A program made the translations under genes and the position numbers. This document shows positions 1 through 64,000 of a stretch of 64,000 nucleotides of DNA, piece by piece. How positions within the stretch are numbered: position 1 is the first letter of the stretch; the number at the start of each line of letters is the position of its first letter. Under the pieces are notes generated by a model. That model made no database searches. It had not been told where the DNA came from and worked only from the letters and a program-made list of their open reading frames with translations. Where the stretch lies: positions 62,001 through 126,000 of IMG/VR virus record IMGVR_UViG_3300047994_000374. The stretch is one strand, 5' to 3'.

Positions 1-166
1 AAATCAAACAGCCCACTGCACATTTCAAACCGCCATCACCACGATAAGCACAAGTGGCTTCCTTTGGCAGCGCTCGTTCCGGCTTACAAACGCTTCTCTG
101 TTTTTGAAAAAGGAGATGCGCTTTTACTTTGTTAAAAACTTCTTGCATATGTTCTTGACTTGACAT
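1..166 (-). CDS. Hypothetical phage protein, runs off the window (MSSQEHMQEVFNKVKAHLL...CAYRGDGGLKCAVGCLI)
   Basis: Translated by hand; ATG at 166 with AAGGAGG upstream; paralog of the broken gene at 7938-8324. Confidence 0.75.
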   Translation of the reverse strand, partial: MSSQEHMQEVFNKVKAHLLFQKQRSVCKPERALPKEATCAYRGDGGLKCAVGCLI

Positions 167-238
167 GAGACCTCCTTTTCTTTTTGTTGGATTGTATAGT
201 AAAGGCAGTTTAAACTCTTGCCCAGGATTTATTTAATA

Positions 239-766
239 TCAGGCAGTCGCGGCAGCTTCATCAACAACCGGAGCGCTCTCAACAGCAGCATTCTTAACAC
301 GACGAATGCCGACGCGCTTAACCAACTCCCACTCGGCACTTGCATTCACATAACGACGAACCGTATGGAGCGTCTTGTTTGCAGCGACGCCAGTTGATTG
401 GCTCACACGATCTGCAAGCTGCTGAGTCGTCAATTGCTCTTCATCTGACTTGGTTGCAAGGATGGCTTCTGCTGCACCATTGATCATCTGCTCTTCTGCA
501 GTGAAGGGACGCTTACCATCTTTGCGGTAGACGCCACCTGCGCGTCCCGCCTTAACCTCAAGATCATCACGCCCGGTCAAGTAAGCATTGAGCACCGAAG
601 TCACGAACCCCGGATTCTCTCCAGTAGCTTCCGCAACGATCTTGGTCAAGGACATCTTGGTGACATACCCGCCCTCTTCAAGCTGTTTCTCAAGCTCGGT
701 CTCGACATGCTGCGCAACGTTCACTGCAAGCTCTGCAACCGCGTTAAAACCATCTTCGTTTGACAT
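239..766 (-). CDS. Hypothetical protein with two internally repeated, possibly winged-helix-like domains
   Basis: 175-aa ORF; halves ...SLTKIVAEATG...LNAYL...GGVYR and ...QLADRVSQSTG...VRRYV...VGIRR are similar. Confidence 0.75.
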   Translation of the reverse strand: MSNEDGFNAVAELAVNVAQHVETELEKQLEEGGYVTKMSLTKIVAEATGENPGFVTSVLNAYLTGRDDLEVKAGRAGGVYRKDGKRPFTAEEQMINGAAEAILATKSDEEQLTTQQLADRVSQSTGVAANKTLHTVRRYVNASAEWELVKRVGIRRVKNAAVESAPVVDEAAATA

Positions 767-866
767 ATGTATATCCTACTTCTTTCTTATTTGTTATTGT
801 TTGTGAGACTTGATTATTCTTGTCTCGAATTGTTATTGTACTTCTAATTTTTATGAAATGGGAAAT

Positions 867-1103
867 TTAATACTTATAAGTGTTACCAGGCGCATAAGAT
901 AAATCGTAATATCCAATCAGCTGGGCGAATTGTCTTCGGTCTTCTTTACCGAAATCCAGCATAGCAAGGTCGTTCATATTGATCCCACCATGGTCCAACA
1001 GATATTGAACCATCTTATTGGCTTTGAATCGCAACGTGCCGTGCTCATCATAAACAATGGGTTGAGGCGGATGCTTCTGCCTCTTTGTGGGCTTGCCTCT
1101 CAT
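867..1103 (-). CDS. Hypothetical phage protein
   Basis: ORF track; 4-bp overlap with 1100-1456. Confidence 0.7.
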   Translation of the reverse strand: MRGKPTKRQKHPPQPIVYDEHGTLRFKANKMVQYLLDHGGINMNDLAMLDFGKEDRRQFAQLIGYYDLSYAPGNTYKY

Positions 1104-1456
1104 TCGTTATCTCCATTTAACATTAACTCCATAAGTTCAGGCGAGATTGGATCGACATCATCCAGTTCAGCTGAATCAAGATTAGGCAAGCTATCAATAA
1201 GCTTTTGAAGGTTCTTGGCGCCCTCCGTCTCTTCAAATGGAACAACAAGCTTATATGTTTTACCATATGCTGTAATGGTTTCAGGGGCAGGCAAGTCGCT
1301 CATCAAATTAATTCGCCGAGTATGCTTTCGTTCTGATGCTTTATTAATGGGAAAGGAACTATTCTCCACAATTTTAATCGCTTCCTCTGCATGGCTAGCA
1401 TCGACGTCAATAAACGCTTCGTATTCTGTTGTGACTCGAATTTTAAATAATTTCAT
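1100..1456 (-). CDS. Hypothetical protein
   Basis: ORF track; AAGGA upstream; tiles with neighbours. Confidence 0.7.
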   Translation of the reverse strand: MKLFKIRVTTEYEAFIDVDASHAEEAIKIVENSSFPINKASERKHTRRINLMSDLPAPETITAYGKTYKLVVPFEETEGAKNLQKLIDSLPNLDSAELDDVDPISPELMELMLNGDNE

Positions 1457-1465
1457 TTCGTTCCT

Positions 1466-2050
1466 TTAATGTCCATAGTTCAATCCAATCATATAAGTCT
1501 CGCCCTTATAAACGAACTCTTCATCCCAATATCCGCAACAACCGTGAGCCTTCAACTTATTGTATCGATGCCTTTGATTGCGCTTTGACTTCATTGCCAC
1601 TCGATAATTATCTTGGCACGAATCATCTGGACCCAATTCTTTGATTACCTTCCATGCCCAATCAACAATCTCTTTTGGCAAGTCTCGTTCCCAATCAAAC
1701 TGGGCGCGCTTCATGAGTTCGTAGTTGCGCTGCTGTTTCAACACATCTACCATATAACGAGCGATATGACTTTGACTTTCTGCAAATGAACGGAAGATCA
1801 ATCGCGTCAAGTTACTAAAAGCCTTGGGAGAAATATCGGCAGCCATGACACCGAACAAAGGTGTTAAACTATGAATCCAACGCCATTGATGCCAGCTCTT
1901 CCAATGACCGCATTCAGCTACAATCATAAGCTTATTGTAGTATTTATCTTTGTTGTAACACACATCGACAGAGCCAACGGGCAGGTTCTTCGGATTAAGG
2001 AACCACTCCCACTCATAAGCTTCACATCCTTTACAATATTCGCCAGCCAT
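1466..2050 (-). CDS. Hypothetical phage protein (C-terminal GCCG...GLNYGH motif)
   Basis: 194-aa ORF; 1-bp overlap with 2050-2286. Confidence 0.7.
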   Translation of the reverse strand: MAGEYCKGCEAYEWEWFLNPKNLPVGSVDVCYNKDKYYNKLMIVAECGHWKSWHQWRWIHSLTPLFGVMAADISPKAFSNLTRLIFRSFAESQSHIARYMVDVLKQQRNYELMKRAQFDWERDLPKEIVDWAWKVIKELGPDDSCQDNYRVAMKSKRNQRHRYNKLKAHGCCGYWDEEFVYKGETYMIGLNYGH

Positions 2051-2286
2051 CAGGTTTTGAATGGGATGTTAGGGGTTTGGACTTTACGAAAACTTGTGGT
2101 GGTGAATTGGGGTTGGAAGACAGTATGATCTTCAATGGACCGAAGAATAATAATAGATCGTCCTTCAATTGAATTCTCTTGGACCCGAACCTTGTCTTCC
2201 GCGTCTCTGGCACAATTGGCTTGGACTTTGATATTCCGAACGCCATCTGAAGTTGTATGTTGGTATTGCACTGTATAATTTTTCAC
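2050..2286 (-). CDS. Hypothetical protein
   Basis: ORF track, tiles with neighbours. Confidence 0.55.
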   Translation of the reverse strand: MKNYTVQYQHTTSDGVRNIKVQANCARDAEDKVRVQENSIEGRSIIILRSIEDHTVFQPQFTTTSFRKVQTPNIPFKT

Positions 2287-2423
2287 GGCTTAAATTTCCC
2301 CTCGAGTGCTGCATTAGCAATTTCAATTAAAGTATTTGTTGATGCATAATCCATTTTGACAATAAGTTTAAGAGCCTCTTTCAAAATAAAGATCTCTTTC
2401 ATTTTTTCCAAATTGCCATGGTT

Positions 2424-2624
2424 TTACTCCAATGCGCTGCGTAGAATTTCGGCAACGATCTGGTTCTCAACCTCTGCCACGATACGCTTTCGATTGTTGT
2501 TTTCTTTGCGGCAAACAAAGAATGTTCCGCCACCATTGGGCTGGACGATTGTAAGGTCTGGCTCTTTACTGTAATTGCCAGTATAGATCAATCCAACCCC
2601 ACCACTTCCACTTGCTGCGCTCAT
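2424..2624 (-). CDS. Hypothetical protein
   Basis: ORF track, ATGA overlap. Confidence 0.6.
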   Translation of the reverse strand: MSAASGSGGVGLIYTGNYSKEPDLTIVQPNGGGTFFVCRKENNNRKRIVAEVENQIVAEILRSALE

Positions 2625-2806
2625 TTGTTCTTCTCCATAATTTTGCGTTCGTTACCTTTGTTTTTACAATACTCGGCGCAGGATTTCATTTCGCGTTCCA
2701 TCCTATACCAATCATCAGATGACATGGGTTTATATGCCCCATCAATACAGATACGCTTCCTAAAATCGTCAAGAGCGTGCATCAATTCAAAAAAGTAATT
2801 AATCAT
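2621..2806 (-). CDS. Hypothetical protein
   Basis: ORF track, tiles with neighbours. Confidence 0.55.
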   Translation of the reverse strand: MINYFFELMHALDDFRKRICIDGAYKPMSSDDWYRMEREMKSCAEYCKNKGNERKIMEKNK

Positions 2807-2807
2807 T

Positions 2808-3065
2808 TTATTTAACTAAAATCAAATCTGTTTCAGGATTGTAAGCATATCGTAAATTACTTGGCTGCCATCGAACATCTACTTCGGGACCTACCTTTGC
2901 CGGATCATAATTAGGATCATCAGGCTTACAATTGTTATAATCAGTTGGTCCAATTACAATCCCGATGCAATCGCCAAACTCTTCTACATGATCATGACTG
3001 CCATTACGGAGCATGTTCTCTCGGCAAAAGAAAGACATCTTAACTTTATCACCAACCTTAATCAT
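2808..3065 (-). CDS. Hypothetical protein (SH3/KOW-like start MIKVGDKV)
   Basis: ORF track 2808-3221; start moved to ATG 3065 to avoid a long overlap with 3058-3288. Confidence 0.65.
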   Translation of the reverse strand: MIKVGDKVKMSFFCRENMLRNGSHDHVEEFGDCIGIVIGPTDYNNCKPDDPNYDPAKVGPEVDVRWQPSNLRYAYNPETDLILVK

Positions 3066-3288
3066 GGGAGTTACTTTTCTTCCACTCCAAGTATTGAGTA
3101 ATGGCTTTTGCAACCAACTCCGCTTGGTCTTCAAACATATTGATTCGAGCAATTTCTTTTCCACTACCACCATCAAGGCACCGAAGCTCAACCAGTTCGC
3201 CGGTTTCATCTGGACCGACAACGATCATCTCGCCACCTTCAGACCAAACTTCAAATTTAATATTTGTAACACTGAGATTTGATTTCAT
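3058..3288 (-). CDS. Hypothetical protein
   Basis: TCCCAT box 25 nt upstream of ATG. Confidence 0.7.
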   Translation of the reverse strand: MKSNLSVTNIKFEVWSEGGEMIVVGPDETGELVELRCLDGGSGKEIARINMFEDQAELVAKAITQYLEWKKSNSHD

Positions 3289-3324
3289 AATTTCTATTCT
3301 TGTTAGGCGTTAAATGGGAATGGT

Positions 3325-3609
3325 TTATTTTTTCCAACGAGGATGGTTTGGGTCTTTTTCCACGGAGAACTTCATTGTCTTGATATCATCGCCGCGCCGA
3401 ACAAGCTCCTCAAGAAATGCTGGAACATCTTCTCCACGACTATCTTTAAATACTGTGCGTCCAATATGATGATAAAGCCAATGACCATCCGCCGAGGTTT
3501 GTACGCCCAATGGAAAATAATACATAAGATCATTTTCTTTTCGCGACCAATAGATACTAAGCTTATCCAATACGCTCTTTCTCTTATTACTCATAATCCA
3601 TTTCTCCAA
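3325..3609 (-). CDS. Hypothetical protein
   Basis: ORF track; stop directly followed by the box of the next gene. Confidence 0.6.
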   Translation of the reverse strand: MEKWIMSNKRKSVLDKLSIYWSRKENDLMYYFPLGVQTSADGHWLYHHIGRTVFKDSRGEDVPAFLEELVRRGDDIKTMKFSVEKDPNHPRWKK

Positions 3610-3678
3610 TAGCCATAGCCAGTTGTTTCACAAGGAAAAGATAACCACTAACGATTGATTTGATCATAATAACTATTT

Positions 3679-4320
3679 CTATTGAATGGGATTACAAGTG
3701 CATTGATAGTCATGGCGGATATTACAATACTGTTGTAGGTCGCCACATGTAGGCTTATTATCAGTAGGGAATTCATTCAATCTCGGATTCATAATCAATT
3801 GACCTGGATTTAATTCGTGTCGCAAACCCATCGCATGCCCAGATTCGTGGGCACCAATTCCAAAAAGCATTGCAGCTTCAGTATAACCATACGTTTTAAA
3901 TTGCGATAAACTATCGAAGCCGGGGGCATAAATACTAGCCCCAATCTCACTATGGTTTAAATTAAAGCTATCATCCTCTTCATTGCAAAGCTCGGCAGAA
4001 GTATGGGTAATCGCAATAGCATCGCCCACCCCGCCGTTTGCCCGAATCCAAGGCACTGAAGCTTTATGAATAACGATCGTGCTCCAACCAACTTCACTTT
4101 CTTGTGGCAAAGAAAATGGCGAGACAATTTCAAAATAGAATGACGGAGCATAAAGACCAAGCTGTTCCCATGAAGAGATACCGCCTTCAAGCGCATGAAT
4201 TTCATCGGGGGTAAAGTCAGATGAGATCATTACTTCGTAGCTCGTCGGCAAACCTGAACTGGCGCAGGCATTTGTTGAGAGCGCAAGAATTGAAGCGAAG
4301 ATGATGAGAATGTTTTTCAT
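3679..4320 (-). CDS. Secreted/lipoprotein metzincin (matrixin-like) zinc metalloprotease
   Basis: Signal peptide; HESGHAMGLRH (HExxHxxGxxH) plus Met-turn IMNP; box 25 nt upstream; paralog of 27056-27643. Confidence 0.8.
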   Translation of the reverse strand: MKNILIIFASILALSTNACASSGLPTSYEVMISSDFTPDEIHALEGGISSWEQLGLYAPSFYFEIVSPFSLPQESEVGWSTIVIHKASVPWIRANGGVGDAIAITHTSAELCNEEDDSFNLNHSEIGASIYAPGFDSLSQFKTYGYTEAAMLFGIGAHESGHAMGLRHELNPGQLIMNPRLNEFPTDNKPTCGDLQQYCNIRHDYQCTCNPIQ

Positions 4321-4355
4321 ATCTATGGTTTGATTATAATTATGAATGGGAAAAT

Positions 4356-4390
4356 AAAAAAGCTCACAACCGATTTAAGATTGTGAACCT
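4356..4390 (-). terminator. Intrinsic terminator downstream of tRNA
   Basis: Minus strand AGGTTCACAA...TTGTGAGC followed by T6. Confidence 0.55.
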
Positions 4391-4423
4391 GAGTGTTAGT
4401 TTATTTGCAGCCTCGACATGATT

Positions 4424-4499
4424 TGGTAGGCGCCTCGAGATTCGAACTCGAACTGGATCGTGTTTAAGACGATTTTCTCTGCCGTTGGAATACGCGCCC
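4424..4499 (-). tRNA. tRNA-Leu(UAA), short variable loop, encoded CCA
   Basis: Folds by hand to a cloverleaf: anticodon arm ATCGT-CTTAAAC-ACGAT, T arm TCGAG-TTCGAAT-CTCGA, ACCA 3' end; 76 nt. Confidence 0.9.
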
Positions 4500-4506
4500 A
4501 TAATTA

Positions 4507-4806
4507 TTACTGTTCAGCCCTTATACGTAATGGATTGTCCAAAGATAAATGGGAAAATCTATTCTTATATTCTTTCATCGAGATGTCCAGTTGATCTTGA
4601 GTCAGATTATTTTCTGTTAAAAACGTCACATTAAAATCCATAATATATTCGAATGCCTGAAAGTGCGCTTCAGCTATTTGGCACACTAACTCTCCAGCCA
4701 ATTCATCACCTTTATTTTTCGAATGCAATAACAATTCTTTAGCCCGAGTTAAAGTCTTATGAATTATATCAAAGTTATTTTTATATTCAAGTTCAAAAGT
4801 ATTCAT
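4507..4806 (-). CDS. Hypothetical protein
   Basis: ORF track. Confidence 0.6.
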   Translation of the reverse strand: MNTFELEYKNNFDIIHKTLTRAKELLLHSKNKGDELAGELVCQIAEAHFQAFEYIMDFNVTFLTENNLTQDQLDISMKEYKNRFSHLSLDNPLRIRAEQ

Positions 4807-4986
4807 TAGTTACCAAAATCCAATAATTTACTCAATACCTTCTCTAACTTCTTCGCCGCATCATATGGATGATTTGCATAGACTTCAAGCTCGACTACTT
4901 CACTGATCACCTTGTCTCCATCAACACCTCCATCATTGAGACATTTCTCAACTGAAATGGGAATTGTAATTCTATAAGTAGCCATT

Positions 4987-5229
4987 CTATTCCTTCACAT
5001 GACAATAGCCGCTACGACCAAACTCATAGCGGACACTACACTTACAACATCCCATGCCGATACAATCGCAACCGCCAAAATATTCTCGCAAATACCTTGC
5101 AAAAACCCCTACCTCCTGAAAACAAAAAGCTAAACCTCTTTCAGCACAAGCCCGAGCAAGGTCATTATAGTTCTTATTCCATTGAGAACGAACAAGCATG
5201 GGACGAAGCTGATCGCGTGTATATTTCAT
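4987..5229 (-). CDS. Hypothetical Cys-rich protein
   Basis: ORF track, ATGA overlap. Confidence 0.6.
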   Translation of the reverse strand: MKYTRDQLRPMLVRSQWNKNYNDLARACAERGLAFCFQEVGVFARYLREYFGGCDCIGMGCCKCSVRYEFGRSGYCHVKE

Positions 5230-5651
5230 TCTCCGAATTCACTCTTCTTCAATGGTCCCTTATTCCAATTCGGATCGCTTCTAACTTTTTTAATCAGCTC
5301 CCCAATTTCTTCCGTTCGCTTTTTATCAGGACACATTTTCAATACTACCTTCTTTGGATTGTAATCGGAAACATATTGAATGAGTTGTTTGAATGCCGTT
5401 TCAGCTCCGAGCATTTTATAAATGGGAAGCAGTCCGAAGTTTTTACACTCAACGAATCCGCATTCTTTATAATCAGGCGCCGCATAAAAGTTTCCATCCA
5501 CAAAGATAAGATCATACTTCTTACACTTGGGCTTGATTACTTCACGACGAAACCTATTAGCCAGTTGTTTTAGGCTCTTCGTATAGTTATCGTTGAGTTG
5601 TTTAAGCTGGACGTGATATTTTTTCATAATGCTCCATCTTTCTTTTTTCAA
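5226..5651 (-). CDS. Hypothetical protein, paralog of 6307-6582
   Basis: Shared KxLAxxxRxEVIxPxCKKxxLxF; true start may be slightly downstream. Confidence 0.65.
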   Translation of the reverse strand: MKKERWSIMKKYHVQLKQLNDNYTKSLKQLANRFRREVIKPKCKKYDLIFVDGNFYAAPDYKECGFVECKNFGLLPIYKMLGAETAFKQLIQYVSDYNPKKVVLKMCPDKKRTEEIGELIKKVRSDPNWNKGPLKKSEFGE

Positions 5652-5776
5652 AAGTATTCATTGCGCCTACAATATCGGTATGTTTTACGAATCTTGATAG
5701 GCTCCACATAAGCATTGTCACGATAACTAAATTCTTTACTCATATTAGTATTCTCCTTTAATCTATTGAATGGGAA

Positions 5777-6310
5777 TTAAAATGACGGATCGAAATTGGG
5801 GTCAGGGTCAGGTTCAAGTCGAACTGTTTGATCGAATGACCACCAATACAATCCAAAACCCCAAGGCAAAGTAATTTCGCCCGTTTCAGAATACTCGCAC
5901 TTATTATAAAAAGCATGTAAAAGCTTTTTAGTAATTTCTTCTTCTGTAAGTGGCTTGACTTCAGGTTTTATTTTCTTCTTTAATTTGACTAAATCTCTAA
6001 CTGATACAAATTGTTCGGCACAACCCTTATCCCACTTAACATCAACATGCGTAAGTTTGTTGCAACCAAATCCAGCGAAGGCAGTGACAGCTCCTTTACA
6101 TCCCGAATCAATATCTTTTACTCTGTCACCGATTTTAAATTCTTTATTCGCTTTTCCTACATTAACTAAATCATTTACACTAATAAATGAGCTACTCCCG
6201 CCCAAGTCCCATACAACGGTAGCCATTAAATGATCAATTTTTTTAATGAACCCTTTGTATTTAGATCGGGTATGTTGAACGTAGTCACCAACTTTAAATT
6301 TGTTTTTCAT
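5777..6310 (-). CDS. Tandem SH3/KOW-like repeat protein
   Basis: Two FKxGDxV...G.V.....V.WD.G.....VxDL repeats; C-terminus shared with 7278-7700. Confidence 0.75.
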   Translation of the reverse strand: MKNKFKVGDYVQHTRSKYKGFIKKIDHLMATVVWDLGGSSSFISVNDLVNVGKANKEFKIGDRVKDIDSGCKGAVTAFAGFGCNKLTHVDVKWDKGCAEQFVSVRDLVKLKKKIKPEVKPLTEEEITKKLLHAFYNKCEYSETGEITLPWGFGLYWWSFDQTVRLEPDPDPNFDPSF

Positions 6311-6582
6311 TTTTTATTTTTTCTTGGATCATAATCGTCAACTAAAGTACTAAACATATTATAACTGGAACTATCATAATGCAAGGTGTCTAACATTTTA
6401 TCAATTTCTGGGTAGGAACCAAACTCTCCATTATAATCATAAAATTGACAACATTGAAAAACCAAATTAAGCTTTTTACAAGTCGGGATAATAACTTCTT
6501 TACGGTATTTTTTGGCTAATTTTTTAAAACCATTAGTAAGATTCTTTTCTAACTTAATGATTTCTCTTTCATACTTATTCAT
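6307..6582 (-). CDS. Hypothetical protein
   Basis: Box 25 nt upstream; paralog of 5226-5651. Confidence 0.7.
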   Translation of the reverse strand: MNKYEREIIKLEKNLTNGFKKLAKKYRKEVIIPTCKKLNLVFQCCQFYDYNGEFGSYPEIDKMLDTLHYDSSSYNMFSTLVDDYDPRKNKK

Positions 6583-6706
6583 GTTAATTATTACCTGTGT
6601 TTATTAAATGGGAAAATTTTATAGTCCATCATAATGCGAAGAACTAATCCAAGGACTGCTAAAGCACATACGCAGGTTGCAATAATGAATTGTAAAGTTT
6701 CGTTAG

Positions 6707-6979
6707 TCATAGGTACTCACGCACGCTTGTATATTTGAAGGTCGGATCGATTGAAGCCAAGAGTGTCTTATAATAATCAATCTGCTTCGAAAGTCCAGGG
6801 ATACTACAATATTTTTGATGACCCCTTATACTTACTTCTGGATCCGAAGTGCCACATTCATTACAGCGCCAATAAGGATTACCACCACCAATAGGGACAT
6901 GCATTTGATCCAATCTATTTTCAAGGAGACGAATTTTATTTCGAATTCGTTTTGCTGCTGGTATGTGATTTGCTTTCAT
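6707..6979 (-). CDS. Hypothetical protein with CxxC...HxxxC motif
   Basis: ORF track. Confidence 0.65.
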   Translation of the reverse strand: MKANHIPAAKRIRNKIRLLENRLDQMHVPIGGGNPYWRCNECGTSDPEVSIRGHQKYCSIPGLSKQIDYYKTLLASIDPTFKYTSVREYL

Positions 6980-7044
6980 AATTCACACCGAAATTATAAC
7001 GCCATGTTTATTATTTATTTTATCTTCAATTGAATATAATATTT

Positions 7045-7275
7045 CTACTGATTTACACAGTTACATGGGAAATTATATTTATAAATGACTCGGCTCCAGT
7101 TATCAGGGTCATCATTTTTATCAAACACGCCGAACCCATTAAAATCATACATAAATACCCAATCCGCGCCGGTCTGAATACATTCGACAGCAAACTCACA
7201 TGCTTCAATTTTTGTTTTGAAATTGAAGTATGAGCAAGCCTTGGTCTGTTTATTGAATGATTGAAGTCGAATCAT
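7045..7275 (-). CDS. Hypothetical protein
   Basis: ORF track, tiles with neighbours. Confidence 0.55.
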   Translation of the reverse strand: MIRLQSFNKQTKACSYFNFKTKIEACEFAVECIQTGADWVFMYDFNGFGVFDKNDDPDNWSRVIYKYNFPCNCVNQ

Positions 7276-7277
7276 AT

Positions 7278-7700
7278 TTATTGGCCGTATTTTTTACTAT
7301 TCCAATTCGGATCTTTTTCAAGGCGAACGGTGCCATCCATCCAGAAGTAAAGTGGAATAAAAAAAATAGCCGCCCCATCTTCGTCGGCTGGCAAAAAAAT
7401 TTCATTAACAAAATTATACTCTTTTTTCAAGTCATGAGATGCATCCCCAAGATGCTGACTAACTTCAGAAGTTTTTAAAATTCTTGGTTCGGTGTCCTTC
7501 TTTTGCCCCTTCTTTCGGAGCTTGACTAAGTTCTTGACATGGACAGTGGAAGACATTGCATCATCCCAAAGAACCACAACGGATTGAGGGTTCAATTTGA
7601 TATCATTGCAAACCACTTTACCTTTAACTACTGTTGAGTGCCCGCTATATTCAATCATCATAACGCGTTGGTCAATGGGAAAATCTTTAGCTGTCTTCAT
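7278..7700 (-). CDS. SH3-like domain protein, paralog of 5777-6310
   Basis: Box 26 nt upstream; shared LYxWxDxTVRLExDP C-terminus. Confidence 0.75.
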   Translation of the reverse strand: MKTAKDFPIDQRVMMIEYSGHSTVVKGKVVCNDIKLNPQSVVVLWDDAMSSTVHVKNLVKLRKKGQKKDTEPRILKTSEVSQHLGDASHDLKKEYNFVNEIFLPADEDGAAIFFIPLYFWMDGTVRLEKDPNWNSKKYGQ

Positions 7701-7739
7701 AGTTGTATCTCGATTTATAAATAGAAATGGGAAATGAAT

Positions 7740-7812
7740 TAGGACACATTGGGATCGTGTGGTTTAAAGTTCCACCGTATCCCAATGCGATCTAAATACA
7801 TACATGTGCCTA
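7740..7812 (-). other. Intergenic stem-loop (candidate structured RNA)
   Basis: CATTGGGAT (7747-7755) pairs with ATCCCAATG (7779-7787); inner GTGG/CCAC; imperfect outer stem. Confidence 0.45.
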
Positions 7813-7937
7813 AACTGTAGACATGAATAGGCTTTTGTGCGGTTCTACTGCGCTTGATAAAGGACTTGTATGTCTTTGCCCTTTATCAATTAGTGAAATA
7901 GAGTTGATAGGTAATCTCATCTATTCCAGATATACTT

Positions 7938-8324
7938 TTAATATTTCAATCGGAATTGTTCTGCAATGCTCATCAATTGCTCTTCCCAAAGCTGTGGATC
8001 AAAACTATCATGAGTCGCTTGTAGAGCATCCAGCATCGCAATCATTTTCTTGTCTAGTTTAATCCCGCTAGACTTCAAAGCATCTTTAAGAAGTTTAGTT
8101 TTCTTTTTATCTGACGGATAGTAAGCATCGCCAAAAGCCCCGCCCTCTATCGACTCTTAATAGAACTTGTCTTTAATCAAGCATCCAATGGCACACTTAA
8201 GACCACGAGGACCACGATAAAGACAAATTCCACCATTCGCCGAACCTATAATGCTCTTCTTATTTTGCTTCAGAAGATGACGTTTGACTTTAGTGAAAAC
8301 TTTTTGACGGTCAGCTTTGCTCAT
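7938..8324 (-). pseudogene. Frameshifted paralog of the gene at 1-166
   Basis: MSKADRQKVFTKVKRHLLKQNKR, then a frame change to ...CLYRGPRGLKCAIGCLIKDKFY*; box ~28 nt upstream; may be assembly error. Confidence 0.65.
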
Positions 8325-8359
8325 TATATTTATTCTCTCTTAAATTAGATAAATGGGAA

Positions 8360-8722
8360 TCAAGAACCGAACTGATCAAATATAAAATCATAAACTGCAA
8401 CCAAAAGCTCGTCATCAGTCTTGTACCACTTCTTGCATTTGAAATCCATAATCCGCTCTTCCCCGCCAGGACCAACAGCAACAATCATATAGGCATCCTG
8501 GAGATAATCGAATCTCTGTTGAACTGTAAGAACTTTAACTCGCGGACTCAGGAGGCGGTTTAAAGTTTCAATACCTTCAGGGCGTGAAAAAATGGGAAGA
8601 GCACGTGTGTTTGAAGTGTCTACTTTCTTTTCCGCTTTTTTCAACTGATCGACCAAGACATCGGTAATCAATGCGGTAATGCAATCGGTAGGACTTCCAG
8701 CTTTACGATAAGGATTATTCAT
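8360..8722 (-). CDS. Hypothetical protein
   Basis: ORF track; abuts 8723. Confidence 0.7.
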   Translation of the reverse strand: MNNPYRKAGSPTDCITALITDVLVDQLKKAEKKVDTSNTRALPIFSRPEGIETLNRLLSPRVKVLTVQQRFDYLQDAYMIVAVGPGGEERIMDFKCKKWYKTDDELLVAVYDFIFDQFGS

Positions 8723-9094
8723 TTAGAAGCTCGGGTCTCGATAGTTTTCTTTTTCGCCGAGGGTCAAAAAGTAATACCCTTTATGTACCCAGTATCCGCC
8801 CTTACTCAAACGAAAAGGCATCACTCGTTCTTTATTGTTATCAGTGGAAACATAAATAGTTTTGGGAGTGGTACGAACAACCGTAGCGGCATAGGAATCA
8901 GAGCCAATACTGATTGTTGCATCCGTACCAGCTACCACATCAATCGTTTCGTGGTAGCCGGTTTCTTTATTAAGGCGAATAACTTTCATATCAGCCTTCG
9001 TACTCATGACGAAACTTCTTGTTATTCTTTCCACCACGGTTATGACCTTGGTGTTCTTGACGCTTGCACCCACTACAAAGGCCATCGTCATCAT
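8723..9094 (-). CDS. Hypothetical phage protein (ATIxxGSDxYxxTV...YRDPSF)
   Basis: ORF track; real start probably internal (~9007). Confidence 0.65.
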   Translation of the reverse strand: MMTMAFVVGASVKNTKVITVVERITRSFVMSTKADMKVIRLNKETGYHETIDVVAGTDATISIGSDSYAATVVRTTPKTIYVSTDNNKERVMPFRLSKGGYWVHKGYYFLTLGEKENYRDPSF

Positions 9095-9179
9095 TCATTG
9101 CAGGTTTTTGCTCACAAGCTTCACACGGAAGGTATCGCATAGTATCTATCTATTCTTTCTATTAAATGGGATTGATTGT

Positions 9180-9422
9180 TTATTTGATTTTGTCAATAAG
9201 TTTTTTTAAGTTAGCTTCAAAAAGTTCATCATTCATTTCTTTAGGATCTATATATGTTTCTTCAGGGATAAGATCGGCATACTCTCCACCGGAATCGCCC
9301 GAAGTAAAAGTATGTTCACAATTGCCGCACTTAAACTTTGACTTGTGGGAACCATATCGATGACTTCCACAATAGGTATACTTACCTTTACGACAAACAT
9401 TGCATAGATATTTATTGCTCAT
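9180..9422 (-). CDS. Zinc-ribbon protein
   Basis: CNVC...CGNC. Confidence 0.7.
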   Translation of the reverse strand: MSNKYLCNVCRKGKYTYCGSHRYGSHKSKFKCGNCEHTFTSGDSGGEYADLIPEETYIDPKEMNDELFEANLKKLIDKIK

Positions 9423-9464
9423 GATTAAATGGGATTAGTAATTACTGACGCCAATAAAAATTTT

Positions 9465-9815
9465 CTATTTTCTTTGTGACGTTTTAATTCGAGTTCGCTT
9501 ATGATAGTCACCAAGAATATCACCGACCGGATCTAAAGTTCCGCCGATTTCTAAAAGAACTTTCCGCCAAGCATCGGTATGACCTTGCCCAGAAATCAAA
9601 TGCGCAACTTCATGCAAGCAAAGATAATGTTCAGTCAATCGTTTCTCGGAAAGGAAACAGATCCATCCTTTGTAATCTCCACTCGTATGTGCGTGTGCCT
9701 TTGCGCGGAAACGACTGCCAATGCCCCGCTCAACGCAACCGCCACAGAACACTCCTTTAACCTCTGGACGGTTTAGTTCTTGTGGCCATTCAGATTTCGG
9801 AAGCTTGCCTTTCAT
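9465..9815 (-). CDS. SprT-like (HExxH) metallopeptidase-fold protein
   Basis: LHEVAHL...GHTDAW. Confidence 0.7.
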   Translation of the reverse strand: MKGKLPKSEWPQELNRPEVKGVFCGGCVERGIGSRFRAKAHAHTSGDYKGWICFLSEKRLTEHYLCLHEVAHLISGQGHTDAWRKVLLEIGGTLDPVGDILGDYHKRTRIKTSQRK

Positions 9816-10171
9816 CGTTCCTGCTCCGGCTCAAAAAACTCTTCTTTAGTCAGCCACTTGCCATCGTCTTTAAAGTATTCGTAGTACCAACTCTCATATC
9901 CAATCATACATAAGTCTGATTGAATCCAAGCCCTAATTACAATTGCTGCAACCGGATCTGGATGGCTGTCGTCTCCCATAAGGTGAATGACATCAGCTCT
10001 ATTATTTCGCCATTCGTAGCGGTTATGTTCTGAGATTGCGAAGTTGCCAAGCTCAATCGCTTTTTCCAACGTGTTAGCTCGGACAATGCAATTCGTATCC
10101 GACTCGTTTGCATCACGGTCTTTCCAGTTTCCGTATTGAACTACATGCCATAGCTTCATTTGACGTCCCAA
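9812..10171 (-). CDS. Hypothetical protein
   Basis: ORF track, overlap with 9465-9815. Confidence 0.65.
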   Translation of the reverse strand: MGRQMKLWHVVQYGNWKDRDANESDTNCIVRANTLEKAIELGNFAISEHNRYEWRNNRADVIHLMGDDSHPDPVAAIVIRAWIQSDLCMIGYESWYYEYFKDDGKWLTKEEFFEPEQER

Positions 10172-10310
10172 TCTTCAATCGTGAACCAATGGCTTTTAGT
10201 CATTTCTGATTCATGATCCTTCACATATTTGTCCGCCTTTTCTTGCGTAGATCCGACAAATACCAAATCATTTCCCTCATGCAAAAAAACTTCAAATACG
10301 CAATAAACTT

Positions 10311-10592
10311 TCATTTGACAATCACATCCAATAGTTCAACATTCCAAATACGTTTCGTTCCATGATCAATGTCCGTAATGAAACAACGAGGGGAACCATT
10401 CAAGTAACGCCAAGGCACTTTGTTCTTTCGAATATCCAGCGTCGAGTATTTTTTAATGATGCGCCCGAAACGATATTCAATTGCACCTGTGACTCGCCAA
10501 TGGGCACTAGGCTTGATGCCAACTTGGGGACGATAGATGCAATCCCAGTCGTCAATGAACAGCGTTTCTTGAGGAGTAACCAAACAAATCAT
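10311..10592 (-). CDS. Hypothetical protein (DxDHGTxRxW motif)
   Basis: Variant box (TCCCCAT) 25 nt upstream. Confidence 0.7.
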   Translation of the reverse strand: MICLVTPQETLFIDDWDCIYRPQVGIKPSAHWRVTGAIEYRFGRIIKKYSTLDIRKNKVPWRYLNGSPRCFITDIDHGTKRIWNVELLDVIVK

Positions 10593-10657
10593 GTATTTAT
10601 GTGCACGTATTTTATAAATGGGGAATTATTTTCAAATCGTGAAAATTTCTTGATTGT

Positions 10658-10960
10658 TCATTTGTCGTCCTCATCATCTTTCTCGTCGCCTTCAAATGGG
10701 ATGCCTGGAAAATAAAGGATCGTACCAAGCCCCATCGAATCCGTGCAAGACCGACGCAGACCCTTTGCCAGCTCTTCCAAGGCATCTGCACTGTCATCCG
10801 AGTCAAGGGTCGCAAGCTCTTCCAAGACGGATGCAACACAAGCCATGACAGTTTGCCCGCGTTCCAAAGTAACTCCGAGACAATTCTTGCCATACATTCC
10901 TCGTCCTGAATACGAACGAGTTGAATAGCCAGTCGATTCCAATAGCTCTTGAAGGTTCAT
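10658..10960 (-). CDS. Hypothetical phage protein (YSGRGMYGxxC motif)
   Basis: Box 25 nt upstream. Confidence 0.75.
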   Translation of the reverse strand: MNLQELLESTGYSTRSYSGRGMYGKNCLGVTLERGQTVMACVASVLEELATLDSDDSADALEELAKGLRRSCTDSMGLGTILYFPGIPFEGDEKDDEDDK

Positions 10961-11159
10961 AATACTCTTTATTTGTTAAATGTAAATGGGAATTATTTTT
11001 TAGCGCGCTTCGGATGAACTCTTTCCGGCCAAACTCTTCCGAGCTGCACTGGAACGCCATCATGACCTCGCAAGGCTTCCCACGCTTCGACTTCGTTCTT
11101 GTAGGGACCCATACGCATAATTTCAAGGGTGCCAGCAAAATATTGAACCTTGATCGTTT

Positions 11160-11342
11160 TCATTCGTCGTCATTCTCCCCATCAAAATTCGGATCAATTT
11201 CATTCCTGAAAGTTCCATCGGTCCAACGGAAAACTCCAGTATAAATAATCTGTTGTCCGTGATTGTCTTCTTCCAATGCAGCACCACGAGCACATTCAGG
11301 ATTCGTAAACTTTTCAACTTCTTCAGCGGTAAACGTTTTCAT
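11160..11342 (-). CDS. Small acidic protein, paralog of 28824-29018
   Basis: LEEDNHGQQIIYTGVFRWTDG versus LERDNYGQLIIY...YTGVFLWSDG. Confidence 0.65.
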   Translation of the reverse strand: MKTFTAEEVEKFTNPECARGAALEEDNHGQQIIYTGVFRWTDGTFRNEIDPNFDGENDDE

Positions 11343-11680
11343 TTGCTTTCCTTTGATCCAATCGCTTGCTTATATCCAAATGGGAAATTTTCTTTTGCGG
11401 TTTCATGAGCAAATGTTTTTACCACTTCAATCGCACCGCTTGTTCGGACCATGGTTGTCAGTGCGTTTTCAAACAATTCAGGGAAGGTCAGGAATACAAT
11501 GGACCACTCGCACTCTTGCTCATACCATCCGCCAGCTTTTCTCCAAGCTTGATGCACCTTCAAATTCTGCGCGCTATCAAGCTTGAATCCGCCGCCAGCT
11601 ACCGTGCGAATTTCTTTGATTCCCTTGGCAAGATTTCGTGTGCCAAGAATTCTACCCCAAGGTGAGTAATCGTAGTTCAT
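11339..11680 (-). CDS. Hypothetical protein (SPWG...GGF...WYE..CEW motif)
   Basis: Box 25 nt upstream. Confidence 0.75.
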   Translation of the reverse strand: MNYDYSPWGRILGTRNLAKGIKEIRTVAGGGFKLDSAQNLKVHQAWRKAGGWYEQECEWSIVFLTFPELFENALTTMVRTSGAIEVVKTFAHETAKENFPFGYKQAIGSKESK

Positions 11681-11713
11681 ATTATTCTTTGTCCGTAATA
11701 AGTGAATGGGAAA

Positions 11714-11923
11714 TTACTTCTTTTTGATACCAGCAAGCTCCAGCGCTTCTGAAAGTCGTTGTGGCAATTTAGATTCAAACGCACACGAACGATCCCACGC
11801 GTCTCCGTAACCACAGTAATCAAGATGATCGACTGCTTCTTTCAATGCCTTGCCGAGCTTCTTGATAATTTCTTTTTGGGCTTTTTCTTTTTCAGTTAAC
11901 TTTTTCATTGATGATACGCGCAA
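11714..11923 (-). CDS. Hypothetical protein
   Basis: ORF track; likely start 11908. Confidence 0.6.
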   Translation of the reverse strand: MRVSSMKKLTEKEKAQKEIIKKLGKALKEAVDHLDYCGYGDAWDRSCAFESKLPQRLSEALELAGIKKK

Positions 11924-12288
11924 TCAACACGAGTTATACCACATGGACATTCATGTGCAAGTATCGTGGGCTTCAAAAGATTTCGCATACGAGTTTCTTC
12001 AGGATCGAAATCTTTCAAACCAACACTGTTACAGTATTCTTTAGTGATGTTAGATAGTCCCTTATCAGCTGCGGACCATACACGAGGCGATACGGAGGTA
12101 TAAACATCTTCTTCGGCATCAATAAAATTATCCGAGTTAAATCTACCTTCTTTACCATTATCTGATGTAATTTTATAAAGATTAAAGGGACCTGCCGTCT
12201 CACAACTATTTACGTTGTAAGTTTTACCTTGTGTCAATCCGTGTATTCCGTTATTGAACGAGGGACGATTGTAAATTACTTTTTTCAC
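11905..12288 (-). CDS. Hypothetical protein with C-terminal CPCG...CxYH
   Basis: ORF track. Confidence 0.65.
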   Translation of the reverse strand: MKKVIYNRPSFNNGIHGLTQGKTYNVNSCETAGPFNLYKITSDNGKEGRFNSDNFIDAEEDVYTSVSPRVWSAADKGLSNITKEYCNSVGLKDFDPEETRMRNLLKPTILAHECPCGITRVDCAYHQ

Positions 12289-12698
12289 GGCTTTTTATAA
12301 ACCTTCTCATTGATCGTTTCAGGGCTCAATTCACAAAACTTATTGAATGAATACGTTTTGAAAATGGCGCTCAATGGATTGTTATTCCCATCAACAGCGT
12401 CTGCAACTGAAACCGTTTGTTCTTCTGAATTCACAACCAAAATGGGATAATTATAATCACACAAGTAAGTCGAAAGACCTGCACCAAGCTCACCCGAGAC
12501 ATCATCTTTAATCATCGCGCTGAAAATCATACGCGCCAGATAGGGCTCATCATTCCAACGGACATTACGCTTCAATACAGTCTGAAGAATTTCTGGAAGC
12601 GCATGCCCACTATAGTGACTATACATAAAGATGCCGACGCCACTTGCAACACCATTGCTTGGATGTTGAACCATAAAAATATTTCCACGAGAACCCAT
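12285..12698 (-). CDS. Hypothetical phage protein (MGxR...YxHxxG motif)
   Basis: ORF track; AAGGA upstream. Confidence 0.75.
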   Translation of the reverse strand: MGSRGNIFMVQHPSNGVASGVGIFMYSHYSGHALPEILQTVLKRNVRWNDEPYLARMIFSAMIKDDVSGELGAGLSTYLCDYNYPILVVNSEEQTVSVADAVDGNNNPLSAIFKTYSFNKFCELSPETINEKVYKKP

Positions 12699-12752
12699 GA
12701 TTTTTATATTCCTTTTATATACTGCCCAAACGTGAATGAATGGGAAATCGAA

Positions 12753-13415
12753 TTACTTCGTGCGCTTCAGCCAAGCCACTTGAAGCTTCAAAATTTCATT
12801 AGCAGGAGCGATTGACAATGTAAAGGTCATCAGCTCATCCTTTGAATTCGCATATGTAAATTCATGAGTGCCCAAAGGAAAATCATTATCCGATGCAAGT
12901 TGCACAGATTTTTCTGTACCCACGCGCATGTGTTTGACCGCGTTCTTTACAGTGTTGCGAAGCTTTTTGTCAAATTGACTCTTTTTATTAATAGCTTCCA
13001 GCTCTTCCTTCTCTGCCTTTGAACGAAGCACCCGCACCAAGGTTGTGTCTTGGTATTCGCGTTCCAATTCGGCTGCCAATTCTGCGACCTTCAAATAGAA
13101 ATTAGCTCGCTGAACTTGAAGCGTGGGAGTTTCAGTGCTGGAAGAATGACTTGTTTTGAATGCAACTTTATAGTTCCGAATATCATTACCCACTTCATCC
13201 TCAACGGAAGTGTAATCTGATTCAAACTCAATATACAGATTGACCTCCGTGCCAAATCCAGTAAAACGAACATTCATCCACTCATAGCCAGAAGGTTCAT
13301 TCATTTGACGAACAAGTTCTTCCGTATCGGAATCTCGCAATGCACAAGCCAATGTCGGATGATTCACGATCAAACGGGCGACTTCACTTTTAAACGAATT
13401 GAATTCTTGTTTCAT
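12753..13415 (-). CDS. Hypothetical protein
   Basis: 220-aa ORF. Confidence 0.75.
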   Translation of the reverse strand: MKQEFNSFKSEVARLIVNHPTLACALRDSDTEELVRQMNEPSGYEWMNVRFTGFGTEVNLYIEFESDYTSVEDEVGNDIRNYKVAFKTSHSSSTETPTLQVQRANFYLKVAELAAELEREYQDTTLVRVLRSKAEKEELEAINKKSQFDKKLRNTVKNAVKHMRVGTEKSVQLASDNDFPLGTHEFTYANSKDELMTFTLSIAPANEILKLQVAWLKRTK

Positions 13416-13446
13416 AATGATTATTTAATATTCCAGTGGAGAATTA

Positions 13447-13740
13447 TTATTTTGCAGCGTCTTTATTATCGCCGGTCCAAGCTTTGAATAATTTATCAAG
13501 CTTCTCGCGGGCTTTTTGCTTATCTATTTCGTCAGCGTTATGATGAAAGAGATCGTAAATCGTCTCTCTCAATTCTCTCGCGCCGTGCTCTAGATTATCC
13601 GCAAGTCGAAAGCAACGATGGGAAAGAAATTTATCCTTGCGGTATTGTTCAGCTTGAATAATTTCTTTATCGTGTTCCCGGATTTGCTTTTGCCATTCTT
13701 CTTTAGAAATCATCCCCGTTGCCTTTCTATCAAAGCTCAT
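13447..13740 (-). CDS. Hypothetical protein
   Basis: ORF track; start reassigned to ATG 13740 downstream of the box. Confidence 0.65.
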   Translation of the reverse strand: MSFDRKATGMISKEEWQKQIREHDKEIIQAEQYRKDKFLSHRCFRLADNLEHGARELRETIYDLFHHNADEIDKQKAREKLDKLFKAWTGDNKDAAK

Positions 13741-13777
13741 AATAATATTACTCTCTTTATTTATTATGAAATGGGAA

Positions 13778-13871
13778 TGAGATTGGAATAAAGCCAACTC
13801 AGCCTTTGATACTGACGGTTTAGTATCCGTCCGTTATAGCGATCCTCCGAGTTGGCTTTATTCCAATCTCA
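13778..13871 (-). ncRNA. Candidate structured RNA: perfect 23-bp stem enclosing a 48-nt structured core
   Basis: 13778-13800 is the exact reverse complement of 13849-13871; inner GATACT/AGTATC and GACGG/CCGTC pairings. Confidence 0.5.
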
Positions 13872-13878
13872 AGCCTTA

Positions 13879-14088
13879 TCAAACAAGATCGATAAGGTCA
13901 ACTAAAATATTCATTTCAAATCTGGAAAATTTTTGCTCACGAATCAAGTCAATAATTTTACCAAGCTCTTGACCACGTTCAAGCTTCAATCCATAACAAT
14001 GTTTGGTTGCATCTTCATAAGACTTACAAGGAACTGCAATAGTAACAGTCATCTTATCTTTTGAAATAGAAACTTTTGTCTTCTTCAT
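13879..14088 (-). CDS. Hypothetical protein
   Basis: Box 24 nt upstream. Confidence 0.65.
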   Translation of the reverse strand: MKKTKVSISKDKMTVTIAVPCKSYEDATKHCYGLKLERGQELGKIIDLIREQKFSRFEMNILVDLIDLV

Positions 14089-14119
14089 AATTATGTTTTT
14101 GCATATGTGTAAATGGGAA

Positions 14120-14356
14120 TTAAATTAATTTGTATGACGTTTTCTTTACAACCAATTGAAGCGGCTCGTCATCGCATTCCGGACCAGCACAAGTAAACGC
14201 TTCTTTAGAGTTCTTCCAGAAGTAATCACTCGGGTTAGAGCTGTATTCCGAATGGCAACACGCACACACAAGCATGCTACCATCCTTGTACTTCTTTTTC
14301 AAAGTAACTACAGTAACTTTTTTCATTTCTTTTCTCGAATCATTGAAGTGCCCCAA
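14120..14356 (-). CDS. Small zinc-ribbon protein
   Basis: CACC...YSSNPSDYF...CAGPEC. Confidence 0.65.
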   Translation of the reverse strand: MGHFNDSRKEMKKVTVVTLKKKYKDGSMLVCACCHSEYSSNPSDYFWKNSKEAFTCAGPECDDEPLQLVVKKTSYKLI

Positions 14357-14610
14357 CCTTCAGTAGGCGTAAAAAATTCAATGTAAATCTCTTCAACTTT
14401 GGCATCTCGCTTTAGTTTAACATGCAGCCCACGCTCGGACTTGTGATATTTAGTGGCACGGAGAGATTTACGAGCCTTTCGAAAAGCGTCAATCAATTCT
14501 TCTTCCAAATTGTCCAAGTCACTCACTTTAGCGTTATAGAAATATACATTGCCTTTAGCGTCTCGATATGGATTAGGATTTTTGTTCTTCATTTGCTTGC
14601 TCATATACAC
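14323..14610 (-). CDS. Hypothetical protein
   Basis: ORF track; box upstream. Confidence 0.65.
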   Translation of the reverse strand: MYMSKQMKNKNPNPYRDAKGNVYFYNAKVSDLDNLEEELIDAFRKARKSLRATKYHKSERGLHVKLKRDAKVEEIYIEFFTPTEGWGTSMIREKK

Positions 14611-14635
14611 GTCTACGCATAAGTATTAAATGGGA

Positions 14636-14962
14636 TTAAAAGAAATCTCGTTCTTGCACTTCAATTTCACGATGCTTGGTACGAATGTAAACTCCACCAA
14701 GATCATAGCTGCCATACTCGCCACAAAATTCTTGAACGTGCGTAAAGGCAGCCGCTGCGCTTCCATACAGATAAGCTTTTGAAGGATCTTCTGTCCAATC
14801 ATTATTAACATCAAGCCATTCAGTTTTAAGTGGCGAGACATCAATCCGACCCGAGTGTCTTTTGATTACAAGATAAATTGCCTCGCCGTCGATCATATCA
14901 GTGCTCAGCTTTCTGCAGTTCCTCAAGCGTCTCACGAAAAAGATTGAGAACCTTTTTTCCAT
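14636..14962 (-). CDS. Hypothetical protein
   Basis: ORF track; real start probably ~14896. Confidence 0.5.
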   Translation of the reverse strand: MEKRFSIFFVRRLRNCRKLSTDMIDGEAIYLVIKRHSGRIDVSPLKTEWLDVNNDWTEDPSKAYLYGSAAAAFTHVQEFCGEYGSYDLGGVYIRTKHREIEVQERDFF

Positions 14963-15318
14963 TGCGCTGGCAGGCTATATAGGTATTCAGCGCTTTAATT
15001 GAATCGTTGTCATAACCGAAGTTGCTGCAAAAGTCTTCAAACGATTCTTCGCCCGCCGAATAGTCTGACAGGACCGAATAAACAACATCGGCTGCCACCG
15101 GCTTAACAGGGGTGTTGTTCTTCCGAAGCCCGCTACCCGTGCCATACTCGAAAGACTCTTTACGGTCGCCAAAGTGAAGCGTACAGACCCACTTGTCGCG
15201 CTCATACTCTATACCGCCATGGATTTCAGATTCAACGCCCATGTACTTGGATTCAATCGTGATCTTATTTCGTTTCACTGCAACTTCAAGCTCAGTTTTT
15301 TTTGTGCTTCGTATTCAT
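14898..15318 (-). CDS. Hypothetical phage protein; N-terminus frameshifted in an A8 run
   Basis: ORF 14898-15278 (FEDFCSNFGYDNDS); box-positioned ATG 15318 joins it if the run at 15296-15303 loses one base. Confidence 0.65.
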
Positions 15319-15359
15319 AATATCCTCTTTAAAGTTTAAGCAAATGGGAAATAAATCTG

Positions 15360-15551
15360 TTAGACGAAATCAAGCTCGCCCATAACCAAAGCATTCTCCG
15401 TGCCACAAACCGATTTTGCCCCACAAGCCTCACACTCGTAGCTCTCGGCGTCCGGCTCGACACCACCGCAAGTGAATTCTCCGCACGCCAAGCACACTCC
15501 ATCGTCGTTTTGGCAATGCAGGAGATACTCGTCTTCGCTAATTTCAATCAT
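15360..15551 (-). CDS. Small zinc-ribbon protein (CLACG...VEPDA..Y.CEACG)
   Basis: Box 25 nt upstream; paralog at 28027-28230. Confidence 0.8.
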   Translation of the reverse strand: MIEISEDEYLLHCQNDDGVCLACGEFTCGGVEPDAESYECEACGAKSVCGTENALVMGELDFV

Positions 15552-15585
15552 AATAATACCCTTTTATTTTTAGTGAATGGGATTA

Positions 15586-15897
15586 TTACTTTGAGCTGGT
15601 TTTAAGATCGCCCCAACACTTTTCCAATCGAGCACGAGTTTCAACCGACGCATTCGAATTCCAGGCTGCCACCGTTTCCGCCACAGTCCAGTCCCAACCG
15701 GCTTTTACTTTGTCCGCGGTACTCTCACCCACTGGCTCAACCTGCTTCTTTAGTGCTACAATCTGACCCGCTTGTGCCGCATTCTTTGCCTCAAGAGCAT
15801 CCAATTGACTTTGAAGGTTTGCCGTGTTGCTGGTAGCGCATCCAGTGGCGACAAAGGTAATAGCGACCAGACCGATAATCATGCTAATGTTTTTCAT
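15586..15897 (-). CDS. Lipoprotein with coiled coil
   Basis: Lipobox VATGC followed by heptad LQSQLDALEAKN. Confidence 0.7.
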   Translation of the reverse strand: MKNISMIIGLVAITFVATGCATSNTANLQSQLDALEAKNAAQAGQIVALKKQVEPVGESTADKVKAGWDWTVAETVAAWNSNASVETRARLEKCWGDLKTSSK

Positions 15898-15945
15898 TCT
15901 GATATCCTTTTTAATTGTTTGGTAAATGGGAAATATTATTTAGAG

Positions 15946-16266
15946 TTATGGGCGAAAAAGATCGCTTGCTAACTTAATAACTGGTTTAAGTGCTTTCTGA
16001 TCGATCGTCCACAGCGGTTCGTATCCTTGAAGGGTTAGCCCACGATCTTTAATTGCTGCAATTGTCTCCGCGTAATAACGGCTAACGAATTGCCCACGCG
16101 GACCGAAGTGATCGTGGTTAGAAAAGGTATAGTCGTAAAATTCAATCATCGGATTATTTTCCGTATGGATTAGGCAATCTTTCAAACCATAACGATCGCC
16201 CTTCATCACCACACGAATAAAAAACTCACGACCTTTGTTATTCTTGATAATCATATATGCACCCAA
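15946..16266 (-). CDS. Hypothetical phage protein (GQFVSRYY motif)
   Basis: ORF track; box upstream. Confidence 0.7.
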   Translation of the reverse strand: MGAYMIIKNNKGREFFIRVVMKGDRYGLKDCLIHTENNPMIEFYDYTFSNHDHFGPRGQFVSRYYAETIAAIKDRGLTLQGYEPLWTIDQKALKPVIKLASDLFRP

Positions 16267-16891
16267 TGATCAAATAGTAAATGGGAATAATTACATACCT
16301 TCATGATATTCAATTCGCTCTAACCCTCGTCGCAAAGAACGATCCATCTCACGGCAATAATAATACCAATTATAAATAGCAGGATTAGCATAACGAAGTG
16401 AATCGGCACGAGCTTTATCCACCATGTACCATTCAGCTTCGGTGCGCTCTAACTCTTGATCCGTTTTCATAACTTCACCAATGACTTAATAATAAATGGG
16501 AATTAGGGAGCGTAGCAAAGATAAATGAATGCCGCAAATGTCCAGCTCAAAATTACAGCAGCACTTAACAAACGATTCCAAATCCGATACTTGGCGTTTT
16601 CAAAGATAAGTCTATCTCGTTCCTTGGCTGCCTCGTAATAGCCCTTGTTCTGGTGGTCTAATACCGCCTGTAGCTTATGAGCATGTCCGCGCCACAGCAA
16701 AGCTCGGAGTCGCATAGGTCTTCGCAGAAACACTTACTTATGAAACCCAAGTTGAATCAATGTAACCACAAGAGCCCACATCCACATACATCCAAGCGCA
16801 TATTTAATGAATAGATTTCTTTGGTCGTCTTTATTCCAAGAAAAAGCTCCGAGCATAAAAAGCAAAGTTACAACAATATCAAAAGCCGTGA

Positions 16892-17623
16892 TCATTTACC
16901 CAACCGCCTGTTGTTCGGAGTCATATTGCCCATGACTTTTCCAAGGTGAATATTCTTACCTTGCTGTTGTCCGGCATGGTAAGCGCCCGCATTAATCTGT
17001 TGACTCGTGAAGCTTTTGGATTTGGTCAAGTTACGCTTTGACCGAAGGAAGCTTTGCGCCTCTTCAGCACGCCGGCTCAGCGCGACCATCGCCGTAGAAT
17101 TTCCGTGCGCAACCTTCTGCTCTTCTTTATTGGCATTCAGTTGTTCTCTGATCCCCGCGACGGCACCGACACAATACGAACCGATAAAAACTCGTCCGCG
17201 ACCTTTGCCTTCGCTCATGCTCAAGCGACTAATTTCTCCGCAAAGCCAAGCGAACATATAGTTAACGATCTCAATGTCCGCCTTACGACCCGCAAGTTTA
17301 TAACGGGAAATCAATCGACCCGTTTCAGGATTCGATCCATTGTGATTAAAGATGCCGCAACCGTAATGCTTGGCGAGAATGCAAGCGAGTGAACTTTTCC
17401 ATTGAGTAACTTTGCCGCTCTCATACAAATAACCTTCGGCTTCATCGATTTTTTCTTCCGTGCCATTATCGATGTTGAGCTGAGCCTCTGACAAGCGGTG
17501 CTCTTCAATGAGCCGATCTGCAGCAGCTGCTGCATTGTTTGCTTCGTTGAGATTTGAAGAGGCGGCCAATGCACGAAGGCGTTGAATCTTGAGGATAATA
17601 TTGTCGAGTGAGGTAGTGGTCAT
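16892..17623 (-). CDS. DUF2786-like domain protein
   Basis: N-terminal KIQRLRALAASSNLNEANNAAAAADRLIEEH; box 24 nt upstream. Confidence 0.75.
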   Translation of the reverse strand: MTTTSLDNIILKIQRLRALAASSNLNEANNAAAAADRLIEEHRLSEAQLNIDNGTEEKIDEAEGYLYESGKVTQWKSSLACILAKHYGCGIFNHNGSNPETGRLISRYKLAGRKADIEIVNYMFAWLCGEISRLSMSEGKGRGRVFIGSYCVGAVAGIREQLNANKEEQKVAHGNSTAMVALSRRAEEAQSFLRSKRNLTKSKSFTSQQINAGAYHAGQQQGKNIHLGKVMGNMTPNNRRLGK

Positions 17624-17653
17624 ATTAATCTCCGATAAGAATATGAAATGGGA

Positions 17654-17947
17654 TTATAGCGATTGAAAATCTTTAAAGGCGTTCCAACAATCATCGCAAG
17701 CCCAAGTCGTATCCATTGTAAATTTAACTTGAGCACCAGCTAACCCCGGCTTTGCATTGTATAACCGTTGACTGGCAGGCTTCTTGCATGTGTGCCCTTT
17801 ACCATGACAAGGATGCTCATAGACGCTTTTATCCCAAGTATAACTGCAGCTACATTGCGCAATCAGGCGAGCCGTTTCTTCGGCCAGGTTTTCTTTCTTC
17901 CACTCTTTAGCCCAATTATTCAACGTCTTGTCAGTGCTGTTGTTCAT
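17654..17947 (-). CDS. Cys-rich hypothetical protein
   Basis: Box 25 nt upstream, embedded in the upstream CDS. Confidence 0.7.
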   Translation of the reverse strand: MNNSTDKTLNNWAKEWKKENLAEETARLIAQCSCSYTWDKSVYEHPCHGKGHTCKKPASQRLYNAKPGLAGAQVKFTMDTTWACDDCWNAFKDFQSL

Positions 17948-17956
17948 GTTATTCTC

Positions 17957-18202
17957 TTACTGGTAAAGCGCAATGGGAAAAATCGTTTCTTCAGCTTCAA
18001 TCGCGACTTGCAATTGCTCTGCCAAGCCACACAGATACTCGCCGAATTGATTGTCAAATTCGCTCGGCATATTAATCATCTCTTTCGCAGCCGTCAGATA
18101 ACGATTTCGAATGGCGTAAAGATAATCCACCGGTTCAATATCTGAAAAATAAATCAAACCTTCATCAACAATATCTGAAAAACGTTCATCAAGATTTAGC
18201 AT
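17957..18202 (-). CDS. Hypothetical protein
   Basis: Box 24 nt upstream. Confidence 0.7.
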   Translation of the reverse strand: MLNLDERFSDIVDEGLIYFSDIEPVDYLYAIRNRYLTAAKEMINMPSEFDNQFGEYLCGLAEQLQVAIEAEETIFPIALYQ

Positions 18203-18299
18203 AACATTCTCTTATTCTTTTAATGAATGGGAAAACAACAGGGCTTCCAAAAGAATCAGATACGATCTCAATCAGCTATTTTATCCTCTAGCCAGCCCT

Positions 18300-18482
18300 T
18301 CACGTCACAATCTTTTGAAACATCACGAAGCCATCTGATACCCGAATGACCGACCCCTGATCTCCACTCTCTTTACAAGCTTGGGAAACGGCATGCAACG
18401 CTTCTGCAAACTCATCCGTGGAAGCGTTCAATTTAATCTGACCTTGACTGATACTGAGATACTTAAATTTTCTGCTGTTCAT
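18300..18482 (-). CDS. Hypothetical protein
   Basis: ORF track; ATG 18482 is 25 nt from a box embedded in the upstream CDS. Confidence 0.55.
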   Translation of the reverse strand: MNSRKFKYLSISQGQIKLNASTDEFAEALHAVSQACKESGDQGSVIRVSDGFVMFQKIVT

Positions 18483-18500
18483 GTATACACTTTCATTCAA

Positions 18501-18704
18501 TTAGTAAATGGGAATCAAGTGATAAAACCGATTACAAGCATTCTCTAATGCGTGTCTATTTTGATAGTCACTCTCAATATAAACGTTTAGTGCGTTCAGG
18601 ATGACTTGAGCTTCGTTGTCATTGCCCTTATCGTTCAACTGATCAATCATCGTCTCAGCGCGTTTAAACAGCTCCGAGGGTCTCATTTCAAACGTTTTTT
18701 TCAT
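18501..18704 (-). CDS. Hypothetical protein
   Basis: ORF track, ATGA overlap. Confidence 0.65.
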   Translation of the reverse strand: MKKTFEMRPSELFKRAETMIDQLNDKGNDNEAQVILNALNVYIESDYQNRHALENACNRFYHLIPIY

Positions 18705-18886
18705 TCACGATCCTGGCTCAAGAGTTTCGCCGCACTGTAAATCAAAAACATATCCTCTTCTCTACATCCCTTACTCTTCAAGGAAAATCGAATGCCATCC
18801 AGATTAATTCCAAGATCAATCAAATTCGCACAACTTTTAATCAAACCTTCGATATCATCCACATACATCTTATCATACTTGCTCAT
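18701..18886 (-). CDS. Hypothetical protein
   Basis: ORF track. Confidence 0.6.
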   Translation of the reverse strand: MSKYDKMYVDDIEGLIKSCANLIDLGINLDGIRFSLKSKGCREEDMFLIYSAAKLLSQDRE

Positions 18887-18895
18887 AATGGGAAA

Positions 18896-19156
18896 TTAAA
18901 GAGTTTTTACTGCACGCAAAATTTCATCGTTAGTGTAAACCGATTCCAGATCTACCGCCAGTTCCTCGCCACAAGCACAATGCCATGACTCGTAAACAAA
19001 CGCCTCGCTTTTACCCATGGTAGTCTTCTTACCAACCGTTTCAACGCTACAGGCAAGACACGCCAATCTACTATAACACGAAACCAATTTATCACCACCA
19101 CTATAATTCGTCATAACTTTTACTTCCGTTATTCTTAAATGGGAATCTTTTACCAC
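18896..19156 (-). CDS. Zinc-ribbon hypothetical protein
   Basis: CLAC...CACG; likely start 19114, 24 nt after a box. Confidence 0.6.
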   Translation of the reverse strand: MVKDSHLRITEVKVMTNYSGGDKLVSCYSRLACLACSVETVGKKTTMGKSEAFVYESWHCACGEELAVDLESVYTNDEILRAVKTL

Positions 19157-19264
19157 AAATTATACATCAAAAGAATATACGCTGTAAGTAAAAAGAGCCC
19201 TCCGATAACGAACGAAAGCTTGATCTGCTTACTTGTATAAGTATGTGTGTCCATGTGGGTGATA

Positions 19265-19702
19265 TTATTTTTCATAGAAGCGAAAGATCTTTTGCACCAC
19301 ACGAATGTCAATGGTCGGACGCGAAGCTCGATAAGATTGAATCGCGTCCACGATCTTGCCATTACGCCACCAATTAAGCTCGATATCAGTCGGTGGAGTC
19401 CAGGAACGAACCTCTTTACTTGCCCGATCATTTAAGATGCTCGTCAGTAGATCGAACAACACATTCAGGTTTTCCGTGCTTTGAGTTTCCAGCATGGTTG
19501 TAAATACAGTCCCAATAGAAGAGGGTGGAAGAATTGTTTTACCCTCCTCTTTATTGACTGCCTTCATGCTTAGCTTGGTCGGAATACTTTCACTAAGATC
19601 TTCGGTATGCTGTTGTTTTGCCGATGGGATATCTTGAAGCGTATCCTTTCGATCGGGAGAAACTTGAGTGTAGGTGGTTACGATTTTTCCGATGGCGCTC
19701 AT
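19265..19702 (-). CDS. Hypothetical protein; C-terminus weakly resembles the L7/L12 C-terminal domain
   Basis: GKIVDAIQSYRASRPTIDIRVVQK. Confidence 0.55.
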   Translation of the reverse strand: MSAIGKIVTTYTQVSPDRKDTLQDIPSAKQQHTEDLSESIPTKLSMKAVNKEEGKTILPPSSIGTVFTTMLETQSTENLNVLFDLLTSILNDRASKEVRSWTPPTDIELNWWRNGKIVDAIQSYRASRPTIDIRVVQKIFRFYEK

Positions 19703-19912
19703 AGATTATCCTTGTGTGACTCGTGAAGATTGAATGCGGACACAATATGGCATTCTGGACAGCTTTGAAAACCACAAAGCACCTGCGGACCCTCTTTTTC
19801 AAAAACCTCTTGGAAGTCATCCTCGCGCCCGCAAAGCCCACAAGCAATCTTATGTCCGTCTTGTCTGATAACTTTCATATGATTATCCCAAATGCATTGT
19901 TTAAATGGGAAT

Positions 19913-20110
19913 TTAAAGAGTGTAGGTCTTTACAGAGTAAGTGCCCGGTTTAATTCCGTTTGATTCAGCCCAAGCATGTGCATCCTTTTCTGAACGAAAT
20001 GCTCCGCGAGTCAAGGTGTTAAAGCGCCCGGTTGATTCGGTAGGGTGCCAGATCGAAGCGCCATATTTAGTGAAGTGTAATACAACCGAGAAGTACTTGG
20101 AGTTGTTCAT
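19913..20110 (-). CDS. Hypothetical protein
   Basis: Box 25 nt upstream. Confidence 0.7.
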   Translation of the reverse strand: MNNSKYFSVVLHFTKYGASIWHPTESTGRFNTLTRGAFRSEKDAHAWAESNGIKPGTYSVKTYTL

Positions 20111-20143
20111 GTTATTGGCTCGTGTGAATGTATGAATGGGAAA

Positions 20144-20326
20144 TTATTTATAATGAGAAAGCGGAATGCCCAATTCCCAACTTGCCTCTGCTAATGTCTT
20201 CCCTAACCATACAACCTTACATGGAGAAACCCTACCATACCCATAGCGAGCCGGTCCTGCACCATCCAAAATCCAACCACGAATGATCGTCACTTTTGCC
20301 TTAATTTCTAATTCTCGCTGGGTCAT
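20144..20326 (-). CDS. Hypothetical protein
   Basis: ORF track; AAGGA upstream. Confidence 0.6.
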   Translation of the reverse strand: MTQRELEIKAKVTIIRGWILDGAGPARYGYGRVSPCKVVWLGKTLAEASWELGIPLSHYK

Positions 20327-20339
20327 TATGTATGTCCTT

Positions 20340-21239
20340 TTATATATCTACTTCCACACACACGTCATCGCTCGTATCCCCATATGAATCTGTATTCCCG
20401 TTACCCGTCCAATTCACCAGGTAATTGTCACCAAGCAAATTGCGCAGATCTTCAATTGCTTCATCACCCTCTTCTGGCGTATTACTCGGGAGCGCAATAA
20501 TCAAGTGTTCATCCGTCTCTTCCGTCGTATCATACCCTGCTTCTGACAATTTTTTAGCCGCTTCACTCAACAATTCCACACGACGTTTCTTTGTAATTTC
20601 ATCCGTATATTTTCCGGGCTCGTAAGAAACTGATTTCAAGCCTTGCTCACCAGTTTCAGGGTTTTGAGCCCATGTGTCCGTTACTCGCTCACAGCCACAA
20701 TGCATACATACCTCACGAATAATCACGCCTCCACCTTTCCCCCATACACCTGGATTCTCCTCAAGACCACCAAGAAGATCATAGGGGGATTGCCAGTCAT
20801 GATTCGTTTTTTCACACTCTGGCTCCTCAGGTTCAAGCGCAACTGTCGTTGAACCCTCTTCACCCGTTTCTTCGCAATACGCATAAATCGTACAAAAGAT
20901 AGTTCCGCGGTTAACATCATTATCGCACGAGCTTACATAATCCGAATAGTTCATATTCCCAGCGGCTTCAGACAAAGCCTCATCAACCGTTACAGCCTCA
21001 TAAGTGTGTCCCCAAGAATTTCCGGCTTCTCGAATTTCCCATGTGCGCTCTTCATCACTTTCAAGATAGTTTTCACGAGCCTCATCGCATGCTTTATTGG
21101 CATTATCAACAGCTCGACTATGTTCGCAGTTTTGGGTATCTTCACATTCACAGCTATCATAAGCTTCTTGTGCCTTTTCAAGAGACTCTTTTGCCAATTC
21201 ATACGCTTCAAATGCGGTCATTTCATTTTCTGAATTCAT
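20340..21239 (-). CDS. Highly acidic hypothetical protein with zinc-binding motifs
   Basis: 299 aa, D/E-rich; C...HDW...CxxCG; box 23 nt upstream. Confidence 0.8.
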   Translation of the reverse strand: MNSENEMTAFEAYELAKESLEKAQEAYDSCECEDTQNCEHSRAVDNANKACDEARENYLESDEERTWEIREAGNSWGHTYEAVTVDEALSEAAGNMNYSDYVSSCDNDVNRGTIFCTIYAYCEETGEEGSTTVALEPEEPECEKTNHDWQSPYDLLGGLEENPGVWGKGGGVIIREVCMHCGCERVTDTWAQNPETGEQGLKSVSYEPGKYTDEITKKRRVELLSEAAKKLSEAGYDTTEETDEHLIIALPSNTPEEGDEAIEDLRNLLGDNYLVNWTGNGNTDSYGDTSDDVCVEVDI

Positions 21240-21279
21240 ACTCTTATCCTCTTTTTTAATAAATGGGAGTTATTATTGT

Positions 21280-21540
21280 TTATTCATCTTGCGGGAAAGA
21301 ACTATGCCATTCCCCATGCAAAAATCGCTCTCCAATAATAATCAATTCTCGCGCTACTTCCCTAGGATTATTCGACTCAACCAATGCATGAGCTAATTCG
21401 TTTCCACGCTTGCCACTTGTAGATCCAGTCAAAAGAGCCGCAATATCAATCTTCAATCGTTTAATGGCATGGTTATCTTTTGCGACCTTGGACAGCTCTC
21501 GATTGATTGTGCCCGTGCTTCGCTGGTAGGGCTTGCTCAT
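21280..21540 (-). CDS. Hypothetical protein
   Basis: Box 25 nt upstream. Confidence 0.7.
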   Translation of the reverse strand: MSKPYQRSTGTINRELSKVAKDNHAIKRLKIDIAALLTGSTSGKRGNELAHALVESNNPREVARELIIIGERFLHGEWHSSFPQDE

Positions 21541-21576
21541 ATATTTACGTGTGCGCCTTTATGTAATGGGAAATTG

Positions 21577-21945
21577 TTATCTTGCTGCGGCATCAAAGTG
21601 ATCGGGAATCCAATTTCCAGAATCAATAGCAAGCTCGGAATGATACCCTTCGGGAAAGACTGGCACCATACCCGCTGAGCCGCAACGATAGTGCTCGGTC
21701 GTACTGTAGTCTTCTTTGGTGAAGTGTCGGAATTCAGGCACCGTTCCATATTCCAGTGCAGCGGTAATTTGAAACTCTTCCCAGTAGTCGGGAGAAATGT
21801 CCCAATCGCACTTGGTCATCACTTCTACGAGCCTGAGCAATTCTTGTGCCGAGTGCCTGAAATTAAAGCTCTCGTTGCAATTGTCCAGGATACTAGCAGC
21901 CATCCTGAGTTGTTCAATGCCTTTGAGCTTGCTATAGTCGATCAT
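21577..21945 (-). CDS. Hypothetical protein
   Basis: Box 24 nt upstream. Confidence 0.7.
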   Translation of the reverse strand: MIDYSKLKGIEQLRMAASILDNCNESFNFRHSAQELLRLVEVMTKCDWDISPDYWEEFQITAALEYGTVPEFRHFTKEDYSTTEHYRCGSAGMVPVFPEGYHSELAIDSGNWIPDHFDAAAR

Positions 21946-21980
21946 AATATTATCTTTCTTTTATATTGAATGGGAATTGT

Positions 21981-22256
21981 TTAGAGCTTGATTGCGAGGA
22001 CGACTTTTTGATTGCCATCCTGATCTTTACGGGTTTTTCCAGCTGCAATCGCGATGCACATTCCGGTAGCAGCAAACGTTCCACTATCACCAAACACAAC
22101 GGCTCGGATGCAAGAGTGAACGACATTGCAGGCGAATTGTTCTCGCTCCTCTTCCGTTCGATCTTTGATGAAAGGATTATTATTTTTAATCCAATCAATC
22201 ACCGCATCATACTCAGTGCACGAATCAACCAGACCTTTATACCAGGAGTCTCTCAT
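21981..22256 (-). CDS. Hypothetical protein
   Basis: Box 25 nt upstream; first gene after the promoter at 22319-22354. Confidence 0.7.
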   Translation of the reverse strand: MRDSWYKGLVDSCTEYDAVIDWIKNNNPFIKDRTEEEREQFACNVVHSCIRAVVFGDSGTFAATGMCIAIAAGKTRKDQDGNQKVVLAIKL

Positions 22257-22318
22257 ATCTTAGGTTGGCTTTATATATTAAATGGGAATTGGGATAGGGG
22301 GTTTTCGTCTGGGGCTTG

Positions 22319-22354
22319 CGGCAAGGCTTTTGCATATTAGCAATCTCTATACCA
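22319..22354 (-). promoter_or_regulatory. Face-to-face sigma54-type elements
   Basis: Minus TGGTATAGAGATTGCT; plus CGGCAAGGCTTTTGCA; both GG-N10-GC. Confidence 0.75.
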
Positions 22355-22368
22355 TGAAGCCCAAACGT

Positions 22369-22417
22369 AAAAAAAATATCCCCAACCTATAAACAGACTG
22401 GGGATAACTTTTTTTTT
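22369..22417. terminator. Bidirectional intrinsic terminator
   Basis: A8-TATCCCCA...TGGGGATA-T9. Confidence 0.75.
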
Positions 22418-22488
22418 ATGTGGATCGATCATATCATATGCGGATTGTTTTTAGTGAATGGGAAAGCCTGTTTTCTTTTTAGGTTAGT

Positions 22489-22523
22489 TGGTATGTATTG
22501 TGGATATTGCAAACGCTATGCCA
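22489..22523 (-). promoter_or_regulatory. Sigma54-type promoter with degenerate mirror element
   Basis: Minus TGGCATAGCGTTTGCA; plus TGGTATGTATTGTGG. Confidence 0.75.
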
Positions 22524-22542
22524 GTAATACAACAGGCAAAAG

Positions 22543-22569
22543 AAAAGCCCTACCATTACAGTAGAGCTT
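22543..22569 (-). terminator. Intrinsic terminator
   Basis: AAAAGCCCTACCATTACAGTAGAGCTT. Confidence 0.6.
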
Positions 22570-22682
22570 CAATGAATTAGATCCTCAGCCGCGATCTTCC
22601 TATACTTCTTTCTATTGTTTAAATGAGAATGAGCCGTGATGCTTAAGGTGCCTAGGATAACGGGTAAGATCCATGGTCAAGC

Positions 22683-22886
22683 TCACTTACACGCATACAC
22701 GCCACTAACTACACTACAATGAACATGCAGGGAGTATGCCACAGGTTTATCATGGATCTTGATAGTGCTGCTTTTATTATCGGCGTAGCTCCCCTGAACA
22801 TTCAAAGACGATTGAATGTCTTTGGTTTGAACGACATAATACCCGAGCCCGAGAACCGCTGCAACTACTACCATGAGAGTTTTCAT
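22683..22886 (-). CDS. Small membrane-anchored/secreted protein
   Basis: Hydrophobic N-terminus; box 28 nt upstream. Confidence 0.65.
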   Translation of the reverse strand: MKTLMVVVAAVLGLGYYVVQTKDIQSSLNVQGSYADNKSSTIKIHDKPVAYSLHVHCSVVSGVYACK

Positions 22887-22944
22887 TGTATGTATATCCT
22901 TGTGTGTGCGTTAGATGGGAATTGTTTATTATTGGGACGAAGCT

Positions 22945-23220
22945 TTAATGCTCGTTTGGTTTTTCGACTTCTTTACAGCAAGCTTCATAGGCTTTAGAGA
23001 ATTCCAGCCCGCTTTCAGAGCCGGTAAGAGAGGCGATCTTACTCGAGTATAAAACGCAAATGGGATGCCGGTTTAAAACATCCGTAGAAAAACCAGGCTC
23101 ACTCGAAAGGACGGCACGAAGATCTGTAATCGCTCGTGAGAAGGAATGAATTACACCGCTGGCATTACAAGCCATTTGGCAATCCAAAGCATCTTGTGAA
23201 AGCTCTTTAATCGTTTTCAT
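22945..23220 (-). CDS. Hypothetical phage protein
   Basis: Box 25 nt upstream. Confidence 0.75.
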   Translation of the reverse strand: MKTIKELSQDALDCQMACNASGVIHSFSRAITDLRAVLSSEPGFSTDVLNRHPICVLYSSKIASLTGSESGLEFSKAYEACCKEVEKPNEH

Positions 23221-23255
23221 TGTATTAGCCTTTTCTTATTTTTAAATGGGATTGT

Positions 23256-23525
23256 TTAGCGGTAGAAGGTACAGTTAGGGAGAAGAGCTTTAGCAGCCTC
23301 ACGAGATGGCGCTCGAAAGTAAACCTCGACACCGTTTTCGTTCCAAGCGCAAAACATGTAGGAGCCTCTTACCCAGCCCCAATAAGCGCCACCTTGATCA
23401 TAGTCGCCGTTCAGAGGCATATAGCGAAGATGAACCTTGCCCATAAGCTCGGTTGGTTTACAGTCCGATTGACGACCCATAGGAGCGCCGTACTTACTAC
23501 TTACGTTTCGTTTGAAGGGGAGCAT
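23256..23525 (-). CDS. Hypothetical phage protein (YGAPMGR...YDxGGAYWG motif)
   Basis: Box 25 nt upstream. Confidence 0.75.
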   Translation of the reverse strand: MLPFKRNVSSKYGAPMGRQSDCKPTELMGKVHLRYMPLNGDYDQGGAYWGWVRGSYMFCAWNENGVEVYFRAPSREAAKALLPNCTFYR

Positions 23526-23587
23526 AGTATATGTTTATTCTTATTGGTAAATGGGAAGGGGTTTAGTTTTTTATTTGGCAAGGCTTA

Positions 23588-23622
23588 TGGCACAATAATC
23601 TCATATAGCAAAACTTGATCCA
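23588..23622 (-). promoter_or_regulatory. Sigma54-type promoter with mirror element
   Basis: Minus TGGATCAAGTTTTGCT; plus TGGCACAATAATCTC. Confidence 0.7.
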
Positions 23623-23639
23623 TATATTCAAAGGACAAT

Positions 23640-23669
23640 AAAAAAGCCCGACCATTACAGTCAGGCTTT
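23640..23669 (-). terminator. Intrinsic terminator
   Basis: A6-GCCCGACCATTACAGTCAGGCTTT. Confidence 0.7.
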
Positions 23670-23678
23670 AATTACAGT

Positions 23679-23969
23679 TCAGATGTCAAGGGCGCAAAAC
23701 TGTTTGACCAAGATCTTGTGCTTGTAAACTTTGCACCAAGGACCACGACGAAACCAGCGCCCCGGACCACCATAAGAATCATACCAGCCCGTCAAGTCTT
23801 GTGCCAATTCGTTACGATCGGTCTCTTCATCAATCGGACCATAAACCGCCTCGACCGCTTTACGATCGTAGATGGCAATATGAGTGCAGGATTCGCCATC
23901 ATCATTAACTGTGCCAGACTTCAAGGGATTAATTGAGGGAAGGTCGACATATTCTTTATCGTGGCTCAT
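23679..23969 (-). CDS. Hypothetical protein
   Basis: Box 24 nt upstream. Confidence 0.7.
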   Translation of the reverse strand: MSHDKEYVDLPSINPLKSGTVNDDGESCTHIAIYDRKAVEAVYGPIDEETDRNELAQDLTGWYDSYGGPGRWFRRGPWCKVYKHKILVKQFCALDI

Positions 23970-24004
23970 ATGATTACCTGTCCTTAATATTAAATGGGAA
24001 TTGT

Positions 24005-24295
24005 TTAGCGTCCAATTTCAGTAATAAACTTTAGAGCTTGGCGCTTGGTGCTGAATTGCTGAAACTTTGAAGCCGTGTCAATGCTACCATCGGCATTAGC
24101 AAAGCGGACCGTAAAGAGGCGAGGCGAGCCATCATCGAATCGTTCCGAGGTAATGAAGTAACGACCAAAGTAGATCGGATTATACACGATCGACTTGAAA
24201 AAGCGCATGGTGTCTTTTGAAAACCAGTGCCCGCCAGAAGCCTTGTTTGCTTCCTGAATTTCGCGCATCGTATTGTAAACTTTGGGAGTGGGCAT
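24005..24295 (-). CDS. Hypothetical phage protein (WFSxDTMRFF motif)
   Basis: Start reassigned to ATG 24295, 24 nt after the box. Confidence 0.75.
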   Translation of the reverse strand: MPTPKVYNTMREIQEANKASGGHWFSKDTMRFFKSIVYNPIYFGRYFITSERFDDGSPRLFTVRFANADGSIDTASKFQQFSTKRQALKFITEIGR

Positions 24296-24522
24296 AATAT
24301 TCTCGCTATTGTTTATTAAATGGGAATTAGAATGCCCAGTACTTACAGCGATCGCAAGTATCATCACCAGGGTTTTGCGCCCCTAGGGAATGCTTACAGT
24401 GTTTGCAGGTAGGCTTAGGAATAGGGAGCCCATAACTATCGATTGCTTTTTTCGGGATAAGAAGCATATCCTTTGATTGTCTAATGTGGTAAATGGGAAT
24501 TTGGATCCTTGGTTTGGGCTTG

Positions 24523-24557
24523 TGGCGAGCTTATTGCTTTTTGCAAACATCATACCA
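24523..24557 (-). promoter_or_regulatory. Face-to-face sigma54-type elements
   Basis: Minus TGGTATGATGTTTGCA; plus TGGCGAGCTTATTGCT. Confidence 0.75.
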
Positions 24558-24574
24558 TATAACCAACTGACAAT

Positions 24575-24607
24575 AAAAAACCCGATCCATTATAGACCGG
24601 GTTTTTT
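24575..24607. terminator. Bidirectional intrinsic terminator
   Basis: A6-CCCGATC...GACCGGG-T6. Confidence 0.7.
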
Positions 24608-24877
24608 ATGCGGAGCGCCAACCATTCCTTTAAGTCGTCGTCGTGAGCATTGCCAGCTTGACAAGTATATCGTTTTATTTACAGCCCCATCACAATATAG
24701 GTTAAGAGAAACATACTGATACAACAGAGCACGCCACTAAAGACTTCATGTGCCATCATTCGTTTATCGTCGTTCATGTTATTACCTATTGAGATTATTA
24801 AAAGCCCTCTAACCCAAAAGATGAGCTAGAAGGCTTTAAAGAGTTAGATAAGGGCGATCCTAGTAAATTACAGGGAA

Positions 24878-25114
24878 TTACAGGGTAGAATATACGCGAC
24901 CCTTGGACCATACGCCCATCATTGACCCATCGCTTTGCTTTACCCCGACCCATTGCCATTCTTGAACGAACGCTAAATGATCCGCGAGGCTTGCACATTC
25001 AAGAGCCACTCGTTTATCCTTACGAAAGTCTCCGATGCGTTCATGGGTCGCGAGCGAATAAACCCCGAACGTCCGACCTTTCAAAGCTTTAACCGTTTGC
25101 ATAGTTATCTCCAA
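24878..25114 (-). CDS. Hypothetical protein
   Basis: ORF track; box upstream (likely start 25102). Confidence 0.6.
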   Translation of the reverse strand: MEITMQTVKALKGRTFGVYSLATHERIGDFRKDKRVALECASLADHLAFVQEWQWVGVKQSDGSMMGVWSKGRVYSTL

Positions 25115-25215
25115 TGGTATAGATTAAATGGGAAATGTTTGTGGCATGTTTATAATCGATTCTACGCTTTTTAAGGCTCCACGATTATTAACTTTATACA
25201 ATAACTCGAAGCTAT

Positions 25216-25231
25216 TGCAATGATAGTGCCA
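25216..25231 (-). promoter_or_regulatory. Consensus sigma54-type promoter (no mirror element)
   Basis: Minus TGGCACTATCATTGCA = TGGCAC-N5-TTGCA. Confidence 0.75.
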
Positions 25232-25260
25232 CAGCTATCCTAAAACCTTTACTCCCCTAA

Positions 25261-25455
25261 TCAATTGTAGGAATGGGAAAGATTAAAAACTTCGACCTTG
25301 AGCTTTCGTTCTGAGAAGTCTGAATAGGTCTCTTCCAATTCCCCGACCTTTGATTCCCAATATTCCCGAACCTCATTATCAGATCCACCTCCACTGTAAA
25401 GGGTCAGGAGGTTCATCTTGATCTCTTGAGCGAGCTTCTTATAATTCGTTTTCAT
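25261..25455 (-). CDS. Hypothetical protein
   Basis: Start reassigned to ATG 25455, 24 nt after the box. Confidence 0.65.
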   Translation of the reverse strand: MKTNYKKLAQEIKMNLLTLYSGGGSDNEVREYWESKVGELEETYSDFSERKLKVEVFNLSHSYN

Positions 25456-25499
25456 GATATACCCTATGGTAAATGTTAAATGGGAATTGTTTATAGGGC

Positions 25500-25694
25500 T
25501 TAATCTTTTTCCGTGCCACGCAAAAGATTGACCGCGCTCCAAAACCCATCATCAAAGCCCGCAAGGATATCGGCGACCTGTTTCTTTTTGAGCAATCCTT
25601 TTTCTAAATGGGATTGCAATTGAAGCTCATAGTTCTTTAGTGTCTCTTCCCGGATTCTCAAAACCTCAGATCGTTTCATTAGAGTATCCTCCAC
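25500..25694 (-). CDS. Hypothetical protein
   Basis: ORF track; likely start 25679 with GGAGG upstream. Confidence 0.65.
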   Translation of the reverse strand: MEDTLMKRSEVLRIREETLKNYELQLQSHLEKGLLKKKQVADILAGFDDGFWSAVNLLRGTEKD

Positions 25695-26087
25695 GAATGA
25701 ATAGTAAATGGGAAATAAGGAAGTTAGGCGTAAAGATTACTTAGTGGCTTTATAACCAAGAGCCATGCCAGCGACGAAACTACACATAACCCATGTCACG
25801 ACAACCGAGCCGAGTGTAAAAGCAACGCCCTGGACAAAATGCGACGTGAGGCCTGCGAGCGACAATCCAACGAGTAGAGCGATAATGATCTTCATGATAT
25901 CTCCTATAGGTATTATTAAATGGGAATTGTTTACTTTGAATTCATGCGGCGGATAATAAACTGAAGGACCGCATTCGCTTGTTTCATCTGGTTGAGTTTT
26001 AAAACGAAACCGTTCTTTTCGATCTGGCTCATATCCTTTTCTTATTCTTTTGATGAAATGGGAAATGCTCGTGTGTGTGGGTCTATG

Positions 26088-26122
26088 TGGCTGGCTCTTT
26101 GCTTATTGCACAACCCATACCA
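26088..26122 (-). promoter_or_regulatory. Face-to-face sigma54-type elements
   Basis: Minus TGGTATGGGTTGTGCA; plus TGGCTGGCTCTTTGCT. Confidence 0.7.
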
Positions 26123-26138
26123 CTTATCCACTGGACAT

Positions 26139-26175
26139 AAAAAAATCCCGATCAACTTAATGACCGGGATCCTTT
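26139..26175 (-). terminator. Intrinsic terminator
   Basis: A7-TCCCGATCA...TGACCGGGAT. Confidence 0.65.
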
Positions 26176-26713
26176 ACCTCACACTCCCGCCAAACTCAAA
26201 ACCTTATTGATCTCTTTCTCATAATCAGCCGCGGCGCCTTTAAGCCCCACCTTCTTTGCGGTTGCTGCCTGTTTACGAAGAAGCTCAACTCGGATGAAAA
26301 CTTGTGCATTGGTCATAGTAGTAGTAATATCCTTTGGTTATTATTAAATGGGATTATGGTTTAGATTGCACTTTACAAAGACTTTACGTACTCTTTTGAT
26401 CCATCCTGGTATTCAATGATCAAGACTTTATTACGATAATCTTGCGTCCTCCACTTCTTAACTTCTTTTGAGTCAACCTTCATGCCCGGTTCAAAAGTTC
26501 CAGGTCGCACCATTCGATCCATGATATCCTCCAAGGTTAATGATTAAATGGGAAAATGATATTATGAAACCACTGTAATTTAAGTATAGAACTGTTGTCT
26601 TTAAAAACCGCCCCTACAATCGATTATTAAAAGAAAAAGATATACTGACAAGGATCAGATCAAAAGCTCGTCTCAATTCATTTTCGCGACTGGAAACGGC
26701 ATATACTAATAAT

Positions 26714-26899
26714 TCAGCGAGCCGTTACTTTACCCGTAAGACATGCGAGATCAAAGCGCTCCTGAGAAAACTTAGGATTGTCTTGTCGAAAGAATACGGA
26801 GAAGCTGTCAATCAAAAGTCGAAGCTCATCAGGGGAAGCTCCACACTTCTTATGGTTGTGGATGATAGAGGCTGCGGCGATCATATGAGTTTTCGTCAT
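26714..26899 (-). CDS. Small protein, duplicate of 27680-27868
   Basis: DNPKFSQxRFDLACLTGKVTAR shared. Confidence 0.75.
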   Translation of the reverse strand: MTKTHMIAAASIIHNHKKCGASPDELRLLIDSFSVFFRQDNPKFSQERFDLACLTGKVTAR

Positions 26900-26958
26900 T
26901 GTAGTTATTATGGGGTTATTGTATTAAATGGGAATTGGGTTATTAGGGATTATGGGTC

Positions 26959-26994
26959 TGGTATAGGGTTTGCTTAATTGCGAATACTATGCCA
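26959..26994 (-). promoter_or_regulatory. Face-to-face sigma54-type elements
   Basis: Minus TGGCATAGTATTCGCA; plus TGGTATAGGGTTTGCT. Confidence 0.75.
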
Positions 26995-27013
26995 TTTGAC
27001 TTTTTACAACTAT

Positions 27014-27041
27014 AAAGAGCCCATAAACAACAGGGCTCTTT
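27014..27041. terminator. Intrinsic terminator
   Basis: AAAGAGCCC...GGGCTCTTT. Confidence 0.65.
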
Positions 27042-27055
27042 ATATAAACCACGCT

Positions 27056-27643
27056 TCAATTACAAGGGCAGGTAACTTTCCTAAGAGAGCAGTATTGATC
27101 CAAGTCGGCACAAGTAGGAGAATGTGCCGCGGTAGGGTAATCGGGATTCATCAAAGTACCTGATCCGGTATGCTTCAATCCGCAAGCGTGCCCCGTTTCA
27201 TGAGCAATGCTAACCGAATACATATCAGAATCGACGTCTGACATATTCTGCAGATAGATAGTGGCTCCTATCTGATCTGGCGAATAAGAGTCATTATACT
27301 CGTAGGATTCAAGCTCACCTTGAACCGAAGTGTAGGCAATGGTCCCACTATCACCATGCGCCACAATGTTAGCCTTAGTATCTTTACGGATCACAATCGT
27401 TGACCAACCTACATGAGCCTCATTAGGCAAAGAAAAAGCCGGAACGATCGTATAACTAAAAACCGGACCATCTTTGAATTGTGACCAGGATGACATCTCT
27501 GATTCAATAACGCTCACCTCTTCCGAAGAAAAGTCGCTTGAGATCTGGACATCATAACCACCAGGCAATCCCGACTCAGCGGCACAACCAACTGAGCCAA
27601 TTGCGAAGGAGCCGAGAACCGTCATCATCAAGAGCGTTTTCAT
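27056..27643 (-). CDS. Lipoprotein metzincin (matrixin-like) metalloprotease
   Basis: Lipobox SVGC; HETGHACGLKH plus LMNP. Confidence 0.8.
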   Translation of the reverse strand: MKTLLMMTVLGSFAIGSVGCAAESGLPGGYDVQISSDFSSEEVSVIESEMSSWSQFKDGPVFSYTIVPAFSLPNEAHVGWSTIVIRKDTKANIVAHGDSGTIAYTSVQGELESYEYNDSYSPDQIGATIYLQNMSDVDSDMYSVSIAHETGHACGLKHTGSGTLMNPDYPTAAHSPTCADLDQYCSLRKVTCPCN

Positions 27644-27679
27644 TATTGATTAGCCTTTTAGTTATATTGAATATGGGAA

Positions 27680-27868
27680 TTAGCGAGCCGTAACTTTACC
27701 CGTAAGACATGCGAGATCAAACCGATCTTGGGAAAACTTCGGGTTATCGTTACGGAAGAGGGTAGAGAAGCTGTCGATCAAAAGTCGTACCTGTTTATCT
27801 GTTGCACCATTCTTCTTGTGGTTGTGGATGATGGCAGCGGCTTCAATCATAAACTTTTTGGTTAGCAT
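27680..27868 (-). CDS. Small protein, duplicate of 26714-26899
   Basis: High protein and DNA identity to 26714-26899. Confidence 0.75.
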   Translation of the reverse strand: MLTKKFMIEAAAIIHNHKKNGATDKQVRLLIDSFSTLFRNDNPKFSQDRFDLACLTGKVTAR

Positions 27869-27935
27869 GGTGGTAGTGATTGGGGTTTATTGTTTATTGA
27901 ATGGGAATTGTAATAGCTCTTTGGTTCTGGTATTG

Positions 27936-27971
27936 TGGATCGGATCATGTAATATAGTAAACACTATACCA
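27936..27971 (-). promoter_or_regulatory. Degenerate face-to-face sigma54-type elements
   Basis: Minus TGGTATAGTGTTTACT; plus TGGATCGGATCATGT; same position in the cassette as the others. Confidence 0.55.
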
Positions 27972-27988
27972 ACCATACGCAAGACAAT

Positions 27989-28018
27989 AAAAAGCCCCGA
28001 CCATTACAGTAGGGCTTT
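27989..28018 (-). terminator. Intrinsic terminator
   Basis: A5-GCCCCGACCATTACAGTAGGGCTTT. Confidence 0.65.
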
Positions 28019-28026
28019 AGAACAAT

Positions 28027-28230
28027 TCAATCGATCGTCAGTTCCCCCATGATCAATGCATTCTCCGTGCCAATAACCGTATCCTCTTCGCAAGCCTCGC
28101 AATGATAATCCTCAGCGTCCGGCTCGACACCACCGCAAGTGAATTCATTGCAGGTAGTACAATGCCCGTCGTATTCTTCGGCAGTAATCGTTTTCATGAT
28201 CATTATCCTTTTTATTATAATCACATACAT
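28027..28230 (-). CDS. Zinc-ribbon protein, paralog of 15360-15551
   Basis: EFTCGGVEPDAE...CEAC...GTENAL shared. Confidence 0.7.
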   Translation of the reverse strand: MYVIIIKRIMIMKTITAEEYDGHCTTCNEFTCGGVEPDAEDYHCEACEEDTVIGTENALIMGELTID

Positions 28231-28234
28231 ACAC

Positions 28235-28468
28235 TTACACGCATAGCTTACTTATAGTGGGGGAAAAGCTAAACACTTGAACCATCGTAGAAGACTTCAA
28301 TCCAAGGATCGTTTCAACTCCACTGGAACTTTTGGCAGCAATCTTGGTATAGTTTCCTTTATCCGTGGAGATGTCGCGAATGTCCTCCACCATATATTCC
28401 GTGCCAAGAAAGATAAAGCGGACCCCAACATCTAATTCAGAGCTTCGTCGGTTGAGCATCATAACCAT
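28235..28468 (-). CDS. Hypothetical protein
   Basis: Box upstream; first gene of a cassette. Confidence 0.65.
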   Translation of the reverse strand: MVMMLNRRSSELDVGVRFIFLGTEYMVEDIRDISTDKGNYTKIAAKSSSGVETILGLKSSTMVQVFSFSPTISKLCV

Positions 28469-28515
28469 ACCCTATTCTTATAAGTAATGGGAAACGAGAA
28501 ACTCTTTGGTGCGCG

Positions 28516-28551
28516 TGGTATAAGGATTGTATAATAGCAAAGCTCATGCCA
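28516..28551 (-). promoter_or_regulatory. Face-to-face sigma54-type elements
   Basis: Minus TGGCATGAGCTTTGCT; plus TGGTATAAGGATTGTA. Confidence 0.75.
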
Positions 28552-28567
28552 TACAATCAAACCACAT

Positions 28568-28594
28568 AAAAAGCCCGGCAATAAAAGCCGGGCT
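28568..28594 (-). terminator. Intrinsic terminator
   Basis: A5-GCCCGGC...GCCGGGCT. Confidence 0.75.
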
Positions 28595-28607
28595 CTCTTA
28601 TGCTACG

Positions 28608-28796
28608 CTAAAAGACGTTAGGTGCGCACCACAACTCTATAGTGTCGTTCAAGCTTTCGAGCGCGCGGGAACGATCCTGATCGGTAGATAACGGATCGTA
28701 TTGCGTCGCGTTATAGTGATTGATTGCGTCTAACAGATCTTCGGCTCCGGTCAAAAGCATTCTCCGCAAACGTATAACCTTCTCAGTTGGTTTCAT
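28608..28796 (-). CDS. Hypothetical protein
   Basis: ORF track; GGAG upstream. Confidence 0.6.
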   Translation of the reverse strand: MKPTEKVIRLRRMLLTGAEDLLDAINHYNATQYDPLSTDQDRSRALESLNDTIELWCAPNVF

Positions 28797-28823
28797 GTTA
28801 TCTCCACAATAGTTATAGCTTTT

Positions 28824-29018
28824 TCATGATTCTTCTGAATCCTTGAAGGATCCATCGCTCCACAAGAAAACACCCGTGTAAGTCATTGCTTGCCCATCAT
28901 TATCAACATCATCACCTTCCCCGTAGATAATCAATTGCCCATAATTATCTCGCTCCAAAGAAAGGGGATCCGCACCATCAAGAAGATCATTCAACTCTTT
29001 TTTCGTGTATGTTTTCAT
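28824..29018 (-). CDS. Small acidic protein, paralog of 11160-11342
   Basis: Start reassigned to ATG 29018 after the box and AGGAG. Confidence 0.7.
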   Translation of the reverse strand: MKTYTKKELNDLLDGADPLSLERDNYGQLIIYGEGDDVDNDGQAMTYTGVFLWSDGSFKDSEES

Positions 29019-29071
29019 GGCATCTCTCCTAATCTTTTGAGGTAAATGGGAATAGCTTTTATTAGGGTAAC

Positions 29072-29106
29072 CGGCTTGTTTTTTGCTATTAGCTATAATC
29101 ATACCC
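29072..29106 (-). promoter_or_regulatory. Face-to-face sigma54-type elements
   Basis: Minus GGGTATGATTATAGCT; plus CGGCTTGTTTTTTGCT. Confidence 0.6.
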
Positions 29107-29123
29107 ACTATCTTTTGCCCAAT

Positions 29124-29159
29124 AAAAAAGCCGATCCCTTTCGAGACCGACTTCTTTTC
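29124..29159 (-). terminator. Intrinsic terminator
   Basis: A6-GCCGATC...GACCGAC-TTCTTTT. Confidence 0.55.
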
Positions 29160-29400
29160 TTTCAATCCTCCGAATGAAAGCGAGCGAAACAGTTTTCCCA
29201 ACCTTGCCAGTAATTGGCTTCGTAGTCCCCGTTATCGTCAGGAAACCGCGGCTCAACGCCATCAAGGCAATCGGTGTAACCTTGGTTGTATGCTTCGCGA
29301 TTCATCTTGACGGTTTTCATGATGGTATTCCTTTTGAGAGGGGAGGGAAAAAGAAACCGGGTAACTACCTTGAACTTTTATAAGAAATGGGATGAGCCGA

Positions 29401-29562
29401 TCAATAGCCTAACCAAGCCAGAAACTCACTCGCCTCATACTACTCATGATCCCCCATCTCACAAAGAAACTCCGCCATGTCGCAACAATGGTCCTTGATC
29501 TCTTTCATGGCGCGGGTCTTTGAGATGCGAAGGTCTTTGGCTGATTCGGAGTAGGTGGGCAT
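29401..29562 (-). pseudogene. Small gene with internal TAG (MPTYSESAK...GDHE*YEASEFLAWLGY*)
   Basis: ATG 29562 is 24 nt from a box; the frame continues plausibly past the TAG at 29440-29442. Confidence 0.45.
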
Positions 29563-29769
29563 AATAATAGGGCTAAAGAATAAGGAATGGGATAAGGACA
29601 ACATAAGATAACCTCCGCTTCGTTCACCCAATAGAGAATAATAGAGTGAAATGTAGGTAAGGAGGGGATAAAGGGATTGGAGCTGAATAAGAATTGTAAA
29701 TGATTGTAAAGTTTTATTATAGTTTTTTATATTGTAAATGATTGTAAATAAGTTATTATATTGTTTGAA

Positions 29770-29805
29770 TGGTATGTATAATGCTTTATTGCATGGGGTG
29801 TGCCA
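29770..29805 (-). promoter_or_regulatory. Outermost face-to-face sigma54-type elements
   Basis: Minus TGGCACACCCCATGCA; plus TGGTATGTATAATGCT. Confidence 0.7.
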
Positions 29806-29862
29806 GGCGGGAAAACTGGGGCAGATTGTCATGCGCGGCAGAGATAAGGCTCCCAAATCGAC

Positions 29863-29976
29863 TTAAAATCATAAAAACAAACTAATAAACTAAATTAAAA
29901 TCATAAAAACAAACTAATAAACTAAATTAAAATCATAAAAACAAACTATATTCTAAACTAATAAACTATATTCTAA
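29863..29976. repeat. Tandem repeats: 32-bp unit x2.7 plus a 14-bp direct repeat x2
   Basis: TTAAAATCATAAAAACAAACTAATAAACTAAA at 29863, 29895, partial 29927; AAACTATATTCTAA at 29943 and 29963. Confidence 0.9.
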
Positions 29977-30000
29977 CTTAAAACCAATCAACTCAAAATA

Positions 30001-30033
30001 CTACTACTACTACTACTACTATTATTATTATTA
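30001..30033 (-). repeat. (CTA)7(TTA)4 microsatellite, reading as TAAx4 TAGx7 in frame with the upstream CDS
   Basis: Read directly from the sequence. Confidence 0.9.
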
Positions 30034-30360
30034 AAGAAAAGCATCCATACTAATAACCCTCTTTAAAAGCTTTAACCCTTCCTCTGGATCATATTGTTTA
30101 TTCTCTTCTTTATAAACCAAATTATAGAGCTTATAAACAACTATCTCACTTACGCCCTTATACTCCCAATAAATTACTTCCCAACGAACCTTTATTTTAT
30201 TATCCTCTTTATCCTCAATAACAATGTTAATTTCAAACTTATCACTATATTTATCTGCATAGGGATAATAGTAAAAAGCATGGGTTTTATTTTTATGAAC
30301 CCCTATACATTTCATCTCCCTTACTTCTACTGAATACTTACCACACACTGGACATTTCAT
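30031..30360 (-). CDS. Zn-finger/xxFL array protein
   Basis: MKCPVC...C...H; ends MDAFL. Confidence 0.8.
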   Translation of the reverse strand: MKCPVCGKYSVEVREMKCIGVHKNKTHAFYYYPYADKYSDKFEINIVIEDKEDNKIKVRWEVIYWEYKGVSEIVVYKLYNLVYKEENKQYDPEEGLKLLKRVISMDAFL

Positions 30361-30612
30361 TTGATTTATACCTGGTTATTCTTTCTATATTGGGGCTTAA
30401 ATAAATCGACAATGGGAGTGAAAATAAATAGAGAAATCTACTAATAAAGTTGGATATTTTTGATTAATATTTGTGTTATTATTTGATTGTTTTAAAGCCT
30501 ATTTATTATATTTATTTGGCGGGAATTAGAAAAATAAGCTTACTTTGATGTTTGGGTCCGAAAGGCGAAAACATTATGAGCCGATTTAAAAAGACAAAGT
30601 TGGATATAGGGC

Positions 30613-30924
30613 TCAAATAAACCCCTGCAACCTAACCACACGATTCAACAGAATGTATGCTTCTTTGGGTGTATAGAATTTTTTGTCATGATAGAGCGTT
30701 CTCCCCGCATGAAGCACATCAATTTGTGTCGCATAAGTGTTTATTCTTTTTGGCTCGCTGTCAAAAGAATAAGAAGTTAACATTTGAAACTGAACGATAC
30801 CGCTGCTATTTTCTAAATGATAACGAATCCACATTGAATCTCCAACGCGTTCAAAATAATATGGAGCATGTCGACATATTTTATTATCCATAACCACCGC
30901 TTGATCGCAAATTGGACAATTCAT
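30613..30924 (-). CDS. Zn-finger/xxFL array protein
   Basis: MNCPIC; ends LQGFI. Confidence 0.8.
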   Translation of the reverse strand: MNCPICDQAVVMDNKICRHAPYYFERVGDSMWIRYHLENSSGIVQFQMLTSYSFDSEPKRINTYATQIDVLHAGRTLYHDKKFYTPKEAYILLNRVVRLQGFI

Positions 30925-31265
30925 AAAAAGGACCTTAATTTATCCACCTTAGATAAGAGCTGAATAGCCTCTTCATGGGCATATACATTGGCATCAGTAT
31001 AAATAATCTCCTGCCCATCAATAACTCGATCATCCAGAAGATAAATGATACTTACCCACCCGGAACTACTATCTATTCGGTTGGACTTTAATGGATGAGC
31101 CCCTGCTTCGAACCTATATTTATTATTTGAGCCGGCATTTTCAAAAAACCAAATGGTATATCCGAGTTCCAAATAATCATAGAAAAGATGCGATGGACCT
31201 GCTTCCTCACATCGCCAGCCCGAGTAAGTCTTGAAGCACGGATCATAACAAATTGGGCAGTTCAT
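30921..31265 (-). CDS. Zn-finger/xxFL array protein
   Basis: MNCPIC; ends LRSFL. Confidence 0.8.
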   Translation of the reverse strand: MNCPICYDPCFKTYSGWRCEEAGPSHLFYDYLELGYTIWFFENAGSNNKYRFEAGAHPLKSNRIDSSSGWVSIIYLLDDRVIDGQEIIYTDANVYAHEEAIQLLSKVDKLRSFL

Positions 31266-31297
31266 AAGAAAATCTGTAATTTAATCATTATTGTTAT

Positions 31298-31603
31298 TTA
31301 TGTGAAGCTATGCAATTTAATAAAACGATTCAGAAGTATTAACGCTTGAACCGGATCCCTTTTATTTCCTTGGTCTTCATAAATAAGTGTTTTAACTCCG
31401 AGGGAAAGATCACTACTACATTCTATTTTTGTCCTTGAATAAGGGGGAATGGGAACATCAATTGTGATAATGCTGTTATTCCCAATGATTTTAGAAATTA
31501 CAAAAGAATAACTGTAAAGATAAAATCCTCCGTCATCATGAAGGCAAGTCTTATGCCTTGTTATTATTTTTAAGCAAAACGGGCATATCATCGGCGGATT
31601 CAT
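31298..31603 (-). CDS. Zn-finger/xxFL array protein
   Basis: CPFC; ends LHSFT. Confidence 0.8.
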   Translation of the reverse strand: MNPPMICPFCLKIITRHKTCLHDDGGFYLYSYSFVISKIIGNNSIITIDVPIPPYSRTKIECSSDLSLGVKTLIYEDQGNKRDPVQALILLNRFIKLHSFT

Positions 31604-31923
31604 AGGAGCGCCTGCATCTTCATAAATCTCTTTAAAAGAGCAAAGCTTTCGGGAACACTATGGTGACAATTATCTTTATAAATCCAATCGGACCCAGCTT
31701 TATTCTTAATTCTAGTTCCATTGAATTCGCACTCAAGCCTCCAATAATGTTCTCGCGACGATTCTATAGACTTTTGAAAGAACAAAAATACTTGAATGGA
31801 ATAATAAGTTGAATTACAACTTTTATAAAGGTCTGTTCTATGATTATATTCTATGGTTTGTCCCTGGCAAATACTTCCTATGCTTTTTTTCTCCATCTCT
31901 TTACCACAAACAGGACAGTTCAT
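31600..31923 (-). CDS. Zn-finger/xxFL array protein
   Basis: MNCPVC; ends MQALL. Confidence 0.8.
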   Translation of the reverse strand: MNCPVCGKEMEKKSIGSICQGQTIEYNHRTDLYKSCNSTYYSIQVFLFFQKSIESSREHYWRLECEFNGTRIKNKAGSDWIYKDNCHHSVPESFALLKRFMKMQALL

Positions 31924-32246
31924 AGGAACGCCTTTATATTTATGAGCTTATAAATAAATGGGAGAAGCGCGGCATCTGCTTCTCGAAACCTATCTTCTTC
32001 ATAGATTGTTTTCCCTACAGTAAATCTATCATTATTATCGAAGGGCGGCATTAACTGACTTAAGTAGCCTCCAGAGCCGCGAGGATCGCACCAACTATGC
32101 CATCTTACGTTTTCTTTAAGGATGGCGAGCGTGAATTCAACGAGCCCGTGTTGGAAAAGATGATCCTGCTCATGGCAATGAAAACGTGTAACAATTTTCG
32201 ATTTGCTTTCGTTTTTTAGGATTTTATTACAGAAGGGACAGTTCAT
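31920..32246 (-). CDS. Zn-finger/xxFL array protein
   Basis: MNCPFC; ends IKAFL. Confidence 0.8.
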   Translation of the reverse strand: MNCPFCNKILKNESKSKIVTRFHCHEQDHLFQHGLVEFTLAILKENVRWHSWCDPRGSGGYLSQLMPPFDNNDRFTVGKTIYEEDRFREADAALLPFIYKLINIKAFL

Positions 32247-32316
32247 TTGGGGAATGGGTGGCGGAGATTTAAAATGGGTTGGGGGTGGAATAATTATGGT
32301 GATGATGCTGTAAAAT

Positions 32317-32634
32317 TTATAAGAAAGCTTGCAAGGTAGTAGTAAGTTTTTTTAAGATTTCCATTGCCTTATAACAATCATAATAAGAATCGTTCGCCTG
32401 AAATACAATTGTATGATCGGATTTATAAGTTCCTATATGAAAACGAAAAGCTCCAGAATCATAAATGTCCATGAAAATTTTATATGCGTTGGGCAAGTAA
32501 ATTGAATAGGTCGTGTCATTATAAAAATAAAAATTATGCCCTTTATTGATATTTTTTATACACATATATTTAGCGGCTGTCCCGATAATATTTTGTTTAG
32601 CAATTAATAGTTTATTGCAGACCGGGCAATTCAT
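32317..32634 (-). CDS. Zn-finger/xxFL array protein
   Basis: MNCPVC; ends LQAFL. Confidence 0.8.
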   Translation of the reverse strand: MNCPVCNKLLIAKQNIIGTAAKYMCIKNINKGHNFYFYNDTTYSIYLPNAYKIFMDIYDSGAFRFHIGTYKSDHTIVFQANDSYYDCYKAMEILKKLTTTLQAFL

Positions 32635-32942
32635 AAGAAAGCTCCAAGCTTTTTTACTCGTTTTATAAAGTCATAAGACTGTTGGTATGGAACATGATCT
32701 TGGCTGTTAAAAACAAGATTTCCGTCGGCCATAACTTGTGTGGATTCCCGGGTAAATGACCACTTTTCTATTTTATTAATAGGTCTATAAAAAATAATAC
32801 GATAAGAATTGGGCTCGTCGGATGAAACAAATGTGGGCCAAATTGTAACATCATGTCCAGTAATACCACCACTGTAATTTAAACATCGAATGATTAATGG
32901 ATCATATGCTAATTTTTGATTGCAAATAATACACTTATTCAT
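32631..32942 (-). CDS. Zn-finger/xxFL array protein
   Basis: CIIC; ends LGAFL. Confidence 0.8.
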   Translation of the reverse strand: MNKCIICNQKLAYDPLIIRCLNYSGGITGHDVTIWPTFVSSDEPNSYRIIFYRPINKIEKWSFTRESTQVMADGNLVFNSQDHVPYQQSYDFIKRVKKLGAFL

Positions 32943-33214
32943 AAAAATCCTTTTAATTTTGCAAAACGATCAATGTAGGACATGATTTGATCAAGTGGAA
33001 TGAAATCGTTCTTTATTGTAATTATTTCGGAACTGTTATCCCCGTAGGACATCTTTGTGTCAGATTTATAATCGGATGTAATAAAATAACAACCACATAA
33101 TCTCAAATCATAGCCCTCTGGATCCATATAAACTGTGTGATTAAACACATTCCATCTACAAATAAAAAATTCTTCTTCTTTAATTAAAGGTTTATAACAG
33201 ATTGGGCAATTCAT
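32939..33214 (-). CDS. Zn-finger/xxFL array protein
   Basis: MNCPIC; ends LKGFL. Confidence 0.8.
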   Translation of the reverse strand: MNCPICYKPLIKEEEFFICRWNVFNHTVYMDPEGYDLRLCGCYFITSDYKSDTKMSYGDNSSEIITIKNDFIPLDQIMSYIDRFAKLKGFL

Positions 33215-33537
33215 AAGAAAGCCCTTAACTTCATCATCCTCTCAACAAATGCCATGGAATCTGTTAATGGAACAAACATATTAAAATCTTGATGTGTTGT
33301 GCATTGTCCAATGTTATATGTAAACGATGTATATCCTGATGGGTGATTGTTATCTTTGAATGAGTAAAATGAAATGGAGTTTGAAATACCTGTCGATTTC
33401 TGAGTTTGAATAATGTAATCATCCTCTTGATAATAAGTAAAAAAATGTCGAATGGGACCGCCCTCACAACGAGTGGTTTTCAATCGATCGGTCATTAGCG
33501 GGAGGTGGCAAACGGGACAATTTATTTGCTTGCTCAT
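33211..33537 (-). CDS. Zn-finger/xxFL array protein
   Basis: CPVC; ends LRAFL. Confidence 0.8.
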   Translation of the reverse strand: MSKQINCPVCHLPLMTDRLKTTRCEGGPIRHFFTYYQEDDYIIQTQKSTGISNSISFYSFKDNNHPSGYTSFTYNIGQCTTHQDFNMFVPLTDSMAFVERMMKLRAFL

Positions 33538-33845
33538 AGAAATCCTTGCAATTTGATAATTCTTTCAAATAATTTCATACCTTCTTGAATATCATAATTG
33601 ACGTCAGTTTTATAAATTTGATCCAACCACCAGTCAGCGGCTTCGTCCTTAATATAAATTATAGTTGGCATATTTATTGGTCTTGGAGGATTAGGGGCAA
33701 TGGAAATAAATCGATATCCCTTTTGCTCAATGGAATAGGAGTGATCATTAAATATCTCAAAACAATGGTCATTTCGAAAGCATTGAAATATTCGATGCAA
33801 ATCAAAAGTATTATTATTTCCTGAATTACATACAGGACACTTCAT
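33534..33845 (-). CDS. Zn-finger/xxFL array protein
   Basis: MKCPVC; ends LQGFL. Confidence 0.8.
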   Translation of the reverse strand: MKCPVCNSGNNNTFDLHRIFQCFRNDHCFEIFNDHSYSIEQKGYRFISIAPNPPRPINMPTIIYIKDEAADWWLDQIYKTDVNYDIQEGMKLFERIIKLQGFL

Positions 33846-34150
33846 AGGAAGGATTGCAATTTCGCCATACGCTTGAGAAGGGTATGGGCTTCTTTAAGAG
33901 AACGCAATTGGTTATCCGTATAAATCGTTTTGGGGCGATTTCCATTCAGAGTATAGGTATATATCTCTGTTCGAATCGATTCTTCCTTTATTAGCTTTGT
34001 ATGCCCTGAAATCATAGTTAGTGTTGCATGGTCTCTTAAAATATAAAAGTGATCGGAATAATAACATGTGGAATGATCAGAATTATAGCATGTCCACTTG
34101 GTTTCGGTAAGTCGTTGTACGAGATTTTTATTGCAAAATGGACAGTTCAT
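33842..34150 (-). CDS. Zn-finger/xxFL array protein
   Basis: MNCPFC; ends LQSFL. Confidence 0.8.
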   Translation of the reverse strand: MNCPFCNKNLVQRLTETKWTCYNSDHSTCYYSDHFYILRDHATLTMISGHTKLIKEESIRTEIYTYTLNGNRPKTIYTDNQLRSLKEAHTLLKRMAKLQSFL

Positions 34151-34162
34151 TGGGCTTATCGT

Positions 34163-34571
34163 TCATAGGAACCCTTTTATGTTATTTATTCTATTCAAGA
34201 AATCATTTACTTCTTCGGGTGGAGTATATTTTTTGACACTAACTATTTCATATTTCATATTTCATATAATATTTATTTTTATCTTCATTTTCACCATAAA
34301 CTTTTGTTATTGGACCATTATAGTTAATATATTTTGGATTATCAAAAGATACTATTCCGACGGAACTGTAAATTTTAAATGTTTTGCGAGTTGGCCATAA
34401 ATTATAATATCTAATATTTTTATCTAAATTCATCCAAACTTCAAAAAGATGCTCGCTCACATTGGAAAGATGTGGAAATAATAATCTATCTTTTTGGGCA
34501 AAAGAACAGGAGAGAAATCTTGCAGGATCTCCTTTTGTTTCATGCTTACAAATGGGACAAAGTATTTTCAT
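34163..34571 (-). pseudogene. Zn-finger/xxFL array member with frameshift
   Basis: CPIC start; the family C-terminus ...NRINNIKGFL* (stop 34163-34165) lies in another frame. Confidence 0.65.
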
Positions 34572-34852
34572 AGAAAGCTTCTTAATTTCATGAACCGTTC
34601 AATATGGGACTTGATTTCAGTAATGGGAATAAATTCTTTTGTATAAATAGGATCGGTTCCAGGATTGTGATATACATCGACGTTATAAAATGACGTAATT
34701 GGGATATCAGCATTTTTATCAAAAGCATCAATTGTAAGAATAATACTTTCAATTATAATTCGATAACCATCCTTATAAACTTCAACGTCATGTCCGTTTG
34801 TTTGATGGATATTTTTCTTATTAAATTTTTGATTGCAAATAGGACATTTCAT
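34568..34852 (-). CDS. Zn-finger/xxFL array protein
   Basis: MKCPIC; ends LRSFL. Confidence 0.8.
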   Translation of the reverse strand: MKCPICNQKFNKKNIHQTNGHDVEVYKDGYRIIIESIILTIDAFDKNADIPITSFYNVDVYHNPGTDPIYTKEFIPITEIKSHIERFMKLRSFL

Positions 34853-35160
34853 AAGAGCGCTTTCATATTGATTAATCGTTTAAGAAGAATATACCCGTCT
34901 TTAGGATGAGGAGTGTTATCATCTTGGTAAATAAGATTCTTTTCATCATAAACATATGTATTTTGACTGGCTTCACTAATAACGGTTTCAAACTTATATT
35001 GATGAGCGGTATATGGAACTTTGCCAGATTCTTCCTTAAAAAGCCAAATGGTATAGCCTAACCCTTCATAATCGATAAACAAATGATCATCAGTGGAGTG
35101 ACATTTAAATTGAATACTGGAATCCGAAGTGCTTTGATTGCATACCGGACAGAACATCAT
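34849..35160 (-). CDS. Zn-finger/xxFL array protein
   Basis: CPVC; ends MKALL. Confidence 0.8.
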   Translation of the reverse strand: MMFCPVCNQSTSDSSIQFKCHSTDDHLFIDYEGLGYTIWLFKEESGKVPYTAHQYKFETVISEASQNTYVYDEKNLIYQDDNTPHPKDGYILLKRLINMKALL

Positions 35161-35537
35161 AAGAAAGCCTGCAATTTCATAATTCCTTTAAATCGCTCTA
35201 TTGTTTCTTTATTTAATTTTTGAAAGGGTAATTCGCACACAAACTCACGCTCGTAACCAAACAAAAGTCCCCAACCACTATCATCATCCAATAATTTACT
35301 TACTTTAATACAGTTTTCTTTTTTATTCCCTTCAAAACGAAACATTTCTTTTTCATAAAACTCCACCGTATAATCATCTTCTTGATGGAGCGTAACAGCC
35401 GATTGAAGCGCATCGTATGGGACTGCTGTTGAAAATTCCTTCCAATAACGAATAGAGTGTGATTTATTTTTATCACACTCCACGCTATCTTCGAACAATG
35501 AAACTTGTAGAGGCGCATTGCATATAGGACAATTCAT
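35157..35537 (-). CDS. Zn-finger/xxFL array protein
   Basis: MNCPIC; ends LQAFL. Confidence 0.8.
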   Translation of the reverse strand: MNCPICNAPLQVSLFEDSVECDKNKSHSIRYWKEFSTAVPYDALQSAVTLHQEDDYTVEFYEKEMFRFEGNKKENCIKVSKLLDDDSGWGLLFGYEREFVCELPFQKLNKETIERFKGIMKLQAFL

Positions 35538-35848
35538 AGAAAAGTTCTTAATTTAATTATCCTTTTAAGAAATTTAACGGCATTATCATCAGGTGGCATA
35601 TAAACTTTACCCTCATAAACTAATGAAGTTATAGAAAGCTCTGGCGTATGAATTTCTGTAGCTTGTCGCGCGGATGATTTATAAGAATAAAGAATATATC
35701 TAATATTATTTTCAAATAATCTAATTTCATATCCAGTCTGGTCTTGATATTTATAAGAAAATGGTTGAAATTGATGACCATCCGCTATACAATTATCATA
35801 AGGATAAAGTGCCGCTTTTTGGCAAATGGGACATGCAGCATAACTCAT
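35534..35848 (-). CDS. Zn-finger/xxFL array protein
   Basis: CPIC; ends LRTFL. Confidence 0.8.
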   Translation of the reverse strand: MSYAACPICQKAALYPYDNCIADGHQFQPFSYKYQDQTGYEIRLFENNIRYILYSYKSSARQATEIHTPELSITSLVYEGKVYMPPDDNAVKFLKRIIKLRTFL

Positions 35849-36160
35849 AAGAATGCCTTAAGATTTAAAATTTTATAAACGAATGGCATAAGCGTATGAT
35901 CGGGGGGGTCTTGAGATGGCGTCTGTATAAAAGTGACCCCAATCAATAGCTGATGACTCTCCATGATTCACCCCCGTTTCTATTGTGAATTTGCCGTGAT
36001 CTGATCGAATATAAATCTTTAGACCGTTTTCTTTATTTTTGATATAAACCACATAATCATATAGACGATCTATTGGAGGGCTATAAAATGCATGCTCATC
36101 TTCAATAAAACAAGTATCTTGCTCTTTTATAATTTTTTTACGGCAGACTGGGCATTTCAT
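35845..36160 (-). pseudogene. Zn-finger/xxFL array member frameshifted near a C7 tract
   Basis: MKCPVC; ...YKILNLKAFL* in a shifted frame; G7 at 35902-35908 on plus. Confidence 0.65.
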
Positions 36161-36483
36161 AAAAAAGCCCTTATGTTATATAATTTCTGAATGATGTTTG
36201 GTAAATTTTCATCCCAAGGTAGTGGTTCGGACTCATGAATTAATTTTTTGTTGGCTTGAGAGTATCTTATTTTGTGATAGATTTCTGTTTTTTGATTATG
36301 TCCGTATTTACCAATAATAAGATAATCACTAAATTTCAAATTGACTTGATATTTCTCAATGCGTTTGTCATAGGGATCAAGTTGAATGAATGTAGTATGA
36401 TCATTTTTAATGCATTGAAAATAAGAAGATCGATTTGTGGCTCGATATTCTGGCAATTCAATTTGACAAACAATACATTTCAT
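36157..36483 (-). CDS. Zn-finger/xxFL array protein
   Basis: MKCIVC; ends IRAFL. Confidence 0.8.
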   Translation of the reverse strand: MKCIVCQIELPEYRATNRSSYFQCIKNDHTTFIQLDPYDKRIEKYQVNLKFSDYLIIGKYGHNQKTEIYHKIRYSQANKKLIHESEPLPWDENLPNIIQKLYNIRAFL

Positions 36484-36761
36484 AAGAATGCTTTCAATTT
36501 TAAATATTTTTCAATGTGTGGCTTTATCTCTTCAATTGGAATGAATGGCGTTTCTTTAAAAGCCTTTACACTTGTGCTATTACCATTGTGAAAAGAGACT
36601 CTTGACAGCCCTTCTACTTTTGAAGTATAGGCATCCATTACCAATAAATTTGAAATACATAAACGATATCCATTGCCAAATACCGTAAAGCAATGTTCTG
36701 CATCTTTACATTCATCGTATCTTGGATACTCAAATTCTTTATCACAATAGGGGCACTTCAT
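36480..36761 (-). CDS. Zn-finger/xxFL array protein
   Basis: MKCPYC; ends LKAFL. Confidence 0.8.
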   Translation of the reverse strand: MKCPYCDKEFEYPRYDECKDAEHCFTVFGNGYRLCISNLLVMDAYTSKVEGLSRVSFHNGNSTSVKAFKETPFIPIEEIKPHIEKYLKLKAFL

Positions 36762-37066
36762 AAGAATGCCTTTATTCCAATCATTTTTCTAATAAATACA
36801 GGAGCTTGTTCAGTCGTAATTTCTTTTAATTGAGAACTTCTTGCGTCCCATCCTATTATAATTTTTCCATTATAACTACTTGGAAATGTTGCAGCATCAT
36901 GCTCACTTAGAATAATACTATATGGAAAGTAATGGTCCAATACATATTGTTTGTTATCAATCGAAAGCATTAATTTATAATTTTGAAGTCCGTAATAAGC
37001 AAAATTATGATCGCTTTGATGACATATAAAATTACCATCATTTGCATTACATTCTGGGCAATTCAT
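36758..37066 (-). CDS. Zn-finger/xxFL array protein
   Basis: MNCPEC; ends IKAFL. Confidence 0.8.
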   Translation of the reverse strand: MNCPECNANDGNFICHQSDHNFAYYGLQNYKLMLSIDNKQYVLDHYFPYSIILSEHDAATFPSSYNGKIIIGWDARSSQLKEITTEQAPVFIRKMIGIKAFL

Positions 37067-37371
37067 AGGAAGGCGGCAATCTTTGTTAGTTTGTCCGTTA
37101 ATCTTGGTAAATCACGAATGGGCACCATATAACTATTATAAATCAAATTTTCATTTTCATCTCTCACTTCTAAATAATTCTTAACTTGATTGGCGGTAAT
37201 ACGAAAAATAATATTGTAAGAATTATCAAGTTTTTTGAATGTATAGGATCCATCCTCCCAAACATAAAATTCATGCCCCTTTCCACTGCAGTTATGGATT
37301 GATATTTGTTTATTGTTACCTATAGTCGATAGCCCTTCAGACATAAGTCCATTACAAAATACGCAGTTCAT
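37063..37371 (-). CDS. Zn-finger/xxFL array protein
   Basis: MNCVFC; ends IAAFL. Confidence 0.8.
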   Translation of the reverse strand: MNCVFCNGLMSEGLSTIGNNKQISIHNCSGKGHEFYVWEDGSYTFKKLDNSYNIIFRITANQVKNYLEVRDENENLIYNSYMVPIRDLPRLTDKLTKIAAFL

Positions 37372-37604
37372 AAAAATGCCCCTAACTTTTTAAGTCGCTT
37401 GATAAATTGATAAGATTTTTGATAAGGTATTACAATGCTATATTTTTCAATTAATTGTGTAAAAAGATATGGTTCTTCACTATAAGAAGTATAATGTGCA
37501 ACATATTTATCTGTAAAATCCCATATATCAAGATTAGTGATCCTTGTTTTATTGTAGAATTTAAATGAGAAACACGTGCCATCGTATCCGTCTAATTTAG
37601 CCAT
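37368..37604 (-). CDS. 5'-truncated array member lacking the Zn finger
   Basis: Ends PYQKSYQFIKRLKKLGAFL, similar to 32631-32942. Confidence 0.6.
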   Translation of the reverse strand: MAKLDGYDGTCFSFKFYNKTRITNLDIWDFTDKYVAHYTSYSEEPYLFTQLIEKYSIVIPYQKSYQFIKRLKKLGAFL

Positions 37605-37718
37605 AAATATATTCTTTTATCATGTTTTATATTTAACTCTGTCGACTTTAATGCACTTTTATAATAACAACTGCTTTAGCTCTTGACAAGAGGCAAAAGA
37701 TTATTAAATTCAATATAA

Positions 37719-38183
37719 ATGATCCGTTCGACTAAACATTATTTTCAAAACATTAACTCAGGAAAACTTCAAGTTGTTTCTGAGTTCTTGTCGGCATATC
37801 GTTTAGCGACTCAGAACTATATTGATTATATTTGGACATCTACTTTTAAGGATGGGTATGGAGAAACTTGTTTCGACATACCCAATGATAAACTTAATCT
37901 TCCTAAATATTTAAACTATCAAGCTATTACTTTTCCTACTGAACTTTCTGCAAGGGCTTTATCTTCAAGTTTAATGCAAGCTATCGGAATAGTCAAAGGC
38001 GTTTTAGCATTTCGAAAGAAGACTTTATGGATCATTGAGAAGCGAAAGTCCGAAGGGCTTTCGACAGCTTATTGGGAAAGAAAACTCAAGCCCGTCTTTA
38101 AGCCCACATTAAATAATGCTTTTCAAGCAGAACTTTCCTCCAAGAATATTGATTTTCAAGAGGGCAAGAGTTTTGATTTATAA
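37719..38183 (+). mobile_element. Truncated IS200/IS605-family TnpB-like ORF (N-terminal part only)
   Basis: Opposite strand inside the array; MIRSTKH...LSARAL...QAIGIVK resembles phage TnpB N-termini; no RuvC or Zn-ribbon part; flanking array genes are damaged. Confidence 0.5.
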
Positions 38184-38451
38184 ATAATTCGCTTGACCTT
38201 TATAAAATTCCATTTGATTTCAGACATTTAAAGTTGAACGTAAAGGGCTTCTTCTGGAAAGAAGAAGGACTTTATGATTTAAATGGTGAGGAGCTTATAG
38301 TCCCTCATACTAAACAAAATGAATAATATAAAAAGATATGTTATTCATAACTCTAATTCTACAGTATGACGGGCATTAGAGCGGTCGCACTTCCAATCAA
38401 TTTTTGTTCTTGTCATTTCATGTTCGCAAACAATACAACGAGGATTATGTT

Positions 38452-38871
38452 TCATAAAAATGCCTTTAATATTTTTAATCGTTCATAGGTTTGCATGGCG
38501 TATTCTAACAAATTAATTTCAGACCAAATGGGAAATTTCCAAGGAACGCGATCTAAATCCTTTAAAAAGAAAGCGGACCCTCCAAGATGCTTTGTAATTG
38601 CAAATGATGTGATGGTTTCTTTTATTTTATCTGATAAATGATACCTAAAAGATAAATACTTATTGGTTTTTGGAACGGCGATGTGAATGACTGCGCTTGA
38701 AACACGATCTCGACTCTGCCATGGTATTGCGTATTCTACCCTCACTTTATAGGCAGATGTGTTATTGTCAATCATACAATTGGCACAAAATGCAAATGAA
38801 GATATATAATTTTTTGTTAATTTAAGGGGTCCATTACAAAAAATACAGGGCTTTGTTAAAAATATATCCAT
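38452..38871 (-). CDS. Zn-finger/xxFL family protein
   Basis: CIFC...CANC; ends LKAFL. Confidence 0.75.
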   Translation of the reverse strand: MDIFLTKPCIFCNGPLKLTKNYISSFAFCANCMIDNNTSAYKVRVEYAIPWQSRDRVSSAVIHIAVPKTNKYLSFRYHLSDKIKETITSFAITKHLGGSAFFLKDLDRVPWKFPIWSEINLLEYAMQTYERLKILKAFL

Positions 38872-39003
38872 AGAGATCTTTCAAGTATAATGATGAAAGT
38901 AACAAAATCAAGCGTGGCGATTATTTTTGCATATTTATTATTGTCGAAAGCACTTTATTTACTAATTGAGGTAAGTGTAAGTTGCCAGCAATAAAGAGGA
39001 AAT

Positions 39004-39687
39004 ATGGGCAAATTTTTAAGATTAATAGGGCTTTTCATGGTAGTATGTTTGGCTTCAGGGTGCGGCACTTCACTTTACAGCTATCGACAAGGTTCAGTCC
39101 CTGCTCATGTTAATCATCCTCGAAACATTGCAATTTGGCTTGATGCCCGTTTTACTCCTGCCCAAGATAAAGAGTTAGAAGATGCAATTGATGAATGGAA
39201 CGGTGTATTTAATGGTCAAATCATACTCAAGCTTCAAACGAAAGATGCCTATTATACGGATGAAAAAGGTAAATTACACGCTATCAAAGAGCTTGTAACT
39301 TTTCGAACCACTGAAGAAGCAAAAGATTTAATTACAAATAGCGAAAAATCTGACTTGGGATGGGTTATTATGGACATCCCAGATGATGATCCAATGCTTC
39401 AAGGCTCTGATGTTGAAGGTGTTTTGGCTTTCGTGCCAGGATTTAATGAGCACTATGGCGTTTTTCTAATGGAGCATTTTGGTGACCGATCTCTACGTGA
39501 CGTGGCTCTTCATGAATTTGGACATCTTTTAGGGGCGCCACATATTAGCGCGCCTTCTTTAATGAACCCAACATACGGGTATAATCAACTTACATGTATT
39601 GATAAGGTTACGGTTCTTGAAGTAGCTAATTATTGGCACATCGATCCATCTACTTTAAATTATTGTTCAACGCCATTTTACCCATAA
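39004..39687 (+). CDS. Lipoprotein metzincin (matrixin-like) metalloprotease
   Basis: Lipobox LASGC; HEFGHLLGAPH plus LMNP; GAGG upstream. Confidence 0.85.
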   Translation: MGKFLRLIGLFMVVCLASGCGTSLYSYRQGSVPAHVNHPRNIAIWLDARFTPAQDKELEDAIDEWNGVFNGQIILKLQTKDAYYTDEKGKLHAIKELVTFRTTEEAKDLITNSEKSDLGWVIMDIPDDDPMLQGSDVEGVLAFVPGFNEHYGVFLMEHFGDRSLRDVALHEFGHLLGAPHISAPSLMNPTYGYNQLTCIDKVTVLEVANYWHIDPSTLNYCSTPFYP

Positions 39688-39688
39688 C

Positions 39689-40297
39689 ATGAAGAAATCT
39701 TTTATATTTATATGCTTCTTATTTGTTATAAGTGCATTTGGATGTGGTGCTCAACCTCCCGGCTACTATTGGGCTGTCACTACTCCCGCGAACAATGTGG
39801 GAAGAGTTATTCCTATTTGGGTTGATAACAATTTTAGCGAGCAAGATAAACTTACACTATCTGACGCTATCAATCAATGGAATTATGTTCTTAATGGTCA
39901 AATCACTTTAGACATTGTTGATACGCACTTTGATATGGAAGATAATAAAATCAAAGAGGCGGGCAACAAAGGTGGGTGGCTATTCTTAAAGATTGATCAT
40001 AACAATCCATTCATACCCTCAACCGGTCCAGATTTGGTTACACTGGCTTTTGCTGATCAAATCGGGGGACATACCATATTTTTTGTTCAGGATGTTATGG
40101 GTCAAAATAGACTGCCTGGGGTGGCGCTTCATGAGATCGGACATTTACTGGGAGCAGAGCATGATAGCAGTGGATTGATGTTCCCACGTTATTCGGCTCA
40201 TGGATTCTCTTGTGTGGATGAATTGGCAATGAAAGAGGTGGCAGAGTTCTTTCATTTGGATGCTTCAAGAATGAATTATTGCGTTAACCTTCAATAA
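39689..40297 (+). CDS. Lipoprotein metzincin metalloprotease, tandem paralog
   Basis: Lipobox AFGC; HEIGHLLGAEH plus LMFP. Confidence 0.85.
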   Translation: MKKSFIFICFLFVISAFGCGAQPPGYYWAVTTPANNVGRVIPIWVDNNFSEQDKLTLSDAINQWNYVLNGQITLDIVDTHFDMEDNKIKEAGNKGGWLFLKIDHNNPFIPSTGPDLVTLAFADQIGGHTIFFVQDVMGQNRLPGVALHEIGHLLGAEHDSSGLMFPRYSAHGFSCVDELAMKEVAEFFHLDASRMNYCVNLQ

Positions 40298-40659
40298 AAA
40301 TTAATAAGTTTTTCTAAACGATCTTGATGAGCCTTTGCTTCTGTCATCCAGTTATTCGGATTTGCAGATAGCGGCATATAATCTTTAACTCTAATAAGTT
40401 CTTCCAAAGTCATTGCATTTAAAATGGTTGAATGGCGCACATAAACTAATGGTCCAGAAGAATCATCACCCATATCAGATAGAAAATTATATTTGTTATT
40501 CATAAGGCGATAAAAAAACGGCAAGCCATTTTCATTAACCATAAATGTTGATCCGTTATATTCACATCCCCAATTGTGTGTAAATATCATTCGATCAAAA
40601 TTTATTTTTTTATTTAAAGCCATACTGCATGACGGACAAATAATATCGAAATCAATCAT
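40291..40659 (-). CDS. Zn-finger/xxF family protein
   Basis: CPSC; ends LINFY. Confidence 0.7.
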   Translation of the reverse strand: MIDFDIICPSCSMALNKKINFDRMIFTHNWGCEYNGSTFMVNENGLPFFYRLMNNKYNFLSDMGDDSSGPLVYVRHSTILNAMTLEELIRVKDYMPLSANPNNWMTEAKAHQDRLEKLINFY

Positions 40660-41015
40660 AAAAATGTCAATAGTATTTCTAATTTAGATTTAATATTTTG
40701 AGGCGTCATAGTGTATCTAACATCTTCAAATCGTTTTAGTAATTGCAAATCCTTATTAATCTGAACGCCTGGAATACCCGGAATCTTAACTTCATACAAA
40801 TGTACGACATCTCCTAAAAGTTTTGACCAACGATACATTTTATTATGAATGGAGATGTAAAGCGATACGACGGCAGGTTTACTTTGATTGCGGAAAAATA
40901 CATATTCCGCTTGATATGGATCGCAAAAATAAACCCTCGCATTATACGTGTCCATTTCTGGGAGCGGTTTATATTCAGCATTTTCTTCACAAAACTTACA
41001 TGGAGCTATCATCAT
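40656..41015 (-). CDS. Zn-finger/xxF family protein
   Basis: CKFC; ends LLTFL. Confidence 0.75.
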   Translation of the reverse strand: MMIAPCKFCEENAEYKPLPEMDTYNARVYFCDPYQAEYVFFRNQSKPAVVSLYISIHNKMYRWSKLLGDVVHLYEVKIPGIPGVQINKDLQLLKRFEDVRYTMTPQNIKSKLEILLTFL

Positions 41016-41401
41016 GAGAAGGCGATAAGTATATTTACCTTCCTTTTGAGTTCTTCTAATATTGGGAAGTCTGGGGAAATCATTTTAGGTAAATCAATGT
41101 ATTGTGGCGGTCCATGAGGTTCCAAAATAATGATACGAGACTTATTATTTACATAATCAATTTCGATAAATTTATTATGAGTAGTATCGCTTTTATTTAT
41201 GGAAATTTTTATCATATCAATTTTATTAGTGGCGCTATCAATAAGCAAATGAATATAATGATCTTCTTCTGAAATACAACCCCTATCAATATAATCTGAC
41301 ATCTTTTTAATTAGATAAACATAACGAGTAAATGGTCTATAGCTTTTTAATCGGCTGGAACAAATAGGGCAAAACAAACAATCATCCATCCCTTTATACA
41401 A
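41012..41401 (-). CDS. Zn-finger/xxF family protein
   Basis: CPIC...C...DH; ends LIAFS. Confidence 0.75.
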   Translation of the reverse strand: MYKGMDDCLFCPICSSRLKSYRPFTRYVYLIKKMSDYIDRGCISEEDHYIHLLIDSATNKIDMIKISINKSDTTHNKFIEIDYVNNKSRIIILEPHGPPQYIDLPKMISPDFPILEELKRKVNILIAFS

Positions 41402-41402
41402 A

Positions 41403-41741
41403 TTAAGAGAAGGTTATTAATTTATTAAGCTTATTTAAGAACTTCTTGTAGTCTTTTAATCTTTCAGTAGTTACTTCGATATATGGTAAAACAACATGAT
41501 TACTCGGCTCAAGTAATAATAATGTTTTAAACTCTGTATCAAATTGAAAAACGCGCTTGGGATTATTCGAATGCAAATTAACCACAGTGACATGTTTATT
41601 GTTGGTATGTGAGACGCACTCAAACACATGATCGAGACGCAAATTGCATGTTTGCGTTAATAGCTCTGACCCATCAATAAACTCCATAAAATCATTGACA
41701 AGCGGGGAATTACAGCAGGGGCAATTTATTGGTGTTCTCAA
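41403..41741 (-). CDS. Zn-finger/xxF family protein
   Basis: CPCC...C...DH; ends LITFS. Confidence 0.75.
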   Translation of the reverse strand: MRTPINCPCCNSPLVNDFMEFIDGSELLTQTCNLRLDHVFECVSHTNNKHVTVVNLHSNNPKRVFQFDTEFKTLLLLEPSNHVVLPYIEVTTERLKDYKKFLNKLNKLITFS

Positions 41742-41750
41742 CCAGTTCCT

Positions 41751-42422
41751 TCAAGAGAATAACAAAATCTTTCGAAGCTTATCTACGAGAGTTTGTTTGC
41801 TCTTAAAGCTATATAACGGAAGAATTGAGAGTTCGATTTTCGTTGGGGCGAGAGGGCTTGTTTTATCAATGCGATCGGCAAATAGGATGGATTTATTGGT
41901 ATTGAAGTCCGTCTCAATTTGATAGAGAGTTGTGCTGTCGTTTATTAAAAGGCGCTCGGATTTTAAAGCAATTAACTCTATGATGCCTTTATTGAAGTTA
42001 AATTTTAAAGGATGAGTTGATATCTCGCAACAACAATAATGACAATAAGAACGAAGAGTTAAATATTTTTCATTGCCTTGTAGATATTTTTTTAAGAAGT
42101 CTTCATTGTTGGTGCGTATTTTTTGAGTTAGATAATTGACTTCTAAATAAATAAATTCTGAATAGCCCATTTTAAGCTCAAAGGAAACCTCATTGGGAGT
42201 TGAGGTACCGGAACGGGAATGGACAGGGATACCAAAGGAATTGCGATAGTTTAGATCAATACTAACACTGCGCTGACAATTAAAGCAGGGGTTATTATAG
42301 GAGACGAAATCTTTAATTGTGAAGGATTTGGGCACATAGAAATGCCAGTTTAAGAGTGCCAAAAATAATTTTGATATAAATGACGATTTTTTGGGGCAGC
42401 GAGTGGGCAGCGGATTACTCAA
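41751..42422 (-). CDS. Long Zn-finger/xxF family protein
   Basis: CFNC...CHYC; ends ILLFS. Confidence 0.7.
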   Translation of the reverse strand: MSNPLPTRCPKKSSFISKLFLALLNWHFYVPKSFTIKDFVSYNNPCFNCQRSVSIDLNYRNSFGIPVHSRSGTSTPNEVSFELKMGYSEFIYLEVNYLTQKIRTNNEDFLKKYLQGNEKYLTLRSYCHYCCCEISTHPLKFNFNKGIIELIALKSERLLINDSTTLYQIETDFNTNKSILFADRIDKTSPLAPTKIELSILPLYSFKSKQTLVDKLRKILLFS

Positions 42423-42491
42423 CTACATGATTTTATTAACCAGTTCACGCTTCATTGAGAGTTTTAACAATAAAATCAAATAGTTACGTGG

Positions 42492-42520
42492 TTGACAGTA
42501 TTAAAAACGAGAACTACATT
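42492..42520 (+). promoter_or_regulatory. Sigma70-type promoter
   Basis: TTGACA-17-TACATT. Confidence 0.6.
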
Positions 42521-42574
42521 GACCAATATCGACGAAGCACATTTCACCAAACAAACAAGAAAGAGCAGTACATT

Positions 42575-42748
42575 ATGAAGAAGACAATAACGATTAAGTA
42601 TGAATTTACATCTGGACAAAATATGTCAGGATACAGTAACGCAGGAAAAGCCTCAGAATCCGATGAGTTTGCCAAGTTAGAAGAGCAATTTGAAGAGCTT
42701 GCCAAGAGATTCAATGTAACAAAAGTAGTTATGAAGAAGGTCGACTGA
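42575..42748 (+). CDS. Small hypothetical protein
   Basis: ORF 42455-42748; ATG start MKKTITI lies downstream of the promoter. Confidence 0.5.
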   Translation: MKKTITIKYEFTSGQNMSGYSNAGKASESDEFAKLEEQFEELAKRFNVTKVVMKKVD

Positions 42749-42994
42749 TTAAATAGCCCATCGAGCGATTACTATCAAACGATGGGCGCCAATTCCCATT
42801 TATCAATAAAATAGTGTAGCAAAATGCAGCAGTTAAATTTAAGCAAAACAATTAATCAAGGAAACGACAATGGAAAACGAAACTTTTTATGTTGCAGATG
42901 ATGGCGAAATCATTATTAAAACGGGAAATTATGTATGGTCTGATGGCAGCATTCATAATGAACGTGAAGAATTTAAACTGGATAAGGAAGAATT

Positions 42995-43777
42995 ATGAAG
43001 ATATGCTCACAATGCAGGTTTGAAGGGGAAAACAATCTATTTCCTCGTGGCAACAGATGTATTACTTGTCATAAGGCCTATCACAGTGCTTATAAAAAAG
43101 ATTGGCGAAATAAAAATAAAGATAAAATATTTACATATAATAAGCAATATGTGAAAGATCATCCTGAACAAACTAAAGCTATCCAGAAACGTAGTCGAAA
43201 TAAAAATAAAGAAAAGTATAAACCATATAAGAAAACATATAATAAAAAATATATAGAAGAGCATAAAGAAGATCTTGCTATTTCTAATAAAATTTGGCGC
43301 GAGAACAATAAAGAGCACTTAAAAATAGAAAAGAAAAAAGATTATGAACGCAACAAAGAGCACTATCAGCAATTAGCTATTATTAACTATGAAAATAATA
43401 AAGAAGAAATAAACAAGAAAAAGTATCAGCGTAAAAAGAAACGATTGAAAAATGATCCCGCTTTTCGCTGTATGCAAAATGCATCTAGACATGCCAATTT
43501 AATGCTGCATAGTCAAGGTGGAAGTAAAATGGGAAACTCCTTTTCTAAGCGACTTGGCTATTCTTCTATTGAATTTAAAAAACATATAGAAAATCAATTT
43601 ACTCCTGAAATGAGCTGGGATAACTATGGTACTTATTGGCATCTCGATCATATCATTCCCCATTCCCATACACCTTATGATTCAATGGAGCATCCTAATT
43701 TCTTAAAGGCTTGGGCACTTTCAAATCTTCGTCCACTAGAGGCTCATCAAAATATGAGTGAAGGTAATCGTCGATAA
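42995..43777 (+). CDS. HNH-family endonuclease with Lys-rich repeats
   Basis: MSWDNYGTYWHLDHIIP...LSNLRPL...N. Confidence 0.8.
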   Translation: MKICSQCRFEGENNLFPRGNRCITCHKAYHSAYKKDWRNKNKDKIFTYNKQYVKDHPEQTKAIQKRSRNKNKEKYKPYKKTYNKKYIEEHKEDLAISNKIWRENNKEHLKIEKKKDYERNKEHYQQLAIINYENNKEEINKKKYQRKKKRLKNDPAFRCMQNASRHANLMLHSQGGSKMGNSFSKRLGYSSIEFKKHIENQFTPEMSWDNYGTYWHLDHIIPHSHTPYDSMEHPNFLKAWALSNLRPLEAHQNMSEGNRR

Positions 43778-43779
43778 AT

Positions 43780-44859
43780 TTAATTGACGTGTTTCCAAGT
43801 CCTGCCAGATATAACATCCATTATAGTTACTTTCGACACTCCAAATATTTTTGCCATTTCTTTTGCTGTTTTACCTTCAGAATCTAATTCTCTTATTTGC
43901 TTAACAGATTCTTCATTCAATATTTTACTTGGATCTTTTCGTTTTTCAAAAATCATATCAGGAAATATATGTTTCCATGTTTTGCTATTTTGGATATCAT
44001 ATATGGTAGTTTCTGATACTTGATATAATTCGGCAAGTTTAGACGTTGATTGTAAATCTTCATGCAACGCTAATTTTATTTCAATAACCTTATCTTCATT
44101 TAAAAAATCTATATTGTGTCGTCTTTGTTTTGGAATTATTTCATTTGGCAAAATATGCGTCCACATTCGTCCTGTACGAATATCATTAATAGTTTTGCGA
44201 TGAACGCCATATTGCTTTCCTATTTCTGTATCTGACAAATCTGTATTAATAAAAAGTCTTTTTATTTCAGTAACTTTCTCTTCATTTAATTTGGCTTGTG
44301 GATTTTTACTTCCAGTTTTATTTTCTTTATCTTTTTCTTTTGCACTATCTGGTCTCACTTTTCCTCTTCCCGCCTTACTTAAAGCTTTACAATGTTCTGG
44401 ACTTAATATTTTACCCATATGCGCTTCACTTAATGAAGCTTTGTGTTCCTCTGATTTTGGAACACCACTTGATGCCATACTCATTTTTAATTTAGACTCT
44501 TCTGAATGTAAATGCCCGCACGCGCCTTCACCTCCATCAGTTAAATTATACCCATATCTATCTCCGTATTTACATATATTTGATTTATATTCTTTTATCC
44601 AAAACTGCTCTCTATCGAGGATGATAAGTTCATCTTTATTAGATTCTAAAATTTTAAATTCGAAATTGTTTAACCCATATTTATTAATGGCTTTGTGCAC
44701 AACAAATGAATTTTTATCAATTATACGGGATTGTCTTTTATGACTGTTCCATCGAGATTTTGGATTATTTGTTTTCCCAATATACACCTTGTTGTTTAAT
44801 AAGTTCTTAATTATATAGATATAAAACATTGACGATCCTTTTCGATCGTCATATATCAA
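43780..44859 (-). CDS. GIY-YIG homing endonuclease with NUMOD3 and HTH repeats
   Basis: YIYIIKN...VYIGKT...R...H; GYNLTDGGEG; HSEESKLKMS repeats; three C-terminal HTH-like repeats. Confidence 0.9.
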   Translation of the reverse strand: MIYDDRKGSSMFYIYIIKNLLNNKVYIGKTNNPKSRWNSHKRQSRIIDKNSFVVHKAINKYGLNNFEFKILESNKDELIILDREQFWIKEYKSNICKYGDRYGYNLTDGGEGACGHLHSEESKLKMSMASSGVPKSEEHKASLSEAHMGKILSPEHCKALSKAGRGKVRPDSAKEKDKENKTGSKNPQAKLNEEKVTEIKRLFINTDLSDTEIGKQYGVHRKTINDIRTGRMWTHILPNEIIPKQRRHNIDFLNEDKVIEIKLALHEDLQSTSKLAELYQVSETTIYDIQNSKTWKHIFPDMIFEKRKDPSKILNEESVKQIRELDSEGKTAKEMAKIFGVSKVTIMDVISGRTWKHVN

Positions 44860-44873
44860 GAGAAATTAAATAT

Positions 44874-45962
44874 TTACGCTGACTTGATTTTTCTTAGCAT
44901 TGCTATTAAAAATTCCTGAACATCTCCATCAAGAACCTTATGAAAATCTCTCACAGTATAATCTGTGCGATGGTCTTTTACTATTTGTTGCGGCTCAAGG
45001 AAGTACGACCGTATTTGTGCACCAAATGATGCGCTTGATTGAACGGATAATTTGGCGTCAATCAACTCTTGTTTCTTTTTCATCTCAATATCATAAAGTT
45101 TTGACTTCAACATTTTAAGAGCATTTGCTTTATTTTGATGATAATCCCTCTCTGCACTTACGATAAAACTAATGCCAGAGGGAAAGTGTTTTATTCTACA
45201 TGCCGACGCGACGCGATTTTGATTCTGACCCCCAGAACCTGTACGAGTTTGTCCAATCATTTCAACATCTTTGTCGTCAATCTTAATGTCAATTGTATCT
45301 TCAATATCCGCAGAAACTTGGACCGCAGCGAAGCTTGTTTGCCTTGCATTACCTGCATTGAAGGGGCTATTGCGGATTAACCTCATTACGCCATTTTCAC
45401 CCTTCAAAAATCCATAAGCATACTTCCCCTCGATTCGTATTGACACATTATCAATACAAATCGAACTATGCTCTTCACTATCTTTACGATCCAACAACTC
45501 TACCTTAAACCCTTGAGCAGCAGCATATCGACAATACATTCGATACAGCATACTTACCCAATTACATGCTTCCGCCCCACCCGCTCCAGCACTTATAGTC
45601 AAAATAGCAGGAGCATCATCAGTTGGCTCACAAAGCATCAACTCAAATTCAATCGTCTCCATTCGCCCCAGAATGCCTTTTAACACGCTTTCAATCTCAC
45701 CCTCACTGCCTTCTCCCTCTGAAAGCAAAAGCTCGTTAAAAGCTATTGTATCCCTAAACTCAAGCATCCCTGCAACGAGACCTGCCAGCTTCTCTCGTTC
45801 CTTCATTAATGGGATAGCTTTCGCTGAGTTATGCCAGAAATCAATCTTCTCTGCCGCAGCATCAATTTCCTCAATACGACGCTGATGAAATGTAACTGGA
45901 ATGAGCTTCTCCAGAACGATCATTTTCTCTTGGCATTGTTCTAATAATTGATGTGCGCTCAT
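44874..45962 (-). CDS. prfB: Peptide chain release factor 2
   Basis: GAGG.EA..W..ML.RMY; SPF specificity tripeptide; GGQ; QIRSY. Confidence 0.92.
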   Translation of the reverse strand: MSAHQLLEQCQEKMIVLEKLIPVTFHQRRIEEIDAAAEKIDFWHNSAKAIPLMKEREKLAGLVAGMLEFRDTIAFNELLLSEGEGSEGEIESVLKGILGRMETIEFELMLCEPTDDAPAILTISAGAGGAEACNWVSMLYRMYCRYAAAQGFKVELLDRKDSEEHSSICIDNVSIRIEGKYAYGFLKGENGVMRLIRNSPFNAGNARQTSFAAVQVSADIEDTIDIKIDDKDVEMIGQTRTGSGGQNQNRVASACRIKHFPSGISFIVSAERDYHQNKANALKMLKSKLYDIEMKKKQELIDAKLSVQSSASFGAQIRSYFLEPQQIVKDHRTDYTVRDFHKVLDGDVQEFLIAMLRKIKSA

Positions 45963-45971
45963 GATTTTACT

Positions 45972-46574
45972 TTAACCGAATGTTGTTAGGATTTCACATT
46001 TCTTGATGATGCTTTTATATTCAATGGGAAATTCCGGGAAATCTAAATTATATGTAATAGGCGTTCCCCAATTTTTTCTATAGGTAATAGCTCTTGAATT
46101 TGCATCTTTAATCAAATATGCTACATTACCATTTCCTTCACTTACCATCAACTCTTCTTGCAATAAATTTAAGAAGCATACATATCCTGTCGTTAAGTCA
46201 ATGGACATCCGAAATATTTGTTTATAGTGACTGCTTAGGCAAAAATACTGGAACTCTACATTTTGATACGGCGAGTATTCATTTGATAGTGTTCCGGGTG
46301 AGATATAATTCCATGCACAGTTCGCATCAAAACTCGCGGCTATTGAATAAGACTCAATGAAATTATTATAGACATTTGTTTTAAGATGCAGTTTGAATTC
46401 TTTAGTGTTTGATAAATTTTGTAATCGTGAATAGGTATAAAATTCTAATGGAATAGTAAATTCTATACTAGATCCATTCAATTGAAAAGAAAGTGATGAT
46501 ACAAGTTCTTGATTGCAGACCGGGCAAAATTGATGGCTTTGAACTAAAGCTGCTAATGTATTGGGCGGAATCAT
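45972..46574 (-). CDS. Long Zn-finger/xxF family protein
   Basis: CPVC; ends LTTFG. Confidence 0.65.
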   Translation of the reverse strand: MIPPNTLAALVQSHQFCPVCNQELVSSLSFQLNGSSIEFTIPLEFYTYSRLQNLSNTKEFKLHLKTNVYNNFIESYSIAASFDANCAWNYISPGTLSNEYSPYQNVEFQYFCLSSHYKQIFRMSIDLTTGYVCFLNLLQEELMVSEGNGNVAYLIKDANSRAITYRKNWGTPITYNLDFPEFPIEYKSIIKKCEILTTFG

Positions 46575-46583
46575 TAATTAAAA

Positions 46584-47213
46584 TTAAGTGCTTTCATCTT
46601 CGTAATAAGTATCATATATATTAACTGTTAATCCCGCATCTATAATAATGGGATGTCCATCTTTCGATCCGAATGAGGAGATGCGAGCTAAATCTCCAGG
46701 CAACAACTTCAACTTCTCGCCAATGCGCTTTACTTCTTTATAAATTTCTGATTCGCTTACTTCTTTAAAATTCTTTGGCTTTTCTTTACCTGAATTGCCC
46801 GATACTTTCTTCAGTCCATACTTAATTGCTTCACCGAAATCCTCAAAGGTTAAATCGGTCATTTCTTCAAATTGTTTTTCTGTAATCTTTTCGGCATAAG
46901 GAACTTCAATCCAAGAGTAATTCTTTGCATGTTTAATGGTTGAATTTAAATATTTTGATTTGATATCTGCAGTTGCCTCAGCTTCATTCTGAGCTAAACC
47001 TTTATCGTTCTTGGCTAACTTAATCACCGTATTGTCTTTTGTCAAATAAGTAATTCTGGATGAGCCCGATGAGATGTGTTTGAATGCTTTTTCAGCGATC
47101 TCTTTACGCTCATTGTAATGTTCGGCTTTTTCGATATCTTTTAGTGGATCGCCTTCTGCCAATGATAAGAAGCTAATTGCTAATTTGAGGATTTTTGCGT
47201 ATTTTAAGCCCAT
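46584..47213 (-). CDS. Protein-kinase-like fold protein
   Basis: SGSSR...VIKLA...NEAE...GDL...IIIDAG. Confidence 0.6.
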   Translation of the reverse strand: MGLKYAKILKLAISFLSLAEGDPLKDIEKAEHYNERKEIAEKAFKHISSGSSRITYLTKDNTVIKLAKNDKGLAQNEAEATADIKSKYLNSTIKHAKNYSWIEVPYAEKITEKQFEEMTDLTFEDFGEAIKYGLKKVSGNSGKEKPKNFKEVSESEIYKEVKRIGEKLKLLPGDLARISSFGSKDGHPIIIDAGLTVNIYDTYYEDEST

Positions 47214-47233
47214 AGAGTTATGTCAGGTTATGA

Positions 47234-47767
47234 TTGAATTCGTATAATTTCATGCACCAAATGAGTGACGAAGACTATTTAAGACTTCTGGAACAACTTA
47301 CAAGCCAGCAATACGGTGATTTTGATGATGAAATTCTTCCCGATTTAGAGGATATTGCTTGGACGCCAGAACCCGAAGCAAAGACAAGGGTTAATGCAAA
47401 TAGCAACAAGTGCATTGATCTAACCAAAGAGTCCAAATTTAAAATCAAAGATAAGTTATTTGAGGCAACGAATTTTAAGGTAGGAGCATTCTTTATTCGA
47501 ATTAAGAAGTATCGTGGAACTATTGATAACTATAAATCATCTTTATATATGGACATCTCTTTGTATGAAGAAAAGTTAAAAACTCCCAATGGCAAAGAGT
47601 GTAAGATTATGTGCGCTTTCAATCCTGTTAGAGATGGGCGTTTTTCAAAGTGTGATTGGATAACTTACTTTAAAATTCCTTCATGTGGCTTTGATGTGCC
47701 AACTGAAGAAGTAATTAACATTATTAAGTGGATGCAGTTCGTTAATAAAAATCCTGCGTTTATTTAA
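47234..47767 (+). CDS. Hypothetical protein (ends NPAFI)
   Basis: 177-aa ORF. Confidence 0.7.
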   Translation: MNSYNFMHQMSDEDYLRLLEQLTSQQYGDFDDEILPDLEDIAWTPEPEAKTRVNANSNKCIDLTKESKFKIKDKLFEATNFKVGAFFIRIKKYRGTIDNYKSSLYMDISLYEEKLKTPNGKECKIMCAFNPVRDGRFSKCDWITYFKIPSCGFDVPTEEVINIIKWMQFVNKNPAFI

Positions 47768-48090
47768 GAAAAAGTTCTCATCATTTGAAACTTATTGATA
47801 AGAGCTTCTTCGCCTTTGCCCTTATTATCTTTTATAAATTGTATTGGATTTAATTTAATTCTAAATTCTTCCTTATTATTGCCGTACATTTCTAAATACT
47901 CAAGCTCTTTATTAAAAAATAAAGTTGTCAAAAATTGACCAATGTTAATATAAGTGTGAATTACTAGCCCTTTTGAATTAGTAAAAATTCTGAAATGACC
48001 TTTTGAACATTCGCGAGATGCAATGGGTTCATTACACACAAAGCATTTATAATCAAGAAGTTTTAAAAATCTTTGCATACTTATTTTCAT
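47764..48090 (-). CDS. Zn-finger/xxF family protein
   Basis: CFVC...CSKGH; ends MRTFS. Confidence 0.7.
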   Translation of the reverse strand: MKISMQRFLKLLDYKCFVCNEPIASRECSKGHFRIFTNSKGLVIHTYINIGQFLTTLFFNKELEYLEMYGNNKEEFRIKLNPIQFIKDNKGKGEEALINKFQMMRTFS

Positions 48091-48158
48091 GTTAGTGTTT
48101 TTAAAATAATTAGTTAAATTTTTGTGTCAAGTTTTATATAGCTCGATATATACTATGC

Positions 48159-49505
48159 ATGCCTCAAATAATTTTATATGACTATGCAAATCATTTAGAT
48201 TCCGTTAAAAACGAATATTTCTATAATTGTACCCGTTGCAATAAAATTCAGTATGTTGTTGGTAAGCGCGGTTTGAGACGGGTGTTAGGGAAAAAGTCGG
48301 TATGTCGAAATTGTGCTTCGATTGTAAAAAGCGCGTCTATTAAAAAGCAAAACAATTATCCAGATAATTATGTTTGGAATTGTAGTCAATGTCATAAAAA
48401 TATGCCATGTTCAAATAGAGAGATGTACAGCGATTATAAAAAAAGAAATAGCAAATGTTATGAATGTAAATTTCCGTTGAAGAAAAATTATGATTCGACT
48501 AAAGAGTTATGGTTTAAAAATTGTCCATTATGTAATAATTTACAATACTATAAAACCTATTCAAATATGCAGGGTGCGTGCAAAAATCAAACTAAATGTG
48601 ATAAATGCACCTATAAAATATTAGGATTTTTTGATTATTCCAAATATTTCGATGATAAATTAAATTGTTATATAAAAAATTGCCCCAAATGCAATGATAT
48701 TATAAAATTTAAAACTCAAGATGGACTGAAGGGTAGCGTAAAAAATAATTCATTATGTCACTACTGTTACACGACGAATAATAGAAAAAATTTAGAATAT
48801 GATATATTTTATAATATTGCTACTAATAAATGGGAAAGACAATGCTCACAATGTAATATTATTATGCAATATGAATCTAAAAAAGATTTAAAAAGAAGCA
48901 TGGACGGGGAATTTAATTGTAAAAAATGCGAAATAGCTTTGCGAACTATTGATAGAACAACTTATAAAGAATATGATTCGATTTTAAATTTATGGAAAAG
49001 AGAGTGCCCCAGATGTAACGCCAATATTTATTATGCAAAATGGAATTCATGTAAATATGCTATATCCAAAAATTATAATTGTAAATCATGTGTATCAAAA
49101 AATTTTACAAATAATCCAGAATTTAGAAAAAACGCCTGTAAAAGAATGATAAAATTATTATCCTCATCTCATTCTAAAATAGAGTATAGTTGTTTTGAAG
49201 AAATTAAATATTTAAATTTTAAACATAATATAGATAATATCAGTATTAGCGGGTATTTTCCAGATTATATTCATAATGAATATAATATAATTGTGGAGTT
49301 TAATGGAGATTTATTTCATGCCAATCCTAATATAGAGAAATATAAAGATGATAATAGTATTGTTAAAATTGGCAGCAGGATAAAGACGGCAAAAGAAATA
49401 AGAGACAGAGACGAAAAAAGAAGAGCCATATTAGAAAGTGAGGGTTATATAATTTTTATTATATGGGAAGATGACTGGTACAAAAATAAAAAAAAAGACC
49501 ATTGA
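48159..49505 (+). CDS. Multi-zinc-ribbon PD-(D/E)xK (Vsr/DUF559-like) homing endonuclease
   Basis: Twelve CxxC motifs (six ribbon units); PDY...IVEFNGDLFH...RD...IWEDD. Confidence 0.8.
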   Translation: MPQIILYDYANHLDSVKNEYFYNCTRCNKIQYVVGKRGLRRVLGKKSVCRNCASIVKSASIKKQNNYPDNYVWNCSQCHKNMPCSNREMYSDYKKRNSKCYECKFPLKKNYDSTKELWFKNCPLCNNLQYYKTYSNMQGACKNQTKCDKCTYKILGFFDYSKYFDDKLNCYIKNCPKCNDIIKFKTQDGLKGSVKNNSLCHYCYTTNNRKNLEYDIFYNIATNKWERQCSQCNIIMQYESKKDLKRSMDGEFNCKKCEIALRTIDRTTYKEYDSILNLWKRECPRCNANIYYAKWNSCKYAISKNYNCKSCVSKNFTNNPEFRKNACKRMIKLLSSSHSKIEYSCFEEIKYLNFKHNIDNISISGYFPDYIHNEYNIIVEFNGDLFHANPNIEKYKDDNSIVKIGSRIKTAKEIRDRDEKRRAILESEGYIIFIIWEDDWYKNKKKDH

Positions 49506-49522
49506 AAATTTAGAGAATTTAA

Positions 49523-50362
49523 TCAACGAACATCGTCACAACAACGAGTCCCAGTCTCGTAAAATTTAAACCCAATGCTTTCATGGCTAACCGTTTCTAC
49601 TCGACTGCGATTTCTAGATCCGATTGCCCAATGTCCTCCTTTCAGTCCTGATACATAAGGATGATGACTTGAATTTACTACCCACTCGTCTGCATTGCCA
49701 GCCATGTCACTGATACCAAAGTCGCTTTTACAAGATGTCATAGATCCTGATGAAACCCTCTGATCAACTACTCTAAATGAATTCTTCCAAGGATCAACCC
49801 ACGGCTTATCAATATTACACACTGTGTTGTCCCTATGAAATCCATCTCCATAAGGATAGGGCTTCATCAATTCGCCCTCTGCAGCAAAGGTCCATTCATA
49901 ATCTTTACACAATCGTTTGCCTTCACCTTCGCAAGACTGTTTCGCTTCGGTCCATGTCATTTCAACTTTGGGCAACTCTCCTTTAACATTGGGAAATTCA
50001 TAAGTGTCCATACAAAAATGCATAAACTTTTTTTCTTTTGAAAGGCATTTGGTTGGGGCGAACTCTGCACATCGAACTGGACCTTCGCCACCATTTGCTT
50101 TCGCAGATTGGTCTTTGTCAAGCCAACGAAGACATTTATTAATTACGCTCGGACAATACATTCCCTGAACTTCAACCATATCATTGGGACATTTATTAGT
50201 CGCCGTATTATTTGTTGAAGATGCCATAGCAAATACTTCTCCATCGTTTGTTTGCAATAGAGTTCGTTGCCCCTGTTCCGGTTGAGCGGGGGACGAAGAA
50301 GAGCTGTTGGTGCAAGAAATAATTATTAGAGAAATAAAAATGAGGAGTAGAAATTGTTTCAT
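49523..50362 (-). CDS. FGE-sulfatase (SUMF1/EgtB/PvdO) domain lipoprotein
   Basis: Lipobox-like IISC; CPNDMV; FCMDTYE; GKRLC...EW; DMAGNADEW; GTRCC; box 24 nt upstream. Confidence 0.85.
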   Translation of the reverse strand: MKQFLLLIFISLIIISCTNSSSSSPAQPEQGQRTLLQTNDGEVFAMASSTNNTATNKCPNDMVEVQGMYCPSVINKCLRWLDKDQSAKANGGEGPVRCAEFAPTKCLSKEKKFMHFCMDTYEFPNVKGELPKVEMTWTEAKQSCEGEGKRLCKDYEWTFAAEGELMKPYPYGDGFHRDNTVCNIDKPWVDPWKNSFRVVDQRVSSGSMTSCKSDFGISDMAGNADEWVVNSSHHPYVSGLKGGHWAIGSRNRSRVETVSHESIGFKFYETGTRCCDDVR

Positions 50363-50490
50363 AACTATCTAATTTATACATGTGAAATGGGAAATCAATG
50401 CCATTAATAAAAAAGAACCCACCTGATCTGATGAGTTCTTTTAAGATTATATTAAGATTATCCCGCTTACAATACCGTGATAATAAGTTT

Positions 50491-51114
50491 TTATTTGGCG
50501 CTTTTAATGACTTGTAATACTTGTGGCAGTGTGTAATTGCCTGGAACATTGTATTTCTTTTTAAATGCTTCGATCGCACTTTTTGTTCTATCGCCTAATA
50601 GTCCATCAACTTTAAGTGGCATAATTTCGCCGGATGGAACCAATAAAGTATTTAATTTATCTTGGACGGTTTTATCAATAGTAGGAAGTCCAGCTGGTTT
50701 AGTGGTGGAAGGCTGAGTAAATGAGCCCGGTGATGCTGGTAGAGTTGCCGTAGTTTGCTCTTGATCTTGAAGAAGTTTTTGTAATTTAATTGTTAAGTCT
50801 AGCGCCTGATTGATTTGTGGTCCATGTCCTTCGGGGAATTGATTGGTTGCCGTATGGATCGTTTGAATAAGATCATCTAAATCTACTGTATCATTGTGAA
50901 GGGCGTCCATTATTTTATTCTGGAGTTCTGTGCTATTTGGATCGAGGGCATCGACATTTTTGAGAACGCTTTCAAGATCGGCTCGGACATCTGGGGTCAA
51001 TTTATCGGCTGAAACCATATTTGACGCAAGTGCTTTTAAGAATGAGGTTCGGTTGGAATAGAGTGCTAATTTTTCAAAACCGTTTACTTTTTTGAGTAAT
51101 GATGCGTATTTCAT
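50491..51114 (-). CDS. Protein with C-terminal peptidoglycan-binding domain
   Basis: VQDKLN...LKVDGLLGDRTKSAIEAFK. Confidence 0.75.
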   Translation of the reverse strand: MKYASLLKKVNGFEKLALYSNRTSFLKALASNMVSADKLTPDVRADLESVLKNVDALDPNSTELQNKIMDALHNDTVDLDDLIQTIHTATNQFPEGHGPQINQALDLTIKLQKLLQDQEQTTATLPASPGSFTQPSTTKPAGLPTIDKTVQDKLNTLLVPSGEIMPLKVDGLLGDRTKSAIEAFKKKYNVPGNYTLPQVLQVIKSAK

Positions 51115-51156
51115 TGATTTCCTTGGTTTGATTGCCCTATACTATATATCGAAATA

Positions 51157-51705
51157 TTACGAAGTTCTATTCTTAAAATCGGTATTACTATATTCATTTT
51201 CTTGATTAGCATAGTTTGGATTGCAATCACATCTGCAGCTATTATGACAGGTCCCACAAATACGAAGTCCCGAAAAGGTCCTACACTCATCACAGCGAAA
51301 GGGCCCGGAGCAACGACATCCGCACATATAGGCTGGTAAATTCATTCCACATCCCATATCCTTTGCCGCTCTTAAAACCTCATAAACATCAATATACTGG
51401 ATGTCCCAAGCTTGACCGGGAGGACCAAATTTGGACTGCTCGACATAGGCCATACCGCCACTTAAAAACAGAACAACATCCGCTAAATTCCTATTCGTTA
51501 AATCTGTATAATCAGGAAGAACAACCATAATTCGGAGCCCTTGCAAATGAACTATTGATGGATAATTTGGATCCGCTGCAACCCTGGCATCAAACTCGAT
51601 CTTTGATATCGCTTCATTAATAAAGAATTGCAACTGAAGATTGGCTTGAAGCTCTGCGTTCATTCCATCAGCATTCACGAACAAAATAACAGATGGTAAA
51701 TTCAT
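51157..51705 (-). CDS. Hypothetical protein with Cys-rich C-terminus
   Basis: 182-aa ORF. Confidence 0.7.
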   Translation of the reverse strand: MNLPSVILFVNADGMNAELQANLQLQFFINEAISKIEFDARVAADPNYPSIVHLQGLRIMVVLPDYTDLTNRNLADVVLFLSGGMAYVEQSKFGPPGQAWDIQYIDVYEVLRAAKDMGCGMNLPAYMCGCRCSGPFRCDECRTFSGLRICGTCHNSCRCDCNPNYANQENEYSNTDFKNRTS

Positions 51706-52571
51706 TTTACTAATTCCTTGTAAAAATTAAAAACTTTACAATATTCATCATATGTTGCATCACCTTTTAAGCTATTTGCCTTCCATGATATTACTCTTAC
51801 ATTTCCCTTTACATAGCCATTATTGTTATTAATTTTGTCGAGGGAAGGTGAATTTGTCTCTCTATCCCTATTATTAATACTTAGTGATATATTTAAAACT
51901 GGGCAAATTTTTGGAATTACGATATCTACTTTTTCTATATTGAATGGTATTTTTTTTAATTTTGCTCTTTCAGTTGCATGATAAAACATTTTATTTATTC
52001 TATTTTTATTATCATATATTTGATCTGTTTTTGTAATAATTTTATCCCAATTAATTAATATTTGACTCATTTCATCTATCGTTGCGTTTGCTTTAATATT
52101 ATTTGCGCGCCACGAAACTATAACTATATTTTCTTTAGTATATCCCTTCGTGTTGTCAATTCTATCTACAGATGGAGATGATGCTTTTTGATATCCATTA
52201 TCTGATATTTTTAATTCACTTCCAAAAATAGGGCAAAATTTCGGAATAATCAGATCACTAATATCAATTTTATGTTCGAAACCTTTTGCTTTCGCATTTG
52301 CCATAGTAGTTTTAAAAAAATATTTTGGAACATTTTGCTTGATTACATCATCATAGTAATTTTGCCTTATATCTTGTCCCTGGTCACTTTTAAAATATAC
52401 ATTACTGCGATTTTTTACACACTCTTTGCATTCACTATTTAGTCCATTACAATTTCTTTTATTAGAATAATAATCATAACTTAACTTTATAATTTTACAT
52501 TTAACGCATGGCTTTTCAATACCATCTTGTCTCTCATAAAAAAATCTTTGAATTCCCATAATAATATGCAA
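51702..52571 (-). CDS. HNH-like homing endonuclease with duplicated nuclease domain
   Basis: Two IPxxCP...SPSxDxIxNxxGYxKxNxxxxSWxAN units. Confidence 0.8.
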   Translation of the reverse strand: MHIIMGIQRFFYERQDGIEKPCVKCKIIKLSYDYYSNKRNCNGLNSECKECVKNRSNVYFKSDQGQDIRQNYYDDVIKQNVPKYFFKTTMANAKAKGFEHKIDISDLIIPKFCPIFGSELKISDNGYQKASSPSVDRIDNTKGYTKENIVIVSWRANNIKANATIDEMSQILINWDKIITKTDQIYDNKNRINKMFYHATERAKLKKIPFNIEKVDIVIPKICPVLNISLSINNRDRETNSPSLDKINNNNGYVKGNVRVISWKANSLKGDATYDEYCKVFNFYKELVK

Positions 52572-52584
52572 AAAATATAGCCCC

Positions 52585-52612
52585 TTGACAATTCGTAATC
52601 GATATTTACATT
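52585..52612 (+). promoter_or_regulatory. Sigma70-type promoter (probably giving a leaderless dut transcript)
   Basis: TTGACA-16-TACATT, with 6 nt between it and ATG 52619. Confidence 0.5.
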
Positions 52613-52618
52613 GGACGC

Positions 52619-53113
52619 ATGATTGAACTTCCTACCTATCAATTTGCCCTTAGAGATGATGTAAAAGATGATCTGCGCTTTTTACCTACAAAGGGTGAGC
52701 CAAACGCAACGGGATATGATGTAAAAGCTGCACCGAAAGACAGGCAACCCATTATCCTTCATCCGGGTTGGTATGCAAAAATTCCGCTTGGATTTCGCGC
52801 TTTTATACCAGAAGGATGGTGGATGGAATTAAGACCTCGATCTTCTTCATTCGCTAAAAAATCCATGCATACTTTATATGGAGTGATTGACCAAGATTTT
52901 TCTTTGGAAAATTTATATGCGTGTCAATATTTGCCCGTAGATATGTCATTCCACAATACATTGACAATAGAATTTGGCGAATCAATTGGTCAAATGGTTC
53001 CAATTAAACGACAAGAAATGATTGTTGAATCTGTTTCAAATGAAGAGATTGAGCAGCTTTATAAAAAACGAAATGCTGTAAGAAATGGCGGATTCGGATC
53101 AACCGGAGCCTAA
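52619..53113 (+). CDS. dut: dUTPase (trimeric)
   Basis: ATGYDV, RPRSS, GVIDQD, RNGGFGSTG. Confidence 0.9.
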   Translation: MIELPTYQFALRDDVKDDLRFLPTKGEPNATGYDVKAAPKDRQPIILHPGWYAKIPLGFRAFIPEGWWMELRPRSSSFAKKSMHTLYGVIDQDFSLENLYACQYLPVDMSFHNTLTIEFGESIGQMVPIKRQEMIVESVSNEEIEQLYKKRNAVRNGGFGSTGA

Positions 53114-53452
53114 ATGAATTTTACTGATGAGCAAATAAGTAAATGGATTAAATTAACTGAAAATGGTGTTAATAAATTTTATACTACTTCTACTTTGCCA
53201 TTTAAAAGTAAATTAGTAGAAGCAAGAATGATGATAGATAGGCATGGATCTTTTGTAAGTGATATATTTTTCAACCCATTATTAAAAGAATATGTCGAGA
53301 AGGAATTAAATTGCCGCGATACAATTTGGGGATCTGACATTCATTATACAAATGCATGTTCTTTAGAGATTGGGCTATTAATATCTAATTGTAAATTATT
53401 TAAAGTGGATAGTACAGATACTAAATATATAACCACTTTTTCGGTAAAATAA
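53114..53452 (+). CDS. Hypothetical protein
   Basis: ORF track, abuts neighbours. Confidence 0.65.
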   Translation: MNFTDEQISKWIKLTENGVNKFYTTSTLPFKSKLVEARMMIDRHGSFVSDIFFNPLLKEYVEKELNCRDTIWGSDIHYTNACSLEIGLLISNCKLFKVDSTDTKYITTFSVK

Positions 53453-54259
53453 ATGAAAAATACATCACATATAAAATCGCATCGAAATAATCATAACGGA
53501 GATCATACTCTGCCCAATAAAAAGGAAGAGGCTCCAACTTTCGGTCAAACACAGAACCATGATACTTATGGCAGCGGCTTGGGCTGGTCTATTAAAGAAA
53601 AAGAAAAATTAACAGGTATTTGCTATTCAGAAGATGATCATATGCCCAATGATATCCGCATAGGCATTGAAACAATTTACGGTCCAACAGATGTCGATGT
53701 TACAACAGATAGCGTTTGGAATATCTATAAAAAAGAAGAGCCTTGGATTCAAACAAATTCGGGAAAAAGATTTCAGCCACTTAATCCAACTCAAGAATCC
53801 ATTGACATTGAAGATATTGCTCACGCTCTTTCTATGATATGTAGATTCAATGGTCATGTTTCGGAATTCTACTCAGTGGGGCAGCACTGCGTATTAGTTA
53901 GTTATGCGTGTGATTCAGACGACGCTGCATTCGGTCTTCTTCATGATGCAAGTGAGGCATACATCTCAGATTTCAGTAGCCCGCTAAAACACTCTGGACA
54001 ATTTGAAAACTATAAAATCATGGAAGATATTATTCAAACTGCCATATATAAAAAATTTGGTTTAGTAGGAAAAGAACCTCCATCAGTAAAGCGTGCTGAC
54101 AAACAATTGCTTTACACTGAAGCGCGAGATTTGATGTCGCCACTTCATCCTGATTGGGTAAATGCCGTTGATCCTTTACCATGGAAAATTGAAGCTTGGG
54201 ATCAAAAGAAATCAAAGGCTGAATTTTTAAAACGCTTCTATGAATTGTTTAGAGAATAA
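53453..54259 (+). CDS. HD-domain 5'-deoxynucleotidase (YfdR/YfbR-like)
   Basis: IEDIAHALSMICRFNGH..FYSVGQH...LLHDASEAY.SD. Confidence 0.85.
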   Translation: MKNTSHIKSHRNNHNGDHTLPNKKEEAPTFGQTQNHDTYGSGLGWSIKEKEKLTGICYSEDDHMPNDIRIGIETIYGPTDVDVTTDSVWNIYKKEEPWIQTNSGKRFQPLNPTQESIDIEDIAHALSMICRFNGHVSEFYSVGQHCVLVSYACDSDDAAFGLLHDASEAYISDFSSPLKHSGQFENYKIMEDIIQTAIYKKFGLVGKEPPSVKRADKQLLYTEARDLMSPLHPDWVNAVDPLPWKIEAWDQKKSKAEFLKRFYELFRE

Positions 54260-54351
54260 ATAATGAATCCATTTGATATTATCATGGGTATGTTGTTTTT
54301 ATTTATTATCATTATGTTTATAGCGGGAATGTTTTGGCGAAAGGATAAAAA

Positions 54352-54684
54352 ATGAACGACGATAATAACACAAAATCAATTGAAGAGCTTGAGGAAGAAG
54401 AGCGCTTACGAAAAGCCGCTGCCGAAAAGAAGAAACAAGACGAGCTTAAAAAATTAGCCTCTTTACCGAAACCTAAGTTCTCGTTCGATGTCAAAATCGA
54501 TAGCATGATCCCTGCAACATTAACTTTTAGAGTGATTGCGGAAACTCCAGAGCAAGCAGCAGAACTTGTCAAAAATATGCAACCGACTGGAGTGAAATAT
54601 AAACTGGCTAGTCGAAAAGATTCAAAGATTACAGTCTTAGATGCCGGATCATCTATCATAAAATGGTTTAAAAAGCTATATTAA
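54352..54684 (+). CDS. Hypothetical protein
   Basis: ORF track; AAGGA upstream. Confidence 0.7.
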   Translation: MNDDNNTKSIEELEEEERLRKAAAEKKKQDELKKLASLPKPKFSFDVKIDSMIPATLTFRVIAETPEQAAELVKNMQPTGVKYKLASRKDSKITVLDAGSSIIKWFKKLY

Positions 54685-54685
54685 T

Positions 54686-55177
54686 ATGAGCAACTATAAG
54701 CAATACCTTAAAACAAAATCCACAAAAACTGGCAAAGGAGTTTTTACTACAGTTAAAATTCCAGCTAACATGCCTATTATCGAAATGAAGGGCGATATCT
54801 TTATTGATAAGCCAGGACATCTCGATCACGCACAAGTCCTTCAAGTCGGACCCAATACATTCTTAGGTCCAAGTGGCGAAGTGGATGATTATATTAACCA
54901 TTCTTGCGATCCCAATTGTTATATGCATGTAGTTGGCAATAGGGCAATTCTTTATTCTTTATATGTAATTCCAGCCAATTCAGAACTTACATTTGATTAC
55001 TCACTCACTGCCAATAATGAAAAAGAAGATTGGACCATGGCTTGTAATTGTGGTTCAAACAAATGTAGAAAAGAAATAAGTGGCTTTCAACATTTGAGTC
55101 CGGAGCTACAGGATGAGTATAAGAAAAAGAAAATGGTTCCGCTTTACCTTACTTCTACGATGATCATGAAAAAATGA
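54686..55177 (+). CDS. SET-domain protein lysine methyltransferase with post-SET
   Basis: GKGVF; YINHSCDPN; ELTFDY; CNCGSNKCR. Confidence 0.9.
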   Translation: MSNYKQYLKTKSTKTGKGVFTTVKIPANMPIIEMKGDIFIDKPGHLDHAQVLQVGPNTFLGPSGEVDDYINHSCDPNCYMHVVGNRAILYSLYVIPANSELTFDYSLTANNEKEDWTMACNCGSNKCRKEISGFQHLSPELQDEYKKKKMVPLYLTSTMIMKK

Positions 55178-55330
55178 AAGCATTATAGTAATGAATAAAA
55201 ATGATCTTAAAATTCAAGTACAAAGATATACGGATCTCAAAATAGTGCGAATGCTTTGGATTGATGGTAAGTGGATTGCATTTACAGAAGAAGAATATGA
55301 AAGATATCAAAAATTGAAAGCGTTCCAATA

Positions 55331-55975
55331 ATGTCCGGACTAAAATATTACTGCATTGACACCGAAACGACGGGTCTTTCTACGGCGCAACATGAAATAA
55401 ATGAATATTCTATTATTCGTTGTGATGACCGTGTTCAGCTAACTACTTTTATTAAATGTGAAACGCCTTGGACTGCATCCTATGACAGCTTACGCATTAC
55501 GGGCAAAACAATGGCAGATTTAGATACTGGCGATTCAAAAGAAATTGCTATTGAAAAGCTTAATAAATTTATATCCGAAGACGGTTTAACTCCAGCTCAT
55601 CGTTGCTTCATAATGCACAATGTTGGATTTGATAGAAGATTCATACACAAACTTTATGAGAAGGTTGGTCAAACATGCCCTGTCAGTTTGTATTTATGTA
55701 CAATGGCAATGACACGAGCTTGGGCGAAAAAAGCTGGATATGTAAAGCCCAAAGTAAACCTTAACGCGTCCTGTGATTTGGTTGGAATTAAAAAGGTAGC
55801 AGGATCCCACCAATCAAAAATGGATACGCGCAATACATATTTATTATATAGAGATTTAGTTGAAGTTAAGAAGTTTGATTACTTGCCCTTCATTAAAAAT
55901 TTGCCGCACAACCCAATTGTAAATCCCGAAGATGAACCACTTGATCCAGACCTTCTTGATGTAGATGAAGACTAA
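55331..55975 (+). CDS. DEDDh 3'-5' exonuclease (DnaQ-like)
   Basis: IDTETTG; HNVGFD; HQSKMD. Confidence 0.85.
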   Translation: MSGLKYYCIDTETTGLSTAQHEINEYSIIRCDDRVQLTTFIKCETPWTASYDSLRITGKTMADLDTGDSKEIAIEKLNKFISEDGLTPAHRCFIMHNVGFDRRFIHKLYEKVGQTCPVSLYLCTMAMTRAWAKKAGYVKPKVNLNASCDLVGIKKVAGSHQSKMDTRNTYLLYRDLVEVKKFDYLPFIKNLPHNPIVNPEDEPLDPDLLDVDED

Positions 55976-56621
55976 AGCTCCATCCATAGAAAAATTTCAT
56001 ATTAAAATAAATGACGCAATTGAACTTGTAAATATCTTTTGTGAATGTAAAGATTTATCCTTCATCATTAAAGCGTGTCGATTAAAGCCCTATGAATATA
56101 TCTTCAAAAAATATCAATGGCGATTTGCTCAATACAAATGGTGGTTTGATGAGTTTGATAATTCATTAGAAATTACCAAAGATAAAAAGGTCAAATTTAT
56201 TTATAATGATTTGAAGTTAGATAAGACCAAGATTGTATGTTCTGACCTGTATGATGGATTGAGCTTTGAAAAATTATTTAAGATTTGTAGGTGTTTTTAT
56301 TTTGTAATTGGAACGGATGAAGATTTTGGAAAAGATTGTGCCATATTAAGTTTCTATGGCATTGACGAACATTTGAGAAGTTTTTTACTTTATGATGATG
56401 AATGGGTGAAAGTATCTCCTTTATTGTTGGGACGAAAGCAATTAAATTTCATTCAGGACAATTTAAATGTTGAAGGGTTTCGAGAATTTAAGATGAAGAA
56501 AAGATTATTGGAACCTTGCCAAAAGAGTGAAGGATGGATAAGTTGTGCGAATGTGGATGAAGAGTTTTTGAAGTTGTTAGAAAATAAATATCCAGTAATA
56601 AAGAAAGCAATGGGAATATAA
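55965..56621 (+). CDS. Hypothetical protein
   Basis: 218-aa ORF. Confidence 0.7.
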   Translation: MKTKAPSIEKFHIKINDAIELVNIFCECKDLSFIIKACRLKPYEYIFKKYQWRFAQYKWWFDEFDNSLEITKDKKVKFIYNDLKLDKTKIVCSDLYDGLSFEKLFKICRCFYFVIGTDEDFGKDCAILSFYGIDEHLRSFLLYDDEWVKVSPLLLGRKQLNFIQDNLNVEGFREFKMKKRLLEPCQKSEGWISCANVDEEFLKLLENKYPVIKKAMGI

Positions 56622-56846
56622 ATGGGCGAAAATGATAGAGAGCGTTTGGAGATGACCGGGCGAGTAATTGAAGCTAACCGAGGTCAATTTCGCGTTGAGA
56701 CGGAAGGCGGCATGATAGTTTTATGTACATTAGGAGGTCGTGTAAGGCAGAATAGCGTCAAGATACTACTTGGCGATATATGCACTATAGAAGTTTCACC
56801 ATATGATGTGACGCGTGGTCGTATAACCTTTCGTCACAAATCCTAA
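56622..56846 (+). CDS. infA: Translation initiation factor IF-1
   Basis: G.V.E....FRV...G...LCTLGGRVRQNSVKILLGD...EVSPYDVTRGRITFR. Confidence 0.92.
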   Translation: MGENDRERLEMTGRVIEANRGQFRVETEGGMIVLCTLGGRVRQNSVKILLGDICTIEVSPYDVTRGRITFRHKS

Positions 56847-56854
56847 AAAACATC

Positions 56855-59041
56855 ATGACAATAATTAAAGAAAGTTTCAGCTTTGATGATCTTATGCTTC
56901 AGCCTAAGTATTCCGAAATTAAATCTCGTTCTGAAGTAAATTTATCTGTTCAGGCTACAAAGGGATTTCGATTTGATCACCCTATCGTTCCAAGTAATAT
57001 GAAAACGATTATGGGATATGATTTAGCCAAAGAAAATCTATTAAGTGGCGGATTAACTATTCTTCATCGCTTCATGCCGCTTGATGAACAATTAGGGCTG
57101 GTTGAAAAATTAAAACAAGTTCGAAGTGATTGGTCTAATTTTCTCGGAACTTCTGTTGGTGTAAAGCCAGAAGATAAAACTGCCGTTGATGAATTTGTAA
57201 AAGCGGGAGTTCGTATCCTAACAATCGATATAGCACACGGTCATAGTTTATCATGCATTGAAATGTGTAAGTATATTTCGACAACTTATCCTGATGTTCT
57301 TTTGATCGCTGGTAATGTTGCTACTGGTGAAGGTGCAAAAGATTTGTGGGAAGCTGGTGCAGATATAGTAAAATGCGGAATTGGGCAAGGTTGTTTCGGC
57401 GCCGGGACCAGAGTTTTAATGTCTAATGGTTTTTACAAAAATATTGAAGACATTAATCCTGGTGATTTTGTCATTAATAAAAATGGTAAGGCAATTAAAG
57501 TATTAAATGCTTTTTCTACTGGAATTAAAAAAGTCTCAAAATTAAAAAATAATTCCTTTTATACTGACACTTATGTTACACCAAATCATCAATTTTGGGT
57601 TGGAGATTTATCATCTGTTTCAAAGGCATCTGTAGCATCTAAGGGTTATGCTAAAATATTAGATAAGCAGAGCAAAACTAAACCAAAAACCTCTAAATAT
57701 AAATGGAAGGCAATATCAGATGCTCAAAATGATATATTATTATTGCCTAAAAATATAAAATTTAATTTACCAGATACATTTGAAATTATTTTAGATAAAC
57801 GCGATTGTGGTAATTGGAGAACGGGTGCCACTCACTCAAACGATAGTAAAATTACTCCATCTTATGATAGTGGCTACTTATTTGGAACATTTCTTGGTGA
57901 TGAACGCTCTTTATCAACTGAGCATAAGGGATCGCATATCGGAAATGTAAGGTGGTATTTTGGAAAAGAAGAATTAGATGTCGCCAATAAATTATCCTTA
58001 TGTATTAAAAATATCTTTGATAAAGATACTGCAATAACTTATAAAAAAAATATTATAGATGTTGCTTTTTACTATAAGCCATTGGGTGATTTTTTAGATT
58101 CTTTTGGCAAACATACTGGAAAACATTTGCCTGAAAATTTACTTGTCAATAATAAAAAATATTTACAGGGACTATATGATGGATTGATGGATAGTGATGG
58201 GCATTATTCAAAAGATGGAAGAGATGTTTTTTGCAATACGTCCCCCAAACTTATAGAATTATTTAATACATTAAATTTTATACTTAATGGTTATATGCCA
58301 AACAACTCTAATAGGGGCAAACAAATTGGAGGTTTAAAGAGTTGCAATCCAGATAATTTAAATGATGCCTACATATCACGAACAATGAAACGTCCAGAGT
58401 ATCGATTTACTAAAGACTATTTTGTTGTTAAAAATTTAAATTATGAAGAATTAGATTTAGAAATGGAAGTTTTTGATATTACTGTAGATTGTGATACGCA
58501 TAGCTTTATTGCAAATAATATGGTTGTTCATAATTCAATTTGTACTACCAGAGTTCAAACTGGTAATGGCGTTCCCGCGATAACAACTTTAATGGATGCC
58601 TTTGAAGCAAGAAAAGAATTGTTATTATCAGGGCGAATTAACAAAGACCGTCAATTGTTTATTATGAATGATGGTGGCGCGAAGGCTTCAGGCTGCTTTG
58701 TAAAGGGTTTGTGTTTCGCAGACCTAATGATGACTGGAAATGTCTTTGCGGGCTGCATAGAGGTTCCTGGCGAAACTATAACAGGTTCCGATGGCGCTAC
58801 CTACAAACGCTATGAAGGAAGCTCTACCCATAAAAATAATCATATTGAAGGTGTCAAAGCGATTGTCCATGAAAAGGGTCATTTCAAAGATATCCTTCAA
58901 GGACTATTCGATGGGATAAAAAGTGGTTGTTCTTACCAGGGTATTAGCAACTTAATTGATTTAAAGAGAGATCCGCAATTCGTTAAAATATCAAATGCTG
59001 GCTTAACAGAATCAAAACCACACGATGTTATTATTCAGTAA
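56855..59041 (+). CDS. guaB: IMP dehydrogenase/GMP reductase family enzyme (no CBS domains), intein-containing
   Basis: FDDL..QP; IDIAHGH; AGNVAT; GIGQG/SICTTR catalytic loop; spliced length 347 aa; guaB versus guaC not resolved. Confidence 0.8.
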   Translation: MTIIKESFSFDDLMLQPKYSEIKSRSEVNLSVQATKGFRFDHPIVPSNMKTIMGYDLAKENLLSGGLTILHRFMPLDEQLGLVEKLKQVRSDWSNFLGTSVGVKPEDKTAVDEFVKAGVRILTIDIAHGHSLSCIEMCKYISTTYPDVLLIAGNVATGEGAKDLWEAGADIVKCGIGQGCFGAGTRVLMSNGFYKNIEDINPGDFVINKNGKAIKVLNAFSTGIKKVSKLKNNSFYTDTYVTPNHQFWVGDLSSVSKASVASKGYAKILDKQSKTKPKTSKYKWKAISDAQNDILLLPKNIKFNLPDTFEIILDKRDCGNWRTGATHSNDSKITPSYDSGYLFGTFLGDERSLSTEHKGSHIGNVRWYFGKEELDVANKLSLCIKNIFDKDTAITYKKNIIDVAFYYKPLGDFLDSFGKHTGKHLPENLLVNNKKYLQGLYDGLMDSDGHYSKDGRDVFCNTSPKLIELFNTLNFILNGYMPNNSNRGKQIGGLKSCNPDNLNDAYISRTMKRPEYRFTKDYFVVKNLNYEELDLEMEVFDITVDCDTHSFIANNMVVHNSICTTRVQTGNGVPAITTLMDAFEARKELLLSGRINKDRQLFIMNDGGAKASGCFVKGLCFADLMMTGNVFAGCIEVPGETITGSDGATYKRYEGSSTHKNNHIEGVKAIVHEKGHFKDILQGLFDGIKSGCSYQGISNLIDLKRDPQFVKISNAGLTESKPHDVIIQ
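57392..58534 (+). mobile_element. Intein with LAGLIDADG homing endonuclease (381 aa)
   Basis: Starts CFGAGT, ends VVHN, followed by Ser; YLFGTFLGD and YLQGLYDGLMDSDG blocks. Confidence 0.9.
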
Positions 59042-59054
59042 GAAAGAATATTAA

Positions 59055-59660
59055 ATGAATAAATCACAAATCAAAAGAATATTAAATCGGACTCTTCTTA
59101 TTGGAGCCGACATTTGTAAGCAAGAACTCTCAATTCCAAATTCAGGCGGACGGCGAAGAGATATTAAAGGCAAGAGCATTGAAAATTATGTCAATACGCT
59201 TATTACCCAAGTAATTAAAGATAAAAATTTGCCATATGCGATAAAACAAAATTATACCATTCAGTTCGAAAAAGATTATTCAATAAATGCAGACCATGTT
59301 GTATTAAATAATAAGAATTCGCCTTTATTTATAATTGAATCCAAAGATTATGCTGACTCGAATATGTTAGCCAGTCTTATGTTTAAATCACAAAGCATGA
59401 TCAAAAAGTATAAGAATTCAAAATGCATTGGGATTTTTATGCAGGAGTCTGGTCAAGGTATTCATCAAGTCGAAACGATGAAGAAGTATAATGGTATTCC
59501 TAAAAACAAAATGTCAGTATATAATTTTGAAGGCTCATGTTCTGTATTCAATCGAAAACGCAATCCATCAAATACCACTTATATTCTTGATTATATGGTG
59601 GAAGAACTTATTGATTATACTCAAGGACTTTACAACTACCTTTATAAAACTATCAAATGA
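59055..59660 (+). CDS. Putative PD-(D/E)xK restriction endonuclease
   Basis: G..IE...ADHV...IIESK; ATGA-coupled to the MTase. Confidence 0.55.
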   Translation: MNKSQIKRILNRTLLIGADICKQELSIPNSGGRRRDIKGKSIENYVNTLITQVIKDKNLPYAIKQNYTIQFEKDYSINADHVVLNNKNSPLFIIESKDYADSNMLASLMFKSQSMIKKYKNSKCIGIFMQESGQGIHQVETMKKYNGIPKNKMSVYNFEGSCSVFNRKRNPSNTTYILDYMVEELIDYTQGLYNYLYKTIK

Positions 59661-60730
59661 ATTTTAATCTTATTGAAAAGATAGGCGAAGGCAATAACTA
59701 TCTTTACAATGGAGATAATTTAAAAGTCTTATCTGAAATTAAAAGCACTTACAAAAACAAAGTCGATCTCATTTATATTGACCCTCCCTACAACACGGGC
59801 AAGAAGATGGGCAAGTATAATGACAATTTTTCTTCCCATGAAAATTGGATCACTTTCATGGAGCCTCGACTTACTTTGGCTCGTGAATTTTTATCGGAAT
59901 CTGGAACGATCTTCATTAGCATTGGAGAGAACGAAGAGGCGCATTTAAAACTTCTTTGTGATAAAATCTTCGGTGAAAAGAATCGAGCCTCTACAATCAT
60001 ATGGCAATGCAAATATACTGTCTCAAATGATAAGTCGGGTATCTCATCACAAACCGAATACATTTTAGTTTATGCAAAGGATATTAAAAATATAGCTATA
60101 AATCCAGATCCATTGCGTCCTAAATATGTAAAAACTTCCTACAAAAATCCCGACAATGATGCTCGTGGCTTATGGAGAGGTGGTGTTCAATTATTCAAAA
60201 AGAAAAACAAACATTCCTATACCGTAACATCTCCTACGGGTAAAGAATGGACTATGCCCTGGAACTACAGTGAAGAACGATGGAAGAGTTATTTAGAAGC
60301 AAATGACTTAATCTATTGGGGGGAGAGCGGAGATACTCGTCCGGTTAAAAAGGTCTTTCTCAAAAATAATAAGGGCGTCAAGATTAAAAACTTATGGTTA
60401 GGTGATGAGGTCGGATACACTGCAGATGGTGGAGATGAGCTTGAAGAATTGCTTGGAGATAGAAACGAATTCATTTATCCTAAACCTGTAAAGCTTATGA
60501 AACGGATTATTCAAATTGCAAGTAAGCCCAATTCTTTGATGATGGACTTCTTTGCTGGAAGCGGGACTTTTGGACAAGCCGCTCTTGAATTGAATGCCGA
60601 AAATGATTACAATAGGAACTTCATACTTATTACCAATAACGAAAATAACATTTGTGATGGTGTTTGTTTGCCACGATTAAAAAAGGTGATTGGTAAAGTT
60701 GGTGGCAGTTTAAATTATTTTGGAGAATGA
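59657..60730 (+). CDS. Beta-class amino-DNA methyltransferase (Mod-like)
   Basis: GDNL; IYIDPPY precedes PKP...DFFAGSGT. Confidence 0.9.
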   Translation: MNFNLIEKIGEGNNYLYNGDNLKVLSEIKSTYKNKVDLIYIDPPYNTGKKMGKYNDNFSSHENWITFMEPRLTLAREFLSESGTIFISIGENEEAHLKLLCDKIFGEKNRASTIIWQCKYTVSNDKSGISSQTEYILVYAKDIKNIAINPDPLRPKYVKTSYKNPDNDARGLWRGGVQLFKKKNKHSYTVTSPTGKEWTMPWNYSEERWKSYLEANDLIYWGESGDTRPVKKVFLKNNKGVKIKNLWLGDEVGYTADGGDELEELLGDRNEFIYPKPVKLMKRIIQIASKPNSLMMDFFAGSGTFGQAALELNAENDYNRNFILITNNENNICDGVCLPRLKKVIGKVGGSLNYFGE

Positions 60731-61001
60731 TATGACGGAAGATAATTCATACAGCACCTATTTTTTGGGAGATTATCTTATCGCGTATGATCCGAATATC
60801 TTGGTTAAAAAATATGAATGCAAAGATTTCCATAGCATTAGTTTTTTGATTGGCGATTGGGAATATTGTTTGGTTCATAATTATGTTATAGGTGATAGGA
60901 TTTTAATTAGTTCAAAGATGGGCGATAGTAGAGATATACCTTTTAAAGTTGAAACATTTAGATTTTTACCAGAGAAAGTGAATGCGAGGAAAATAAAATG
61001 A
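60720..61001 (+). CDS. Hypothetical protein
   Basis: ORF track, overlaps neighbours. Confidence 0.6.
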   Translation: MENDMTEDNSYSTYFLGDYLIAYDPNILVKKYECKDFHSISFLIGDWEYCLVHNYVIGDRILISSKMGDSRDIPFKVETFRFLPEKVNARKIK

Positions 61002-61735
61002 CTGAATTTGATATGAAGCAGTTTTTTGGTAGTGAGAAAGTATTGGATAAAGGTCATGTTGAATTGATCGATGGAATGGTGACCGATCCTCGTTTAAAGA
61101 TTGTTAATGCGGCGCGCGTATCATTCAATAAAGAAGTGCAAGAATTGTCTGAAAAAGATATTAAGCTCATTAAATTTTTACATGAGCATGAGCATTACTC
61201 TACTTTTAGACATTCTTATTTTTCATTTCGAATTAAAGCACCTCTTATGGTTTTCAGACAGTGGTGGAAATATCAAGTAGGATGTGATTGGATTGAAAAT
61301 GAAAATGTAGGAACTATTGAGATCCCCGAGACAAATTGGAATGAGGCTTCGGGAAGATATGTGCATTTTACACCTGATTTTTATATTCCAGAAGAAATTC
61401 GAATTCAATCAAAAAATAATAAACAGGGTAGTGAAGGTAAATTAGAAATATTACAAAATGGTGAAGATCCCGTGAAATTCTTTAATGACGCTTGTAATTA
61501 TATGTTCGCCCGATATACGGAAATAGTTAATTCTGGCGGAGCAAAAGAACAAGCTCGAATGCTTCTTCCACAAAATATTTATTCAGAATGTATTTGGACA
61601 GTTAGCTTACAAGGCGTATTGTATTTCTTGCATCAACGACTGAAATCTGATGCTCAATTCGAAATTAGAAAATATGCCACTTCTGTTGCTAATTTAATAT
61701 TACCTATTATAAAACCATTAGAAATTAATATGTAA
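60998..61735 (+). CDS. thyX: FAD-dependent thymidylate synthase
   Basis: VNAARVSF; H.STF.H; NEASGRY; KEQARMLLP; AQFEIR. Confidence 0.88.
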   Translation: MTEFDMKQFFGSEKVLDKGHVELIDGMVTDPRLKIVNAARVSFNKEVQELSEKDIKLIKFLHEHEHYSTFRHSYFSFRIKAPLMVFRQWWKYQVGCDWIENENVGTIEIPETNWNEASGRYVHFTPDFYIPEEIRIQSKNNKQGSEGKLEILQNGEDPVKFFNDACNYMFARYTEIVNSGGAKEQARMLLPQNIYSECIWTVSLQGVLYFLHQRLKSDAQFEIRKYATSVANLILPIIKPLEINM

Positions 61736-62113
61736 TTAAAATCCTGGGTTAGCAATCCAAAATGAACCAGTATAAATTACTGTCCAAGCATTAAATGAAG
61801 TTGACGTTTGGGGCGTATATCATATAATCATCCAATCTGAAATTCCATCATAAATTAAAGTCACGGAGCCCCTAGCAGTAGTAATTTTGGTGCTTGAAGC
61901 TCCATCAATCGTTTGTCCGCTATTAGCTAAAATAGTTATATTATATGTATCAGCGTGCCCGGACTGATCTTTAACAACTAATATCTGACCAGCTATTGGA
62001 TGTAGTGATGTCGTTAAATTATAAGCATTGGATACATTTACTAAAACAGTCAAATCTCCATTAGCTGCCGTTGATGATGTACCAGAAGTAATTTTAACGA
62101 TTTCACTTTTTTC
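61736..62113 (-). pseudogene. Two in-frame orphan fibre-protein C-termini
   Basis: Same frame as 62114-64000 but after its TAA: EKSEIV...YDGISDWMII*, then YTPQ...VIYTGSFWIANPGF*. Confidence 0.55.
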
Positions 62114-64000
62114 TTAAATAACCGTCCAAGTAGGCGTTAATAATTTCGTAGAAGATATACTCATTTCTTCGTAGCCCGCGCTCAATACTAAATGAGTATC
62201 ATCTGTAATAGATTTAACTATATAGTATTTGTCCGGATCTGAACTAAAATATACAGGTTGATTTACTTTTAATAAAGTAGTAAATGATGTGCCCGTTCCA
62301 GTAACATTTGCATTAAGCGCATTTAAAGATACTGTTCCATTTATTTGTAGTGGAGCACAACTCAGATAAGCTTTTTGTCCTGGATTTATTGGCACCGTCG
62401 CGTTTGCATTACAACCAACGTTAATATTATAATTTGTATAGTTATAAATAATTCTTTCATACCCGGCAATACATGGTAAAAATAAATTATGCGATGTTGT
62501 CATAACATTATTTGTATCTTGTACATAAATTGTTTTCCATAAGAAATCATTAACTAAAGCGGTGTAATCAGTGTCTGTTACCCAGTTAATTGTATGTGAG
62601 CTTAATTCTTGCGGCGTAATGTAAACGGGTCCTTGAATTCCATATCCATCTTCAGGCATCCAAGGCTCATAGAATGGTAAATATATGGTCGTAGCAGTTG
62701 CTGTGGTTCCCGAATAAGCTTGCGTCAATGTGAATGTAGTACTCGATGTGACTGTCGAGGCGACAATATATTTTGAATTTGGCTGCGTAATGAAAGTAAC
62801 TGGAGCGCCAGCAATAAATGTTTGTGCTGTTGATGCGGTAACGGTATTCGATCCATTAATGACATGGAAGGTGCCAACTGCGGTGATATTTTTATTATCT
62901 GGATAATATCTTTGACCAGACAATCGAATAGGCCCTGTTCGAAATCCATCTAATGTAACTGGTTCAAAATGAAATATACCTTGAGTTGGTAATGACCCGC
63001 CGATGTCCAAATCTAAAATAGCCTCAATATTTGTAGCTTGACACCCTCCCATTCTAAATAATGGAATACCTGGGCTTGTCGCTAATGCAATAGCGCCACC
63101 AAAAATATTCAATTGTGATAGTGATCCAATAAACATTGCACAATCTGTCACAAAAGTTTGGTCATCATAAATGTAATTATCTATAATTGTAGCTGGTTGC
63201 CCAGGACTAACATCTGCAAAAAAATAAGCTCCGAAGCCAGATGGAACAATGTATAAATTTGAAAACAATCCTCCACACTGTGATGTAATTGCCCAACCAT
63301 TTGAAACAATTTGTGTATTACTTACTTCTACGAATGCTGATCCCTGATCTATTCCAATACCAAAATTCCAATAATTACCAGCGGCGTTGCCTTGAACTTG
63401 GATAACACAATCTGATATTCGGGTTCTATAAGAGAATTGACAAATTTCTAATCCTCGACTGTAAGAGAAAAAATTACAACGACTTATATTGCTATTGAGC
63501 AATGCGCTTGTAGTAATACATGCGCCTATACTTTGGAACTGTAGATCGCTAACATTTGATCCAATAGAATAATTGTCTCCCCAAGGTTGAAATCTAAGCC
63601 AAACATGATATGGATTTAAATTGTAATTTACTGTTGTTGATTGTGCTATAATGTAGCCTGCCGCCAAATTTGGACTTCCAAAGCCTGTTGGGGCTGGAAC
63701 TACGGGTCGATGGGCGCTACTGAAATTTACTAAAAATGCCGTTAGTCGATTAATTAAAATTAGCTCAGATGTTGGAGCGGTAAAATTTGCATTATAAATG
63801 GCTTGTTGACACATTCTAACAGAACCATATTGAAACCCCGTTCCATAATTATATGCAAGATCGCCAACAGTAATGCCCCAACCCGAAACATCCTGACCAA
63901 TCATAATCGTTTCATAATTATTTTGAACGATAGTTCCCGTTGCAGTGGTAGAAGTTTTAGTACCATTAACAAAAACACACAAGTGAATTCCATCATAAGT
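62114..64000 (-). CDS. Tail fibre/spike-like structural protein (5' end outside the window)
   Basis: Over 620 aa, T/G/N-rich; lectin-like then beta-helix-like segments; VTGTGTSFT repeats. Confidence 0.65.
   Translation of the reverse strand, partial: TYDGIHLCVFVNGTKTSTTATGTIVQNNYETIMIGQDVSGWGITVGDLAYNYGTGFQYGSVRMCQQAIYNANFTAPTSELILINRLTAFLVNFSSAHRPVVPAPTGFGSPNLAAGYIIAQSTTVNYNLNPYHVWLRFQPWGDNYSIGSNVSDLQFQSIGACITTSALLNSNISRCNFFSYSRGLEICQFSYRTRISDCVIQVQGNAAGNYWNFGIGIDQGSAFVEVSNTQIVSNGWAITSQCGGLFSNLYIVPSGFGAYFFADVSPGQPATIIDNYIYDDQTFVTDCAMFIGSLSQLNIFGGAIALATSPGIPLFRMGGCQATNIEAILDLDIGGSLPTQGIFHFEPVTLDGFRTGPIRLSGQRYYPDNKNITAVGTFHVINGSNTVTASTAQTFIAGAPVTFITQPNSKYIVASTVTSSTTFTLTQAYSGTTATATTIYLPFYEPWMPEDGYGIQGPVYITPQELSSHTINWVTDTDYTALVNDFLWKTIYVQDTNNVMTTSHNLFLPCIAGYERIIYNYTNYNINVGCNANATVPINPGQKAYLSCAPLQINGTVSLNALNANVTGTGTSFTTLLKVNQPVYFSSDPDKYYIVKSITDDTHLVLSAGYEEMSISSTKLLTPTWTVI

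What the first reader, a model, noticed from the sequence alone, without database searches (positions are those of the whole stretch)
61736..62116. Stack of in-frame orphan C-termini behind the fibre-like gene
Seen: after the TAA of the fibre-like gene (...TPTWTVI*), the same frame continues for 97 codons with no usable ATG start (...VKDQSGHADTYNITI...TIDG...SVTLIYDGISDWMII*) and then for 27 codons (...WTVIYTGSFWIANPGF*). Both pieces look like terminal modules of phage fibre/structural proteins. Inference: relics of serial C-terminal replacement, as in Rhs/CDI orphan modules, forming a reservoir for receptor-binding variation; or stop-readthrough isoforms.
Basis: partly seen in the sequence, partly recalled or inferred. 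Interest (0 to 1): 0.6.

Follow-up and report, generated by a model that had tools for sequence, protein, structure and literature searches.

The report
Tailspike gene's severed last domain
In a 394-kb phage from moss metagenomes, the stretch behind a tailspike gene is that gene's own last domain, cut off by a real premature stop codon and followed by a short scrap of an older copy; this is ordinary decay and reshuffling of a host-recognition gene.

Summary
Gene A ends at TAA 62114-62116. The same frame then runs 97 codons to TGA 61820-61822, and 27 more codons to TAA 61736-61738, which abuts the stop of convergent thyX.

The 97 codons encode a complete XD1/gp9/gp10-type domain (pLDDT 94.5; top fold match CBA120 TSP4-N). 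In relatives this domain usually ends the protein where the piece ends, so TGA is a native stop.

An intact 2778-aa relative (P0043) is colinear with A's body, its last barrel domain and this domain, straight across the TAA. The best reading is therefore that the piece is A's own C-terminal domain, severed by a premature stop.

The stop is not an error. An independent short-read assembly reproduces it at about 42x, and contigs from two other samples bridge it.

Just beyond the window A has also lost its start: a 73-aa N-terminal anchor stub sits one base out of frame with the body.

The 27-codon piece weakly but non-randomly matches the last strands of the same domain family (empirical P 0.001-0.005). 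It is probably a displaced remnant.

An Rhs/CDI-like stack of orphans is only partly supported. Readthrough and a TTG-started 77-aa gene are unlikely. This is a known kind of event and of low to moderate interest.

The parts
62114..64000 (-). Tailspike-type gene A, the part inside the window. The called ORF is 811 aa from a TTG at window-equivalent 64549. The frame stays open to 65086, beyond the window.
   Evidence: A is 50.5% identical over 952 aa to residues 1734-2676 of the intact 2778-aa protein P0043 and 30% identical to P0003. The start-less upstream extension gives tailspike PHROG hits with E down to 8e-11.
62117..62332 (-). Last translated domain of A (residues 740-811). It is a small 'GTGTSF' barrel-type domain and a second copy of the one at residues 555-625.
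   Evidence: PHROG phrog_1980, E 2.6e-5. Internal repeat, E 0.007. Colinear with P0043.
62114..62116 (-). Premature in-frame TAA (context TAA-G) in the linker between the barrel and the final domain.
   Evidence: It aligns inside a continuous linker of P0043. It is reproduced at depth about 42 in X1 and bridged by contigs in X3 and X5.
61823..62113 (-). Piece 1: 97 codons encoding a complete XD1/gp9/gp10-type beta domain, the native C-terminal domain of gene A.
   Evidence: AF2 pLDDT 94.5, with strands from residue 5. Foldseek matches to CBA120 TSP4-N, T4 gp10 and T4 gp9, TMq up to 0.84. HMM match to T4 gp10 residues 66-137. Identity to C-termini of large proteins: 64% P0008, 52% P0011, 50% P0004. 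All family-invariant residues are kept. dN/dS 0.16 against P0008.
62051..62053 (-). TTG used by gene callers as the start of a 77-aa ORF (P0006). It lies inside the fold, after the first two strands.
   Evidence: GGAG sits only 2 nt upstream, whereas the genome's usual spacing is 5-9 nt.
61820..61822 (-). TGA, the native stop of the domain and of the ancestral gene.
   Evidence: In 15 IMG/VR loci and in P0004, P0005, P0008, P0011 and P0043 the protein ends 0-3 residues from this point.
61739..61819 (-). Piece 2: 27 open codons. Residues 6-22 (61754-61804) resemble the last two strands of the same domain family. Probably a remnant of an older gene end that abutted thyX.
   Evidence: Profile built without the window's piece: empirical P 0.005 and 0.0013. 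Pairwise against piece 1's end: P 0.01-0.03. An 18-nt repeat lies 78 nt apart (D13). No other relative in the genome.
61736..61738 (-). TAA closing the 27-codon frame, directly adjacent to the thyX stop.
60998..61735 (+). thyX (flavin-dependent thymidylate synthase), convergent neighbour that bounds the locus.
   Evidence: Pfam PF02511, E 6.6e-37.

Best explanation
The window belongs to a 394-kb phage genome from moss metagenomes. Gene A is a tailspike-type gene built as N-terminal anchor, pectate-lyase-like body, Laminin-G-like region, barrel domains and a final XD1/gp9/gp10-type domain.

The 97-codon piece is that final domain. A premature TAA in the linker just before it has cut it off from the gene, and the TGA at 61820-61822 is the original stop. 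The lesion is real and present in several samples.

In this genome the gene is also headless. Beyond the window's end, a 73-aa anchor stub, the remnant of a neighbouring giant tailspike gene, is joined one base out of frame to A's body. The join lies at a GGCGG microhomology and most likely marks a deletion. Gene A is therefore a recently inactivated tailspike gene, and the 97-codon domain is most likely not translated.

The 27-codon piece is 3' spacer that probably keeps the last two strands of an older, displaced copy of the same domain. It is a scar of an earlier replacement of the gene's 3' end.

Shown: the coordinates, the homology, the fold, the colinearity with an intact relative, and the reality of the lesions.
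Inferred: the order of events, the deletion mechanism, and non-expression.
For: 1. Domain identity. pLDDT 94.5. Foldseek top hits are CBA120 TSP4-N, the KP1 baseplate, T4 gp10 and T4 gp9, with the same set of neighbours (gp9, gp10, 6O38, 4DNY) that PMC8825819 lists for XD1. HMM hit to gp10 residues 66-137 and to TSP4 residues 92-167.

2. Native end. Relatives stop 0-3 residues from the piece's end.

3. Continuity. P0043 aligns to A residues 701-909 in a single alignment across the TAA (35% identity over 216 columns, E 3e-26). It aligns to A's body at 50.5% over 952 aa. Many other proteins match the barrel and the domain in one stretch. Homology and predicted strands start right after the stop, before the TTG.

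4. Real lesion. X1 shows 0 differences at about 42x, and X3 and X5 contigs bridge the TAA.

5. Headless gene. The frame stays open for 179 start-less codons that carry tailspike homology. The Nmod stub is 86% identical at protein level to the N-terminus of P0008, and about 81% at DNA level including upstream DNA. The syntenic contig L022 and an X5 contig show the intact layout: a giant gene ending in the domain, then a stop/start overlap into the next gene, which begins MSY... and continues into the body.

6. Long-term purifying selection on the piece (dN/dS 0.16) with no decay. This means the inactivation is recent.

7. Piece 2 matches the profile's C-terminal end.
Against: - The piece is perfectly intact: no frameshift, and all invariant residues are kept. 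That also fits continued use.
- In run X5 the TAA junction seems to coexist with an A gene that has its own ATG (inferred from short contigs of mixed strains). The stop may therefore predate the loss of the start and be tolerated or useful.
- The piece's closest relative (P0008, 64%) differs from the body's closest relative (P0043, 50%; its own final domain is only about 30% identical to the piece). A mosaic boundary thus lies near the TAA. Gene conversion among tandem copies could explain this, but so could cassette insertion.
- Free-standing genes made of this domain alone exist elsewhere.
- No expression data exist.
Confidence: 0.55

Rival explanations
1. Serial C-terminal replacement. Incoming tailspike cassettes carrying their own stops replaced the upstream part of a resident gene twice. 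This left first a 27-codon remnant and then a whole displaced final domain as silent orphans that recombination could recapture.
For: - The locus is demonstrably mosaic. X5 contigs show breakpoints inside the domain (near L003 1075) and at the 5' junction.
- The piece and the Nmod stub both have their best relatives at the two ends of one gene, P0008, in the syntenic contig L022, while the body is P0043-like.
- Piece 2 looks like the end of another copy.
- Both pieces are in frame.
Against: - P0043 carries body, barrel, linker and domain as one ORF, with the same linker length across the TAA position. An illegitimate junction would not be expected to keep frame, spacing and an exact domain boundary.
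- No repeated DNA links A to the pieces.
- In X5 the upstream giant gene keeps its own copy of the domain while A still has the TAA plus the domain start behind it. The domain behind A is therefore A's own.
- The piece is the next domain in the series, not an alternative to A's last domain.
Confidence: 0.15
2. Programmed stop-codon readthrough. Most ribosomes stop at TAA, and a minority continue to give a longer isoform that carries the XD1-like domain.
For: - The domain is in frame, intact, begins right after the stop, and keeps all invariant residues.
- The TAA occurs in several samples.
Against: - UAA-G is a strong terminator context (general knowledge).
- TAA ends 70% of this genome's long ORFs.
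- No tRNA able to read UAA was found. The only suppressor-like tRNA has anticodon CTA.
- The RNA downstream of the stop has no unusual structure (z -1.28).
- The gene lacks a start in this genome.
Confidence: 0.1
3. An independent small gene. The 77-aa TTG ORF, or a product from a non-canonical start, is made as a free-standing adaptor.
For: - Gene callers predict it (P0006).
- Free-standing 108-112-aa genes of this domain exist in other phage contigs with good starts. One of them sits directly behind a large gene with a stop/start overlap.
Against: - The TTG lies after the first two predicted strands, and homology reaches back to the stop.
- GGAG is only 2 nt from the TTG, against the genome's usual 5-9 nt.
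- The free-standing relatives all have 15-25 extra N-terminal residues and ATG or GTG starts with AGGAG-like sites.
- No relative starts at the equivalent position.
Confidence: 0.07
4. Sequencing or assembly artefact: the stops are errors in the record.
For: The record is a metagenome-assembled contig, and two lesions in one gene look suspicious.
Against: A Logan contig of run X1 (91 kb, k-mer depth about 42) is identical over the 3.7 kb laid. Contigs of other samples, X3 and X5, carry the TAA. X3 also carries the out-of-frame 5' junction. X1 may be the source sample; X3 and X5 are not marked as such.
Confidence: 0.02

Closest known systems
XD1 domain of T4 gp10/gp9 and of CBA120 tailspike TSP4 (PDB 5IV5, 1QEX, 7REJ/7RFO/7RFV; PMC8825819)
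   Same: Same fold (Foldseek prob 1.0, TMq 0.8-0.84). Weak but specific profile match to gp10 residues 66-137 and TSP4 residues 92-167. Same structural neighbours as published for XD1. Found in tail, baseplate and tailspike proteins.
   Different: Here, and in most relatives found, the domain is the extreme C-terminus of tailspike-like proteins or a free-standing small protein. In gp10 and TSP4 it is an N-terminal or internal spacer. Sequence identity to the solved examples is only 17-24%. Its partner or role is unknown.
Tail-fibre genes inactivated by a single lesion, e.g. the stf frameshift of laboratory lambda (lambda PaPa; Hendrix and Duda 1992, as cited in PMC2762979, which also shows selection for stf frameshifts)
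   Same: An accessory host-recognition gene is split into consecutive ORFs by one small lesion, while the downstream part stays intact and recognisable. The phage remains viable.
   Different: Here the lesion is a nonsense codon rather than a frameshift. There is a second lesion, an out-of-frame deletion junction at the 5' end. The case comes from uncultured natural populations.
Rhs/CDI orphan toxin-immunity modules
   Same: Promoter-less C-terminal coding pieces lie behind a large polymorphic gene at a recombination-prone locus. The 27-codon scrap may be a displaced end.
   Different: There is no shared core-sequence handle before the pieces, no immunity genes, and no toxins. The main piece is colinear with the gene, not an alternative to its C-terminus.
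Modular, multi-tailspike loci of Ackermannviridae and Alcyoneusvirus-type phages (PMC8432352, PMC11414711, PMC10253068; titles and abstracts seen)
   Same: Tandem tailspike genes with conserved attachment modules and swappable bodies, and gp10-like domains.
   Different: In relatives of this phage several tailspike bodies are fused into single giant proteins of 2166-2778 aa, capped by the XD1-like domain. No branching has been demonstrated.

Membership tests
XD1 / gp9 / gp10-type tail domain | Fold: compact beta domain superposable on T4 gp9/gp10 XD1 and CBA120 TSP4 XD1. | tested here: met
   AF2 model pLDDT 94.5. Foldseek: 7rfo_B E 2e-5, TMq 0.82; 9f4b TMq 0.84; 5iv5, 1qex, 6o38 and 4dny are also hit. 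This is the same neighbour set as Table 2 of PMC8825819.
XD1 / gp9 / gp10-type tail domain | Sequence-profile relationship to gp10 or TSP4. | tested here: met
   Profile of 13 homologues against PDB: gp10 residues 66-137, E 1.2e-3; TSP4 residues 92-167, E 0.013. PHROG hits to tail-fibre proximal subunit and baseplate protein families, E about 1e-5. The matches are weak but consistent.
XD1 / gp9 / gp10-type tail domain | Trimeric assembly and a spacer or docking role in a tail complex. | not testable with these tools
   No complex prediction was run and no partner is known. The role of XD1 is itself unsettled (PMC8825819).
Rhs/CDI-type orphan module array | Each orphan is preceded by a fragment of the conserved core sequence that is homologous to the main gene and allows recombination. 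| tested here: not met
   Only chance-level 14-28-nt imperfect repeats are found between gene and pieces.
Rhs/CDI-type orphan module array | Orphans are alternative versions of the main gene's C-terminal module. | tested here: not met
   Piece 1 is the next colinear domain after A's barrel, as in the intact protein P0043. Only piece 2 aligns to the end of piece 1, weakly.
Rhs/CDI-type orphan module array | A cognate immunity gene follows each module. | tested here: not met
   No ORF lies between the pieces. The region ends at convergent thyX.
Programmed stop-codon readthrough | A leaky stop (usually UGA or UAG) with a stimulatory context or structure, or a matching suppressor tRNA. | tested here: not met
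   The stop is UAA followed by G. TAA is 70% of stops. Of the 5 tRNAs, only anticodon CTA is suppressor-like. Downstream fold z -1.28.
Pseudogenised (lesion-split) tail-fibre or tailspike gene | The pieces are colinear and in order with an intact homologue, interrupted by discrete lesions. | tested here: met
   Anchor stub, body, barrel and final domain are colinear with P0043 and P0008. The lesions are an out-of-frame junction and a TAA, both real.
Pseudogenised (lesion-split) tail-fibre or tailspike gene | Loss of expression of the downstream part. | not testable with these tools
   No listed holder of this stretch is on record as an RNA run, and no proteomics exist.

The most novel reading that the evidence does not exclude
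The conserved end modules of these tailspike genes, the N-terminal anchor and the XD1-like final domain, may act as recombination handles between which enzymatic bodies are exchanged among co-circulating strains. The silent in-frame remnants would then be a usable reservoir. Alternatively, the TAA may be a tolerated switch that yields tailspikes with or without a C-terminal docking domain and so changes how the host-recognition complex is built.
Probability: 0.12. Interest if true: 0.6.

Novelty: new member of a known kind. Interest (0 to 1): 0.3.

Why it matters
The practical point is about annotation. The 811-aa and 77-aa ORFs called here are fragments of one tailspike gene of about 1,140 aa. 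The 77-aa 'hypothetical protein' is a truncated XD1-like domain. Host-range predictions from this genome should therefore not count gene A as an intact receptor-binding protein.

More broadly, the locus gives a snapshot from uncultured phage populations of how a jumbo phage's host-recognition region changes between nearly identical strains:
- deletion at a 5-base microhomology,
- a nonsense mutation,
- breakpoints inside a conserved terminal domain.

It also shows that an XD1/gp10-type domain commonly caps tailspike proteins at the C-terminus or occurs as a small free-standing protein. That role has not been studied.

Tried and rejected
- **Alternative genetic code.** Rejected. Reading TGA, TAG or TAA as sense does not rescue coding density in a meaningful way, and TAA is the main stop. 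TAA=X was used only to read the broken phage gene through for searches.
- **Low ORF density in the first 100 kb.** This was an artefact of my 150-aa threshold. The region is packed with small minus-strand ORFs.
- **TAG readthrough candidates at genome 241167 and 249566.** These are off-frame readings of a collagen-like repeat, not real.
- **Searches that found nothing useful.**
  - blastn of the locus against the phage collection.
  - The search for related loci with gene A in viral contigs and with A's last 228 aa in metagenome contigs.
  - Exact DNA pattern for the X5-type junction in metagenome and viral contigs.
  - A scan with A's start-less N-terminal extension returned only generic pectate-lyase-motif matches.
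- **The 159-aa gene behind the homologue P0003.** Unrelated.
- **A residues 626-739 as another XD1-like domain.** Profile comparison was not significant. P0003's equivalent end matches only over 22 columns.
- **Terminator or stable structure.** None in the 84-nt spacer and none downstream of the TAA.
- **Canonical -1 slippery heptamer at the 5' junction.** None by inspection of the sequence.
- **The 27-codon piece elsewhere in the genome.** No relative by blastn or tblastn.
Full report
**Setting**

The window is bases 62001-126000 of a single 394,192-bp virus record (IMG/VR; CheckV completeness 92%). Sequencing runs that hold this DNA are moss metagenomes.

The genome is AT-rich (about 35% GC) and densely coding under the standard bacterial code. 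TAA ends 70% of long ORFs, TGA 27% and TAG 3%. Nothing suggests another genetic code.

The finding lies on the minus strand, between a large tailspike-type gene (gene A) and the convergent thyX gene (Pfam Thy1, E 7e-37).

**Observation**

- Gene A ends ...TPTWTVI at TAA 62114-62116.
- The same frame continues for 97 codons (62113..61823) to TGA 61820-61822.
- It then continues for 27 codons (61819..61739) to TAA 61736-61738, which touches the thyX stop.
- There is no in-frame ATG or GTG before a TTG at codon 21 (62051-62053). Gene callers turn that TTG into a 77-aa protein (P0006).

A long in-frame run after a stop is not unusual in itself: 22 of 213 long ORFs have one. The case rests on homology.

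**What the 97 codons are**

With an alignment of 13 homologues the piece folds at pLDDT 94.5. Its beta strands begin at residue 5, well before the TTG at residue 21.

Foldseek puts it with these structures, at TMq up to 0.84:
- the N-terminal region of CBA120 tailspike TSP4,
- a Klebsiella phage baseplate protein,
- T4 gp10 and T4 gp9,
- the CpaA and StcE domains.

This is the same neighbour list that PMC8825819 reports for the XD1 domain. A profile of the family hits T4 gp10 residues 66-137 and TSP4 residues 92-167. The piece is therefore an XD1/gp9/gp10-type structural domain, not an obvious receptor-binding tip.

In 15 IMG/VR loci, and in P0004, P0005, P0008, P0011 and P0043, the domain is the very end of the protein. 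Those proteins stop 0-3 residues from where the piece stops. The TGA is therefore a native stop.

All invariant family residues are present. dN/dS against the closest relative is 0.16, with dS near saturation. The domain was under selection for most of its history and shows no decay.

**Does it belong to gene A?**

The exhaustive HMMER search used the last 77 residues of A, an X at the stop, and the piece. Three results matter.
- The best hit for the piece is the C-terminus of a 2166-aa protein (P0008, 64% identity).
- Many proteins match the barrel domain and the XD1-like domain in one continuous stretch.
- P0043, an intact 2778-aa protein on a 129-kb contig, aligns with A residues 701-909 in one alignment that crosses the TAA. 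The linker length is the same (35% identity over 216 columns, E 3e-26). P0043 also aligns with A's whole body at 50.5% over 952 residues.

So body, barrel, linker and final domain form one ORF in a relative. The simplest reading is that the TAA interrupts a formerly continuous ORF.

No repeated DNA links gene A to the pieces. That speaks against an Rhs/CDI-type architecture.

**Are the lesions real?**

I laid Logan contigs of four runs on 3.7 kb of the locus.
- Run X1, possibly the source sample, has a 91-kb contig identical over the whole stretch at k-mer depth about 42.
- Run X3, another sample, has identical contigs bridging both the TAA and the 5' junction described below.
- Run X5, from another study, has a contig bridging the TAA with one difference. 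The position of that difference was not listed.

Sequencing error is therefore very unlikely.

**The gene is also headless** (beyond the window's end; window-equivalent coordinates)

The called 811-aa ORF starts at a TTG (64549). The frame stays open for 179 further codons up to 65086, without any start codon. That extension carries the pectate-lyase-3 tailspike motif and homology to P0003, P0004 and P0043.

Just upstream, one base out of frame, is a 73-aa ATG ORF (65002-65223). It encodes a fibre N-terminal anchor that is 86% identical to the N-terminus of P0008. DNA identity there is about 81% and includes the upstream spacer.

Contig L022, which carries P0008, is syntenic with this locus. 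It runs:
1. a homologue of the neighbouring fibre gene B,
2. P0008 (anchor ... XD1-like end),
3. the next tailspike gene, starting MSYLPN... in an ATGA stop/start overlap.

An X5 contig shows the same layout joined to our gene A:
1. the end of an XD1-like domain,
2. a stop overlapping an ATG,
3. eight codons (MSYVPANI),
4. A's body, in frame, from exactly the point where our anchor stub ends.

I infer that in our genome a deletion between two GGCGG motifs removed the giant upstream gene and A's first codons. This left an anchor stub fused out of frame to A. I found no canonical slippery site for frameshifting.

**The 27 codons**

They have no relative elsewhere in the genome and no terminator or notable structure.

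Residues 6-22 nevertheless align with the last two strands of the domain family.
- Against a profile built without the window's own piece, only 0.5% of shuffled peptides and 0.13% of random genomic windows score as well.
- Against the end of piece 1 the pairwise P is 0.01-0.03.

This is modest evidence. I read it as a probable scar of an older gene end that once abutted thyX and was displaced when the 3' end was replaced.

**Rivals**

- **Displacement of piece 1 by an incoming cassette.**
  - For: the locus is a mosaic. The piece is closest to P0008 while the body is closest to P0043. X5 contigs show a breakpoint inside the domain.
  - Against: the P0043 colinearity. In X5 the upstream gene also keeps its own copy of the domain while A still has its TAA plus domain.
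- **Readthrough.** Disfavoured by the UAA-G context, the lack of a UAA-reading tRNA, the lack of downstream structure and the missing start.
- **A separate 77-aa gene.**
  - Against: the TTG lies inside the fold and the Shine-Dalgarno spacing is poor.
  - For: real free-standing 108-112-aa genes of this domain exist elsewhere. They have proper starts and N-terminal leaders.

**Verdict**

The main piece is the gene's own last domain, cut off by a genuine premature stop in a recently inactivated, mosaic tailspike gene. The second piece is probably a small relic. This is a familiar kind of event; compare the stf lesion of laboratory lambda, and selection for stf loss in PMC2762979. It has value mainly for annotation and as a natural snapshot of tailspike-locus turnover.

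Noticed in passing
beyond the window's end: window-equivalent 65002-65223 (L003:4103-4324, minus strand) and junction about 65011-65023: A 73-aa ATG ORF encodes only a fibre N-terminal anchor and ends in TAA TAG. It is 86% identical to the N-terminus of a 2166-aa protein (P0008) in a syntenic contig. It sits one base out of frame with gene A's start-less body at a GGCGG microhomology, which probably marks a large deletion.
   Followed up: yes
window 56855-59041 (+): An IMPDH/GMP-reductase-family gene (Pfam PF00478, E 5e-72) is interrupted by an intein-like insert, with Hint and intein-splicing domain hits below the Pfam cut-offs.
   Followed up: no
window 59055-60730 (+): A 201-aa protein with a weak NERD-nuclease hit overlaps by 4 nt the start of an N6/N4 DNA methylase (PF01555, E 9e-42). 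This may be a restriction-modification-like or anti-restriction pair in the phage.
   Followed up: no
genome 333703-333777 (outside the window): ARAGORN calls a tRNA with anticodon CTA, which reads UAG, among only 5 tRNAs. TAG ends only 3% of long ORFs. I found no convincing TAG-interrupted gene. The two candidates were off-frame collagen-like repeats in a 50%-GC region at 240-250 kb.
   Followed up: partly
window 61801-61828 (+): There is a near-consensus sigma-70-like promoter match (TTGACG, 16 nt, TATAAT; 11 of 12) on the plus strand, inside the spacer/relic and pointing antisense into gene A. The number of such hits in the region is not above shuffles.
   Followed up: no
window 1-30000 and genome 1-100000: There are few ORFs over 150 aa, but the region is densely packed with 80-250-aa ORFs, mostly on the minus strand with negative GC skew. 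It is a large block of small genes rather than non-coding DNA.
   Followed up: partly
L022 (gene 3696-10196) and L023 (gene 6001-14337): Relatives encode giant single proteins of 2166 and 2778 aa. Each strings two or three pectate-lyase-type tailspike bodies between one N-terminal anchor and one XD1-like end, followed by a further tailspike gene in a stop/start overlap.
   Followed up: partly
L104:1186-1512, L105:4001-4327, L107:1192-1530: Free-standing 108-112-aa genes consist essentially of the XD1-like domain and have proper start sites. One lies directly behind a large gene. Their role is unknown.
   Followed up: partly
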